A stretch of DNA of 51,161 nt from the UHGV virus genome UHGV-0110138; one strand, 5' to 3'. A program made the position numbers and the translations under genes. Below the pieces are notes generated by a model. That model worked only from the letters and a program-made list of their open reading frames with translations, was not told the origin of the DNA and made no database searches. Origin of the DNA: a virus. Every line of letters starts with the position of its first letter. Within the stretch, counting starts at the first letter, position 1. This document shows positions 1-51,161 of this stretch, in pieces.

Positions 1-81
1 ATCATGTCATATGATGCTTCTTCAGCAGTCAACCGGAATTGAACCGATGCCTTGTCTGTCAACCTGTTCTGCCAGCCTAAA

Positions 82-495
82 CTATCTTCTGCTAAGATAA
101 TCATACCACACTTTCTTTACTCTGTCTTCCATCTTCTTCTCTTTTGGAGATAGTCCTGTTGCCTTCTTAGGTCCATCATCTTCATTGTGATAATATCCAT
201 GATGTACATGAGGATCCATGCCGGCATGTACATGTCCAAAATTAATTTCTTTTACATGTTTATTTTTATTGTCGAAATACACAATTTTTATCAAATCATT
301 TCCTCCGACAAGTGCATACACTCTTCCCCTTGTCATTGTCTCTTGAAGACTTTCTCCATGCCTTGAGTTTGCTTCTACAAACTTTATGTTTCCAGATACA
401 AGGGGTTTTCCATTCGTGTCTATAATTGCATGAAATTGTGATCCATACTTATGGTGCTTATCGCTTATCCCACTAGAGCTACCTCTCCCTCCCAC
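82..495 (-). CDS. hypothetical protein, His-rich (HVHAGMDPHVHHGYYH), N-terminus MGGRGS; GTG start
   Basis: ORF of 137 aa. RBS AAGGTG lies 5 nt upstream of a GTG start. Shares the MGGRGS N-terminus with the upstream gene. Confidence 0.5.
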   Translation of the reverse strand: MGGRGSSSGISDKHHKYGSQFHAIIDTNGKPLVSGNIKFVEANSRHGESLQETMTRGRVYALVGGNDLIKIVYFDNKNKHVKEINFGHVHAGMDPHVHHGYYHNEDDGPKKATGLSPKEKKMEDRVKKVWYDYLSRR

Positions 496-530
496 GTATT
501 CACCTTCTCTTCTTTTCAGTATCTAACCAG

Positions 531-1028
531 TTACTTTTTCTTCCCACTTCCATAGAACCATGCTTCAAAGTTACTCATTCTTCTTTTTCTGGCTCTATCA
601 TAAGTAGTTGTTGTTCTGCTAGGATCGTGATATGCATCAGTGTTTCCTTTTTCAATTGGTTTCGAATACTCATGCATCTTATCTGAAATCTTGACACTTG
701 CAGATAGAATGTTCTTGTATTCTCTTGCGAGTTTTTGATTTTTGTACAATGCATCTGCGCTTCCAAGTTTTGCAATCTGCCTTTGTAACTCATTTAATCG
801 GTCAGTATAATAATGACTAACTCTTGTAGCTTCTTTCACTCCACCGATTTTATCAATGAAGTCGAGTTTTCCGCTCTGCGCAGCTCTTTCAAGTTTACTA
901 TCTTTCTTTACCGTTCCACTTCCTCGCAAAGCATCACTTTTCTTTGATGCATTGTAAAATATTTTTGCTCCCATTTTGGAGACTGGTTCGCCCCCCCCAA
1001 TGGCACTTATGCTTCCTCTACCGCCCAT
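531..1028 (-). CDS. hypothetical protein, N-terminus MGGRGS, contains G8 homopolymer near start
   Basis: ORF of 165 aa. A G8 tract on the coding strand (plus C8 at 991-998) encodes IGGGE. Overlaps the upstream gene by 11 nt. Confidence 0.5.
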   Translation of the reverse strand: MGGRGSISAIGGGEPVSKMGAKIFYNASKKSDALRGSGTVKKDSKLERAAQSGKLDFIDKIGGVKEATRVSHYYTDRLNELQRQIAKLGSADALYKNQKLAREYKNILSASVKISDKMHEYSKPIEKGNTDAYHDPSRTTTTYDRARKRRMSNFEAWFYGSGKKK

Positions 1029-1668
1029 TTTTCTTCCTTTCCGTCAGTGATTCTCCAAACGATTTAATCTTTACTATGTTGCCCTGACACTCATCCGGTA
1101 TCATTCCGTAAAAGATGATTGTTTCCGGCTGAAGCCTTGACATCATTTCATTGTATCCCTCAAGAAACAATTTCTTTCTCTCTTTGCTGTTCATTACACC
1201 AACACTGGATACTGCAACAGCTCCACCAACCGGTTCACCGTCAAAGCACCAGGAGAATGATTCCTTATCACTCCAACTGATTGTAGGTATCACATCAATC
1301 CCGTTCATCTGCATATAAGCACCAATCCAGTGCTTTCTAAAATGGTTATACAACTGTAATGCTTTAGGGAAATCTGTATACGTGCTAAAGTCCGGACTCA
1401 TTACACACTTGAAGTCCTGTAACATGTTGATGTAAGTATCTGGCTGCGTCCATAATCTGTTAAACTGGTAATCGTCAATAAAGAAATGGATTCCATGATC
1501 TGCTCTATCCTTACAGCTTTTCGCATAGTTGAATGATAGGAATTCGCATGGATTGTATGATGTAGGTTCTATCTGTGGGATTCCATATTCGCCAACACCA
1601 TCAAACAGCATCTTCTGTTGATTCTCGTAGTTCTGTGTACTTCTATACATAGAAAAATCCTCACACAT
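1018..1668 (-). CDS. hypothetical phage protein
   Basis: ORF of 216 aa with protein-like composition; no family confidently recognised. Confidence 0.5.
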   Translation of the reverse strand: MCEDFSMYRSTQNYENQQKMLFDGVGEYGIPQIEPTSYNPCEFLSFNYAKSCKDRADHGIHFFIDDYQFNRLWTQPDTYINMLQDFKCVMSPDFSTYTDFPKALQLYNHFRKHWIGAYMQMNGIDVIPTISWSDKESFSWCFDGEPVGGAVAVSSVGVMNSKERKKLFLEGYNEMMSRLQPETIIFYGMIPDECQGNIVKIKSFGESLTERKKNGR

Positions 1669-1722
1669 TCTATAGTCTATATGACTATTGTAACTGTGTG
1701 AGGATTTTGTGTTGTACCCATC

Positions 1723-2469
1723 TTACAAATTAATATCTTCTTGTTCCATGTTCCAATCTTTAAGTTCTATACATAACTTATACGGACCACCATCTTTGAT
1801 TGCCAATACCTCATTCATAATAAGTTGATATGTATACCTGTTCCCATATAAGTCCTGAAATCTCAATTCTGCTTTTTTCTCCCCTACATAACGCTTCGCT
1901 GCAATGCTCTCATCTTCTACATTTATTCCAGACGCAATGTCAATAAATTCATAATCCCCCTCTTCTATCGCTTCACTTATAATCCAGCCACGTTTTTTTC
2001 CTTCTATATTCATCTTAACTTTTAATGCCGGCCCTCGTCCAATATTTTTTATTTGCAACACATAATCGTTGTCTGAATAAACCTTTTCATGTTCTAACAA
2101 TATTAAATTGCATCCTTTTTTCGCTGCATCTTCACTATTTTCAAATTCTGTTTTGTGAACTTTTTTAATAACAAAATAGGGTTTTACTGCTTCGCGTCTG
2201 TTGAGTTCAACCTGATCTTTCAATTCTTGTTTCTGAATCTCATAATCTTTTCTATCTTTTTCTTGCTGTAATTGAAATGTCCATTTAACTCCAAGTACAG
2301 TTGCTACTGCTCCCATCCCACTGCCTATATAACTTCCAAAAAATCCCAACCAGCTTGCTTTATTGATTGCGCTCGGGAAACCATTTTCAGCTACAAGCCA
2401 AGATACAATCAATCCTACAATAAATATCAATCCTATTATGCATGGCATCAACCAATTTTTCTTTTTCAT
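1723..2469 (-). CDS. membrane-anchored protein (two N-terminal TM helices plus soluble C-terminal domain)
   Basis: N-terminus MKKKNWLMPCIIGLIFIVGLIVSWLV and a second hydrophobic helix, followed by a roughly 180-aa soluble domain. Confidence 0.6.
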   Translation of the reverse strand: MKKKNWLMPCIIGLIFIVGLIVSWLVAENGFPSAINKASWLGFFGSYIGSGMGAVATVLGVKWTFQLQQEKDRKDYEIQKQELKDQVELNRREAVKPYFVIKKVHKTEFENSEDAAKKGCNLILLEHEKVYSDNDYVLQIKNIGRGPALKVKMNIEGKKRGWIISEAIEEGDYEFIDIASGINVEDESIAAKRYVGEKKAELRFQDLYGNRYTYQLIMNEVLAIKDGGPYKLCIELKDWNMEQEDINL

Positions 2470-2578
2470 AATCGCTTACAATATAAGCATGATGTAACAT
2501 TACGTAATGATACACCATGCTTTTCCTCCTTAGATTTATTATACTAATATAAAAGTAATTTGTAACTTTTTCAACTAT

Positions 2579-2935
2579 TTACAATATACTTCTTCCAAGT
2601 AATGTCATTAATCTGTTGTACTCTTCAATCACCTTTCGTCTGTATCCCTGAAAGTCTTTCCTCTGCATTGGGATGTATTCCCTCTTACAGATATTATCGT
2701 ATCCAAGTCCTGTTGTCAGATTGATGAAGAGGAAATTTGCTATCTCCGGCTTTACGTTCTGGCAGCTTTGAAGAAGAAGGACTTGCTCATATCCAGTGGC
2801 TTTCCGGCAGTAGTCAATAATCTTCTTTCCCTGTTCATGAGTGATTCCGTAATCACTCAGATAAGTTTCTCTTACGCTCAATGGTATCCACCTCCCACGC
2901 ATGCTTTTATATCTATCCCAACTCTTGTCAGTCAT
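2579..2935 (-). CDS. hypothetical protein
   Basis: ORF of 118 aa, sits within the minus-strand early operon. Confidence 0.45.
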   Translation of the reverse strand: MTDKSWDRYKSMRGRWIPLSVRETYLSDYGITHEQGKKIIDYCRKATGYEQVLLLQSCQNVKPEIANFLFINLTTGLGYDNICKREYIPMQRKDFQGYRRKVIEEYNRLMTLLGRSIL

Positions 2936-3201
2936 TCATTCGGATCTTCTTGCAAATAATCACCTTGTATCCTTATCAGCTTCCTTGCCTGATATGCCGG
3001 ACGGTTAAACTCTTCGCTTGCTTTCTTGTCTACCGGTCTTTCTGCCATTCCACCATAATGCTGTTGCAGATTCGCCTTGATCTCTGCCGGGCATCTTCTT
3101 GTCTCTGTACTTCTTTTCACTGTTCATCACTCCAATCCAATCTCTGACCGCAACCGCTACAATATTTTCCATAAGGCTTGTCTATTCCTCTAACTGAAAC
3201 C

Positions 3202-3405
3202 CTATCCTAATCTTCTCCACTTACAATGTCTTGTGTACATCCAAATCACTTGTCCTCTTTCTTCGTGGACAACTAAAATATCACCTATATGTCTCTTTCT
3301 CCGTCTTCTGTTGCTCCATGCGCATTCCGGGAAATTATCTTTCCTCGGTCTGTATCTTCCGAAAGCTCCATGATGCCACACGTTAATTTTTCTATCATCC
3401 ACCAT
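3202..3405 (-). CDS. small basic Cys/His-containing protein
   Basis: ORF of 67 aa, in frame 3 codons after the YopX-like ORF, with its own RBS (AGGAGAAG). Confidence 0.4.
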   Translation of the reverse strand: MVDDRKINVWHHGAFGRYRPRKDNFPECAWSNRRRRKRHIGDILVVHEERGQVIWMYTRHCKWRRLG

Positions 3406-3414
3406 AATCTTCTC

Positions 3415-3684
3415 CTAAAACCAAGCCCAAAGAAACGCAAGCGCAATCACAATTGCATGAAAGCATTTCCATAATGCCCACGCAAGTTCACTTTTTCCGT
3501 TCTTGTCGGTTAATCCTGTATACTGGCAGATTGTATTTTCATTAACCGGAAATTCACCCTCAAGGCTTTTATCATTGATATAATTCTCGTCACTAAGGTA
3601 GCCATGCACCCATGTTCCATTAAGATACTCGTTACTATCCATTGCATGGATATGTTTCCCTCTAAAAAGTATTTCTCTACTCAT
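3415..3684 (-). CDS. YopX-like domain protein (short, divergent C-terminus)
   Basis: N-terminal MSREILFRGK...NGTWVHGYL...ICQYTGLTDKNGK resembles the conserved YopX family motif. C-terminus is hydrophobic and atypical for the family. Confidence 0.5.
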   Translation of the reverse strand: MSREILFRGKHIHAMDSNEYLNGTWVHGYLSDENYINDKSLEGEFPVNENTICQYTGLTDKNGKSELAWALWKCFHAIVIALAFLWAWF

Positions 3685-4156
3685 ATTCCTCGACTACCTC
3701 CAGTTTTTTCAGATCCTCGATAAGCCACGGTTCGAAATCTGACCATTTGATCATTGGGAAATCCAACTTAAAGAATTTTAAGCTTTTGTCTGATTCACAC
3801 CCACTACTTTCCCAACAGTCAATAAGTTTATGTGGCTTGCTGATATAAATGAATAAACCACCATCCATATCCCTAGTTATATAATTTATTTTTGTGTCAA
3901 GATACTCCAAAAACGCTCTGTCTTTCTTGCTGATTACCGTCCTTTTGATGTATTCGGATTCTGCCCATTTTTTTAATGCTCCACAACACGTGTCATCATT
4001 ATATATGCCACCTTTATACAACGCACAGCAATCACATTTGATAATATTGCAATTGATTGGATTCCCGGTAGCTTTAGATACTGCAATATTAGGTTCATTA
4101 CACGCAAGCTCCGCAAGCTCTTTTGCATATTTTTCTCTATTCTTCATCTCTTCCAC
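3677..4156 (-). CDS. hypothetical Cys-rich protein
   Basis: ORF of 159 aa with several CxxC-like clusters (CDCCALYKGG...DDTCCG). Confidence 0.5.
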   Translation of the reverse strand: MEEMKNREKYAKELAELACNEPNIAVSKATGNPINCNIIKCDCCALYKGGIYNDDTCCGALKKWAESEYIKRTVISKKDRAFLEYLDTKINYITRDMDGGLFIYISKPHKLIDCWESSGCESDKSLKFFKLDFPMIKWSDFEPWLIEDLKKLEVVEEYE

Positions 4157-4436
4157 CTCGTTTTACAATTTCGATAGCGCACGCCATTCCTCTTGCATAC
4201 CCTTTTGCTTCATCAAATTGCAGCATATTTTCTACTGTACATCTACGCTTTTCTTCATCAGCAAGTTCTAGCTCTTTGTTTAGTTGCTCCACAACCTTTT
4301 CCACATCGTAAGCTGTCGGCGCATGATTCAGCATATTAACTACATCCAACTCCGAAAAAGCAAGTTCTCCCGGATGCCGTAAACGTCCAGCATCTATAAA
4401 TTCTATCAACGCATCTGCATCAATTAGTCTGCTCAT
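4137..4436 (-). CDS. hypothetical phage protein (MSRLIDADAL...)
   Basis: ORF of 99 aa. Confidence 0.5.
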   Translation of the reverse strand: MSRLIDADALIEFIDAGRLRHPGELAFSELDVVNMLNHAPTAYDVEKVVEQLNKELELADEEKRRCTVENMLQFDEAKGYARGMACAIEIVKRGGRDEE

Positions 4437-4712
4437 TTATGGACACCTACTTTCCAACATATCTGCTTTAATTAATTCATACACCACATCTAATGCCGTT
4501 CTCATATCTCTGTATTTACAATTAGCTTTTTTATGTATTCTTGGGTCATTTTCATCCCAATCGTTTATGCAAAAGCACACATCACTGACAAATAGCATTT
4601 TTGAACCTCTTGCAATACAAAGATAGTAGCACTCTGATTCTTTCGGAATTCCTTTGCATCTTTTGAATCCGAACTTCTTGAACTCACTGGCTTTTACTTT
4701 TGGTACTAGCAT
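4437..4712 (-). CDS. small conserved phage protein, paralogue of 5512-5790
   Basis: 91 aa. Shares VKASEFxxFGFKxCxGxPK..YYLC..G..xFV...W..D.RIHK..NCK..D.RTA with the 92-aa product of 5512-5790. Confidence 0.55.
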   Translation of the reverse strand: MLVPKVKASEFKKFGFKRCKGIPKESECYYLCIARGSKMLFVSDVCFCINDWDENDPRIHKKANCKYRDMRTALDVVYELIKADMLESRCP

Positions 4713-5055
4713 CTATCTCACTCCAATCAAATTTACAACCACATTCGCCACAATAGTTGCTTCTGCTCTCTGCATCCGACATTACCTGTTTGCCGCACAA
4801 TGGACATTCGTAGTCGATATCTCCGTTCAGTGTGTCTAAAATAATCGGCTTTACTGGAATGTGCTTCTGACTTTGTAGCGCAATAGCAATTTTCGCAAGT
4901 TCGATAGCATCAAGCCATTCTCCACATTTTTCTTTTTCCTCAAACTCCGCTAACTTCTCCATAGCTTCTGACAGCTTGTTCTTGTCTTTAATCACTGCTT
5001 TACCGCAGTGGTATGTTGTTAATCTCTCTGACATAATTACTCCTCTTTTTTTCAT
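4684..5055 (-). CDS. zinc-ribbon protein
   Basis: C-terminal CPLCGKQ...YCGECGCK; 123 aa. Confidence 0.5.
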   Translation of the reverse strand: MKKRGVIMSERLTTYHCGKAVIKDKNKLSEAMEKLAEFEEKEKCGEWLDAIELAKIAIALQSQKHIPVKPIILDTLNGDIDYECPLCGKQVMSDAESRSNYCGECGCKFDWSEIDASTKSKSQ

Positions 5056-5557
5056 AAGGTGGCTCTGGCAACTGCATCCAGTACAGTGCTTTCTCGTAAT
5101 TCAATTCTTCCAATGTGTTAAATTCTGTATCGACATATCCTAAGCTGACCGGATCAAAAATCTCTCTGTAATACCCAAAACCATAATATGGATCACACTG
5201 GCAAAACATTGGAACATCTTCGATATGGTTTTCGACCAATACCATGTAATATCTATAGTCATCATCTGTTGGAAGTCCTTCGCTTACTGGAATCCACTTT
5301 CCATATTCTTCTTTCTTGTTTCCTGTCAGCAAATACTCCGCACTTACGCCTAGTACCTCTGCCATCTTGTAGAGAACCATCGTTCTAGGTTTTCTTGCAT
5401 TGTTCACATATCTTGATATTGACACTTCTGATACACCGATTGTATATGCAAGCTCTTTCTGAGTCATATCCTTGGCTTTCAGTAGCTCAAATAATCTGCA
5501 TCCTAGTGTTTTCATTCTCTCACCTCTTCCAACAAGCCATTCACAACCAATTCGCAC
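5000..5557 (-). CDS. XRE-family HTH fused to DUF551 domain (likely true start at MKTLG, about 5515)
   Basis: HTH: MTQKELAYTIGVSEVSISRYVNNARKPRTMVLYKMAEVLGVSAEYLLTG. DUF551-like: KWIPVSEGLP...WMQLPEPP. Confidence 0.65.
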   Translation of the reverse strand: MRIGCEWLVGRGERMKTLGCRLFELLKAKDMTQKELAYTIGVSEVSISRYVNNARKPRTMVLYKMAEVLGVSAEYLLTGNKKEEYGKWIPVSEGLPTDDDYRYYMVLVENHIEDVPMFCQCDPYYGFGYYREIFDPVSLGYVDTEFNTLEELNYEKALYWMQLPEPPYEKKRSNYVREINNIPLR

Positions 5558-5790
5558 TCAATCTCGGTTGCTGTTCGCTTGTCGCTGAATTTACAGTTTG
5601 GATTCTTGTGGATCCTTGCATCTTTGATCGGCCACTCAGTTTCAGTAAAATGCTTACTGTCCACAAACATCACTCTGTGTCCGTTCTTCACGCAGAGATA
5701 GTAACTCTCTGCGCTTTTCGGAAGTCCTCGGCAAGGCTTGAATCCGAATCTCACAAACTCACTTGCCTTTACTACTGGTTTTAGTTTCAT
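5512..5790 (-). CDS. small conserved phage protein, paralogue of 4437-4712
   Basis: 92 aa with the same conserved motif set as 4437-4712. Confidence 0.55.
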   Translation of the reverse strand: MKLKPVVKASEFVRFGFKPCRGLPKSAESYYLCVKNGHRVMFVDSKHFTETEWPIKDARIHKNPNCKFSDKRTATEIECELVVNGLLEEVRE

Positions 5791-6184
5791 TTCTATTCCC
5801 TCTTTCTTCTTGCCATGACCATGTGCTTTCCACTTTTCTGCAATTCACCATAAATCGAATCACATATTGCTGATATCCCAATGTTTCTCGACAGACTCTC
5901 AAAATAAATTGTATCCGTCTTTTCCCATGTCCTTGTCGTATGCCGAAAACAAATGCTTTCCGCATACCGGGCAATAATAGCTGTTAAGATACCCCAGTTG
6001 CCCCGGCAATGTTGGGTATTCGCTTTTCTGGTACTTTGGTTTTCTTGCTTTCCTTGCTGCCACGCTTTATCCCTCCGTTGCTGCCTTTATCAATCTTTGC
6101 TGTATTGTTTCAAAATCCCACCATATCGAAAAGGCTTATCTTCCAGTGTATTCTTCCCTTTCATGTGATTTCTCCTTTTCTTCA

Positions 6185-6613
6185 TCAGTCCTCATAATTC
6201 ATTACAATTGTAATTACTTTTACCAGTACTTTCTGAAGCTGGTCATAAATGTGATGATCGTCACTGCCGAAGTGAGAATACAGCTTTGCATCTTTATTTC
6301 CTCTGTCATAGCATTCGCTCATGAATTCAAAACAGTACACATCATCTTCCTGTATAATTTCTCCGTTTTCTCTCCACTCATAAAGGATACGTCCCTCGAC
6401 CATTTCATTTACGGCATCTTCAGAATCTTTGCCATTATTCAGATACCATACACAACGATCAATATATCCAAGCTTGTCGCAATACCTATATTTTTTTGCG
6501 GTTTCCTCTGTATAATCTCTGAAAGATTCTTTTATCTGCTCTTCAAAATCTTCCGGCAGATTAAAAATATCCACTTCAATTCCTCTTGGTAGTTTAACTA
6601 CATACTTTCTCAT
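6185..6613 (-). CDS. hypothetical protein
   Basis: ORF of 142 aa. Confidence 0.45.
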   Translation of the reverse strand: MRKYVVKLPRGIEVDIFNLPEDFEEQIKESFRDYTEETAKKYRYCDKLGYIDRCVWYLNNGKDSEDAVNEMVEGRILYEWRENGEIIQEDDVYCFEFMSECYDRGNKDAKLYSHFGSDDHHIYDQLQKVLVKVITIVMNYED

Positions 6614-6637
6614 AATTCGTTACTCTCCCTCATACAT

Positions 6638-7360
6638 CTATTCGGTTTTATCTTCAAGTGCCATCTCACTAAACCTCTTCAAAACATCAGGAATATTCAT
6701 TCTCTCAATTGTTTCTTTCGCAAGATTCTCTTTCAACTTCTGTTCCAGTGACTTCACAAGACTTTCTTCCACTTCTCTTTTTGCAGTAGCAATCATATTT
6801 TCTACTTTTGCACCAAGTTCTTTTTCAAGATATTGCCTTGTGAGTAGTTCAGCCATAGATAATTCTCGCTCACTCGAATAGGTGGTAGTATTTCCGTATT
6901 TGTCATACCTTTTTTCCTTAGAAAATGCTTCAAATCTCTTTCCAACATATTCAGACAATGGAATGTATTTTACATCACTACTCCATGAACCTGTTCTTGT
7001 CGGCATCATGATATTTGCAATCTTTTCTTCTGATACGGTCTTAACAAATTTGTCTACAGTATCTTGAATCGTTCCTTCTGCTTCGAGAATCTTATCTGCA
7101 ATAGCTTTATCCACTCTCTGTACAGCTTCATCTGTTGCTTTCCTAAGAAGTGCATCCTTGACACCTCTTACAACCTGTTCTTTGATTTCTTCATCAATAG
7201 TGTATCCGTTTTCCTCGTCTACCCAGTCCAGTTCCACTTCAATAATAAATTTAGCCATTATGTTTCGTTCCTTTCTCCTTAAAAATGCGTAAAAAAATAC
7301 CAACCACCGATATTGATGGTTGGTAAGAGCAATTTTAATCTTTTTGAATTCCAGTTCCAT
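6638..7360 (-). CDS. hypothetical phage protein (true start probably the internal MAKFIIEVEL)
   Basis: 240-aa ORF; the N-terminal extension looks non-native. Confidence 0.5.
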   Translation of the reverse strand: MELEFKKIKIALTNHQYRWLVFFYAFLRRKERNIMAKFIIEVELDWVDEENGYTIDEEIKEQVVRGVKDALLRKATDEAVQRVDKAIADKILEAEGTIQDTVDKFVKTVSEEKIANIMMPTRTGSWSSDVKYIPLSEYVGKRFEAFSKEKRYDKYGNTTTYSSERELSMAELLTRQYLEKELGAKVENMIATAKREVEESLVKSLEQKLKENLAKETIERMNIPDVLKRFSEMALEDKTE

Positions 7361-7535
7361 TGCAATGCTTGCATTTTACCAAGTCGTATCCAACTTCCTC
7401 GAGAGCTCTTTTTCTACATTCTCCCATTGATAACGTTCCCGGAGCATCATACCTGTCAAATATTTCTGAATATTTTTCTTCATCTCTAGGTTTTTTGAAT
7501 TTCCCGGTTCCTTCACACCAAAAGCAAGTTCTCAT
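7335..7535 (-). CDS. small zinc-finger protein (CxxGxG...CxxC)
   Basis: 66 aa: CFWCEGTGK...CKHCNGTG. Confidence 0.45.
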   Translation of the reverse strand: MRTCFWCEGTGKFKKPRDEEKYSEIFDRYDAPGTLSMGECRKRALEEVGYDLVKCKHCNGTGIQKD

Positions 7536-7615
7536 ATCGATATCCTCCTCCGTCTATTTGATACGAAGATTATACCACTCCAACCATCAATATTCAATTG
7601 TCAAGGTACTGTTAT

Positions 7616-8983
7616 TTAAGCAAATCTTAATTGTTCCTGTGTATCATCAATGCTCATGTTCGGCATTCTCTCACCGACTTTCAGATACGAACAATTCGCT
7701 TCTACAAGTTTCTGCGCCATTATCGGCACTACACTGTTTCCAATTCTCGCTACTTGTTTCGCAATCGGGTAATTCTTCCAGTTATAGTCCCTGTTAATGA
7801 TGTAATCCTTTGGAAATCCTTGCATCAGTTTTAATTCTTCTGGTTTCAGCATCCGAAGAAAAATGTCTGATATGATGTATTTCTCGCCCTTGATATCCAG
7901 GATTACATTCACCAGTCCAAAACGGTCTTTCGTTGTGATCGTATCAAGCGGTCTATTCAGTGTTTGTCCGCACCCACCGCCGTAATACTTAATCAGAAAT
8001 GCTGATACCAAACCGAAGTGACCCGGAGATGTCGTAATTGTATGTAATGGTTCATCACGCCCCTGTCCAATCCCCGTCTTGTAATATTTCGTGATAAATG
8101 CTGTCACAAGTCCGTATCTATTCGATGTATCAATCGTCTTGATCGGTTCTGTCAAAAGCTGTCCTCTTGAATCACCGGCTCTTGTCTCTCCGTGATATTG
8201 AATGATGTATGCCAGTGCATCTTTGTTTTTCACGATATACGGAGATTCTGCATCGATGATGTATTTCTTGATACCGTTTGCAATTCTCTTCTGTGTAGCT
8301 TCTGCAAGTGGTTTCTTCCGCTCAAATATCGAACTTCCAAGGTCTGACCAGTCAATGTAATCTCCACAAGGTTTCCACTTCTCAAATCCGATGCCGTCTG
8401 CACTGTGAGTCTGCTTTGGGAATCTGATTTCCCGTCCATCTCTACGGAATATCGCATACCATCTCTTTCTTGTGGTCGGTGCTCCGTAATCTGCAGCTAC
8501 CAGCTCTCTACTACCAAAACGGTACCCGAGGCTCTTCATTGCTGTAATGAATTTTTTATAATCCTCACCTTTTTTCTCCGGTATCGGATAACCTTTTTCG
8601 TCCAACGGACCCCACTGTTGTATTTCTTCTACGTTCTCCATAAGAATTACATCCGGCAGAATTGCTTTTGCGTGCTTATATACCGCCCACGGAAGTATCC
8701 TCAAGCCTTTCTCTCTTGGCTTACCGCCCTTTGCCTTGGAATGACTTGTACAATCTGGGCTCGCCCACATAAGAGCCACATGCTGTCCTTTTATATACTT
8801 CTTCAAGTTAACCTTGAAAATATCCTCCGTCAGATGAAGTGTGTCCTGATGGTTCGTCTTATGCATCAATATGGCATCTGGATCGTGGTTGATTGCTATG
8901 TCTACCGGTCTACCGAGTGCCATCTCAATTCCTACGGATGCACCCCCGCCACCGGCAAAGGCGTCTATAATTAAATCTTTCAT
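7616..8983 (-). CDS. DNA (cytosine-5)-methyltransferase-like, phage multispecific type
   Basis: Motif I FAGGGGASVG, ENV motif (LMENVEE) and C-terminal GNSV motif (RIGNSVVPIM) are present. Three tandem TRD-like repeats (P..TI.T...GLV.AF..KYY). Motif IV reads SPDCTSHS instead of the canonical PCQ. Confidence 0.8.
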   Translation of the reverse strand: MKDLIIDAFAGGGGASVGIEMALGRPVDIAINHDPDAILMHKTNHQDTLHLTEDIFKVNLKKYIKGQHVALMWASPDCTSHSKAKGGKPREKGLRILPWAVYKHAKAILPDVILMENVEEIQQWGPLDEKGYPIPEKKGEDYKKFITAMKSLGYRFGSRELVAADYGAPTTRKRWYAIFRRDGREIRFPKQTHSADGIGFEKWKPCGDYIDWSDLGSSIFERKKPLAEATQKRIANGIKKYIIDAESPYIVKNKDALAYIIQYHGETRAGDSRGQLLTEPIKTIDTSNRYGLVTAFITKYYKTGIGQGRDEPLHTITTSPGHFGLVSAFLIKYYGGGCGQTLNRPLDTITTKDRFGLVNVILDIKGEKYIISDIFLRMLKPEELKLMQGFPKDYIINRDYNWKNYPIAKQVARIGNSVVPIMAQKLVEANCSYLKVGERMPNMSIDDTQEQLRFA

Positions 8984-9045
8984 ATCTTCGAAAGGAGCCG
9001 ATATATCTTTGCCCGGCCGGAGCTCCGTACTCCTTTCTGTTTGCT

Positions 9046-9810
9046 TTAATCAATAAATTGTTCCGCTTTGAATCTGTCTCCCATATCAATAAAATATCCA
9101 TATAGGAATTCTTTTTGCTTCTTCGTCAGATTTCTCATGTTTGTCACAATATATCCACCGTAACCATACGGATTGTGTATTAAACAATATCCTTTTACTT
9201 CTTGTAAGAAATCTCTTTTAAGATGAACATATGCATCCTTATTTTCATCTCTCCATTTCCGATATTCATCGTTAAATCCCTTGCTTCTGCATATTTCAGA
9301 TGCTGATTCTTCATGAGTTCCAAACGGAGATTCTATAAAATCACCAGTTGGTGACAACCATCCAAACTCTTTTGATTCGGTATTTGGCTGTTCTTTTTGT
9401 TCCGGTCTTTGCATTATTCCGTTTTTAAAATCATCAAGAAACTTCTGGAACTTTTCCATATCCATTTCTCTTTTTATAATTTCCTCATATTTCAGTCCCT
9501 TGCCATCTTCTTTATCTTTTAACATCACCATCCGGCATGTGCCCCACTCCATTTCCGAAAATCCAAGTCCATAGCACTCCATCACATAATACAACCCGAT
9601 TCTCAAATCTGGATCCATCTTGATTTTTATCATATCAATGCAATTCGAGTTTCCCAATGCATCCCATACTATGCGGAAATAATAAGGAAACCCTTTTTCA
9701 AACGACTGACATTTTCCAGAACAGTCAATGGTTATACAGGTATCACATCCATTTTCTCCTATATTGTGCTTGCAAGAACTGTTAGTGCATTTTATCTTTC
9801 TCTTTCCCAT
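9046..9810 (-). CDS. hypothetical phage protein (Cys-rich N-terminus)
   Basis: ORF of 254 aa. Confidence 0.5.
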   Translation of the reverse strand: MGKRKIKCTNSSCKHNIGENGCDTCITIDCSGKCQSFEKGFPYYFRIVWDALGNSNCIDMIKIKMDPDLRIGLYYVMECYGLGFSEMEWGTCRMVMLKDKEDGKGLKYEEIIKREMDMEKFQKFLDDFKNGIMQRPEQKEQPNTESKEFGWLSPTGDFIESPFGTHEESASEICRSKGFNDEYRKWRDENKDAYVHLKRDFLQEVKGYCLIHNPYGYGGYIVTNMRNLTKKQKEFLYGYFIDMGDRFKAEQFID

Positions 9811-9814
9811 ATCA

Positions 9815-10033
9815 TCACTTCACCTCATTTGCAACCTGGAATCCCATCCTTGCCACATTCTTCAAGTTGTTTTTAATCAATGCTTTGTTCGGACTTCTGT
9901 GTGTATCAAGGAACTTCCACAACTCTTGCCTTTCAGTCGGTTCATTGGCAATGTAATCAGCCATGTAATCATACTCAGCTTTTGCGACTTTCAAACACTG
10001 AATCATGTAATCTATCTTGTCTCCAATATTCAT
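9815..10033 (-). CDS. hypothetical protein
   Basis: 72 aa. Confidence 0.4.
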   Translation of the reverse strand: MNIGDKIDYMIQCLKVAKAEYDYMADYIANEPTERQELWKFLDTHRSPNKALIKNNLKNVARMGFQVANEVK

Positions 10034-10036
10034 GAC

Positions 10037-10657
10037 TTACTCCTTTACCGCATATCTGCTTTCGCATATTGCAAAAAACTTTCCGTCATGCTCTTCGCAA
10101 TATCTTTTCAGCACTTCTTCGCAAAAATCATGATTGTCAATTTCCTCTTCGTGAACAACCGTTCTTTTTTCGTCTATTACAAGGCAACAGGTTTTCTTCA
10201 CAACTTCAATTTCTTTCTTTTCATGGTCTTTCTTGTACTGTTTGAGGACTTCGATATATCGTTCAGGATGTTTTACCGCTAATTCATTACAGGTAATACC
10301 CGTGCCATTGTTATAGGCACTCAGCTTGCAACGACTGCAACTCCTTCCCTCACACATTTCGCCTCTAAGTATAATTGCTTCTTCCGCTGTCAGTTCATCC
10401 TCTACTAATCCTTCAAGCATTCCGTCTGTCCACTTATAGTCATCTTCTACAACTTTGTAGTAATCATCATGCACGGATGTAATCGTTACGATCTTTTTCT
10501 TTAACATTTCATCAACTGCATATAAACCACCATACAGCACCGTATTTTTTAAATCACTCCTGACTCTTACCTTGTCTCCAACTTTGTATTTCATTTCGTG
10601 CCTCTCTTTCTCAGTTTTTCTAACAGCTTCTTTCTCTTCTGTTTCTTCTCTTTCCAT
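10037..10657 (-). CDS. hypothetical protein (Cys-rich, acidic)
   Basis: 206 aa. Confidence 0.5.
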   Translation of the reverse strand: MEREETEEKEAVRKTEKERHEMKYKVGDKVRVRSDLKNTVLYGGLYAVDEMLKKKIVTITSVHDDYYKVVEDDYKWTDGMLEGLVEDELTAEEAIILRGEMCEGRSCSRCKLSAYNNGTGITCNELAVKHPERYIEVLKQYKKDHEKKEIEVVKKTCCLVIDEKRTVVHEEEIDNHDFCEEVLKRYCEEHDGKFFAICESRYAVKE

Positions 10658-10712
10658 CGTCTCAGGTACTCAATCTGCGCCTGATCCTCTTTCTCTTGTC
10701 TGTTCATGGTCT

Positions 10713-11171
10713 TTATCCCTTGTACAGATTCGGAATCGGCATCCATGCTGCCACTCTGTACAGTGAGCATCCACCGTGTCCGTTTGAGTATCTATCCCAT
10801 TCGAGATAGCCATACTGTCTGTCAAACCAATGCTTCTCTGCGTCCTCGTCAAACACTTGGATGTAGCACCCTACACTGTACTCTCTGTATCCGTTACCGT
10901 TCGTTGACTCAAGTGTGAGTAGTACATCTCTTTCATCTTCCGGAAGTCTTTCTGTCACTGGTATCCATCCACGCTTACTGTCAGCATTGTCAATCTTGCA
11001 CATCTTCTCGACATACTTTCTGACGGTCTCTGTTGTGAGTAGGATCCCTTCGTCCTTCCGGTCCGGATTCAGTTCATCTGCCATCGTGTTCTTCAATTCT
11101 TCCTCTGATTCGTTCAGCCAGGAAAGAAATTCTTCTGCATCAATCATCTTAGCCATATCTTCTCCCTTCAC
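10713..11171 (-). CDS. DUF551 domain protein
   Basis: WIPVTERLPED...AWMPIPNLY pattern, as in the C-terminus of 5000-5557. Confidence 0.6.
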   Translation of the reverse strand: MKGEDMAKMIDAEEFLSWLNESEEELKNTMADELNPDRKDEGILLTTETVRKYVEKMCKIDNADSKRGWIPVTERLPEDERDVLLTLESTNGNGYREYSVGCYIQVFDEDAEKHWFDRQYGYLEWDRYSNGHGGCSLYRVAAWMPIPNLYKG

Positions 11172-11484
11172 AATTCGCTACGTATTTGCCATAGCTCATT
11201 CCATGTTTTCTTGCTTCCGCTGCAACTCTTGCTAGCTCGTTTTGAAACTTCGGTTTCATTGCGCCTTTTACTTTCTTCGGTTTGGCTTGCTTTCGTTTCA
11301 TTGCAAGTTCCTTTTTCTGTTCAGGACTCAAGGCTCTGTATCTTGCCTTTCCTCTCTCACAACACTGTCTTCGGCTTCTTTCTTCTCCGCAAGCCTTGCT
11401 ACAATACTTCTTTCGGTTGCCGACTATCTCAAATTCTTTTCCACAGACTGAGCATACCGCCCAGCCACTTTTTTCCTCTGCCAT
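11149..11484 (-). CDS. basic zinc-ribbon protein
   Basis: CSVCGKEF...YCSKACGEERSRRQCCERGK; Lys-rich tail. Confidence 0.5.
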   Translation of the reverse strand: MAEEKSGWAVCSVCGKEFEIVGNRKKYCSKACGEERSRRQCCERGKARYRALSPEQKKELAMKRKQAKPKKVKGAMKPKFQNELARVAAEARKHGMSYGKYVANCEGRRYG

Positions 11485-11490
11485 TCTTAA

Positions 11491-12309
11491 TCACCTTCCA
11501 AGTAGCTTGCTCTCCAAATCATCCATGTCATACTGTCTTCGCTCAAAGTTGTTATTGTTCTTCGTTGGCTTCTTGAACTTCTCTGTGTACTTGCCATCAA
11601 GAATCTTTTCGAAGTTGTCCGGATTGATGAACCAGTCAAAGTTCAGTGAGAATCTTGCATCTGTCTTCCCTTGAAGAAATTCACTTGCCTTGACCTTAGC
11701 AATGCCATCAATCACTTTCTCTTCTCCGAATTGGTCAATGAGTTTGGCCAGTGAAGTGTATCGTTTAGAACCTTGATTGATCCGGTAAATCATTTTGATT
11801 CCGTAAGGCTCTAGTTGATTCCACGCATTGATGATTGCTGAAATGCTATGCTGCATTATAGATACGTCAGTATCTATATATTCTTCCCTTCTTCCTTTCT
11901 TCCTTTCTTCTATTGTTGTCACTTGCTTGTCACTTGCTTGTCGATTGCTTGTCACTTGCTTGTCACTTTGCCTGTCGATTGATTGATAAGAACAGTAATT
12001 ATTTACTGTAAATACAGTGAATTTGTTGTATTTTGTGCTTGTCACTTCGCCTGTCGATTCTAGGTGTTTTAGTGCTGTTCTTATTTCTCTAACTGAGAGG
12101 TTAGTTTCCTCAGATAATTTGGCTAAAGAAGACACAAATGAACCTCTTTTTATCTCTATTCCTAAGAAAAATCCGTCCTTCCAGTTAGCCTTTAACAGCA
12201 TGTGTATGAACAATCTGCAAGTGTTTTTATCTTGGTACCAACCCCATTCAAGAAGTGACCGGTTAATCTTTACGTAATCCCCTTTCATACACTTCCATCC
12301 AATCTTCAA
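11491..12309 (-). CDS. phage replisome organizer / DnaD-like replication initiation protein
   Basis: N-terminal INRSLLEWGWYQDKNTCRLFIHMLLKANW resembles the replisome organizer N-terminal domain. The gene contains the iteron array. Confidence 0.6.
   Translation of the reverse strand: MKIGWKCMKGDYVKINRSLLEWGWYQDKNTCRLFIHMLLKANWKDGFFLGIEIKRGSFVSSLAKLSEETNLSVREIRTALKHLESTGEVTSTKYNKFTVFTVNNYCSYQSIDRQSDKQVTSNRQASDKQVTTIEERKKGRREEYIDTDVSIMQHSISAIINAWNQLEPYGIKMIYRINQGSKRYTSLAKLIDQFGEEKVIDGIAKVKASEFLQGKTDARFSLNFDWFINPDNFEKILDGKYTEKFKKPTKNNNNFERRQYDMDDLESKLLGR
11916..12060. repeat. iteron array (6-8 copies of an 11-bp TTGTCACTTGC/TTGTCGATTGC unit) plus a near-perfect palindrome TACTGTAAATACAGTG; putative phage origin
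   Basis: Directly visible tandem repeats at 11916-11982 and 12039-12060. The 12004-12019 palindrome sits in an AT-rich spacer. All of this is embedded in the replisome-organizer gene. Confidence 0.6.
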
Positions 12310-12583
12310 ACTTCATTGTAACCAACCAAGATCTATGATTTTTTCGATGCATCACAGTAGGTATTTCACCCTCTCTCGCATCGTTTTCGGACTGTTCCAT
12401 AGCGGTATCAATGTTAAGCTTCTCTACTCTCTTGCACTCAATATGGATGCCAGGAAGACCAACTACATCTGCATCTCCATTGGATCCGCAGAACTGCTGC
12501 CCTCTTCGGCAATCATATCCATGTGATTTAAGCAGATTTGCTAATTCTCTTTCTCCTTCTTTCCCTTTTCTGTTCGAGTTCAT
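12263..12583 (-). CDS. PD-(D/E)xK nuclease, Holliday-junction resolvase-like (Hjc/RecU-type)
   Basis: GKEGERELANLL...DADVV...IECK pattern. Confidence 0.5.
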   Translation of the reverse strand: MNSNRKGKEGERELANLLKSHGYDCRRGQQFCGSNGDADVVGLPGIHIECKRVEKLNIDTAMEQSENDAREGEIPTVMHRKNHRSWLVTMKFEDWMEVYERGLRKD

Positions 12584-12899
12584 TGTCTACCTCCATGTTG
12601 CAGTTCTTGGCTGTTCGCCTTGCTGTTTTTAATGCCCAGCCGATACTCTTCAATCGGCTTTCTTCTTGTCTGATGTACTTCATCAGCATCATTCTCTCTT
12701 CTAAGATGTTCATGTCTGGAATGAAGTATCCTCTGCCATCTTGCATATTGAGAATCGGAATATCTCGTCTTGCATAATGGATCATGTCTCTTATCGTTCT
12801 ATCGTCTATACCGGTCAGATCAGACAATTCAGCTCTCGTGATTGCTCTGTCATGTCCGGTTCTGATGTAATCTAATATGTCAATATCGTAAGTCTGCAT
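12528..12899 (-). CDS. putative HTH DNA-binding regulator
   Basis: AITRAELSDLTGIDDRTIRDMIHYARRD, a winged-helix-like segment. Confidence 0.45.
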   Translation of the reverse strand: MQTYDIDILDYIRTGHDRAITRAELSDLTGIDDRTIRDMIHYARRDIPILNMQDGRGYFIPDMNILEERMMLMKYIRQEESRLKSIGWALKTARRTAKNCNMEVDNELEQKRERRRKRISKSA

Positions 12900-13029
12900 T
12901 GTTCTCCTTTCTCTCCCCGGACAAGCCGAGGAGATGAATCATCATGGCTCTGATTAAGGATTGTGACATACTGTTTCAGTCAGCCATTAGGAGTTTATAT
13001 ATCAACCTTATCCGCTAGGTTAATACCAG

Positions 13030-13338
13030 TTATAGCCAAGACTTTCCGAATACCTCTCTGAACTCTTCTCTGCTGCCTATATGCTCTTCAAAATGTTTCT
13101 GAGCCATCTGCTTAAGCTGTAAGTCCAGCCCGTGATTCGGATTGTCATGTACGCTCCCCTTCTGAAATTCATGTAAATACGGTGCTAGGGGAATCACATA
13201 TCCGTATCTCTCTGATAGCTTTCGTCTGCTTCCGTAGAAGATATGGTGAATATGTGGATATGGATAACCGGTGAAGTAACAGTGGTTCATATCTTCTGTG
13301 AATACACTTTTCAATCGTTTAGCCAATATCCACACCAT
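13030..13338 (-). CDS. hypothetical protein, possible HNH-like nuclease
   Basis: HCYFTG...HIHHIF...HD pattern; weak. Confidence 0.35.
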   Translation of the reverse strand: MVWILAKRLKSVFTEDMNHCYFTGYPYPHIHHIFYGSRRKLSERYGYVIPLAPYLHEFQKGSVHDNPNHGLDLQLKQMAQKHFEEHIGSREEFREVFGKSWL

Positions 13339-13894
13339 ACCTTTCTTTCAACAATCTCTTTTCATCCGGTGTAGCAATCTCTGATGCTGCAAGTCCTGCT
13401 TCCTTACAGCTTGTAATAAGTCCATCAATGAGCCTTGCCATCTCTGATGTATCGTAGGTACTTGAACCTCTCAACAACTTGTACGTTCTGTACATGATAC
13501 CGTCTAAGCCTTGCCTTACTTGTGATGTTGGCATTAGATGATATTCTGTTGCTTGCATCACTTTCTTTTCCGCATCTTCCGTATCCGGTACTGTCATGTA
13601 TATAGGCTTTCCTTCAATGATCTCCGGTTCTCCGTAGTGAATCAGCATCAGATTGTGCATTTCTGCATTAGATGTGTTCATTACCTTTGCAAGCTTGGTA
13701 AGTAGTACCCAGTAGTAAGCATTCGCATCAAGACTTCTTTTCTTCCTGCATGGCTTTATCTCAAGGCTTAAAACCTCTTTGCCTTTCAATTCCTCGTAAG
13801 TCTCAAGAAAGTCCTCATTTGGCTCAAATAGAATGGTCAGACGATGCGTTACAAAGTCGATAATTGGTTCTTTGAGTTTTCCAGTGAAACGCAT
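13319..13894 (-). CDS. NinB/Orf-like recombination mediator (putative)
   Basis: KKRSLDANAYYWVLL resembles the NinB NRSLDQNRKLW motif. Located directly downstream of the Sak annealase. Confidence 0.45.
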   Translation of the reverse strand: MRFTGKLKEPIIDFVTHRLTILFEPNEDFLETYEELKGKEVLSLEIKPCRKKRSLDANAYYWVLLTKLAKVMNTSNAEMHNLMLIHYGEPEIIEGKPIYMTVPDTEDAEKKVMQATEYHLMPTSQVRQGLDGIMYRTYKLLRGSSTYDTSEMARLIDGLITSCKEAGLAASEIATPDEKRLLKERYGVDIG

Positions 13895-14572
13895 TTATTT
13901 CTCACCAATTCTTTTCATCAAGTAGTCAAATTGTTCAATGTTCAGTTCTTCCAGTGATTTGACCTTAAATGCTTTGCAAACATTTTCAACGGTCTGTCTG
14001 TGACTCTGGATGCACGTTTGTAATGTTGCTACATGAGAAGCATCAAGAGTATGTGGTGTCACTGGTTGTTCAGCTGTTGACTTTCCTATCGTATATACGA
14101 TTCTTCCTCTGTCCTTATTCTTGATAGACAGTTCTTTAATTATCTTGTCTTCAATAACAATCCGCTCAACAACAAATTTGTCGTTGCATTTTGTTCCGTT
14201 GATAGTGCAATTATTAGCACTGATCCAGATAAACGGTGTTGTGTACAGTTCTCTTCCGATTCCCCAGTTGAAACACGCTCTCTTAAACGAATCGGATGCC
14301 CGACCTTTCTCTTTCTCTGTGTTGGAGTCTTTTCCGACATCTTGCTTGGATACCCAGATGCCTTTTTCTGTATCGTAGATTGATACTGTACAGTACAGAT
14401 TGCCGTCTATCACTTCATGTGATCTTTGCCAGTTAAAAGGTCCGACTGTCTCATCTAGGATATTCTGATCGACTCTTGCATCTTTGTAGAGAAGAAGTGA
14501 AATTCCATTAGGCTTAACCATTGCGATTCGACAATCAATCTCACTGGCTTTCAAATCTCTAAACGTAAGCAT
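13895..14572 (-). CDS. Rad52-family single-strand annealing protein (Sak-like)
   Basis: GPFNWQRSHEV and GRASDSFKRACFNWGIGRELY motifs. Confidence 0.7.
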   Translation of the reverse strand: MLTFRDLKASEIDCRIAMVKPNGISLLLYKDARVDQNILDETVGPFNWQRSHEVIDGNLYCTVSIYDTEKGIWVSKQDVGKDSNTEKEKGRASDSFKRACFNWGIGRELYTTPFIWISANNCTINGTKCNDKFVVERIVIEDKIIKELSIKNKDRGRIVYTIGKSTAEQPVTPHTLDASHVATLQTCIQSHRQTVENVCKAFKVKSLEELNIEQFDYLMKRIGEK

Positions 14573-14575
14573 CCT

Positions 14576-15625
14576 TTAAACATCCTTCCTTTCGAAGTAA
14601 ACACCGAAGCTTGTCATTGCCTGTTCGATATCTTTAAGTTCCTCTTCTGTAGCAACAACGGTGTAAATTACCTTCTTAGACTCTTCGCTGCTCAAGAATC
14701 TTGCCTGTTCCTCATCTACTTCTTTCAGCTTTTCAACAGTCTCTTTCTCCGCTTTCCTCTTGATTTCCTCTTCTTCGAGAATTCTTCTACGTTCTTCAAG
14801 ACGGATGCGTTCTCTTTCAGCTTCCAATTCTCTTTCTCTTCTGGCAGCTTCTTCTGCTTCTTTTCTCTTAAGGATCTCTGCTTTCTGAATTTCGTAATCA
14901 CTAAGGTACTTAATTGCTGATGCCAGATTGTTGTTTTCCATATAGAAGTTGAGAGCAGTTTCTTCTTTTTCTGATCTCATGGCTTTGATAGCATTGATAT
15001 CAGCATTTGTAGTTGCAACTCTGCTAGTAAATTCTTCTCTAATGTCTTTCATTTTCGTACCGGCATTCGTCCACTTACTTCCGTAGATTCTTTCCAGTGG
15101 AATGTAATCTTGCAATTCTTCCGGAACAATCTCTTCATAAGCAATCTGGATCTCTTCTCTACGCTCTTTAATGCGCTTTTCCTCAAACTCTTTAACCTTG
15201 CTGTCAATTAACGTGATCGGCTCATCGATCAGTGCGATAAGTTCCTTCACCTTAGCTTCGAACTCATCATAAGGCTTCATGTACTCCTTCTTTACTTCGA
15301 TTCTTCTCTCGTTCACAGCTGCCTTTTTCTTTCTCAGCTCTGCGAGGTCTTTCTTCGCATCCTTCTTTGTCTCTTCTGTGAATTCTTTCTTTTTGTATTT
15401 CTCAAGTTCCATTGAAACCTGATCTTTAAATTCTTCAAAGTTGGCTGTAATTTCGCCAATGCTCTGTACTACATCAAATCTCAGTTCCTGCATTTTTTCT
15501 TTCCTCCGCATTGTAATTGTCTGCAAGTCTCTTATGCATCTTATGTTGTGTGATTCCCAATTCATCAAAGGACAGTTCCTCATGCTCCCACACCGATGGT
15601 TCTTCGTGCTTGACCGGAAGTCCAA
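14576..15625 (-). CDS. DUF1351-like phage protein (likely start at MQELRFDVV, about 15490)
   Basis: Highly charged coiled-coil protein; classic partner located upstream of Sak. Confidence 0.55.
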   Translation of the reverse strand: MDFRSSTKNHRCGSMRNCPLMNWESHNIRCIRDLQTITMRRKEKMQELRFDVVQSIGEITANFEEFKDQVSMELEKYKKKEFTEETKKDAKKDLAELRKKKAAVNERRIEVKKEYMKPYDEFEAKVKELIALIDEPITLIDSKVKEFEEKRIKERREEIQIAYEEIVPEELQDYIPLERIYGSKWTNAGTKMKDIREEFTSRVATTNADINAIKAMRSEKEETALNFYMENNNLASAIKYLSDYEIQKAEILKRKEAEEAARRERELEAERERIRLEERRRILEEEEIKRKAEKETVEKLKEVDEEQARFLSSEESKKVIYTVVATEEELKDIEQAMTSFGVYFERKDV

Positions 15626-15767
15626 TAATTGCTTTCACTGTGTCCAGCTTGATATATCCGTTTTCTTCATTGCGGATGTAAGCTTTGAGCGTTTCCATTC
15701 GTGCATCTGTTTTGCACAGCTCTTCAAATTTTGAAACGCTTACTTCAAGTGTTTTTTCTAACAACAT
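15474..15767 (-). CDS. hypothetical protein
   Basis: 97 aa. Confidence 0.4.
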   Translation of the reverse strand: MLLEKTLEVSVSKFEELCKTDARMETLKAYIRNEENGYIKLDTVKAIIGLPVKHEEPSVWEHEELSFDELGITQHKMHKRLADNYNAEERKNAGTEI

Positions 15768-15779
15768 TGCTTTCTCCTT

Positions 15780-16013
15780 TCACAGTGGCAGTTCTTGTAC
15801 TAATTGCAGAACAAGTGTGTTAATTGCAAGAACTTTTTCATCAACATCTCTTTCTCCTCTTATGTACTTTTCTACGTTTACAAAGATGTATGCTGCTACT
15901 CCCATAATCAGATCTTCGTCTTCACCGTCATTCATGTCGCAAAACTCTGCTGCGAATATTGGAATGATTGCGTTCAGCTTATCCAAAGTTATGGTAAAAT
16001 TATCTTTTTTCAT
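15780..16013 (-). CDS. hypothetical protein
   Basis: 77 aa. Confidence 0.4.
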   Translation of the reverse strand: MKKDNFTITLDKLNAIIPIFAAEFCDMNDGEDEDLIMGVAAYIFVNVEKYIRGERDVDEKVLAINTLVLQLVQELPL

Positions 16014-16098
16014 TGCTTTCTCCTTTTTAAATTGTTATTATTAAGTTGGTTTTTTACCCGAGTGCCTGAAGGTTGCCGCCTTTGCTGGGCACTCTTTT

Positions 16099-16311
16099 TT
16101 AATATCCGAAGATAACCCATGTTGCGATTCCTAAGACAACTACCAATCCCATCGCAACTACTGTCGTAACCGCTGACGTTGTTTCTTCTCTGTCATCATG
16201 CTCAATTCTTCTTGGCTGTCTCTTGATATTAACTATCTGGATTGCTCTTCTTTGGATGTCGATCATGTCGATCTGATTCATTTTTCTCACCTTCTTTCTG
16301 AAATGATGCAC
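16099..16311 (-). CDS. small membrane protein (C-terminal TM)
   Basis: AVTTVVAMGLVVVLGIATWVIFGY. Confidence 0.4.
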   Translation of the reverse strand: MHHFRKKVRKMNQIDMIDIQRRAIQIVNIKRQPRRIEHDDREETTSAVTTVVAMGLVVVLGIATWVIFGY

Positions 16312-16371
16312 ACGGAATACATCTGCTTCTTTCCATGCATCTGTTTCTCTTTTTGCAGTAACTACAATCTC

Positions 16372-16620
16372 TCATATCACTTCCCTACCGATCTTCGCCT
16401 TTTCCTCATCAGTGATTTTGAGTACCCTTAGGATTTCTCGTAATTCACTGATTCGGATATTATCCGGCTGACTTAATCTCTGGTACAGAGTGCTCGGTGG
16501 GATACCAGTCAGTTTTGAAAGCTTCTGAGTATCAATAGCTGTCATAGTCTTTCCTGACTCGATGATTGCAAGAAGTGTTCTGTTCTGCCTTTCCCTGTCA
16601 GATATTTTTAATTTTGGCAT
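16372..16620 (-). CDS. HTH DNA-binding protein (candidate Aca-like regulator)
   Basis: MTAIDTQKLSKLTGIPPSTLYQRL. Confidence 0.55.
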   Translation of the reverse strand: MPKLKISDRERQNRTLLAIIESGKTMTAIDTQKLSKLTGIPPSTLYQRLSQPDNIRISELREILRVLKITDEEKAKIGREVI

Positions 16621-16634
16621 CTCTTCTCACCTCT

Positions 16635-16883
16635 CTAGTCTTCATAATTGCGTGGAATCATGTCCTCTGTCAGTGCGTAGAAATCGCTGAGGTACGCTCC
16701 GTCTTCTGTGATACTTAAATCAACAGCAACGTTGTTCTCGTTCATCAGCATGATTCTCAACGCACACTCTTCTCCGATTGTTCCGTTGCCGACTGCTAAG
16801 ACCTTAAAGCCTTTCAATGCGTGCAGCTCTTCAGAATCTCCATTGACTCTCTTATTGATAATCTTTTTCTTCATTGCTTTCAC
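16635..16883 (-). CDS. hypothetical small protein immediately upstream of the HTH gene
   Basis: 82 aa. Confidence 0.45.
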   Translation of the reverse strand: MKAMKKKIINKRVNGDSEELHALKGFKVLAVGNGTIGEECALRIMLMNENNVAVDLSITEDGAYLSDFYALTEDMIPRNYED

Positions 16884-17015
16884 CTCTCTTCATCAGTACC
16901 CCTTCCCTTTCCAGTAGATTACCTTGTAATTTTCTTGTTTAATTTCTACCAACCTCTTCCTTTGCTTTTTCATCCGTGCTAAAATATTTCAAAATCATAC
17001 TAGGAGGGTTAACGA

Positions 17016-17518
17016 TGTATTTTCTGCTTATTTTCCTTTGCATTATCATTTTGAAATTTTTACTAAATCTTTCAAGGTATATCACCACTTGTGTTTGCAT
17101 CAAAAAATATGCTTCAAATTCTGCAAATTTAGAACAATTGATTCCCTTTGTGGAACACGTTTGGGATTCAGCAAAAACCAACACCTTGGTGATGATTGAA
17201 TACGCTTTCAGTACTGAATACGCTAAACTATCTGACTTATTATGTGATATTTCGTATTCCAAACGAATAAACTCAACTTTTAATCAAACTATTGGCGTAT
17301 ACAAATTTCGTATGCTTCAATGCATTAACCCTTTTTACTGGATTTTCTTGCCACGGTATATTTTTAATTTTCTTGATGTTCAGCCATCAAAATCGACTAT
17401 TTTGTTATCGACTCTTGCGTACTGGATTCTGTCGACTGTCTGTGCATATCTTCTTGAGTTGTACTTAGACAGTCATTTTTCTGATTTCTTCCATAATATA
17501 GTCGATATACTTCCATGA
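17016..17518 (+). CDS. membrane protein encoded opposite to the early operon (moron candidate)
   Basis: Strong RBS AGGAGGG 6 nt upstream of ATG at 17016. N- and C-terminal TM helices. Confidence 0.5.
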
Positions 17519-17663
17519 GGAACTTTCTAATCTGGTTCCTCTCCGCCTCTTTTCTGCATGATCTCAGACGAATTGTTTCATCAAGCATTGCCTGATATAT
17601 CAAAGCATTTACTTTTTCATCACTTGTATTTGTTAAAACTGACTCATGAACAATTCTGTTCAT
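17397..17663 (-). CDS. hypothetical early protein
   Basis: RBS AAAGGAGAG. Converges with and overlaps 17016-17518. Confidence 0.45.
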   Translation of the reverse strand: MNRIVHESVLTNTSDEKVNALIYQAMLDETIRLRSCRKEAERNQIRKFLMEVYRLYYGRNQKNDCLSTTQEDMHRQSTESSTQESITK

Positions 17664-17677
17664 TTCTTCTCTCCTTT

Positions 17678-17866
17678 CTACTTTTCCAAGAAATACTCAA
17701 TCGGAACACCAAAGTATTTTGACAAAATAAGTAATTTGTCAGCTTTAGGAACATATACGCCATTTTTCCAACTGGACAAAGTTGCCGTGGAAACTCCTGT
17801 ATCTTTCGATACTTGGTATGGTGTTTTGTTCGTTTTATCCAATAATAATTGGAATTTTTCGTACAC
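17678..17866 (-). CDS. Cro-like XRE-family HTH
   Basis: MYEKFQLLLDKTNKTPYQVSKDTGVSTATLSSWKNG; transcribed divergently from the cI-like gene. Confidence 0.7.
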   Translation of the reverse strand: MYEKFQLLLDKTNKTPYQVSKDTGVSTATLSSWKNGVYVPKADKLLILSKYFGVPIEYFLEK

Positions 17867-18055
17867 TATTACACCTCCTTAGATATTGACACTATCTAAG
17901 GTTTCTTATATAATCAAAGTACCATCTAAGTTATTTAAGAAACCTTATATTGTTTTAACTTAGCTATCTAAGCTATATTTGTATATTAGCATAGTTTTCT
18001 TAGCTTGTCAATGCTAATTAGCATAGATTTCTAAGTTATTTAGAAAGGAAAAACT
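17867..18055. promoter_or_regulatory. divergent promoter/operator region of the genetic switch
   Basis: Rightward TTGACA (17886-91), 17-bp spacer, TATAAT (17909-14). Leftward TTGACA (18010-18005), 16-bp spacer, TAATAT (17988-17983). Four operator-like (A/T)TCTAAG repeats at 17894-17900, 17924-17930, 17966-17972 and 18029-18035, two of them extended to TCTAAGTTATTTA(A)GAAA. Confidence 0.6.
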
Positions 18056-18475
18056 ATGTATGAAAAATTTGAAGAATTACTAAAGAAAAACAATGTGACT
18101 GCTTATAGAGTTTCGAAAGAAACAGGAGTAACAACAGCCACACTTACCAGTTGGAAACAGGGCAAATATACTCCAAAGATGGAGAAGTTACAGAAAATAG
18201 CGGACTACTTTGGAGTCCCTACAGAATACTTCACTGGAGAAGAAAAGAAAGAAGATCCTTATGCACTTACTTCCAAAGACGAAAGAGACATTGCAAAGGA
18301 TTTAGAAAATCTCCGTGGAAAATTAATGAATGGCGCAGATGGTCCTCTCTCCTACGAGGGTGAACCTATTCCGGAAGAAGACACAGAACTGCTTCTTGGA
18401 CAGATTGAATTAATGATGCGCCGGTTGAAACCTATCAATAAGGAAAAATACAATCCTAACAAGAACAAGAAGTAG
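18056..18475 (+). CDS. cI-like XRE-family repressor
   Basis: MYEKFEELLKKNNVTAYRVSKETGVTTATLTSWKQG, paralogous to the Cro-like HTH, with a C-terminal extension. Confidence 0.75.
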   Translation: MYEKFEELLKKNNVTAYRVSKETGVTTATLTSWKQGKYTPKMEKLQKIADYFGVPTEYFTGEEKKEDPYALTSKDERDIAKDLENLRGKLMNGADGPLSYEGEPIPEEDTELLLGQIELMMRRLKPINKEKYNPNKNKK

Positions 18476-18916
18476 GTGTTGCAATTGAAAGCACATGATG
18501 TTAAGCACTTAGTTGCCTATTACGTCAAAAAATATGATACTAGAAACCCTTTTAGGCTTGCAGAATATCTGAATGTTGAAGTTCAGACTGGTCCACTCGG
18601 ATCCCATGCTGGATGCTATATGTTCCTCAAAAACCATAAGTGCATCTTCCTTAACGAAGTTTTAGAGGAACATGAAAGAACTCTTGTCATGGCTCACGAA
18701 CTTGCTCATTCGATTATGCACCGAAAGGAAAATTGTTATTTCATTAGAAACAAGACTCTTCTGCTGACTTCCAAGATGGAAATTGAAGCGAATACTTTTG
18801 CAGCAGAACTGTTAATACCAGATGAACTGATCTATGAGAATCCTGGAATGTCCAGAGAACAAATAGCGCGCTTGTCTGGATATAATGAAATGATTATGAA
18901 ATTCAAAGAACTCTAA
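18476..18916 (+). CDS. ImmA/IrrE-family metallopeptidase (anti-repressor protease)
   Basis: HEXXH motif (MAHELAHSIMH). GTG start abuts the stop of the cI-like gene. Confidence 0.75.
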   Translation: MLQLKAHDVKHLVAYYVKKYDTRNPFRLAEYLNVEVQTGPLGSHAGCYMFLKNHKCIFLNEVLEEHERTLVMAHELAHSIMHRKENCYFIRNKTLLLTSKMEIEANTFAAELLIPDELIYENPGMSREQIARLSGYNEMIMKFKEL

Positions 18917-18931
18917 TTGCGAGGTTATTAT

Positions 18932-20449
18932 ATGAGACCTAGCCAATATCATTATATAAAAAGAATGCTCGTACACGGAATGTATAACCGTAAGCGAGCA
19001 AAAATAGCTGCTAAAAACAGAAAGAAACAGTTAAAGAGACTTCATAAAGAAGAAAAGAGACAGCGGAAGTTGGCTCGTAAAGCATGGAAAAAAGCACAGC
19101 CGAAGAAAATACACTCACCTACATTCTATAGGAACTGGGCGATAATCGCTGCTATTGTATGGCTCTTTGGTTGGATGTACTCTGTAAATGAGTATCGTGG
19201 ATTGGATATTGTTCTATCGCTGATTTCAGGAGAAATATTATTTGCGTTATATCCGTTCTATAAATTCCTGAAGACAAGGGAGAAGGAAATACCTGACCTA
19301 GAATTTAATAAGGATGTAATGCTTTGTCCTCGGTGTGGAGCAGAAATTGACGCAAAATGTAAGTTCTGTACGCAATGCGGTTTTCAAATCGTAAGGGATT
19401 TTCATTTTCCTCCGGAAGACATTTCTGTAGATAATCAATCTGTGATGCAAGCAGCTCCCGTGGAACGAGAAACAGAGCAGGAACAGGAACAGGAACAGGA
19501 ACAGGAACAGGAACAGGAACAGGAACAGGAACAGGATATTATGCCAGACACAGAAGAAAAATCAACCGATGACGACAAAATTATTATATGTCCAGTCTGT
19601 GGAACTAAGAATTTAAAGACATACTCTTTCTGCATAGAATGTGGTATATGTCTCAACAATCCAGAAAACTTTCGTAAATGTATAAGCCATCCAGTTTGCA
19701 CTCAGAATCAAGAAAAGTCAGAGAGTCAGCCTAAAGAAACTACGGATAATCAGATTCAAAATATCGTTATCGAAAACGGAGATGTATATTTAGCTAACGC
19801 AGCTCTGATGGCCACAGACAGAGATAGCATCGGAATAGGGAAAATTCAACGTGAATACAAGGTTGGATTTAACCGTGCTGCTCATATCATGGATCAGTTA
19901 TATGAAATAGGGATAGTTGGTGAAGAAAACGGAACCAGTCCTAGAAAAGTTTTAGTTGATAAAGAAAAATGCAAGGAGATTCTTAAAAATGCTACGATTT
20001 CCGAATGTCCGGTGCCTAGTTATGAACCAAAACCTACAGATGTTTACGCTGAATTTTGTACAGCATCATGTGAATTCGATCCAAGCCAAAATTTCAAATA
20101 TCAAGACGATGAAGGAAATATCAGATATAATGATAAACGCTTCGTACAGTCAAATAGCAGTGTTGACTTGCCCAACAAATTAGATACATCCAAAATAAAC
20201 GAAGCAAAAAAGAAAATTCTTGAACTATATGAATCAGTAGGTATTCAAATAAAAATTGATTCCTACTCCGTATTGCAAGCCTATTTACTTTTTCAAATTA
20301 TTCCAGTTGGAAAAACGCGGATAAAAGCAATACAATCTTTGCAAAAAGATATTGAAGTTGCTTTGGGAATGAACTCTATAATAAACGTAATGTCTAAAAA
20401 AGGATACGTTGGATTATTACTGCCACTCCAATATTTTTTATTAATATAA
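18932..20449 (+). CDS. membrane protein with two zinc ribbons, an (EQ)n tract and an FtsK-gamma-like winged-helix domain
   Basis: CPRCG..CTQCG and CPVCG..CIECG zinc ribbons; TM helix WAIIAAIVWLFGW; IGIGKIQREYKVGFNRAAHIMDQLYEIGIVGEENGTSPRKVLV resembles the FtsK gamma domain. The ORF track starts at a TTG at 18917; an ATG at 18932 has a better RBS. Confidence 0.6.
   Translation: MRPSQYHYIKRMLVHGMYNRKRAKIAAKNRKKQLKRLHKEEKRQRKLARKAWKKAQPKKIHSPTFYRNWAIIAAIVWLFGWMYSVNEYRGLDIVLSLISGEILFALYPFYKFLKTREKEIPDLEFNKDVMLCPRCGAEIDAKCKFCTQCGFQIVRDFHFPPEDISVDNQSVMQAAPVERETEQEQEQEQEQEQEQEQEQEQDIMPDTEEKSTDDDKIIICPVCGTKNLKTYSFCIECGICLNNPENFRKCISHPVCTQNQEKSESQPKETTDNQIQNIVIENGDVYLANAALMATDRDSIGIGKIQREYKVGFNRAAHIMDQLYEIGIVGEENGTSPRKVLVDKEKCKEILKNATISECPVPSYEPKPTDVYAEFCTASCEFDPSQNFKYQDDEGNIRYNDKRFVQSNSSVDLPNKLDTSKINEAKKKILELYESVGIQIKIDSYSVLQAYLLFQIIPVGKTRIKAIQSLQKDIEVALGMNSIINVMSKKGYVGLLLPLQYFLLI
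19481..19534. repeat. (GAACAG)9 hexanucleotide microsatellite encoding (EQ)n
   Basis: Nine perfect tandem hexamers inside 18932-20449. Confidence 0.9.
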
Positions 20450-20521
20450 CTCCCGGAAGGGATTTATATATAAGTATGTGGTGTACTTAAGGAACAGGCT
20501 CTCAATAGAAAGGAAAAGCTT

Positions 20522-21136
20522 ATGAAAAAGAAACTCGTAGCAATATTGTTGGTCGGAGCTATGGCACTTTCATTTACTGCGTGTGGCAGCTCTCCGAAGA
20601 GTGGAAACAACAGTGAAGCTTCTACAGACCAATCGTCTGATGATGGAGAGGGATTGAAAGCCGAAAAGAATTTGCTTAGCGTTGAAGTTAGACTCCCGGC
20701 TTCCCTTGTCAAAGATGGTGAAGCTGAACTAGATGAAGAAGCTAAGGAAGCTGGTGTTAAAGAAATCACTAAAAATGAAGATGGTTCTATCACCATGAAA
20801 ATGACAAAGGAAGCTCATAAAGAACTTCTTGGTTCAATCAAGGAAAGCGTAGATGAAAGTAATGAAGAAATTATCGCGGATAAAGAAAACTACCCTTCCA
20901 TTGAATCCATCACCTACAATGATGATCTGACAGAATTCACTGTCAGTGTTGATAGCGCATCATTTAATGGCCTTGAAAGCTTTGTTGCTATTGCTTTCTA
21001 CATGGAAGGGAATATTTATCAAGCATTGAACGCTGTTCCGGAAGATGAAATTAATACTACCGTTAATTTCGTAGACAAAGACTCTGGAGAAGTTATAAAC
21101 TCAGCTGATTCTTCAAGCATGAAAGATCAGCAATAA
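20522..21136 (+). CDS. phage-encoded lipoprotein (lipobox LSFTAC)
   Basis: MKKKLVAILLVGAMALSFTACGSS; acidic mature domain. Confidence 0.7.
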   Translation: MKKKLVAILLVGAMALSFTACGSSPKSGNNSEASTDQSSDDGEGLKAEKNLLSVEVRLPASLVKDGEAELDEEAKEAGVKEITKNEDGSITMKMTKEAHKELLGSIKESVDESNEEIIADKENYPSIESITYNDDLTEFTVSVDSASFNGLESFVAIAFYMEGNIYQALNAVPEDEINTTVNFVDKDSGEVINSADSSSMKDQQ

Positions 21137-21200
21137 TTATATAAAGCGTGTGGTGCGCTTAGCAAACAAGGCTATCTCACTAAAAGAAAGAGAGGGAACC

Positions 21201-21374
21201 ATGAATATAAAAGAATACGTTTATGACAACAAACTTTCTTCCTTATCCGATACAGAATTGAGAGCTTATGGAAGAGAACTACTGGAAAGACAATATGCCG
21301 GTGAAGAACTTACAGATAAGTTATATACAGAATTAAGAGATGTATGTAGCGAATTTGTAAACAGAGATAATTAA
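21201..21374 (+). CDS. small hypothetical protein
   Basis: MNIKEYVYDNKL... with RBS GAGGG upstream. The ORF track starts earlier, at 21150. Confidence 0.4.
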   Translation: MNIKEYVYDNKLSSLSDTELRAYGRELLERQYAGEELTDKLYTELRDVCSEFVNRDN

Positions 21375-21542
21375 ATAAAATAAAACCGCTCCTGTTGGCG
21401 CAGGAACGGTTGATACACAACTCCGAAGAGCAGTGCGAATTATATGAACAATAATATTGTATCATCTTCGGAGCAGTCAATCAATCAGAACTGTTGTTCT
21501 ATTGTATGGCTGTTATTTTTATACTTAAAAGGAGATGATTAT

Positions 21543-22646
21543 ATGGCAACAGCTAAGAAGTTACCTTCCGGATCCTGGAGATGTCAGGTATTCAGCCACT
21601 ATGAAATTGTCTTAGATAAAAACGGAAAACCTGTTATTGATCCGAAAACGAAGAAACAGAAACAGAAAAGAATCTATAAGTCTTTCACTTGTGATGATCC
21701 ATCGGCAAGAGGAAAAAGAAAAGCTGAAGCAATGGCTGCTGAATGGGCAGACAACAAAGAAATCAAGAAAGATGAAGAAGTACAAATGACTTTCGGTGAT
21801 GCACTAGAAAAGTACATCCAGGAACGGTCCGCTGTCCTCTCACCGTCCAGCATCAGAAAGTACAAGAGTATGCAACGTAATTGCATGGTACCGCTCAAAG
21901 AGTATCAGCTAAAGGAAATCACACAAAGCGTAATTCAAAAGGTGATTAATAAGGCATCTACAGAGCTGTCACCTAAGTCTGTTCGTGACATGAATGGACT
22001 GATCAGCGCGGTAATGAAAAGATTTCGTCCGGGAATTGTAATCAATATCACTCTTCCAAAAAAACTCAGGAGCAACATTTACATTCCTACAGAAGTGGAC
22101 ATTAAGAAGATTATTCGCGCATCAGAAGGAACTATCACGGAAGTGCCAATTCTCCTCGCAGCGTTTGGAGCTATGCGAAGAGGTGAGATCTGTGCATTAC
22201 AGAAGTCCGACATCAAGAATCACACGATACACGTTACAAAAACAATGGTTATGAATGATGAGGGCGAATGGATTGTGAAAGCACCTAAGTCTTATGCTGG
22301 TGACAGATATGTGAATTATCCATCATTCGTAATCGAGAAGTTTTTGGAACTTTCAACCGACACTGTAAACATGAATCCGAATACATTAACAACATCGTTT
22401 GGAAATCTCCTTAAGAAATTAGAGATACCTCACTTCCGATTCCACGACTTAAGGCATTACAATGCTTCTGTTCAACATGCGCTAGGAATACCGGATGCGT
22501 ATATCATGCAATCTGGTGGGTGGGGAAATGATTCGGTACTGAAAGAAGTCTACCGTCACACTCTTCCGGACATGGAAGATAAAATGAATAAGATTGCAAT
22601 CGACTATTTTGAGTCTATGCAACACGAAATGCAACACGAAGCATAA
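21543..22646 (+). CDS. int: tyrosine integrase
   Basis: C-terminal catalytic residues (R...HDLRH...Y: FHDLRHYNAS ... VYRHT). RBS AAAGGAG upstream of the ATG at 21543. Confidence 0.85.
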   Translation: MATAKKLPSGSWRCQVFSHYEIVLDKNGKPVIDPKTKKQKQKRIYKSFTCDDPSARGKRKAEAMAAEWADNKEIKKDEEVQMTFGDALEKYIQERSAVLSPSSIRKYKSMQRNCMVPLKEYQLKEITQSVIQKVINKASTELSPKSVRDMNGLISAVMKRFRPGIVINITLPKKLRSNIYIPTEVDIKKIIRASEGTITEVPILLAAFGAMRRGEICALQKSDIKNHTIHVTKTMVMNDEGEWIVKAPKSYAGDRYVNYPSFVIEKFLELSTDTVNMNPNTLTTSFGNLLKKLEIPHFRFHDLRHYNASVQHALGIPDAYIMQSGGWGNDSVLKEVYRHTLPDMEDKMNKIAIDYFESMQHEMQHEA

Positions 22647-22856
22647 CAATCATTGATTTTACAGGGGTTTTAGCACTTTCTGTGGGAGTTCGATTCTCTC
22701 ATCCCCTGTAAACCCAGTAATCGTTATGGTTACTGGGTTTTTTGTTTTTCCAAGTAAATACAAGGGTTCTAGGATTCTAGCATATTAGAATAATTCTCAT
22801 AAAATGGTGAAAATATACGATATTAGAAAACTATGCAACACGAAATGCAACACGAA
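22616..22856. other. putative attP: tRNA-3'-end-like core (T-arm GGGAGTTCGATTCTCTC plus acceptor-like ATCCCCTG, 22684-22709) flanked by 25-bp direct repeats TATGCAACACGAAATGCAACACGAA (22616-22640 and 22832-22856)
   Basis: A T-loop motif GTTCGATTC lies immediately 3' of int. The inverted ACAGGGG/CCCCTGT pair is too close together to be a whole tRNA. The flanking repeats are candidate arm-type sites. Confidence 0.45.
22713..22749 (+). terminator. rho-independent terminator downstream of int
   Basis: CCCAGTAA-tcgttatgg-TTACTGGG stem-loop followed by TTTTTTGTTTTT. Confidence 0.7.
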
Positions 22857-22915
22857 AATAGAAGAAAATGATACAATATTAAGGCCCCAAAGCAAACTGC
22901 TCTGGGGCATCTTTT

Positions 22916-23995
22916 CTACTCAATCCAAGCTTGGAACTTGTCCACGAATCTCTTCTTATCCCCTGCATAACCATCTGCGCCATTGGTCTTCAAGGTGTCA
23001 ATCTGCTCACTGTAGAAATTTGAGTTATCTCTAACAGAAACTCTGTAATGGACCATCTTATATTTGTATCCCTCCGGTGTGATGTAGTACAGCTCAATAG
23101 CAAGAATCTCTGAACCATCTCCGAGGATTCCATTGACCTTATCATTCAGATCATAACTATTGCCGAATGTAAGATATGGAAGCCAACCATTCTTTCTTGT
23201 GTATACTCGGCAGCGGATACTTCCTTTGCTGACCTTGATAGCAAGCCACTTAATTGAAACATTGTCACCTTTTCCAGCCCAGTCGATTTTATTCACCACT
23301 GGTGGCAACCATCTGTCTGTGAAAGCCTGATATGTAATATCGACCTGTCCTAAGTCTTGCTTTTCTGCTGGTTTAGATGGTGCTGCCGGTGTTACTGGTG
23401 TGGCGCTTTCGCCAAATTCCATGTAGCAATAGTTGACATCAACTCTTCCGTTAACTCCATCAACATGACCATCGGAAGAATACTGCCAAATTGCGTACTG
23501 ACCTTTATAAGTATCCTCAGGAAGATTCTTGTATCTTGCCAGCCATTCAATGTACTTGCCACGTACACCGCCAAGATGGTTGTTGAACCAACTAAGTGAA
23601 GCGTAGATTCCAGGAGTATATCCAGCTGCTTTAAGTCCTTCGCATACAATCTCACAGCATCTAGGAGCATAGTTCTGTGTTCCCGGCTCTTCCACATCAA
23701 GGAAGATAGGTAACTGGAATGTATGACCTTTAATCAATCTGAGAATATGCTCAAGCTCTGATTTCGCCTGTCTGTCACAAGTAGCGTAGCTGTACAGATA
23801 GACTCCCACCGGAATTCCAAGTCTTTCACACTCAGCAAGGTTACGGATCCACTGCTTATCATCCTGTGATGCAATGTTATCTCCATATCCACATCTAAGG
23901 ATTGCACCGGCACAACCTGACGCTTTGACTCTTTCCCAGTTAATGACTCCGTTATGATAGCTGACATCAATAATAAGTTTACTCATACCAGCCAC
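22916..23995 (-). CDS. endolysin, GH25 muramidase with C-terminal cell-wall-binding region
   Basis: N-terminal IIDVSYHNGVINWERVKASGCAGAILRCGYG... is typical of GH25. GTG at 23995 or ATG at 23986. Confidence 0.85.
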   Translation of the reverse strand: MAGMSKLIIDVSYHNGVINWERVKASGCAGAILRCGYGDNIASQDDKQWIRNLAECERLGIPVGVYLYSYATCDRQAKSELEHILRLIKGHTFQLPIFLDVEEPGTQNYAPRCCEIVCEGLKAAGYTPGIYASLSWFNNHLGGVRGKYIEWLARYKNLPEDTYKGQYAIWQYSSDGHVDGVNGRVDVNYCYMEFGESATPVTPAAPSKPAEKQDLGQVDITYQAFTDRWLPPVVNKIDWAGKGDNVSIKWLAIKVSKGSIRCRVYTRKNGWLPYLTFGNSYDLNDKVNGILGDGSEILAIELYYITPEGYKYKMVHYRVSVRDNSNFYSEQIDTLKTNGADGYAGDKKRFVDKFQAWIE

Positions 23996-24155
23996 CTTCT
24001 TTCAGTTCTGCTTTCTTCTGCTCGATCTCCGCTGCGTGTTCCTCTGCAAATTTTTCCATAGTTTCCAGTGATGTACCCTCATTGTCCGAGATTTCTTTCG
24101 CTGAAAGTCCGTAGGCAAAACTCTTGATAATTTCTTTTACTGTCTGCTCTGTCAT
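23979..24155 (-). CDS. small ORF between holin and lysin
   Basis: 58 aa (MTEQTVKEIIKSF...), starts 2 nt after the holin stop. Confidence 0.3.
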   Translation of the reverse strand: MTEQTVKEIIKSFAYGLSAKEISDNEGTSLETMEKFAEEHAAEIEQKKAELKEGGWYE

Positions 24156-24157
24156 AA

Positions 24158-24544
24158 TTACTCTTCCTTTCCATTCTGCTTAATCAACTGGTTGACATAA
24201 TTGCTAAGTCCAGCTACAAGGATTCCTTGTACGATAGCTGTAAACAGTGCCATTGCGATATCCTGTCCAGTTCCAAGAGTGCAAGTTGCAATCACGTAGA
24301 TACCGCAGATCACGATTCCAGCAATTCCTAAGATGCTAGGAATATACTTGTCTGCGATAGTCTCAGACTGCTTAATTGCCATGCCGATAAAGTACAGTGC
24401 AATAGCTACAACAATAAGTTCCGGCTTTACATAATTGATAATCTGTTCCATGTTCTTTCTCCTTATAATCCAATTTGCGTTGCTACCAATCCGATCACAA
24501 GTCCGAGAGCCGCTGTGAGAACATATTTGACTACTGTTCTCCAC
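24158..24544 (-). CDS. holin (likely start at MEQIINYV, about 24451)
   Basis: Three hydrophobic helices (LIVVAIALYFIGMAI; ILGIAGIVICGIYVIA; MALFTAIVQGILVAGL). Confidence 0.7.
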   Translation of the reverse strand: MENSSQICSHSGSRTCDRIGSNANWIIRRKNMEQIINYVKPELIVVAIALYFIGMAIKQSETIADKYIPSILGIAGIVICGIYVIATCTLGTGQDIAMALFTAIVQGILVAGLSNYVNQLIKQNGKEE

Positions 24545-24774
24545 ATTTCTCCATCTCTGCCCTCTAAGGCTTCTAATCTCTCTCCTTGTTTCGCTTGTTC
24601 GTTTGCCATATTCTCCATGTTATTTGCAAGCTTCTCAACAGATACCGTAAGTGCTGTGTTCTGTTTTACAGATTCCTCTAACACCTCAATCTGTCTATTC
24701 TGTCTATGTTGCTCGTCCTCGATACGTTTGGCAAACTCGTTATGTTCTTCTCTGCCTACATATTCCATCACCAT
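24463..24774 (-). CDS. XhlA-like lysis-associated protein (coiled coil plus C-terminal TM)
   Basis: Coiled-coil region QNTALTVSVEKLANNMENMANEQAKQGERLEALEG followed by TM helix LTAALGLVIGLVATQIGL. Confidence 0.6.
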   Translation of the reverse strand: MVMEYVGREEHNEFAKRIEDEQHRQNRQIEVLEESVKQNTALTVSVEKLANNMENMANEQAKQGERLEALEGRDGEMWRTVVKYVLTAALGLVIGLVATQIGL

Positions 24775-24896
24775 TCTCCTTAAATGCTTATAGTTCTACC
24801 TTAATGTTAATACAGCTAATTATGATATTTATGCAATCTTAAGATAATTGTACTGGATTTTTAGTGGATGATTGTACCCATATTGAGTCATAGATG

Positions 24897-25202
24897 AAAT
24901 AGTAACACGATACTAAAATCAAATGGTCTGCGATATTATTCTGATCATGTTTATAGTGAAGAAAAAACTGTACGGTTAACATTTGACGGTCACTTTGCTG
25001 GAATACTTATTGTAGATCAAAATAAATATACAAACATATATGCCGTAGGTGCTAGTTCTGGAATCAAACAAATAAGTATTGGAAATGCAGATTCTCCTCA
25101 GCCATCAAAAAGTGGTAATACGATAAGTATACCTATGCGTGCATGGTCATCGTTCATACTCATAACTAATGATAATAGTGTTATCAAGTTATAAAATAGT
25201 AA
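24897..25202. repeat. 306-bp direct repeat copy 1 (identical to 25701-26006), bounded by AAATAGTAA sites
   Basis: Read by eye: identical over the full length, offset exactly 804 bp. Confidence 0.9.
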
Positions 25203-25700
25203 GTCATTTTTTACCGTAGATTCTGGTGGTTGTATATATACAGTTAAACTTAGAACATTCACAAATATTTTATTTATTGCAACGGTTAGATCACTATATG
25301 TGTATTCAAATGGATACCTGACAACTGCAATTGAGGATGGAAAGTTTTCAAAATGCGAAATTTCTAAAGATTATCTTACCGTTACTATTACTTCTGTATG
25401 CGATAAAGAAAGGTTTTCGTTGGGAATAATTGGTATGAAAGATTTTGAGGTTAAAAGGATAAAATAGTAATAAACAAGGCGTGTTAAAAACAATTGCCAA
25501 ACAATACTCAACAAATGAACAAGGTGTCATTACCACGGAAATAAATAGAACAGCTGTTGTTGTATCTTGCAGAAGTAACAACGCAATTGTCGATCCTTTT
25601 GTAATATATGGAAACGATTATTGGAATGCAAAGATCCAGAATATTAGTGGTAACATACTAAAGAACACAAATGTATATGTTGCATTCTTCTATTTTAAAT

Positions 25701-26006
25701 AAATAGTAACACGATACTAAAATCAAATGGTCTGCGATATTATTCTGATCATGTTTATAGTGAAGAAAAAACTGTACGGTTAACATTTGACGGTCACTTT
25801 GCTGGAATACTTATTGTAGATCAAAATAAATATACAAACATATATGCCGTAGGTGCTAGTTCTGGAATCAAACAAATAAGTATTGGAAATGCAGATTCTC
25901 CTCAGCCATCAAAAAGTGGTAATACGATAAGTATACCTATGCGTGCATGGTCATCGTTCATACTCATAACTAATGATAATAGTGTTATCAAGTTATAAAA
26001 TAGTAA
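25701..26006. repeat. 306-bp direct repeat copy 2
   Basis: Identical to 24897-25202. Confidence 0.9.
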
Positions 26007-26740
26007 TGGATTTTTTATAAAACATGTTGATAAGTCAGATGCAGATAATATCACAAAACCAGGACTATACAGATGTTCGAATTTAATAGGTGTTACAGGA
26101 ATCAACTTTGGATACATGTTTGTTTTTTCACTATACAATGATAGGCGATATATCTTGCAAGTTTTACATGATGCAAACTCTTCTGATTTAAGACGGCGAA
26201 TTCGCATTAGCTCCAAATGGACGGACTGGATCAAAATGTAAATCACATCAATTACATTGCTCTAGAAAATAGTAAGCGTATCCCACAGTTTGAAGTTCGA
26301 GGCATTTACAATAGCTCCACCCAAACAATGACATTTTCGATTCCTCAACTAAAAAATTTGCATGGTCTCGTAATGTTTAAAACAGAGTTATCAAATAACG
26401 GAAGGCATCTTAGATTGTCTTTAACATCTTGGAATGAAAAAGTTATATCTCAGTGCGTGCAGAATGCAATTACAGAACCAACCGCAACAGGATATATGGA
26501 AACAGGAACGTATAAACTTGAGTATAAAAGCAAAAATTTTCCTAGCAATATGTCCGGCAAATGTGTCGTATTTTTAATTTCAGATGAAATATAAAAGAGA
26601 TTTTCTAATCTCCGATTTCCTCTATTACAGGAGCAAGTCTAAAACAGCACAATAACAAGCGTATCAGCAATATTTTTAGGTATAGCAAACAAGCCATCGA
26701 AAGGTGGCTTTTAAAAAATCAATATTGATGCTAGAAAAAG

Positions 26741-27751
26741 CTATGCTATATACCGTCTAAATGATGCCTTAACGTTATCTTCGTTGACAGTAACGTACAT
26801 CATTGTGGTATCAGGCTTCTTGTGACCAGCATAGGCTTGAATTTCTTGCAGCGGTATACCTCGACTTCCAGCATCCGTGAGTAGAGTTCTTCGAAACTTA
26901 TGCGGATGCGTGTGGATGTCGGACTTTTTACCTAGTTTCGACAACATTGACCATATAGCTTCCTTCCCCATGCGATTGTTTGGCTTCCGATTCGATACGA
27001 ATAACGCTGGATTCATGTCAGTTCGTGTCATAAGGTACTTCTTAAGGTGATAGGCACATTCATCCGTAAGATAGACTTTACGCTCTTTCTTACCTTTTTC
27101 ACCATAGATGATTACTTCCTTGTTGCCCCAATCAATGTCATTACGATTGAGCATCACAACTTCACCGATACGTGCTGCGGTACTGTACAGAAACTCCATA
27201 ATTGCAACGTCTCTTTGACATTCCGCATTACATCTAAGATGTTCTCTTTCTGCGGACGTAAACGGCTTTTTGATGCGCTGTGGCACTTTCATGTGCTTAA
27301 TACGTCTCATTGGATTCTTGGCTATAAATCCTTCGTCAGAGAGCCAACCAAAGAATGATGAGAAGTATCGTCTGATGGAATCCATATAGGATATGGACAC
27401 TTTTCTTGTCTCTTGGTACATTGCGAGATAATATCTAATGTCATTGGTGGTAATGTCCTCGAACCTCTTGTGCAGATAGTCTACTAGCTTGGTCACACAG
27501 TCCACATAGCGGTCAATCGTGCCTTGTGAGCAGTTCTCCAAGCGTTTACTGGCTATGAATAACTTTAGAATCTTATCCCAGTGCGCTTGACTTGTCACAA
27601 GCGAAGTGCATTCCTCTTGCAACTTCACTCCGTGGAATGAAATGTACAGCACATTCTCAAGTTTGTGTAGCTGTTCGTCAGTAAGTTCCTCTTGCATCAT
27701 GTTTACAACATTTTTGATGATAATATTAATGTCTTTTTCCATAAAAAACAC
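26741..27751 (-). CDS. Xer/Rci-like tyrosine site-specific recombinase (no phage-integrase arm-binding domain)
   Basis: Core-binding-like N-terminal region. Catalytic ARIGEV (R), HPHKFRRT (H-x-x-R), GHKKPDTTMMYV (H...Y). Confidence 0.8.
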   Translation of the reverse strand: MFFMEKDINIIIKNVVNMMQEELTDEQLHKLENVLYISFHGVKLQEECTSLVTSQAHWDKILKLFIASKRLENCSQGTIDRYVDCVTKLVDYLHKRFEDITTNDIRYYLAMYQETRKVSISYMDSIRRYFSSFFGWLSDEGFIAKNPMRRIKHMKVPQRIKKPFTSAEREHLRCNAECQRDVAIMEFLYSTAARIGEVVMLNRNDIDWGNKEVIIYGEKGKKERKVYLTDECAYHLKKYLMTRTDMNPALFVSNRKPNNRMGKEAIWSMLSKLGKKSDIHTHPHKFRRTLLTDAGSRGIPLQEIQAYAGHKKPDTTMMYVTVNEDNVKASFRRYIA

Positions 27752-28021
27752 CCCTTTCTAAGCCAATTATGACTCAAAAAGAGGTGAATTTACACACTTT
27801 TGTTAGTTGATGAAATCGGAGATTGCTAATTATCAGATTTGTTTTTTAGTAGTCCATGTTTGACCATTATCACTACTGATTCTGAACATCAATACATCAT
27901 TAGTATTGTATATGAGTTCGTGAAGTGTGTTTTCCCATTTCACAATAAAAGAGATTGATGTGCCAGTTGTTTTGATTGTTAGATCTTTGTATGTCCCTAT
28001 TTTGACATAATCCTTTAAGCT

Positions 28022-28037
28022 GTTACTATTTTATAAC
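28022..28037. repeat. inverted copy of the GTTATAAAATAGTAAC site, 14 nt past the stop of 28051-28530
   Basis: Reverse complement matches 25188-25202 and 25992-26006 (15 of 16) and the AAATAGTAAC at 24897 and 25701. Confidence 0.7.
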
Positions 28038-28050
28038 CGTATTGGAGTTA

Positions 28051-28530
28051 CTAAATTGGATACGTTACAGCACAATGATTATAAGATGATGTATTGTTCC
28101 ATGAAACATCACCATTTGTTCTTATACAAAGAGCAGCACCATTTTTGGAATAGTTACTTGTGTAAAGGTCTTTTTGTGGAATCAAATTGTTAGGCAATTG
28201 ACCTAATACTGTACCATCAATAATTTCTGAATTACTGTTAATGACTACTGTTACGTAACCATTTTTCAGTCTGTAATAAACATAATGTTGATCATTTAAT
28301 GATACCCATCCGCTATCTGCTTGATTACTATTTAATTCATTAACTGCCCCGATCAAAGTCTTGTCAGTTGTTCCTAACTTTGCGATAACTGCCGTAGTCA
28401 TCTTATCGACAACATAATCCCATATCTTGCTCATTAAGGTACGCTTATTTGCCTTGACGTCTGCGTCAAGAATCATTAATTCGTCATTGTCTTCCAGTGT
28501 TTCTTTTGTAGTGTAGTCTGTCCATTTCAT
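28051..28530 (-). CDS. tail-fibre-tip / receptor-binding-like protein
   Basis: 159 aa, beta-rich Asn/Ser/Tyr-rich C-terminal half. RBS AAGGAG. Last gene of the tail cluster. Confidence 0.45.
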   Translation of the reverse strand: MKWTDYTTKETLEDNDELMILDADVKANKRTLMSKIWDYVVDKMTTAVIAKLGTTDKTLIGAVNELNSNQADSGWVSLNDQHYVYYRLKNGYVTVVINSNSEIIDGTVLGQLPNNLIPQKDLYTSNYSKNGAALCIRTNGDVSWNNTSSYNHCAVTYPI

Positions 28531-28532
28531 GA

Positions 28533-28772
28533 TTAATTCTCCTTATCCTTATTCTGAATCTCTTCTACAATGGCATCTGTCTGTTCTGCCATAAAAGCTA
28601 CCTGTTCTCTATACTCATCCTCAAGTAAAGATTCAATGATTAAGCTGATAACAGCACCGTCCAAGCCATACTCACTTGTCGCAGTATTGATGGCTAGTCG
28701 GATATAATTTCTGCATTGATTCACACGAAAATTGAAAGGTAACGTAACCTTTTCTTTCTTTTCCTCTGCCAT
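28533..28772 (-). CDS. hypothetical tail-associated protein
   Basis: 79 aa. Confidence 0.4.
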   Translation of the reverse strand: MAEEKKEKVTLPFNFRVNQCRNYIRLAINTATSEYGLDGAVISLIIESLLEDEYREQVAFMAEQTDAIVEEIQNKDKEN

Positions 28773-28784
28773 GATTGCTCCTTT

Positions 28785-29084
28785 CTAAAGTATCTTCCAC
28801 AAATCCTCGGATTCCTCTGGCGAGTTTGCTTGTGTAGTGGTATGAGATTTCATACATTTACACAACACAAGGTTTTCCTCAATCTGCGGTTCTCCATCAT
28901 CAAGTGCTACTGTGGCAACCGCATTGGATACACGTACCGCATAGCGTTCACCCTCTTTTACTTCCATGCCCTCTTTCCAAACAGGGAAACAGCACGGCAA
29001 GGATGTCGCCTGTTCGTCTGTAAGGTTACTGGCTGTCAGTTCGATAAGTTTTCTAATCTGCCTTGCAGCTTCTGTCATGCTCAT
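28785..29084 (-). CDS. hypothetical tail-associated protein
   Basis: 99 aa. Confidence 0.4.
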   Translation of the reverse strand: MSMTEAARQIRKLIELTASNLTDEQATSLPCCFPVWKEGMEVKEGERYAVRVSNAVATVALDDGEPQIEENLVLCKCMKSHTTTQANSPEESEDLWKIL

Positions 29085-29293
29085 GATTCTTCTCCTAGTA
29101 AAATTTTTAACGCTGTGTCTGTTTCGCTAACGAAAATATCTTCTACATTGTCCGGCTCGATAATTTCATCATCAGCTTCAACAATAATCATTTCTCTGTC
29201 TTTACATTTCATTACTTCTTTTTTCATTACATTTGCTCCTAACTGTGCCATGCTGCCTTTACGAGAATTCCATTTTTGAATGTCATATAACAA
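29081..29293 (-). CDS. small acidic hypothetical protein
   Basis: 70 aa. Confidence 0.35.
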   Translation of the reverse strand: MLYDIQKWNSRKGSMAQLGANVMKKEVMKCKDREMIIVEADDEIIEPDNVEDIFVSETDTALKILLGEES

Positions 29294-32200
29294 CCAGAAT
29301 AATCTTGTTTTGTCCCATCACTTTCCTTGAAACGTTGCACAAAATTCATAGTTCCAGTAATTCCTCCGTCACCAAACTTAGCGTTCAGCAATTTGTAATT
29401 ATGCATATCAATGTTACATCCCATGTTTATAGAGTCCGCTGTAAAAGATGAAAATGATTTACGAGCATATGTCATTTTCATAGCATAGCTAGTAGATGAA
29501 GGTGTGTCTTTCGATGCCCACGTCATATAGTGACCACCGTCGTCAAGGTCAAAATTCAATCCTCTTATAGCAAAATTTGTGTCGGCAAACCCGTTGGTTC
29601 CTATCAGCCCAACCTTGTTTGTTTCGTACCAATATTGGTTGTATCCGGCAGTCATATACACTGTTCTGAGTATATTTGTAGACCTGATTGTTCCATCAAT
29701 CTCAGCACCACTACATTTTAAATATCCTGTTGGTGACATACTTGAGCCTTCCGACTTCCAGCTAATGCTTTTTGCTTGCATTCGGATAGAGTCTGCTTTC
29801 TGCTCGATGATGGATTCTACATCTTCTGAGGATACCTTTAATTTGATCTTGTCTTTGAGAACCTCGATATCAGCCATAGCCTTATTGGCAACTGTATCAT
29901 CTGTGTACTTCGTTGCAAGCACCCAGTCAGAAGAATTATAATTTCCACTGGCTCTTGCGGTTTTGCAACGCATCAGATCACCTGTGCTTCCTTGCGTCCA
30001 CAAGTCTCCAACATCGTAAGGTGGCACAGGAGTTGTAATAAAGTTTCTTCTCTTACCGTCTGCGGTATCTTGCGCCTTTGATGCTGTTTCCATCGCAGAT
30101 ACGATGTCTGCATCTTTCACTCTCACCCACTGATAAGATGTATCGACTTTCATATAGCGATAAGTGAAACCTTTGCTCTTCCAGAAGAAGAGGTCACCAA
30201 CGTGCTTCTGTCTTTCGTAAGCTATAGTCCACTCAGATGCCGGATGGTTTGAATTCGTAGGCTCATAATCGTAATAGTACGTATCAATCTTTCCATCAAT
30301 CTGATTTTGGATATCTTCAATTTTCGGATCATAAATGTTTTCGATGAAGTCCGTTACTGTAGAATCGTCTGTATAATTATCTTTCTTCTGCCAATCAGAC
30401 GCAACGAATTCTCCGCTGTCACGGTCAACTACACATGTAAGGATATCTGTACCGGTAAACCACGCATCACCAACGTTATAAGGTGGCTTCGGCTGTGTCA
30501 CATAGATGGATGACTTACCGTCAATCTCATCAAATACAGAGTCCGGAACTGGCATTTCTTCCCAATTTCCGCTTCTGTAGATGTATTCATCACCAGTTTT
30601 GGAATTCTTCCACAAGTCACCCTCATGAGTCGCTTTCTCGGTTTCCACAGTGATTGTGATAGTTTTTCCACTAACATCTAAGATTTCATTCCCGTTTACA
30701 TCGCAAAGGGGCTGTGTTTCTTTTCCAGTCCAATTAAGTGACGGGTCAGTAGGTTGGAACCAGGTTTCTATCTTCTGATCGATCTGATTCTTGATATTCT
30801 CAAGGTCAGCAGCATAAGTATTCTTAACAAAGTTATTGATTGCGGAATCATCTGTGTACTTGGTAGCCTTAACCCAATCAGATGCGACATACTCACCGTT
30901 CTGACGTGATGTCACGCAACGCATAAGATCTCCATTTGTGCCTTGTACCCACAAATCATCCTTGTCATAAGGCGGATAAGGTGTCACGCTAAAGACACGC
31001 TTCTTTGTAATAGCAAGGTTCTTAGCAGCCTTTGCTTCTGCATCACTTAGTATTGACCAAGATGCGCCATTCCAACGTTGTGTGGTCTCTTCTTTTGAGT
31101 TGTACCACAAGTCTCCTACATGCTTCTGCTTTAGCTCTTCCGTAGTCCACGTAGCTGACGGATCAGTAGCTTGATTGTATGTCTCAATCTTGCCATCAAT
31201 CTGATTCTGCAAGTCTTTATTGACCGTTTCCAGTTCTTTTTGCACTTCGTTGGCTCTTGTATCATCCGTGTACTTAGATGCCTTTTCCCAGTCATCCACA
31301 GCGTATTCAGAAGAATCACTCTTAGGTACTCGGCATCGCATGATGTCACCATTTTCGCCCTGCATCCATAAATCGCCAATGTCATAAGGTGGCTGAGGAG
31401 TCACTACAAATACTCTTCGCTTGTGGTCTGCGGTATCCTGTGCTTTCTCCGCCACTGCAAGTGCTTTCGTAATGTCTGTATCCTGTACAAGTTGCCACTT
31501 CCATGTTGCTTCATCTTTCATGAACCGATAGGCAAATCCTTTTGACGACCAATAGAAAAGGTCTCCAAGATGCTTTTCACGTTCCGTTGATGTTGTCCAT
31601 AAAGAAGCTGGCTCATTCTGTAATGTTGGTTCGTAATCGTAATACCATGTTTCTATCTGACCATCGATCTGACTCTGTAATTCTGCAATCTTTGGATCAT
31701 ATACCGCAGAAATGAAGGTATTCAATCCACTATCATCCGTATACTTAGTCTTCTTCTTCCAATCGGATTTCACACACTTTCCAGTGTCTCTACTTTCTAC
31801 GCAAGTGAGTAGTTCCTGTGTATCTGCGTCAAACCACAAGTCTCCTACTCTGTAAGGTGGTACTGGCTCGTTGATGAATGTCTGCGCTTTTCCATCAATC
31901 TCATCAAAGACTTCATCCGGAACTTGCATCTTCACCCAATGCCCGGACCGATAAATATACTCATCATTCGTAGACAGGTCTTTCCATAAGTCACCTTCGT
32001 GCTCTGACTTTAACTCTTCAAATAAGAGTGTTATTTCATTTCCGTTGACATCAAGGATTGGATTTCCGTCTATGTCGCACCAAGCTTTTTCAACAGTGAC
32101 TCCCCAATTCACCGATGGATCTATGTCCTGATACCATGTTTCAATTTTGTTCCGGACGGAGTTTTTAATCTCGTCCATATCTGTCTTGTAAATGTTGGTT

Positions 32201-33834
32201 ACAAAATCATCTACAATACCATTGGAAATATCTTCCACAGACTTACCGGTGATGGATATTGACTCTGCATTGATGGTAACTCGTCCTGTCTCCGTATCAG
32301 CATAGAATGTAATGTTTCCATTCTTATCTTTTACAGTGAGAGAACCTGAGTTGATATAATCAGCATTAATGCCGATAGCATACAAGATTCTTGTTATCAG
32401 GTCTCCTGTGAGGAATAATCCGTAAGGATACGTCTTACCGCCATCATTTGATATACCAATGGCTTCAGATGTAACTTTGATTACATTCTTGGACTCTTCT
32501 ACTGTCGGCTTATCATGGATGTATGTAATCATACTTCCGTCCGGCTGTGGTGATTCTGTCGAATACATTCCAGATGCATTCTCAAGTGTCTTATTCAGAT
32601 TCTCAACAGCTGCTTCAAAGTCCGTCTTATTCTGCTTGATTTCCTTATTAGCTTTTTCATATACCTTTGTAGCTTCGCTATAATAAGTACTCTTTTGACG
32701 TTCCGGATCTTTGATTCCGCAAGAAAACGAACTACTTCCGAGATAATTGAACTCGTTGGATGTGATAAATGTTGGATAAACTTTGTCTTTCCGGTCTACC
32801 ACGCAAGCCAAATCCATGAATTCGATCGTTGGATCAGGGAAGAATTCTCCACTAAAACCTCTCAGCTTAACTCCGATCAATACATCTCCAATCAGATTGA
32901 TTGCATCATCTTCATGTCCTTCAATAAGAGGATTCGTGATTTCAAGTGCATAATCATCTGTACCTCTTATTAAGATTGTACTCTCGTTTTCTACTTTCTT
33001 TGTGGTCGCAATTCCAGTGATTACAACAGGATCTGTGCTAATGTCCGGATCTGACTGATAGTCCATCAAAATGCTATAGCCAGCATCTTCCACTAAGTCA
33101 TCCCTATTTGTAATCTTCGATATTGCAGAAAAGTCGTAACTCTTAATAACAAGTGTTCCGTTCTGAATCACAGCATTACCAACGGCAAGCATTGCGATAT
33201 ATCCGATTACTTCTCGGCAAGTCACTTTTTCCGGAGCCTGTTCAATCACAAAATCATCGTTCTTAAACTTCGGACTTCCAAGCATGATATTACATGCACT
33301 GCACGCTTCTCTTAGAAGCTGTCCAGCTGTTGTTGGATAAGATAGCTTAGACGTGAAGTCTACATCTGCTTTGTACATTGAATCATAACCTACAAGTTCT
33401 ATCGTATCTCCAACCGCTGTTGGCTCAAGTACTGTAAATGTACCCTCGTTTAATCTCTCGATTCTTGATTTCGTCAGCATAATCGTGTTGCCATTGACAT
33501 CGAGAATTTCCCCACCTTTCACATCTCTCCATGCATCATAGCTTCTACTTTCGATGTCAACTTCAGTGAAGAGTGAAATCTGTGCATAGTAAAAATCATA
33601 CTTGGAAAATCTCTCATCGATGTTATCAATGACAAGCGTAACGGACTTGGAGAGAGCGGATCCCAGTGGGAATCCATCTCCTCCGTCTTCTGTGTATCCA
33701 TTACCGCTTATGAAGAAATCGTTATCCGAATCAAGTGTAAGCTTTTTGCCATTTTTCAGTGTGATCGATGCATAAGCATAAAACGGACCGCCTGACTTTA
33801 TGATGTTTTTAAATTCGTTGCTTACATTCTTCAT
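29239..33834 (-). CDS. tail-associated lysin / tail fibre protein (Tal-like, prophage-tail-endopeptidase-type N-terminus) with five internal repeats
   Basis: 1531 aa. N-terminus is typical of siphovirus tail-tip proteins. Five units of about 150 aa each carry the P(V/Q/K)PPY.(V/I/K)GD.W and G..GD.(M/L)RC motifs. Confidence 0.8.
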   Translation of the reverse strand: MKNVSNEFKNIIKSGGPFYAYASITLKNGKKLTLDSDNDFFISGNGYTEDGGDGFPLGSALSKSVTLVIDNIDERFSKYDFYYAQISLFTEVDIESRSYDAWRDVKGGEILDVNGNTIMLTKSRIERLNEGTFTVLEPTAVGDTIELVGYDSMYKADVDFTSKLSYPTTAGQLLREACSACNIMLGSPKFKNDDFVIEQAPEKVTCREVIGYIAMLAVGNAVIQNGTLVIKSYDFSAISKITNRDDLVEDAGYSILMDYQSDPDISTDPVVITGIATTKKVENESTILIRGTDDYALEITNPLIEGHEDDAINLIGDVLIGVKLRGFSGEFFPDPTIEFMDLACVVDRKDKVYPTFITSNEFNYLGSSSFSCGIKDPERQKSTYYSEATKVYEKANKEIKQNKTDFEAAVENLNKTLENASGMYSTESPQPDGSMITYIHDKPTVEESKNVIKVTSEAIGISNDGGKTYPYGLFLTGDLITRILYAIGINADYINSGSLTVKDKNGNITFYADTETGRVTINAESISITGKSVEDISNGIVDDFVTNIYKTDMDEIKNSVRNKIETWYQDIDPSVNWGVTVEKAWCDIDGNPILDVNGNEITLLFEELKSEHEGDLWKDLSTNDEYIYRSGHWVKMQVPDEVFDEIDGKAQTFINEPVPPYRVGDLWFDADTQELLTCVESRDTGKCVKSDWKKKTKYTDDSGLNTFISAVYDPKIAELQSQIDGQIETWYYDYEPTLQNEPASLWTTSTEREKHLGDLFYWSSKGFAYRFMKDEATWKWQLVQDTDITKALAVAEKAQDTADHKRRVFVVTPQPPYDIGDLWMQGENGDIMRCRVPKSDSSEYAVDDWEKASKYTDDTRANEVQKELETVNKDLQNQIDGKIETYNQATDPSATWTTEELKQKHVGDLWYNSKEETTQRWNGASWSILSDAEAKAAKNLAITKKRVFSVTPYPPYDKDDLWVQGTNGDLMRCVTSRQNGEYVASDWVKATKYTDDSAINNFVKNTYAADLENIKNQIDQKIETWFQPTDPSLNWTGKETQPLCDVNGNEILDVSGKTITITVETEKATHEGDLWKNSKTGDEYIYRSGNWEEMPVPDSVFDEIDGKSSIYVTQPKPPYNVGDAWFTGTDILTCVVDRDSGEFVASDWQKKDNYTDDSTVTDFIENIYDPKIEDIQNQIDGKIDTYYYDYEPTNSNHPASEWTIAYERQKHVGDLFFWKSKGFTYRYMKVDTSYQWVRVKDADIVSAMETASKAQDTADGKRRNFITTPVPPYDVGDLWTQGSTGDLMRCKTARASGNYNSSDWVLATKYTDDTVANKAMADIEVLKDKIKLKVSSEDVESIIEQKADSIRMQAKSISWKSEGSSMSPTGYLKCSGAEIDGTIRSTNILRTVYMTAGYNQYWYETNKVGLIGTNGFADTNFAIRGLNFDLDDGGHYMTWASKDTPSSTSYAMKMTYARKSFSSFTADSINMGCNIDMHNYKLLNAKFGDGGITGTMNFVQRFKESDGTKQDYSGCYMTFKNGILVKAAWHS

Positions 33835-33890
33835 GATCTACCTCTAACTATTTAAGGTCAGCGAATATCTCTTTCGATATCCGGTGAAAT

Positions 33891-34274
33891 CTATAACACC
33901 GGCTTTTCCGATGTCACTTGAAAACTCAGCTCATCCAGTTTCTCTTCGCCTTCTACTAAACTGACACATGGAGCATTAAAGTTTGCTGCGTAAAATCTTT
34001 TGGTTTCCCATCTATTCTCGTAAATATTAAGGTGAAAGAAGTCGAATCCGCTCTTTCCCATAACCTCTTTGAGAATTTTGCTTGCATCACTTACCTTGAT
34101 GTCACTCCATTTCAGCTCATACGCTTCGATCGTGAATAGAGGAGAGTTCTTCATATTTCCCCTCATGGTTCTTCCTGAGTTTTCAGTGGAAGTAGTAGAC
34201 ATTGATATCTGGTATCCGTCCTCGTCCACTTCCGGTGCTGTGTACGAACCGAATTTCAAGTGATTCTGTGCCAT
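33891..34274 (-). CDS. tail component (distal-tail-protein position)
   Basis: 127 aa between the tape measure and Tal. Confidence 0.45.
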   Translation of the reverse strand: MAQNHLKFGSYTAPEVDEDGYQISMSTTSTENSGRTMRGNMKNSPLFTIEAYELKWSDIKVSDASKILKEVMGKSGFDFFHLNIYENRWETKRFYAANFNAPCVSLVEGEEKLDELSFQVTSEKPVL

Positions 34275-34285
34275 GTTCTACCTCC

Positions 34286-37200
34286 TTAAGCCATCACAAA
34301 CGGATTCTTTCCTGTCTGCGTTCTCATGTTCTGTCCTTCCTCTAATACTGCCTTTGCAATCTGTCTGCGGTTTAGATATACAGGAACTTCAATTCTTCGT
34401 GAGCCGTTTCCGGTTTCTTCCCTAACAATCTTTCGGATAAGGTTCTCAGGTGCTTCAATGTTGTTCCCACTCTTCTGATCTCCAAGTACTGCCATGAATT
34501 CCTTGTTTGGTGGAATCACAGCACCTTGAGCTAAGTAAGGAATATGTGGTGCACTCCAATATCCGATATGAAATCCGAGTGACCTAACACCGGTCAAAGA
34601 TGTAACCCAGCTAGGAACTGATACATTTATTTTATTCAATGCTTTTGCAACTCCGTTTTGCATAATCTGTGCTGCACGAAGCAATCCATTCATGAGTCCG
34701 ATAATCAAGTTGATTGGTGACTTTATGACGGAAACCATGCCATTCCAAGCACCGCCGAGAATATTCTTGATTCCATTCCATGCCTGTTCCCAATCACCGG
34801 CAAGAACTCCATTTACAAAATTAACGATTCCTGTAAATATCTGTTTTACAGCTTCGAAGATGTTTTGAATGTTTATTAACCAACCATTCATGAAAACACC
34901 GATAACACCGAAAGTTTTCACCCAATCAACAGAAAATACACTATCCAGGAACTTTGCAATTGGTTTCAGTATCGAGTTTTGAATAAACTTAAAAATTGCA
35001 TTGATAGTATCTCGGAAAGAACCAACTATAGTCGAAATTCCGCTCATAGCTTTCTTCCAATCACCTGTGAATACCCCTGTCAAAAAGTCAATGATCCCAT
35101 TCAGCTGTTTCAGAATGCTAGCTACTACTTGGGCCACAGTCCCAGCAAAATCGAAGAGCGTTGATCCTAACCATTCAATAATAGGAGCAATAACAGGAAC
35201 AATATTTTCAACAATCCAATTCATGACAGGAATTAAAACACTGTTCCATAACCAGTTCAGTATATCTATCAATCTTCCGATTAATCCGATTGCTTGGTCG
35301 ATGGCATTTCCTACCGGTCCACTCATAATCTCTTGGAACTTCTGTCCTAACATATCAAGAATCGGTGCGATATACTGACTGTACATATCTAGGACTAAAC
35401 CAACAAATGTAGAGATGCTGTTCTTCGTATTCTGAATAAACGGTCCAATATGCTCATCATACAGTTCTGTGAGCTTATCAGCTACTTTATGGACTGTATC
35501 TTCGATAGCCTGTGTTACTGTTTCAATCGGTTTCAGCGTGTCATTGATTGCATTGATAATCTTGTCTTTGTTCTCAATAATCGGTCCTGTGATAAAGTCA
35601 ATCACATCTTTTGAAAAGTTTGTCGCAAGGAGAATGACCTCTCCGAACGCTGTGGTAAATATGCCAATAATATTGCCAGTAATGTTCTGTGCTGTCTGTG
35701 ATCCGAATGTCTGTTGGAAGATTTCTGCGATTGTTGCACTGAAGTTTCCGATGATTGTCATAATCTCAGAACCTAAGTCAAACATCCTAACAAGCCATTT
35801 CTTGATTCTGCCAGTATTCTCGGTTAAGTAACTTTCGATACCGCCTACGATATTTTCTGCTATCGTGAGTCCAATTGAAGCAAATGAGCCTACGATTTTA
35901 CCCATATTATAGATAAACAATCTAGCGAATCTCTTGGCTGCCTTCCGCACATCTTCATCTGTAAAGATATCTTGGATATGCTCTCCGATAGACTTTAAGT
36001 CTTTCTTGAGTTCCTCAAGTACTGGCTTATAATCTCCAAGTCCGTCCCAGAACCCATCCACAAAGATGTCTCTGATCTGTTTCAGCTTGTCCAGTACAGT
36101 ATCAAGTAGTGATGCGAACTTATTGTCAATCGGTACTTCTTCAAATAACGGTCCAGATCCAGCTCCTCCACCACCACCTCCGGATCCACCAGGACCACTT
36201 CCAGAGTTCTGTTTGTCCATTCGGTTGATATCATCAAGTGGTGATAAGTAATCTTCCGCAGCTTCCGCAGCTTCCTTTGTTCCGTCTGCTGCATCTTTCG
36301 CACCGCTTGCTGTATCCTTAAGACTTCCGGCATAATCTTTCTGTACTGCGATTGCTTTCGTGTATGTACTCTTTCCGGACAGGAATGAGAAGAACATACT
36401 TACATAGCTTGCAGCTGTCGAAAGCATATCAATGAACTTGCTTAAGATTGGTGCTACTACACTTAGAATCGGTGCAAATGCTGTTGCTAGGCTATTCTTG
36501 AGCGTTTCAAGACTGCTCCACAACATTGAAATGCTACTATTTGTGCTACTTGAGTACTGTGCAAGGTTTGTAAAGCCATCTTTGATAGCATTGATTGCAG
36601 CCGAGAATGCTCTGAATGCTACGCTCATTAATAGTGACATTCCAAGCATTCTTCCAATGCTGAGTTTCGCACCATTCGCAGCCTTTCCAGTTTTTGCAAT
36701 AGACTTTGACGCTCTTTCACTTTCGCTGGCAAGTTTACGTTGTGCCGGTGCTGCACTCATCAATTTTTGCTTGTATTCGTCCACACTGCCTTTTACGGAA
36801 TTGTACGATGTGTGGAGTCGATTGTTCATATCAGCAAGCTTTCTTTCTTCTGCTTGCAATGTCCGCATACTGGCAGCGGCTTCTTGTGTCTTTGAACCAA
36901 GTGTAAATGCTCCACCAGATGCTTCTAAATCTGCTAATTCTGCTTTCGCATATTTGATCTCATTCTCTAGTTCTTCAATGTCATACTGCATCTTCTTAAA
37001 AGATGAGCTGTTCTTTTTACCGCCAGTAGCAAGGAATCTTTCCTGTGCGGATTCCAGTGAACTGAGTTTCTGTGTAGCTCTGTCAATCTGAGCCTGAATC
37101 TCTCTGTATTCCTCTGTTGGAATCTTCTGTTCACCATATTCAGCTATTTTCTTCTTAAGGTTTGAAACCTTCTGTTCCTGTGCAGCATATTCTTGATTCA

Positions 37201-37372
37201 GCTTGGAGAATGAGTCTGCTTGTTTGTTGAGTGCTGTCTTAGCTTTAGAACCCATGTCCTCGACAGAGTTTGCCATTCTTCTGACAGCTGCTTCAACTTC
37301 TCTGCTTCCGGCTTTCATGCCGTCAGCGTTAATCTCTGTGTCAATTATGATATAGCCGTCGGCTTGTGCCAT
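34286..37372 (-). CDS. tail tape measure protein
   Basis: 1028 aa. Long coiled-coil N-terminal region, a Gly-rich segment (SGSGPGGSGGGGGGAGSGP), and multiple hydrophobic helices. Confidence 0.85.
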   Translation of the reverse strand: MAQADGYIIIDTEINADGMKAGSREVEAAVRRMANSVEDMGSKAKTALNKQADSFSKLNQEYAAQEQKVSNLKKKIAEYGEQKIPTEEYREIQAQIDRATQKLSSLESAQERFLATGGKKNSSSFKKMQYDIEELENEIKYAKAELADLEASGGAFTLGSKTQEAAASMRTLQAEERKLADMNNRLHTSYNSVKGSVDEYKQKLMSAAPAQRKLASESERASKSIAKTGKAANGAKLSIGRMLGMSLLMSVAFRAFSAAINAIKDGFTNLAQYSSSTNSSISMLWSSLETLKNSLATAFAPILSVVAPILSKFIDMLSTAASYVSMFFSFLSGKSTYTKAIAVQKDYAGSLKDTASGAKDAADGTKEAAEAAEDYLSPLDDINRMDKQNSGSGPGGSGGGGGGAGSGPLFEEVPIDNKFASLLDTVLDKLKQIRDIFVDGFWDGLGDYKPVLEELKKDLKSIGEHIQDIFTDEDVRKAAKRFARLFIYNMGKIVGSFASIGLTIAENIVGGIESYLTENTGRIKKWLVRMFDLGSEIMTIIGNFSATIAEIFQQTFGSQTAQNITGNIIGIFTTAFGEVILLATNFSKDVIDFITGPIIENKDKIINAINDTLKPIETVTQAIEDTVHKVADKLTELYDEHIGPFIQNTKNSISTFVGLVLDMYSQYIAPILDMLGQKFQEIMSGPVGNAIDQAIGLIGRLIDILNWLWNSVLIPVMNWIVENIVPVIAPIIEWLGSTLFDFAGTVAQVVASILKQLNGIIDFLTGVFTGDWKKAMSGISTIVGSFRDTINAIFKFIQNSILKPIAKFLDSVFSVDWVKTFGVIGVFMNGWLINIQNIFEAVKQIFTGIVNFVNGVLAGDWEQAWNGIKNILGGAWNGMVSVIKSPINLIIGLMNGLLRAAQIMQNGVAKALNKINVSVPSWVTSLTGVRSLGFHIGYWSAPHIPYLAQGAVIPPNKEFMAVLGDQKSGNNIEAPENLIRKIVREETGNGSRRIEVPVYLNRRQIAKAVLEEGQNMRTQTGKNPFVMA

Positions 37373-37431
37373 TTCTAATCCTTTCCACCGCTAATTATCT
37401 GCGGTCAGCGAATATCTCTATTGATATCCGG

Positions 37432-38028
37432 TTATTTATTCAATCCGAAGAGTTCTCGGAGTTCAGCTTTCTCTTCGTCACTTCTCTCTGTACTCTTCTG
37501 ATGTAAGTCCACAATAGACTTATTATTTTTGTAGTATTCCTGTTCCCACTTCTCTAACTTCTTACCTTTTCTCTTCTTGTCACGGATGCTGACTACTGTT
37601 GAGAATGTGCTTTCTCCAATCTCCATATAGAGCCCGAAGAATGTCCACCAGTGCATATAGTCTACGGAGCGTACATCACCGTTATTGACCTTATTCACAG
37701 CCGGTATGATGATAGGTGTATCCTGTTCCCAGTCCATTGTTCTAGGTCTAGGTTTGCCATCATTCTTGATACCGCAATCGATGAACTCACACGCTTTCTG
37801 ACAGGCTTCTTGCCAGTCCTTTGGTTGCATGGAATCGAAGTCAACATAGAGGATTTTAAGCATTGTGAGTGCTTTCTCCTGTTGTTTCTCTTCTTCTGTC
37901 ATGCCAGGTTCGAAGAGGTCCGGATCATTCATAGCAGAAAGAATATCCAATACTACTCTAAAATCGGAGCGTATCGAATATTCTTTTCCATTAACTTCTA
38001 ATGATGTGGGAAGTTTCCACGGATCCAT
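37432..38028 (-). CDS. tail assembly chaperone-like protein (Gp15-like)
   Basis: Position between the tape measure and the gpG-like protein; start overlaps the upstream stop. Confidence 0.5.
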   Translation of the reverse strand: MDPWKLPTSLEVNGKEYSIRSDFRVVLDILSAMNDPDLFEPGMTEEEKQQEKALTMLKILYVDFDSMQPKDWQEACQKACEFIDCGIKNDGKPRPRTMDWEQDTPIIIPAVNKVNNGDVRSVDYMHWWTFFGLYMEIGESTFSTVVSIRDKKRKGKKLEKWEQEYYKNNKSIVDLHQKSTERSDEEKAELRELFGLNK

Positions 38029-38462
38029 CAGTTGTGGTACTTCGCCACATACTTATTCATGCGACTCTGTACCTTCTTTGTACGGATGTTCATCTCACGC
38101 TCAATCACTTTTGCGATAGAGGACAGGACGTTCTCCATGTACAGTTCCCCATTTGCCAGTGGTGAGAATGCTCCGAGAATTGAGAAGAATGTCTCTTTCG
38201 CATCTTCTCCGACAAGGTAAGAGATTTTCTCCATGATGTCATCCTCTGCTTTTCTCATATCCGCATCGCTTGGATTCTCCGGCAGCTGATAGGAATTGTA
38301 GTACTCAACTACTTCCTCATATCTCTTCACGATGTTTGTGTCTGTAGGTCTGAACTCGAACTTGCCGAGAACCTTTCCTCTTTTGTTCTCAATCGTGTAG
38401 ACCTTGCTACCATCATCTACTACAATCTTGTTTGCCATTGGTTTTGCTATTTTATTGCTCAT
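38028..38462 (-). CDS. tail assembly chaperone (gpG-like)
   Basis: 144 aa acidic protein directly upstream of the tape-measure region. Confidence 0.5.
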   Translation of the reverse strand: MSNKIAKPMANKIVVDDGSKVYTIENKRGKVLGKFEFRPTDTNIVKRYEEVVEYYNSYQLPENPSDADMRKAEDDIMEKISYLVGEDAKETFFSILGAFSPLANGELYMENVLSSIAKVIEREMNIRTKKVQSRMNKYVAKYHN

Positions 38463-38537
38463 TGTATCGTCCTTTCTCGCCTATTCTAATCCGAATACTT
38501 CTTTATGTTCTTCATCGTATACCGAAAGCTCTTCAGT

Positions 38538-39047
38538 TCAAGCAGCTACAATTTCGCCCTCTGCGAATACTGGTTTGCCTGATTTCAGAGATTCAGCTGT
38601 TACATAGCCTTTTGTTCTCGCTCCATCATCCGTGATGTCAAACGGAATGTTGACACCGGCTGTGTCTCCACCATAGCTCTGTGGCTTAACCATTACTTCC
38701 TGTACATAAGCAAGATGCTTTGCAGCTGCTGTATCCTCTACGATTACTTCGAGCATAAGAGTCTTACAAGCTGAACCTTTCAGACGGTCAAATGCAATCT
38801 CTTTAATCTTCGGATACAGTTTGGATGTTGGATCCGCATAGAATGGATCTGCTGATATGGAAGGTGTATATCCATTGTCAGTCGTAACAGTTTTTCCGAG
38901 AATGTTCTTCTTCTGTTCTGTATCTGGGTTCAGTTCTACGGACATTTCCTCGATATCATCACCAAGAACTTCCCACTCTGCCGTTGCCGGTGCATTTTTG
39001 AACGATGCATCAAGATAATGCATCAACGCTTCACGCTCTAATTTCAT
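38538..39047 (-). CDS. major tail protein
   Basis: 169 aa. Position and size are typical for a siphovirus major tail protein. Confidence 0.6.
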   Translation of the reverse strand: MKLEREALMHYLDASFKNAPATAEWEVLGDDIEEMSVELNPDTEQKKNILGKTVTTDNGYTPSISADPFYADPTSKLYPKIKEIAFDRLKGSACKTLMLEVIVEDTAAAKHLAYVQEVMVKPQSYGGDTAGVNIPFDITDDGARTKGYVTAESLKSGKPVFAEGEIVAA

Positions 39048-39062
39048 GTTTGTTATCCTCCG

Positions 39063-39575
39063 TTATTTCTTGTAGAATATGTTTCTGTATTTCAATGAGA
39101 TGCTGATTGCCCAATCTTGAACATTACCATCACTCACATTATCTAAGTGAGCCGGTGTAAGCCTTATGATCTCCTCTATTTTTCTCTCTTCTGTAAGCAC
39201 TGGATATTCTTCCAGCCTCTTCTGTTCTCCATTAATGACCACGGTCTGCTGTTCAAGCCACTTTCCAAGAGTGTCAAGGAATTCTTTGATACTGGCCTTA
39301 ATCTTTGGAGAGTCGATTGAAGACCGGTAGATCACATAAAAAGGATAGTTGCACAACTGGTCTACTTTGCCAGTTACACTCTTCTTTTCCAGTGCAATCA
39401 CCGCTCCTGTCACTGGATAGAAGGCAATACCGCCATCTTCATCTAGTGTGGAGAATCTTATCTTTTCGTCTTCCTCTAATCCCGGAAAACTATTGAGAAG
39501 AGAAACGAGTGCATCAGTTACAGCTTCGTAACCGTCTACATCGTACTTGACCGGTTTCTTACTTTCCTCCGGCAA
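39063..39575 (-). CDS. head-tail joining / tail completion protein
   Basis: Position between connector proteins and major tail protein. Confidence 0.5.
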   Translation of the reverse strand: MPEESKKPVKYDVDGYEAVTDALVSLLNSFPGLEEDEKIRFSTLDEDGGIAFYPVTGAVIALEKKSVTGKVDQLCNYPFYVIYRSSIDSPKIKASIKEFLDTLGKWLEQQTVVINGEQKRLEEYPVLTEERKIEEIIRLTPAHLDNVSDGNVQDWAISISLKYRNIFYKK

Positions 39576-40026
39576 TTCGTTTCACTCCTTTCACCCAAGA
39601 CTTCACATTCTCTGTCTTCGCAGCATCAAACCAATTGTCTGTTGCTCTAGGATGTGCTGTCTTATCAAATACAAGGTCTCTGTCTGTTGCTACCTTCTTC
39701 GCTCCGGCTCTTGCCCACGGTGAACCTGTGGCAGGATCCATCATGACTTTTCCTTCATAGAGGAATCGTCCGTAGGGTGGAGCGCCGGCAATAACCCGTC
39801 CACTGCCTTGCATGGATCTGCTCATAATTGCAGACACGTTTCTCATGTTGCCATCACGAAAAGGCATATACTTTTCCATATCAGTAAACACTTGACCGTC
39901 TAACCAGTTCTGTGCTTCCTGGAACTGCTTTTCAAATCTGTTCAAGCTAATGTTCACTGTGATGTCACCGGCTACCATCGAAAAGCTTGGAAAATGAAAT
40001 GTCTTACTCATATTACTTACCACCAA
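39559..40026 (-). CDS. head-tail joining protein (minor capsid-like)
   Basis: 155 aa, position. Confidence 0.5.
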   Translation of the reverse strand: MVVSNMSKTFHFPSFSMVAGDITVNISLNRFEKQFQEAQNWLDGQVFTDMEKYMPFRDGNMRNVSAIMSRSMQGSGRVIAGAPPYGRFLYEGKVMMDPATGSPWARAGAKKVATDRDLVFDKTAHPRATDNWFDAAKTENVKSWVKGVKRIAGGK

Positions 40027-40546
40027 TCTCGAAATGAGGAATCAGCGTGTAAGAGCCTACACTTGTGATTAGGAAGACGTTATCCATCTTCTTGTTCAGA
40101 TAATCGTAAAATCCTTTGTTGGTGCGTGACGTATAGTCTTCATCGGCAATTACCGTTTCCGGATATTCACCTTCCAAGAAGATGTCACCTGTTGAGAATG
40201 TGATTGAACCCTCTTTGTTTTCCGTAGTTTTCCACACTTTCGGAGTGAGATAGGAAAGATTGCACACTATCCTTTCTCCTTCACGCACCTTAAACGGTAC
40301 ATGAAGATTAGCTGTATCAGCCGTATCCAAACCAGTTTTGGCAATATTGGCTGCCTTATCCGTAATAAGTGTGACTCCGGATATAACATGAGGATACCAA
40401 TATATGGCATCATTCTTGTCAATGTATTTGTTGAATACAGTCACAGTCTTGTCATACATCGGTATCCCCTCCTTAATAGAATTCTTTTCCACATTCCTTG
40501 CACTTCCATACATGATGCGTCTTGTACTCATGGTATCCGACCTCAT
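40013..40546 (-). CDS. head completion / head-tail adaptor protein
   Basis: 177 aa, position. Confidence 0.5.
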   Translation of the reverse strand: MRSDTMSTRRIMYGSARNVEKNSIKEGIPMYDKTVTVFNKYIDKNDAIYWYPHVISGVTLITDKAANIAKTGLDTADTANLHVPFKVREGERIVCNLSYLTPKVWKTTENKEGSITFSTGDIFLEGEYPETVIADEDYTSRTNKGFYDYLNKKMDNVFLITSVGSYTLIPHFEIGGK

Positions 40547-40605
40547 CGAGGAAAGTTGAAGAATATGTCAATTTTTCATGTCGGCACATTAACCGCTTAA
40601 GCCAT

Positions 40606-41082
40606 CTAAACACCAGCATAGAGCAGGCACACTCCTTTCTTATCTACAACTCCTTGCAGATACTCAGAAGCCACCTGTCGAATCAGAATAGCTTCCACTT
40701 TCTTATCCATTGACGCTCGTGCATAGATGCTGTCGGATGCTCCGCTAGTCCCAGTTGCAAAGCTGATACTTTCAGCACCTGACGTAATGGACGATACTTG
40801 CTTCTTACTCACTGTACCGTCTTCATGCTTTACCACTCCGACCGTATCCATTGACGCTTTTCTGATCGAGTCAATCTGATGCAGTGCTTCTGCGACCGCA
40901 CAGACAGCCTTCTGTACCTTTGTATTAGCTCTTTCATTCTCCGGAAGACCATCGACTAATCTGTCAAAAGTGATGCTGTCCACACGCTCGCTTGCTCGCT
41001 CTGCATACTTAGGAAACTCTTCCTCTGTCACGGCATCTCCAAAATATTTAGTTGTATAGAACTGATAATCTGTGTATGCCAT
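40606..41082 (-). CDS. head-tail connector (gp6-like)
   Basis: N-terminal MAYTDYQFYTTKYFGDAVTEEEF; location immediately after the capsid gene. Confidence 0.55.
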   Translation of the reverse strand: MAYTDYQFYTTKYFGDAVTEEEFPKYAERASERVDSITFDRLVDGLPENERANTKVQKAVCAVAEALHQIDSIRKASMDTVGVVKHEDGTVSKKQVSSITSGAESISFATGTSGASDSIYARASMDKKVEAILIRQVASEYLQGVVDKKGVCLLYAGV

Positions 41083-41095
41083 GTCTGATCTCCTT

Positions 41096-41245
41096 ACTCT
41101 TCTTTGCTTGCTGCCTTTTTCGGCTTTCGCTGTGGCTTGTCATTTACTTCTTCATACTTCTGTGGATTGCTTTTCATACTGGCAATACTCTCGGCATTAC
41201 CAGTAGAAAGGTACAATCCTGTCTCTTTATCCAGGAATTTCATTC
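41096..41245 (-). CDS. small basic ORF between capsid and connector
   Basis: 49 aa (MKFLDKETGLYLSTGNAESIASMK...KPKKAASKEE); not in the ORF track because it is short. Confidence 0.3.
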
Positions 41246-41248
41246 TTA

Positions 41249-42100
41249 TCAACCACCAATTTTCTTATTCTTGAAAATAAGGTCCGGTGTTACAGACTTA
41301 GTTCCGAAGTGATAGAACAGTTCGATTCCGTAAGCGTTTGACAGCGGAATCTTCTCAGCGTCGTATGGATCTGCCATTACCGGCTGTGCTACTGCACCGT
41401 CAACCATAACAAGTGCTTTCACATCCTGTGGAAGATGTACGCATGAGTATGTCTTAACACCGTGGAAAGCGTAGAACTCCTCGTCTGCTGCACCTACACC
41501 AGGTACTGTAACCTTATCAAGGTATGTTCTGATTTTTCCGTAGTAGTCCGGATCAAGAACCATGTGCATCATTGCTCTCGGTACTCCGTCCACGTACTCA
41601 TTCTTTGTAGTCTCGCACTGCTGAATCATTTTCTCTGCAATCTCTTCGATAGCTGTGATTCCTGTCAGATCTACTTCTGTAGCATCTGTTCCAGCAACCT
41701 CGAAGAACTTAGTATCAAGCTCAGCTGCCATTCTAAGAGCATGGTTTGCTGTTCTCTTAGCAATAAGTCCTTCAACTCCAAGAAGAGATACATCTTTCTG
41801 CTCTACTTCTTCTACGATCTCTTTGTCCTGATCAATCGGAATCGTTACCGATTTACCTTTTACACCATCACCTTTGGCTGCTGTTCTAGCTGTTCCGTAG
41901 TCCTTTGGTGTAGCATTCGCAAATCTCTTTGCTTCTACTGTTCCGGCATGTGGATCACCGGAAAGTTCTGTGTTTTTCATCTTTCCGGAAATTGTAAGTT
42001 TCTGTACGTTCTCGATAACTTTTCCATATTCCTCAGCAAGGAACATCTTTCCAGTAGTGTCGAGAAGTGTGTTTAATGACGTAATTCTTGTATCTGCCAT
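41249..42100 (-). CDS. major capsid protein
   Basis: 283 aa; position after scaffold protein. Confidence 0.65.
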   Translation of the reverse strand: MADTRITSLNTLLDTTGKMFLAEEYGKVIENVQKLTISGKMKNTELSGDPHAGTVEAKRFANATPKDYGTARTAAKGDGVKGKSVTIPIDQDKEIVEEVEQKDVSLLGVEGLIAKRTANHALRMAAELDTKFFEVAGTDATEVDLTGITAIEEIAEKMIQQCETTKNEYVDGVPRAMMHMVLDPDYYGKIRTYLDKVTVPGVGAADEEFYAFHGVKTYSCVHLPQDVKALVMVDGAVAQPVMADPYDAEKIPLSNAYGIELFYHFGTKSVTPDLIFKNKKIGG

Positions 42101-42167
42101 GTTCGTATCTCCTTTAACTGTTTAATGTCAACGATTATCTCGAATTGATAACCGTGCTATAGCATGA

Positions 42168-42779
42168 CTACCACACAGTAGGTGGTGTGTACACAGGAGT
42201 CTTACTTGACTCTCCGCCCTTTGTAGTTGGCACCGTGAATGTTGGTGCAGCCGGTGCATCTGTCTGTGCGAATGCATCCTTCTGTGATTCTCTCAGCTCT
42301 GTCATATAATCATCTAGTCCGAGGATTTTTTCACCTTCACGTTTCAGCCCTTTTTCTTTGATCATGCTGATAATTCCTGTCTTAGCAAACTCAGATGTAA
42401 ATTTCTCACCTGCCAGTGCTTTCACAAGAGCATCGTTGAAGTCTCTCTCTTCGATCTTTGCAGCATAATCTTTTTCGCTTTCTGCAAGCTTTGTTTTCCA
42501 CTCATTTTCGGCTGATTCAGCTTTAACTTTCCACTCATCACGTTCCTTTGTGATAGCGTCAAAGTCTTTGCCTTCAAAACCTTCAAGAGTAGACTTGGCT
42601 GTGTCATACTGTGATTTGTAAGTGTCTCTTTCCTGTGTGACCGTATCAAGCTTTCTTCCCTGTTTCTCAAACTCGGCAAGAGTCTTGTAATTCTCATTCA
42701 CACTGGTTTCGATTGTTTTCTTCTGCTCATCTGTAATCTCAAGACCAGCATCGGAAAGAATCTGAATAATGTTTTTCAT
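42168..42779 (-). CDS. scaffold protein
   Basis: Charged alpha-helical 203-aa protein upstream of the capsid gene. Confidence 0.65.
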   Translation of the reverse strand: MKNIIQILSDAGLEITDEQKKTIETSVNENYKTLAEFEKQGRKLDTVTQERDTYKSQYDTAKSTLEGFEGKDFDAITKERDEWKVKAESAENEWKTKLAESEKDYAAKIEERDFNDALVKALAGEKFTSEFAKTGIISMIKEKGLKREGEKILGLDDYMTELRESQKDAFAQTDAPAAPTFTVPTTKGGESSKTPVYTPPTVW

Positions 42780-43084
42780 GTTTCATATCCTCCTCAACGT
42801 ATTTTATTAACCGTTTCGTCCACGGTAGGGATTCAGACAGATAAACCTCTGTCAGGGTAATCGTGGTCGAGGGAGTTGAACCCTCATAACCGCTACCACG
42901 TAAGAACAGATGCTATAGAAAGGCAGATTCACATCTGTCCTTAGCTCTATTACAGAGCAAGACCTACCGAAGCATTTGACCGCTTCTTAACAGGATTCTC
43001 CTAGTAGGTATTCACACAAAAGGAAGAAAAATGTATCTCCACATACCATTATGAATGATTTCAACAATTTCTTTGTACCCATCT

Positions 43085-44311
43085 TTAGCCTTTTTTCGCA
43101 CTTTCATATCTTCTTGCAGCAGCTGCACTCTTCATAGCTTGCTTTCTATCCCATTGAGCAACCTTTAAGCGTTCAGCGTACTCTCTTAAGTCATTCTCTT
43201 CGCAGAATGTACTGTACCGCTTGTTCTGAAGCTTCAGTGTGTGAGCCTTGCGGTCTAACATATTCTGTAGTTCAAACCTTGCCTTATCATCCTTACAGTT
43301 ATCCACAGCGGTCTGTAAGTTCTGTATCTTCCGCTTGGTGTCACGGATCCTACGCTCCTGTGCTCTCTGTTTCTTCTGCAATTCCTCAACCTTATGGTTG
43401 TCAGCAAAGTTAATCTTCTTGTCATCATAAGGATTGTTCACTCCGTCACCACTTCCGAAAGAGTGCCGGCAGTTCCATCCGCAGAGTCCTTCGCCAGTTC
43501 CGAATCCTGTGGTCTTAACGAAGTCTGGGAATCTCTTATCCTTTCCACTTCGTGAGTAGAATCGACCTTGCCACCACAAGTGATTACCTGGATTCATTCC
43601 ACCATTACCAGTACGTGCTCCTAAGTGAGCAGACACAAGAACGGTATCCCAGTTCATTTCTTCCATTCTCTTCATGGAGATGTCGGCAGCTGCTTGTCCC
43701 ACTCCTGTCCTCACGATCATCATCGTTGCTGACTCAATGCTCATTCTGTACCCAGTAGGATAGTTCACTTTGAGTCCGACTTCTGTGATGTTGTTAATCA
43801 CATCTCTGACTGCTTGTGTGTACGATGCTGCACCGGTAGACACAAGATGATATGCATTGTCCATCTGATTGATAAAAGTCCTCTGTGCATCCAGTGCTGT
43901 AGTCCGTGTGAAGTTATTCCATTCTCCGGCAGTAGCAAGGTAATCTCTTTCAAGGATCCTGAGCATGGTTGGAGATTGCATCAGTGCTGTTGGAGTGAGT
44001 CCGGCTGCAATATACACAGCATCATCCCACTTCAGAGTATTGATACCAGCATCGACAAATGCATCCTTAATCTCTTTCTTCTGCAACTTTGTCTTGTCCG
44101 CTATTTCCTTCTGGATATCCTCTAACAGTTCACCAGACTCTTGAAGCACTTGTATCTGCCATCTGTCTGTTTGTGTCAGCAGATAGTCCTCACCTCTGCC
44201 GAGTCTCTTCATGATTCTCTCGATGATCATGTCCATAATAGTGCGATGAAGGGACGAAGATATCTCCTCCGCCCCTTCTGTTATTCTTTGTAAATATTCA
44301 GGTGTTAGCAT
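43085..44311 (-). CDS. minor capsid / head morphogenesis protein (Mu F / SPP1 gp7-like)
   Basis: CGWNCRHS motif and a basic C-terminal tail. Confidence 0.7.
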   Translation of the reverse strand: MLTPEYLQRITEGAEEISSSLHRTIMDMIIERIMKRLGRGEDYLLTQTDRWQIQVLQESGELLEDIQKEIADKTKLQKKEIKDAFVDAGINTLKWDDAVYIAAGLTPTALMQSPTMLRILERDYLATAGEWNNFTRTTALDAQRTFINQMDNAYHLVSTGAASYTQAVRDVINNITEVGLKVNYPTGYRMSIESATMMIVRTGVGQAAADISMKRMEEMNWDTVLVSAHLGARTGNGGMNPGNHLWWQGRFYSRSGKDKRFPDFVKTTGFGTGEGLCGWNCRHSFGSGDGVNNPYDDKKINFADNHKVEELQKKQRAQERRIRDTKRKIQNLQTAVDNCKDDKARFELQNMLDRKAHTLKLQNKRYSTFCEENDLREYAERLKVAQWDRKQAMKSAAAARRYESAKKG

Positions 44312-44520
44312 TATTCCTCACCATCTTTGTCATTTTTATCATCCTTTGTAATGATTGCAAAAAGCAAAATTGTTACGCAAATGATAAGAATATTCATAGT
44401 TGATACTGCCATATTGTCACCGCCTTGTTTATTCCTCCGTATGACAAGTGTTTGTAATCTTTCCGTACACATCTTCATACAGTTCCTACTTTTCGTTCTT
44501 TCCAAGAACATTTCTTTCAA
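44311..44520 (-). CDS. small membrane protein
   Basis: TM helix [17 protein letters not shown]. Confidence 0.35.
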
Positions 44521-44953
44521 TGCGATCTTCTACTCTACGATTCATCCACATGAGCGCTTCCTCAATATGAGTAAGTGCGCAAGCATTTTCTCTTGACGAA
44601 AACGGTCCTGCCTGAAAAGCTTTTAAGCGATCACGGACAATTTCCAGTAAATCTGTGTCAATTACACCGTGAAGCGAATCTTTTTCTTTTCGTGGTCCGC
44701 ACTGCATCTGCAATGTAAGAAGCAGATTCTCTGGTTCCGCTCTTAACGATGTATCATCATCTTCAAGCGTTGCTGTTCCGGCCTTGTACACACAATATAA
44801 GTGATTGGCACCGCCTGGGCCGATTTCATCTACGACAAACACATCATTTAATTTTTCTCTTTTCTGAATTGTTGATAACTGTTTCATTTCTAATCCTCCT
44901 ACTCTGCAAACACCCAATCTTCTGCAAGCATATCTGCTTGAGAAGCAAGCCAT
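44486..44953 (-). CDS. hypothetical protein (likely start MKQLSTIQ, about 44887)
   Basis: 155-aa ORF in the inserted island. Confidence 0.45.
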
Positions 44954-45411
44954 CCCATCTGTACTCCTGATGTTCCGACAAATGCAATAGCCATGTTTCC
45001 GATAGCATCATGTTCACAGTTTACAATTTCTCCATCTGCTGTTTTGTAAGAAATCCCAGTAGCAAGCTGAATGTACTGCTTCTTACCATTCCAACCTTTA
45101 CGTGCCACTTTACGCCCTTTTTTCAGATATGTAATAGCGTCACCAAATGAAAATACTGCTTTGTCACAGAGTATCGGACAATTTTCTTCGTTTGCAATCA
45201 TCCAGTCCTCTCTTAGCATATCGTCAAAAACTCTCCCGACTCTCTCGTCTTTAATATCAGTTTCATTTTCTTCGCCTTCAGCGATCAACGGCTTACTATG
45301 CGTCATAACCGTCTCTTTTTCCTCATCCCAGTACCAATAATAAGATAACCAACCAGGAAGTCTCACCTTTGCTCCACGTTTCATTGCTTTTAATGCTTCT
45401 TTAAATGTCAT
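44899..45411 (-). CDS. tandem DUF2829-domain protein (Tad2-like fold family)
   Basis: Two copies of the FxEALxxLKxGxKVxRxGW signature ([21 protein letters not shown]; [19 protein letters not shown]). Confidence 0.55.
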
Positions 45412-45425
45412 CGTTCATTCTCCTT

Positions 45426-45884
45426 TCATTTCATCATTGGAACCATATATGTTTCTTCTCCTATTTCATATTTCCGTTCTAGCTCAAGTTCGTATTTTTC
45501 AATTTCATAATCAATATTCCCAATTACGTTGTTCTTTTTCTTGTATTCGCCAATAACGTGATTTACGAAATAATTGAATTCTTCTCGATTCTGCTCTTCC
45601 GCATTATCGTACAGTTCATCACCACAAAGCGGTAAGCAGTTTTCTCCGGTTACTACGGATGGTAGCGAGATTCCATGTGTCTCTTCCGGCAAGTATCTTT
45701 CCTTATACTCATGCTCATACTTAACAATTATATCTCCCGTCTTAGATACTCCGATTGGTAATGCAGTAAAGCATGTCGCATAACTGCCTAGAATCCTTAT
45801 CCGAAACATCACGTACTGCGTAATCGAAGTGATTATTGTTCTTTTTTCTTCCTTGTAACGTGGGAAGATCGGCATTGTAAACAT
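45426..45884 (-). CDS. hypothetical protein (start at MFTMPIF; upstream part of the ORF overlaps the tRNA)
   Basis: ORF track entry 45426-45941 trimmed at the internal Met to avoid the tRNA. Confidence 0.45.
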   Translation of the reverse strand: MFTMPIFPRYKEEKRTIITSITQYVMFRIRILGSYATCFTALPIGVSKTGDIIVKYEHEYKERYLPEETHGISLPSVVTGENCLPLCGDELYDNAEEQNREEFNYFVNHVIGEYKKKNNVIGNIDYEIEKYELELERKYEIGEETYMVPMMK

Positions 45885-45911
45885 CTTACAGTCTCCTTTC
45901 TTTCCTGAAAA

Positions 45912-45983
45912 TCGGAACGGGAGGTATCGAACCTCCGACACGCTGGATATAAGCCAGTTGCTCTACCACTGAGCTACGTTCCG
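45912..45983 (-). tRNA. tRNA, anticodon UAU (Ile, AUA-reading) by manual fold
   Basis: Acceptor CGGAACG/CGTTCCG, D arm GCTC-AGTGGTA-GAGC, anticodon arm ACTGG-CTTATAT-CCAGC (one A-C mismatch), T arm GGAGG-TTCGATA-CCTCC. 72 nt. Confidence 0.65.
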
Positions 45984-46714
45984 TTAGCAGGTGGACAGTA
46001 ATAAAACCACCTCTGCTACGGTTCTTTGACAGTACGAAGAAAATAATAGTGAACATTGTAATAACACTGTGACTATCGTGCAAAAATGTGAATATTAAAT
46101 CCTTGACAGGAACTCCGCAGCTAAAACCTGTCGGTTACAATTTTTTCAAACATAATTAGGTCTTCACCTTATTCAATCATGGTAAAAGTCATGTTCTGCC
46201 ACTGTGATGATAGGTCTGAGCTTTCGAGAGCGACTCTTGGCTTCCTACCACGGTCTAAGCACACACTGGATTGATACCAGTAAATTTTACGGTTCTTTCA
46301 GATTATTCTTGCTTAATGTTTTTCATATCGTCTTTTAAACACTTTATCAGAATTAAGAACTTGCCATACCGCTACTTTAACGAATCTCTTGTGTTATACT
46401 CCGATTTCTCAGATTCAAGGCAAATCAGCTTATTGAGAATTTCCAGTTAGTCCGTAGTCTCTCACACCACTCACATCACTGGATTATTTCTGCACCGCAG
46501 ATGTCTATTAATCACTGACCACAAGGATTCTGCATTTGACTTCTCTATGATGATACACTGCAAGGCATTGTTGACGGTTTCCATCTCCACCACCAAAATC
46601 ACTCCCAGTGGAAAGAATCAGCTTATCCAATATCTCGAACAAGCCTATCTCGTTACCATTGCATCTCGGCATGACTGAAAAATCACTCTTCACCGAGGTA
46701 ATCATATTTGAAAA

Positions 46715-46787
46715 TAGCCGTATAAGGATTCGAACCTTAATCTGCGTAAGGGGGAGTAACACCGCTTTACCATTAAGCTATACGGCT
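46715..46787 (-). tRNA. tRNA-like gene with non-canonical anticodon arm (best fit anticodon CCC, Gly), possibly a pseudo-tRNA
   Basis: Perfect acceptor AGCCGTA/TACGGCT, D arm GCTT-AATGGTA-AAGC, T arm TAAGG-TTCGAAT-CCTTA. The anticodon region GGTGTTACTCCCCCTTACG folds only with one extra nucleotide and one mismatch. Confidence 0.4.
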
Positions 46788-46851
46788 TCCAACTACACTG
46801 TAGTAAGGAAAAATTTGTTATGAAAAAGATCTCTCTCCGAGTTCCGGAGAA

Positions 46852-46925
46852 AGCTATCGTTCGGATTCGAACCGAAAACCTGTTGATTCGTAATCAACTG
46901 CTCTATCCATTTGAGCTATGATAGC
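46852..46925 (-). tRNA. tRNA-Arg (anticodon ACG)
   Basis: D arm GCTC-AAATGGATA-GAGC, anticodon arm GTTGA-TTACGAA-TCAAC, T arm TTCGG-TTCGAAT-CCGAA. Acceptor 6 of 7 paired. 74 nt. Confidence 0.65.
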
Positions 46926-47190
46926 TTAAGCATCGAGCGTGAACCAAGAAAAACCACTCGATGCATTATTTTAGGTGTTCCCGGGGAGATGACAAGAAAC
47001 CGGGAATAGGCCTGTCCCGGTTATGCTCCGAGTCTGCGTCCTACTAAGGAACAAGCCTTAACCGCCATCTGACGGTTAGTAGCAATATTTATAGTGCTGT
47101 ACATTGCACTGTCAAGGAATGAAAAACGAATGAACTTTTCGTCCTCAAGTACATAGTGCCGTATTCGCTTGCTTTCATTGTCCCCATAAT

Positions 47191-48606
47191 TTACTCATCT
47201 TGGAATTTATCAAAGAGAGTTTCGCCTTTGTCACTGGCTTCTTCAATCATTGCTTTCGCTTCTGGCTCTGTCATCCCTTCAAACTTCACGAAGTACATCC
47301 ATGCCGGTACTTTTCCCTGTACTACATAGTTCCACCAACGTGCACGATCATCTTCAAGGTTGTACACAAGGTCTTCAAACTCACAAGCTGTCTGATATCC
47401 GGAAGCCGGAATTGTTCCATTCGCTGTTCCTGTAGCGTAGAGAATATACAAGATTCTATGGATAACTCCATCATGATTCTTTCCATCTAAGATTGTACGG
47501 AAGGACTGGATCGTGTGCAGTGTTCTTCTATCGTCTGATTCCACTTGCGTCGCTGTCTGGATTCCTCTAGCTTCGTCGAATGAGAAGTAACCATTTGAGA
47601 ATCCACACTTGTATCCGATGATAGACAGATAGAAGTTGATGGCAGCAGTTCTTTCAGCTACCAGTATTGTCGGTACATGTTCTTGAATCGTACCGTCTGC
47701 ATCCACTCCCATTTCAAGTCCTTGCATGAATCGAGGGAGCTTGATTCCGTTCTGATTAGCATACTGGATTGCTGACTGTGATACAAAGGTAACATGCTGG
47801 CTGTCTTCCTGTTCATCGCCCATCTTATTGAGTGCAATATCAAGCCATCTCAACTCTTCGGTACATTCAGCGAATACCGGTACAGTAAGAGGAGACTCCT
47901 TGTCGATTGCATTCGCATAAGGATTTCGCCAGTACACAAATAATGGATACTCCAACCCTCTTACTTCTACTTCCGGGAGAATATCTTTCCACTCATCTAC
48001 TTTCTCTAGGGAAATTTCAGATCCGATACGGTTCTTATCTTCACTCTTGAATGCTTTTGATGAAATCTTATAGACTCTTTCACCATTCACATCCTCAAAT
48101 CTGTGATATTCTGCTTTTGTGTAGTACCTGTTTCCCTTTTTGATGTACGAGAAGAACACTGCTGCAAGTACATCACCGTTGGTATTGGTGTCTGTGATGA
48201 TGAAGTAGTCCGGATCCAGGAACTCAATTCCCTGTCCGTCTGACTTAATCATCATTCCGCAAGTAGAACAGCTCTCTTCCTGTTTCTCCTGTAACGCGTT
48301 CAACACTTCATCAAATTTCTTCTTGAGCGCATCGTTACCATCAATCTCAACATTGACATTGAACAGTGTAAGATTGGCAATCTCCCGGCAAATGACATTA
48401 GAGAACCTTGTCGGTTTGATTGTTCCGTCCATGCACCATGTCGGCAGTCCTGATCTCATACCCTTATACAAATCTAAGGCAGTCTGCATATCAGAAGAGC
48501 GACTTACCTCAATTCCAAATATATCTCTTACTTCGTTTACTCCAAACATTCTATTAAATACCGCCTTAATTTTTTGTATTAGTCTCATTGTTCCACACCT
48601 ATTCAA
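47191..48606 (-). CDS. portal protein
   Basis: 471 aa immediately downstream of the large terminase; size and position. Confidence 0.8.
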   Translation of the reverse strand: MNRCGTMRLIQKIKAVFNRMFGVNEVRDIFGIEVSRSSDMQTALDLYKGMRSGLPTWCMDGTIKPTRFSNVICREIANLTLFNVNVEIDGNDALKKKFDEVLNALQEKQEESCSTCGMMIKSDGQGIEFLDPDYFIITDTNTNGDVLAAVFFSYIKKGNRYYTKAEYHRFEDVNGERVYKISSKAFKSEDKNRIGSEISLEKVDEWKDILPEVEVRGLEYPLFVYWRNPYANAIDKESPLTVPVFAECTEELRWLDIALNKMGDEQEDSQHVTFVSQSAIQYANQNGIKLPRFMQGLEMGVDADGTIQEHVPTILVAERTAAINFYLSIIGYKCGFSNGYFSFDEARGIQTATQVESDDRRTLHTIQSFRTILDGKNHDGVIHRILYILYATGTANGTIPASGYQTACEFEDLVYNLEDDRARWWNYVVQGKVPAWMYFVKFEGMTEPEAKAMIEEASDKGETLFDKFQDE

Positions 48607-48853
48607 ACATTTCTTTGTTCTTTTCCATCCACTCTTTGTGAGACTTGCTTATTCCTTTTCCAGCAACGTGTGCAATGTAATAAAATTCTCTTACAGATTG
48701 CGGACCATTTTTATTAAATTCGTAGCATTTAAAAAGTGCTCGATTCTTTGACATAAAGGTAAAAGGTAGCGGAAGTACCTTGTTCACATCCTGTATAACA
48801 TAGCCTAGATCTGTTTCTCTAACGTAATACCTTGCTTTAATCAATATTTCCAC
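48599..48853 (-). CDS. small protein between terminase and portal
   Basis: 84 aa. Confidence 0.4.
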   Translation of the reverse strand: MEILIKARYYVRETDLGYVIQDVNKVLPLPFTFMSKNRALFKCYEFNKNGPQSVREFYYIAHVAGKGISKSHKEWMEKNKEMFE

Positions 48854-50181
48854 CTCAATCTTCTGCGTAAGAATGTGTAGACATAATATCTTGTATCATC
48901 CATTGCATGATCGTTCTCTTTGATCACCGTATCATTGTTCTTTTCCTCATCCCAACAGTACAGACCAAACTCATTGATACAGCTTGTACAATCCTTGTAT
49001 ATCTTTAGGAGTCCTTTGTTGAGCATCGTAGTGACCACTCGGATTCCGTCCAGTACATCATTGTCGGCTTTCTTCACGGTGTATTCTCCGTACTTCTTGA
49101 TTACCTCAATGAACGATGCAGCAGATGGATCTATGATGATACACGATACCTTTCTGTCTCCGATCAGTTCTTTCAACATCTTGTAATAGGCTTCATCATC
49201 TACACGCTTGCCGGCTTCTCTACTGTTGTAGTACAGTTCTGCTTCACGCTGCGAGTTCTTTCCATCGAATGCCCACAGACCGGCTGAGAATGGATTAACC
49301 GTACCATAGTCGATTGACACGATGTATTCCAATGCCCCACTCATGTGTTCATCGGAAACATGCTTTTCTTCATCGAACATGGAATAGACAAGTCCTTCAG
49401 CCACACACCACAGTCCTAAGATATACCGCTTAAAGAAGACACCTACATACATGCTCCGGTATCTTTCCTTAATCTGCTCAGACAGTGAAAGGTTATCGTC
49501 CATAGTGAAATGCAGATAGATGATGCGTTTCTCGTCACACTTATCTATCCAATTAACCTTGAACCAATGTCTTGGACTGTTCGGATTGCAGTTAAACCAA
49601 AACTTCGAACCTGTAACAGAGCAACGTCCTGTAGCCTGATTGACGAATGACTCTGGCATTAGTGCAACCTCATCAAAGAACATACCAGCAAGAGTGATAC
49701 CCTGAATCAAGTCCTGTGACCTTTCGTCCTTACCACCGAAGATGTAGAAGAAGTTCTGTGTATCTCCCTTGCTAACCACAATCAGATTGTCTGATCTATG
49801 GTCCACAACTTGATATCCTCGGCTTTTCAGCATCAATTTCAACCAAAACAATACGTTTCTTCGGAATGATCCGATTGTCTTTCCAGCCATACCGAAGTTC
49901 TGTTGGTTAAAACTTTCCATTGCCCACAGCACGTAGGACAGTGACATGCACAGTGTCTTACCACTTCTGATTGCTCCGTCCGCTATAATTCCATCTTTGT
50001 CCTTTACCGGACTGCTAGGACACCACCATGTCAGCACCTGTTTCTGCTTTCTTGAGAAAGGCTTGAACTCAAATCCTTGTTTCTTAGCTTTCTCTTTCAT
50101 AGCAGCAGCGCGTTTCATGATTCCTTGTCGGACAGAAGCTAATCTCTCCTCAAAGTTATTCATCATCTGTCCACACCTCAC
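48841..50181 (-). CDS. terminase large subunit
   Basis: Walker A GAIRSGKT; C-terminal nuclease-like region with conserved acidic residues. Confidence 0.85.
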   Translation of the reverse strand: MRCGQMMNNFEERLASVRQGIMKRAAAMKEKAKKQGFEFKPFSRKQKQVLTWWCPSSPVKDKDGIIADGAIRSGKTLCMSLSYVLWAMESFNQQNFGMAGKTIGSFRRNVLFWLKLMLKSRGYQVVDHRSDNLIVVSKGDTQNFFYIFGGKDERSQDLIQGITLAGMFFDEVALMPESFVNQATGRCSVTGSKFWFNCNPNSPRHWFKVNWIDKCDEKRIIYLHFTMDDNLSLSEQIKERYRSMYVGVFFKRYILGLWCVAEGLVYSMFDEEKHVSDEHMSGALEYIVSIDYGTVNPFSAGLWAFDGKNSQREAELYYNSREAGKRVDDEAYYKMLKELIGDRKVSCIIIDPSAASFIEVIKKYGEYTVKKADNDVLDGIRVVTTMLNKGLLKIYKDCTSCINEFGLYCWDEEKNNDTVIKENDHAMDDTRYYVYTFLRRRLRWKY

Positions 50182-50620
50182 TCGCTGTGGAATTCAGTGC
50201 ATCCATGAAGTTGTCTTTTGCATCTTCATCAGATCCATTGTCTTTGAACTGTGCTTCCAGTTTTGCAAGCTCAAGGTTCATCTTCCTATCGTCAACGTTA
50301 CGTTTCAGAAGTTCCTGTGCTGCTTTGGTTCGTTCAGACAAGGATGCGTCTAGGTCGAACTGATCTTTGATTTTTCCTCGCATGACATCAGTTAGATACT
50401 TCATGATTTCCTCAATATCTGCTATGTCTTTACTTGCGATTTGCTCCTGTCTAGCGTTGATATAGTCCAAAATATGAGGAACTTTGAGGTTATCAGCTCC
50501 AGTTCTATATGCTGTCTTTTCACTATATCCGGCATTCTTTGCTGCCTGTGTTGCGTTCCCAAGTTTCAGGTACTCATCACAGAACTTTTTCTGCTTAGGT
50601 GTTAGCTTATCCTTAGGCAC
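50156..50620 (-). CDS. terminase small subunit (GTG start)
   Basis: N-terminal MPKDKLTPKQKKFCDEYLKLGNATQAAKNAGYSEKTAYR is typical of small terminase HTH. Start codon is GTG at 50620-50618. Confidence 0.75.
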   Translation of the reverse strand: MPKDKLTPKQKKFCDEYLKLGNATQAAKNAGYSEKTAYRTGADNLKVPHILDYINARQEQIASKDIADIEEIMKYLTDVMRGKIKDQFDLDASLSERTKAAQELLKRNVDDRKMNLELAKLEAQFKDNGSDEDAKDNFMDALNSTASEVWTDDE

Positions 50621-50623
50621 ATT

Positions 50624-50802
50624 TAACCACCACCCTTTTCTTTACTGTCTCTTTTCTCCCTGTGTTCCATTTGACACTTAATCATCTGTAGTACATTCGT
50701 CCTCTCTGTATGTATCCCATGTCCTTGACGGAATAGTTCACACTGCAAGATGTTCCCACAGTGCGTGCATTCATCTGTTATTTCTCTGTTGGCAATCCTC
50801 AT
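50624..50802 (-). CDS. small Cys-rich (zinc-ribbon-like) ORF coupled to the upstream stop (ATGA overlap)
   Basis: 59 aa: MRIANREITDECTHCGNILQCELFRQGHGIHTERTNVLQMIKCQ... Confidence 0.3.
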
Positions 50803-51095
50803 GGTCTCACCTCATCCCATATATCCTTTAAGCAATTCACTATCTCAAGCTGTGATGTTGTTCTGATCAGTTCCAAATCTTTCTCTTTCCATTCTCCATG
50901 CCTGTCTCTTCCCAGTACCGGAGTAGATAATATATAGATGTTAATGAGTCTGTTCTGTTCAGCTGAATAGAATTGTCTCTGACTGTACTTTATAATCAAG
51001 CCTGTCTGCAAGATTGCTCTCTGTAGCTTCTTGGATATTCCATTGAGATTCACCTTTCTACCTCCAAAATGAAAAAGATTCCATGCATGATACAA
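50799..51095 (-). CDS. hypothetical protein upstream of the terminase genes
   Basis: 98 aa. Confidence 0.4.
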   Translation of the reverse strand: MYHAWNLFHFGGRKVNLNGISKKLQRAILQTGLIIKYSQRQFYSAEQNRLINIYILSTPVLGRDRHGEWKEKDLELIRTTSQLEIVNCLKDIWDEVRP

Positions 51096-51161
51096 TGTCT
51101 CTTATACCATTGTAACTGAATGAAATCTTTTCGTTGTACCCATATTTATGAAAAAAGAAGC

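Follow-up and report, generated by a model that had tools for sequence, protein, structure and literature searches.

A candidate multiple-inversion shufflon for a receptor-binding protein in a siphovirus-like phage of gut Lachnospiraceae

Cassette array and expressed gene

The window analysed here is the whole 51,161-nt stretch of the virus genome UHGV-0110138. Between 24.7 and 28.6 kb it carries a short minus-strand gene (28051-28530), a recombinase gene and an array of eight start-less cassettes (A to G, seven of them distinct), all opened in a shared frame by one common site. The features, with strand in brackets where one applies, are as follows.

24897..25194 (+): outermost site and silent cassette E, copy 1 (the same sequence as copy 2), adjoining the holin genes
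25194..25467 (+): site and silent cassette G, 90 aa
25462..25702 (+): site and silent cassette F, 79 aa
25701..25998 (+): site and silent cassette E, copy 2, 98 aa
25998..26241 (+): site and silent cassette D, 80 aa
26267..26594 (+): site and silent cassette C, 108 aa, pointing the opposite way to Rc
26607..26627: right-hand copy of the inverted repeat around the recombinase gene
26691..26710 (-): terminator-like hairpin past the recombinase gene
26741..27742 (-): putative shufflon recombinase, an Xer-like tyrosine recombinase; 333 aa from the ATG at 27742, 336 aa if from the GTG at 27751
27749..27786 (-): hairpin of 17 pairs with a U-run just 5' of the recombinase ATG, over its ribosome-binding site; conserved in the related locus L165
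27804..27824: left-hand copy of the inverted repeat around the recombinase gene (core AATCTCCGATTTC)
27833..28031 (-): site and silent cassette B, 65 aa, direct, just past the expressed gene
28051..28332 (-): cassette A, now expressed, 93 aa plus stop, predicted beta-sandwich head
28325..28333 (-): crossover site at the expression position (AAATAGTAA), inside gene 28051-28530, codons N67-S68-N69 (GAVNEL-N-S-N-QADSGW)
28333..28530 (-): Rc, the constant N-terminal 66 codons (MKWTDY...GAVNEL), an N-terminus common to many public proteins

The site AAATAGTAA occurs in eight exact copies in the window, against 0.66 expected, and none of 100 shuffles reached eight. All copies are confined to 24897-28333, with none elsewhere in the window; six lie on the plus strand (24897, 25194, 25462, 25701, 25998 and 26267) and two on the minus strand (28023-28031 and 28325-28333). 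The initial annotation had counted at least five; its copies are real and clustered, but those at 25462, 26267 and 28325-28333 had been missed. It had also described start-less fragments beginning in one frame right after a site, and this holds for all eight copies, behind each of which a start-less frame stays open for 65-108 aa in the same register (AAT AGT AA.); an open frame of 65 codons would arise by chance at about 0.009 per site (stop codons about 7%). Its further statement that 24775-26740 has no credible start-containing gene stands as well, the listed ORFs being internal-start pieces of cassette frames. From 86 site contexts, picked by AAATAG[TC]AA, the consensus is AT-N-AAATAG-Y-AA, asymmetric, 12 nt long and encoding N-S-N/K, in which A-T-N, three positions upstream, is the sole conservation beyond the selected motif, with none further out. 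In its extended form the cassette crossover site of the array reads ATNAAATAGTAA.

Cassettes A (expressed) and B (silent) are in direct orientation, and the six others are inverted and lie beyond the recombinase gene. One cassette, E, is present twice as a 300-nt duplicate (24897-25196 and 25701-26000, 100% identical). Gene 28051-28530 consists of Rc joined to cassette A at the in-gene site, and this site, lying at a coding junction, settles the fusion geometry that had been left unresolved when only the site past the stop codon was recognized. The latter does exist: it lies 19 nt past the stop (28023-28031), is directly oriented and is the start of silent cassette B. The likeness between KWTDW in one fragment and the MKWTDY N-terminus is true of the letters, but it is not a recombination feature; related loci show no break in colinearity there, so that this inverted near-repeat was rejected as a crossover site and the link is considered coincidental.

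An AF2 model of the Rc-A protein has helices at residues 29-52 and 57-68, and the in-gene site (N67-S68-N69) falls at the end of the second predicted helix, ahead of a beta-sandwich. Rc is thus predicted to be a helical stalk and virion-attachment module, and the modelled fold of Rc-A resembles that of a receptor-binding protein (RBP), with the N-terminal helical stalk and C-terminal beta-sandwich head of TP901-1-type siphophage RBPs. A beta-sandwich is also predicted for cassette F (pLDDT about 90), and several unrelated cassettes finish in a W-x-x-W motif. Because Pfam (E <0.01) recognized a domain, H_lectin, in just one of 40 cassette representatives and none in the other 39, a receptor-binding role is backed by the predicted fold for cassette A only.

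Fusion proteins and rearrangements in related phages

Searching public proteins with the natural 159-aa protein as the query, we found more than 100 that have the same 66-aa Rc and differing C-termini; a concatenated query of Rc and all cassettes returned only P0001, a 784-aa fibre that also starts with this Rc. Among the public predicted proteins, Rc is fused at residue 66/67 to cassettes A to F: A (99% identity), B (P0035, 100%), a C-type cassette (P0052, 74%), D (P0028, 98%; P0118, 95%), E (P0045, 98%) and F (25 proteins, with F 95-97% identical in part of them; in P0007, from the locus L050, Rc is 100% and F 95% identical). A further 82 have other C-termini. An Rc-G fusion was not found among public proteins, nor its junction, exact or degenerate, in IMG/VR and JGI metagenomes; cassette G occurs in L050 and L005 as a silent cassette. 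Rc is common to 163 IMG/VR stretches and 272 protein clusters, and the distinct cassette peptides number 135, in 59 single-linkage clusters that include at least three probable false positives.

Near-identical phages in IMG/VR differ in cassette order and orientation, and all blastn breakpoints fall at sites. In L050, whose recombinase and Rc are 100% identical to those of the window, the order is Rc-F, then two cassettes absent from the window, then the recombinase gene, and beyond it, inverted, B, D, G, E and one more; compared with the window, cassette B has thus changed both its orientation and its side of the recombinase gene. Cassette A is silent in L002, cassette C is in direct orientation upstream of the recombinase gene in L003, and in L005 the recombinase is oriented opposite to Rc. 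In L050, L005, L053, L010 and L165 the Rc flank agttaatgaatt leads into differing cassettes, as does the outer flank gagtcatagatg in L002, L003, L005 and L053. Relatives carry 8 to 13 cassettes per locus.

The clearest pairs come from a single Mediterraneibacter faecis prophage recovered from differing samples. Two of its versions (L165 and L166) differ by an inversion of 4289 bp with the sites at 8805(+) and 13081(-) as its ends, 99.86% identical and with 100% identical flanks, and two (L165 and L164) by a flip of the recombinase gene alone (1233 bp, 100% identity), bounded by a perfect 18-nt inverted repeat equivalent to that of the window. A close Rc is present in 19 IMG/VR contigs (L051-L070 without L053), and 11 of them stop 8-76 nt past the Rc junction, as is expected from branching of the assembly graph there. 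A 10-kb megablast query matched no GenBank phage, and an exact-sequence look-up of the recombinase gave no record. The host assignment (M. faecis, Lachnospiraceae) rests on the names of two public proteins (P0073, P0086) and on L165, because the species-representative genome collection holds no close relative of the recombinase, the best being a 39% match in a Lachnospiraceae MAG.

The recombinase and the proposed mechanism

The product of 26741-27742 has the domains PF00589 (4.5e-30) and SAM_4 (1.9e-13) and no arm-binding domain, bearing out its first description as an armless tyrosine recombinase. Its best NCBIfam models are XerA, XerC and XerD (the XerA-type model at 4e-58, below its cut-off), and it aligns with the PDB structure of XerA (4a8e, 9e-27) at the catalytic R, HxxR, H and Y. 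It is the sole recombinase within 24.7-28.6 kb, of tyrosine type, with no serine invertase there; a separate phage integrase (21444-22646; SAM_3 and PF00589) has an unlike architecture. The recombinase is present in every related shufflon locus found, and throughout the lineages at 70 to 100% identity its gene is part of the invertible array; we claim the association solely for recombinases at least 70% identical to that of the window. More distant homologues (L026-L049, 33-39% identity) were checked for site arrays, and repeated 11-mers in L026, L027 and L032 were rejected as cassette sites, being followed by closed frames and looking like terminator or promoter elements.

The locus is, very probably, a multiple-inversion shufflon that changes the receptor-recognizing RBP head C-terminal to Rc, gene 28051-28530 encoding a small TP901-1-type RBP of a temperate siphovirus-like phage of gut Lachnospiraceae. 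The relatives, the fusion proteins and the 4.3-kb inversion thus support the original proposal that a tyrosine-recombinase shufflon swaps C-terminal tail-fibre cassettes by inversion. The Xer-like recombinase would recombine any two inverted sites. A crossover between the in-gene site and an inverted one would join Rc in frame to a new cassette and flip the recombinase gene too, while inversions at other pairs would re-order the silent cassettes, and cassette B would reach the expression site in two steps. We infer the local recombinase to be the catalyst, together with the timing of its action and a change of host range by the variants; its activity and site specificity are suggested by linkage. 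Against the shufflon reading stand the missing Rc-G fusion, the scarcity of Pfam domains among the cassettes, a hairpin that may hold recombinase expression near zero, and the expectation that recombination between direct repeats would yield deletions as well.

It is improbable that the inversions, though real, are the work of another catalyst, such as XerC/D of the host or the integrase of the phage (21444-22646), with the local gene serving, for example, to resolve genome dimers. The enzyme is Xer-like, and distant homologues (30-32% identity) in two phages, TPELB_ph1 of Terrisporobacter and the ParM-encoding phiCp-D of Clostridium, lie between tail and lysis genes where no cassette array is present. 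However, in all lineages at 70-100% identity the gene lies within the array, bracketed by a recombining inverted repeat of conserved position; the 12-nt site is unlike a dif site; and the canonical integrase differs in architecture. The site also tracks the recombinase, being AAATAGTAA with enzymes 98-100% identical and AAATAGCAA with one 93% identical, although two more distant loci break the pattern. In the 93% lineage all 13 sites are AAATAGCAA and none AAATAGTAA, a concerted change, with sites homogenized within each locus.

Such homogenization likewise argues against a static graveyard of tail-fibre fragments, in which genome differences would stem from homologous recombination or horizontal exchange. 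Cassette content does vary among relatives (8 to 13 cassettes, 59 clusters) and one cassette is duplicated in the window, so processes besides inversion also act. Yet the sequence shared at breakpoints is just 12-18 nt, the inverted segments of the M. faecis prophage are 99.86-100% identical between perfect flanks, and all cassettes open in register with the site, making this explanation very unlikely. Barely credible is the suggestion that metagenome assembly, misled by repeats, produced both the alternative arrangements and the contig ends: many contigs do break at the locus, but repeats of 12-18 nt are far below assembly k-mer length and so cannot alone produce mis-joins, the same junctions recur in independent assemblies from ENA, NCBI and Logan, and dozens of independent records have the fusion ORF in frame.

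Returning to the shufflon, its recombinase gene also flips alone via its own inverted repeat, whose outer flanks are exchanged between the window and L050. The reverse complement of this repeat and the cassette site have ATGAAAT in common and then diverge, and the differing right-hand sequence may keep the two classes from recombining with each other. The hairpin at 27749-27786 probably limits expression of the recombinase and, lying over the ribosome-binding site, may leave the enzyme nearly silent. We tentatively suggest a nested second-tier switch, in which ATGAAAT would be the recombinase-binding half of both site classes and differing crossover sequences would make them orthogonal; with its own repeat and hairpin, the gene would have an activity set by orientation, its direction relative to the late operon turning shuffling on or off, or a flip restoring its expression after a large inversion. 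A shufflon regulating itself via a nested invertible recombinase cassette is not described in the searchable shufflon literature.

Relation to known shufflons and significance

The initial annotation considered that a tyrosine-recombinase tail-fibre shufflon in a Firmicutes siphophage would, if confirmed, be novel, a claim that goes too far, as the same layout has been published for Rin, in the Bifidobacterium breve/longum prophages Bb423phi1, Bl157phi1 and Bl30698phi1 (Mavrich et al. 2018, PMC6109161) and in Eggerthella lenta prophages (2022, PMC8778435). Both systems belong to temperate siphovirus-type phages with a TP901-1-like RBP, made of a constant Rc and start-less variable C-terminal cassettes (Rv), and both have a short asymmetric repeat ahead of each cassette (11-nt rix in Rin, 12 nt here), one site within the gene and another, in direct orientation, shortly past its stop, and an armless Xer-like tyrosine recombinase separate from the phage integrase, the likeness being one of layout. 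In both, inversions were deduced by comparing genomes. The principle is hence already known, and the present locus is a new, larger Firmicutes variant. It differs in host phylum (Bacillota, Lachnospiraceae, versus Actinobacteria), in its unrelated site sequence (ATNAAATAGYAA versus TTCCCTAACCC in Rin), in Rc length (66 versus 168 aa) and in cassettes per locus (8-13 versus about five); its recombinase gene lies mid-array and flips with large inversions, whereas rin lies at one end, and, unlike in Rin, it has an inverted repeat of its own and inverts alone.

The R64/IncI1 shufflon (Rci, sfx, pilV) likewise combines a tyrosine recombinase, multiple inversions, partly conserved asymmetric sites and an adhesin-like tip protein with a constant N-terminus and alternative C-terminal segments. 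It acts, however, on an adhesin of conjugative pili instead of a phage RBP, its sfx site is 19 bp, unrelated to the 12-nt site, and rci lies outside the invertible segments; no Rci model is among the NCBIfam matches of the present recombinase. Phage host range is switched by inversion of C-terminal tail-fibre segments in Gin/G (Mu), Cin/C (P1) and Min (p15B), the last being a multiple-inversion system with several cassettes, but their enzymes are serine invertases, acting with Fis and a recombinational enhancer. The type I R-M hsdS and related shufflons (Streptococcus pneumoniae ivr, CreX/PsrA; Mycoplasma pulmonis hsd/vsa, HvsR) likewise have one expressed gene with inverted silent partial genes, short inverted repeats placed at domain boundaries and a tyrosine recombinase gene alongside, yet their targets are a cell's specificity subunit or surface lipoprotein, not a virion protein, and their repeats lie within conserved coding regions. 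For a phage shufflon in Firmicutes or Lachnospiraceae, our literature search, with subscription-only papers outside it, found only Rin (Actinobacteria) and serine-invertase systems.

To our knowledge, host-range determinants of phages infecting Mediterraneibacter and other Lachnospiraceae are almost unknown. The present locus extends tyrosine-recombinase RBP shufflons from Actinobacteria to these abundant gut Firmicutes, and its Rc family is large in public data. Short-read assemblies appear to break exactly at the shufflon locus, which may bias virome catalogues. The cassettes amount to a naturally occurring collection of small RBP heads that can be exchanged on an adaptor of 66 aa, and the compact recombinase, with its 12-nt site and an apparently orthogonal second one, is a candidate tool.

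The receptor-binding protein gene and its cassette array

The window looks like the whole genome of a temperate siphovirus-like phage. Its structural genes include those for the terminase, the portal, the tape measure protein (34286-37372) and a tail protein of 1531 aa (29239-33834). After them come two small ORFs, the receptor-binding protein (RBP) gene and an array of start-less C-terminal coding cassettes; past the array lie two holin-region genes, a GH25 endolysin gene and then the integrase gene (21444-22646), and 1-21 kb is occupied by early genes. Three tRNA genes, Ile(tat), Gly(ccc) and Arg(acg), are found within the head/packaging region (45912-46926, minus strand).

The sequence AAATAGTAA occurs eight times in the 51-kb window against 0.66 copies expected, a count reached in 0/100 shuffles, and every copy is confined to 24897-28333: six lie on the plus strand (24897, 25194, 25462, 25701, 25998 and 26267) and two on the minus strand (28023-28031 and 28325-28333). 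The initial annotation had listed five of them, all of which stand, and had overlooked three, including 28325-28333. Its observation of a repeated site is also extended, as all eight copies, translated from their second base (AAT AGT AA.), lead into an open frame of 65-108 aa.

Table. Cassettes of the window.
Cassette A: site 28333, minus strand, 93 aa
Cassette B: site 28031, minus strand, 65 aa
Cassette C: site 26267, plus strand, 108 aa
Cassette D: site 25998, plus strand, 80 aa
Cassette E: sites 25701 and 24897, both plus strand, 98 aa
Cassette F: site 25462, plus strand, 79 aa
Cassette G: site 25194, plus strand, 90 aa

Cassette E is present as a 300-nt duplicate with 100% identity (24897-25196 and 25701-26000), which inversion alone could not produce and which thus implies that sites now and then recombine unequally or between molecules. 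The site copy at 28325-28333 lies inside the minus-strand gene 28051-28530 (codons N67-S68-N69), and this gene consists of a constant N-terminal part of 66 aa, Rc (28333-28530), joined there to cassette A. The initial annotation had objected to its own reading that a site lay beyond the stop codon of this gene and not at a coding junction; the in-gene copy removes the objection, and the site after the stop codon is that of the next silent cassette, B. An AlphaFold2 model of Rc-A shows helices at 29-52 and 57-68 and then a beta-sandwich (pLDDT 80-90), with the domain boundary coinciding with the N-S-N junction; a confident beta-sandwich is predicted for Rc-F too, with no specific match.

We gathered 86 distinct site contexts by a match to AAATAG[TC]AA followed by an open frame, so that the core is invariant by construction. 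Beyond it, conservation is seen solely at three upstream positions (A, T, then A/T/G), giving AT-N-AAATAG-Y-AA, and none was found farther out among the 86 contexts. All sites of the window lineage read AAATAGTAA, and 13/13 sites in a lineage with a 93% identical recombinase read AAATAGCAA; such uniformity within a locus is a requirement of a crossover region.

Rearranged relatives and Rc fusions

IMG/VR yielded 25 loci whose recombinase shares 70-100% identity with that of the window, and 163 stretches encoding Rc relatives. In blastn comparisons, every break of colinearity among the loci falls at a site, and one shared left flank leads into different cassettes from one locus to another. Locus L050, with recombinase and Rc each 100% identical to those of the window, carries F directly behind Rc; between F and the recombinase it has two additional cassettes that the window lacks, and beyond the recombinase come B, D, G, E and one more, all inverted. 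Cassette A is silent in L002, and recombinase and Rc have opposite orientations in L005. Public predicted proteins include exact in-frame Rc fusions at residue 66/67 to cassettes A (99% cassette identity), B (100%), C (74%), D (98%) and E (98%), as well as 25 matches to Rc-F, the closest with F at 95-97%; among Rc-A to Rc-G, only Rc-G was not found in public sequence searches. Other C-termini are joined to Rc in 82 further public proteins. One prophage, seen in several samples, encodes exactly the protein P0086. Its copy on a 700-kb contig of Mediterraneibacter faecis (L165) differs from that in L166 by an inversion of 4289 bp whose ends are the sites 8805(+) and 13081(-) (segment 99.86%, flanks 100% identical). 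The rearranged relatives, the exact fusions and this inversion support the core of the earlier reading, a recombinase-linked exchange of cassettes.

Of 19 IMG/VR contigs that carry a close Rc (L051-L070, L053 excluded), 11 end 8-76 nt past the Rc junction. Since the repeats (12-18 nt) are shorter than assembly k-mers, these breaks indicate that Rc is continued in more than one way in the samples concerned, and the shufflon appears to fragment short-read assemblies of this phage group systematically at the Rc junction.

The fetched loci hold 135 distinct cassette peptides in 59 single-linkage clusters, at least three of which are probable chance matches outside arrays; an H-type lectin (4.5e-9) was the sole Pfam recognition among 40 cassette representatives. 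Cassette number varies from 8 to 13 per locus, which, together with the E duplicate, shows that rarer duplication or deletion events also happen. An Rc about 80% identical heads a 784-aa public fibre (P0001) with collagen-like repeats, a GDSL esterase and Big_2 domains, so Rc is a portable attachment adaptor used by non-shufflon fibres too. There is also a simpler relative, a second phage family (IMG/VR contigs of ~80 kb, L071-L127; Rc 69-72% identical) that carries a two-cassette switch with one inverted site, TAACACAT[TA]AAATAGTGA, 350-750 nt downstream; L084 expresses a cassette that is silent in L082. Some of these loci have a 32-36% identical recombinase nearby, and others have none within 6 kb.

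The recombinase gene and its own inversion

The recombinase (26741-27742, minus strand), probably starting at the ATG of this frame, has PF00589 and SAM_4 domains and no arm-binding domain. It is nearest to XerA, XerC and XerD, and R, HxxR, H and Y align with XerA. Directly before its start codon, a 17-pair hairpin with a U-run (27749-27786, minus strand), kept in the M. faecis prophage, covers the ribosome-binding site, suggesting that expression is held low. An Xer-like gene (30-32% identical, annotated 'integrase') occupies the same slot, between tail-fibre and holin genes, in two cultured Clostridia phages, Clostridium phage phiCp-D (L161) and Terrisporobacter phage TPELB_ph1 (L163); no cassette array was seen beside it in either. 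A 510-aa protein adjoining the integrase (18917-20449, plus strand) carries a zinc ribbon, FtsK gamma (7e-17) and FtsK alpha. FtsK gamma activates XerD at dif, and a link to the Xer-like shufflon recombinase is speculative.

An inverted repeat flanks the recombinase gene in all lineages, and the inner ends of the repeat keep fixed positions, 59-65 nt upstream of the start codon and 124-131 nt downstream of the stop codon.

Inverted repeats flanking the recombinase gene.
Window lineage: AATCTCCGATTTC, arms 26607-26627 and 27804-27824
Lineage with 93% identical recombinase: ACTCCCTATTTCAT
L165: arms 10469-10486 and 11684-11701

Between L165 and L164 the recombinase gene by itself is inverted (1233 bp, 100% identity), the segment being bounded by the perfect 18-nt inverted repeat ATACACTCCCTATTTCAT, and the gene has flipped on its own in two lineages. 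The window and L050 have the outer flanks of the repeat exchanged, as do L167 and L164, so recombination takes place within the repeat. In L004, L012 and L017 it is lengthened to 76-96 nt by an identical cassette tail on both sides. Among 20 records with both genes, a few of which are one contig retrieved twice, recombinase and Rc point the same way in 13 and opposite ways in seven. The reverse complement of the repeat (GATGAAATCGGAG or ATGAAATAGGGAG) has ATGAAAT in common with the cassette site and diverges afterwards; it may represent a second site class of the same enzyme, with a crossover sequence of its own that keeps it apart from the cassette sites.

Known systems and a proposed mechanism

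Among known systems, the Rin shufflon of Bifidobacterium prophages (PMC6109161), reported also in Eggerthella lenta prophages (PMC8778435), comes closest. Both follow the Rc/Rv logic, with one site within the gene and another past its stop codon, and both have a TP901-1-like RBP, a short asymmetric site (the 11-nt rix in Rin) and a tyrosine recombinase that lacks the arm-binding domain. However, the window phage belongs with a different host phylum, its site sequence is unrelated, its Rc is much shorter, its cassettes are two to three times more numerous, and its recombinase gene sits within the array and inverts on its own. R64 Rci/sfx and the serine invertases Gin, Cin and Min work alike, but the locus belongs to none of these families. 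No report of a comparable system in Firmicutes phages was found in the searchable literature; we regard the novelty as moderate, the principle being already known.

In the present arrangement, Rc-A-B-recombinase is followed by inverted C, D, E, F, G and E. One inversion, with the in-gene site at one end and any of the inverted sites at the other, would put C, D, E, F or G behind Rc and turn the recombinase gene around, and B would reach Rc in two steps. The catalyst of cassette inversion, its timing and its influence on host range are inferred. Through such inversions, a population of lysogens would release virions with differing heads.
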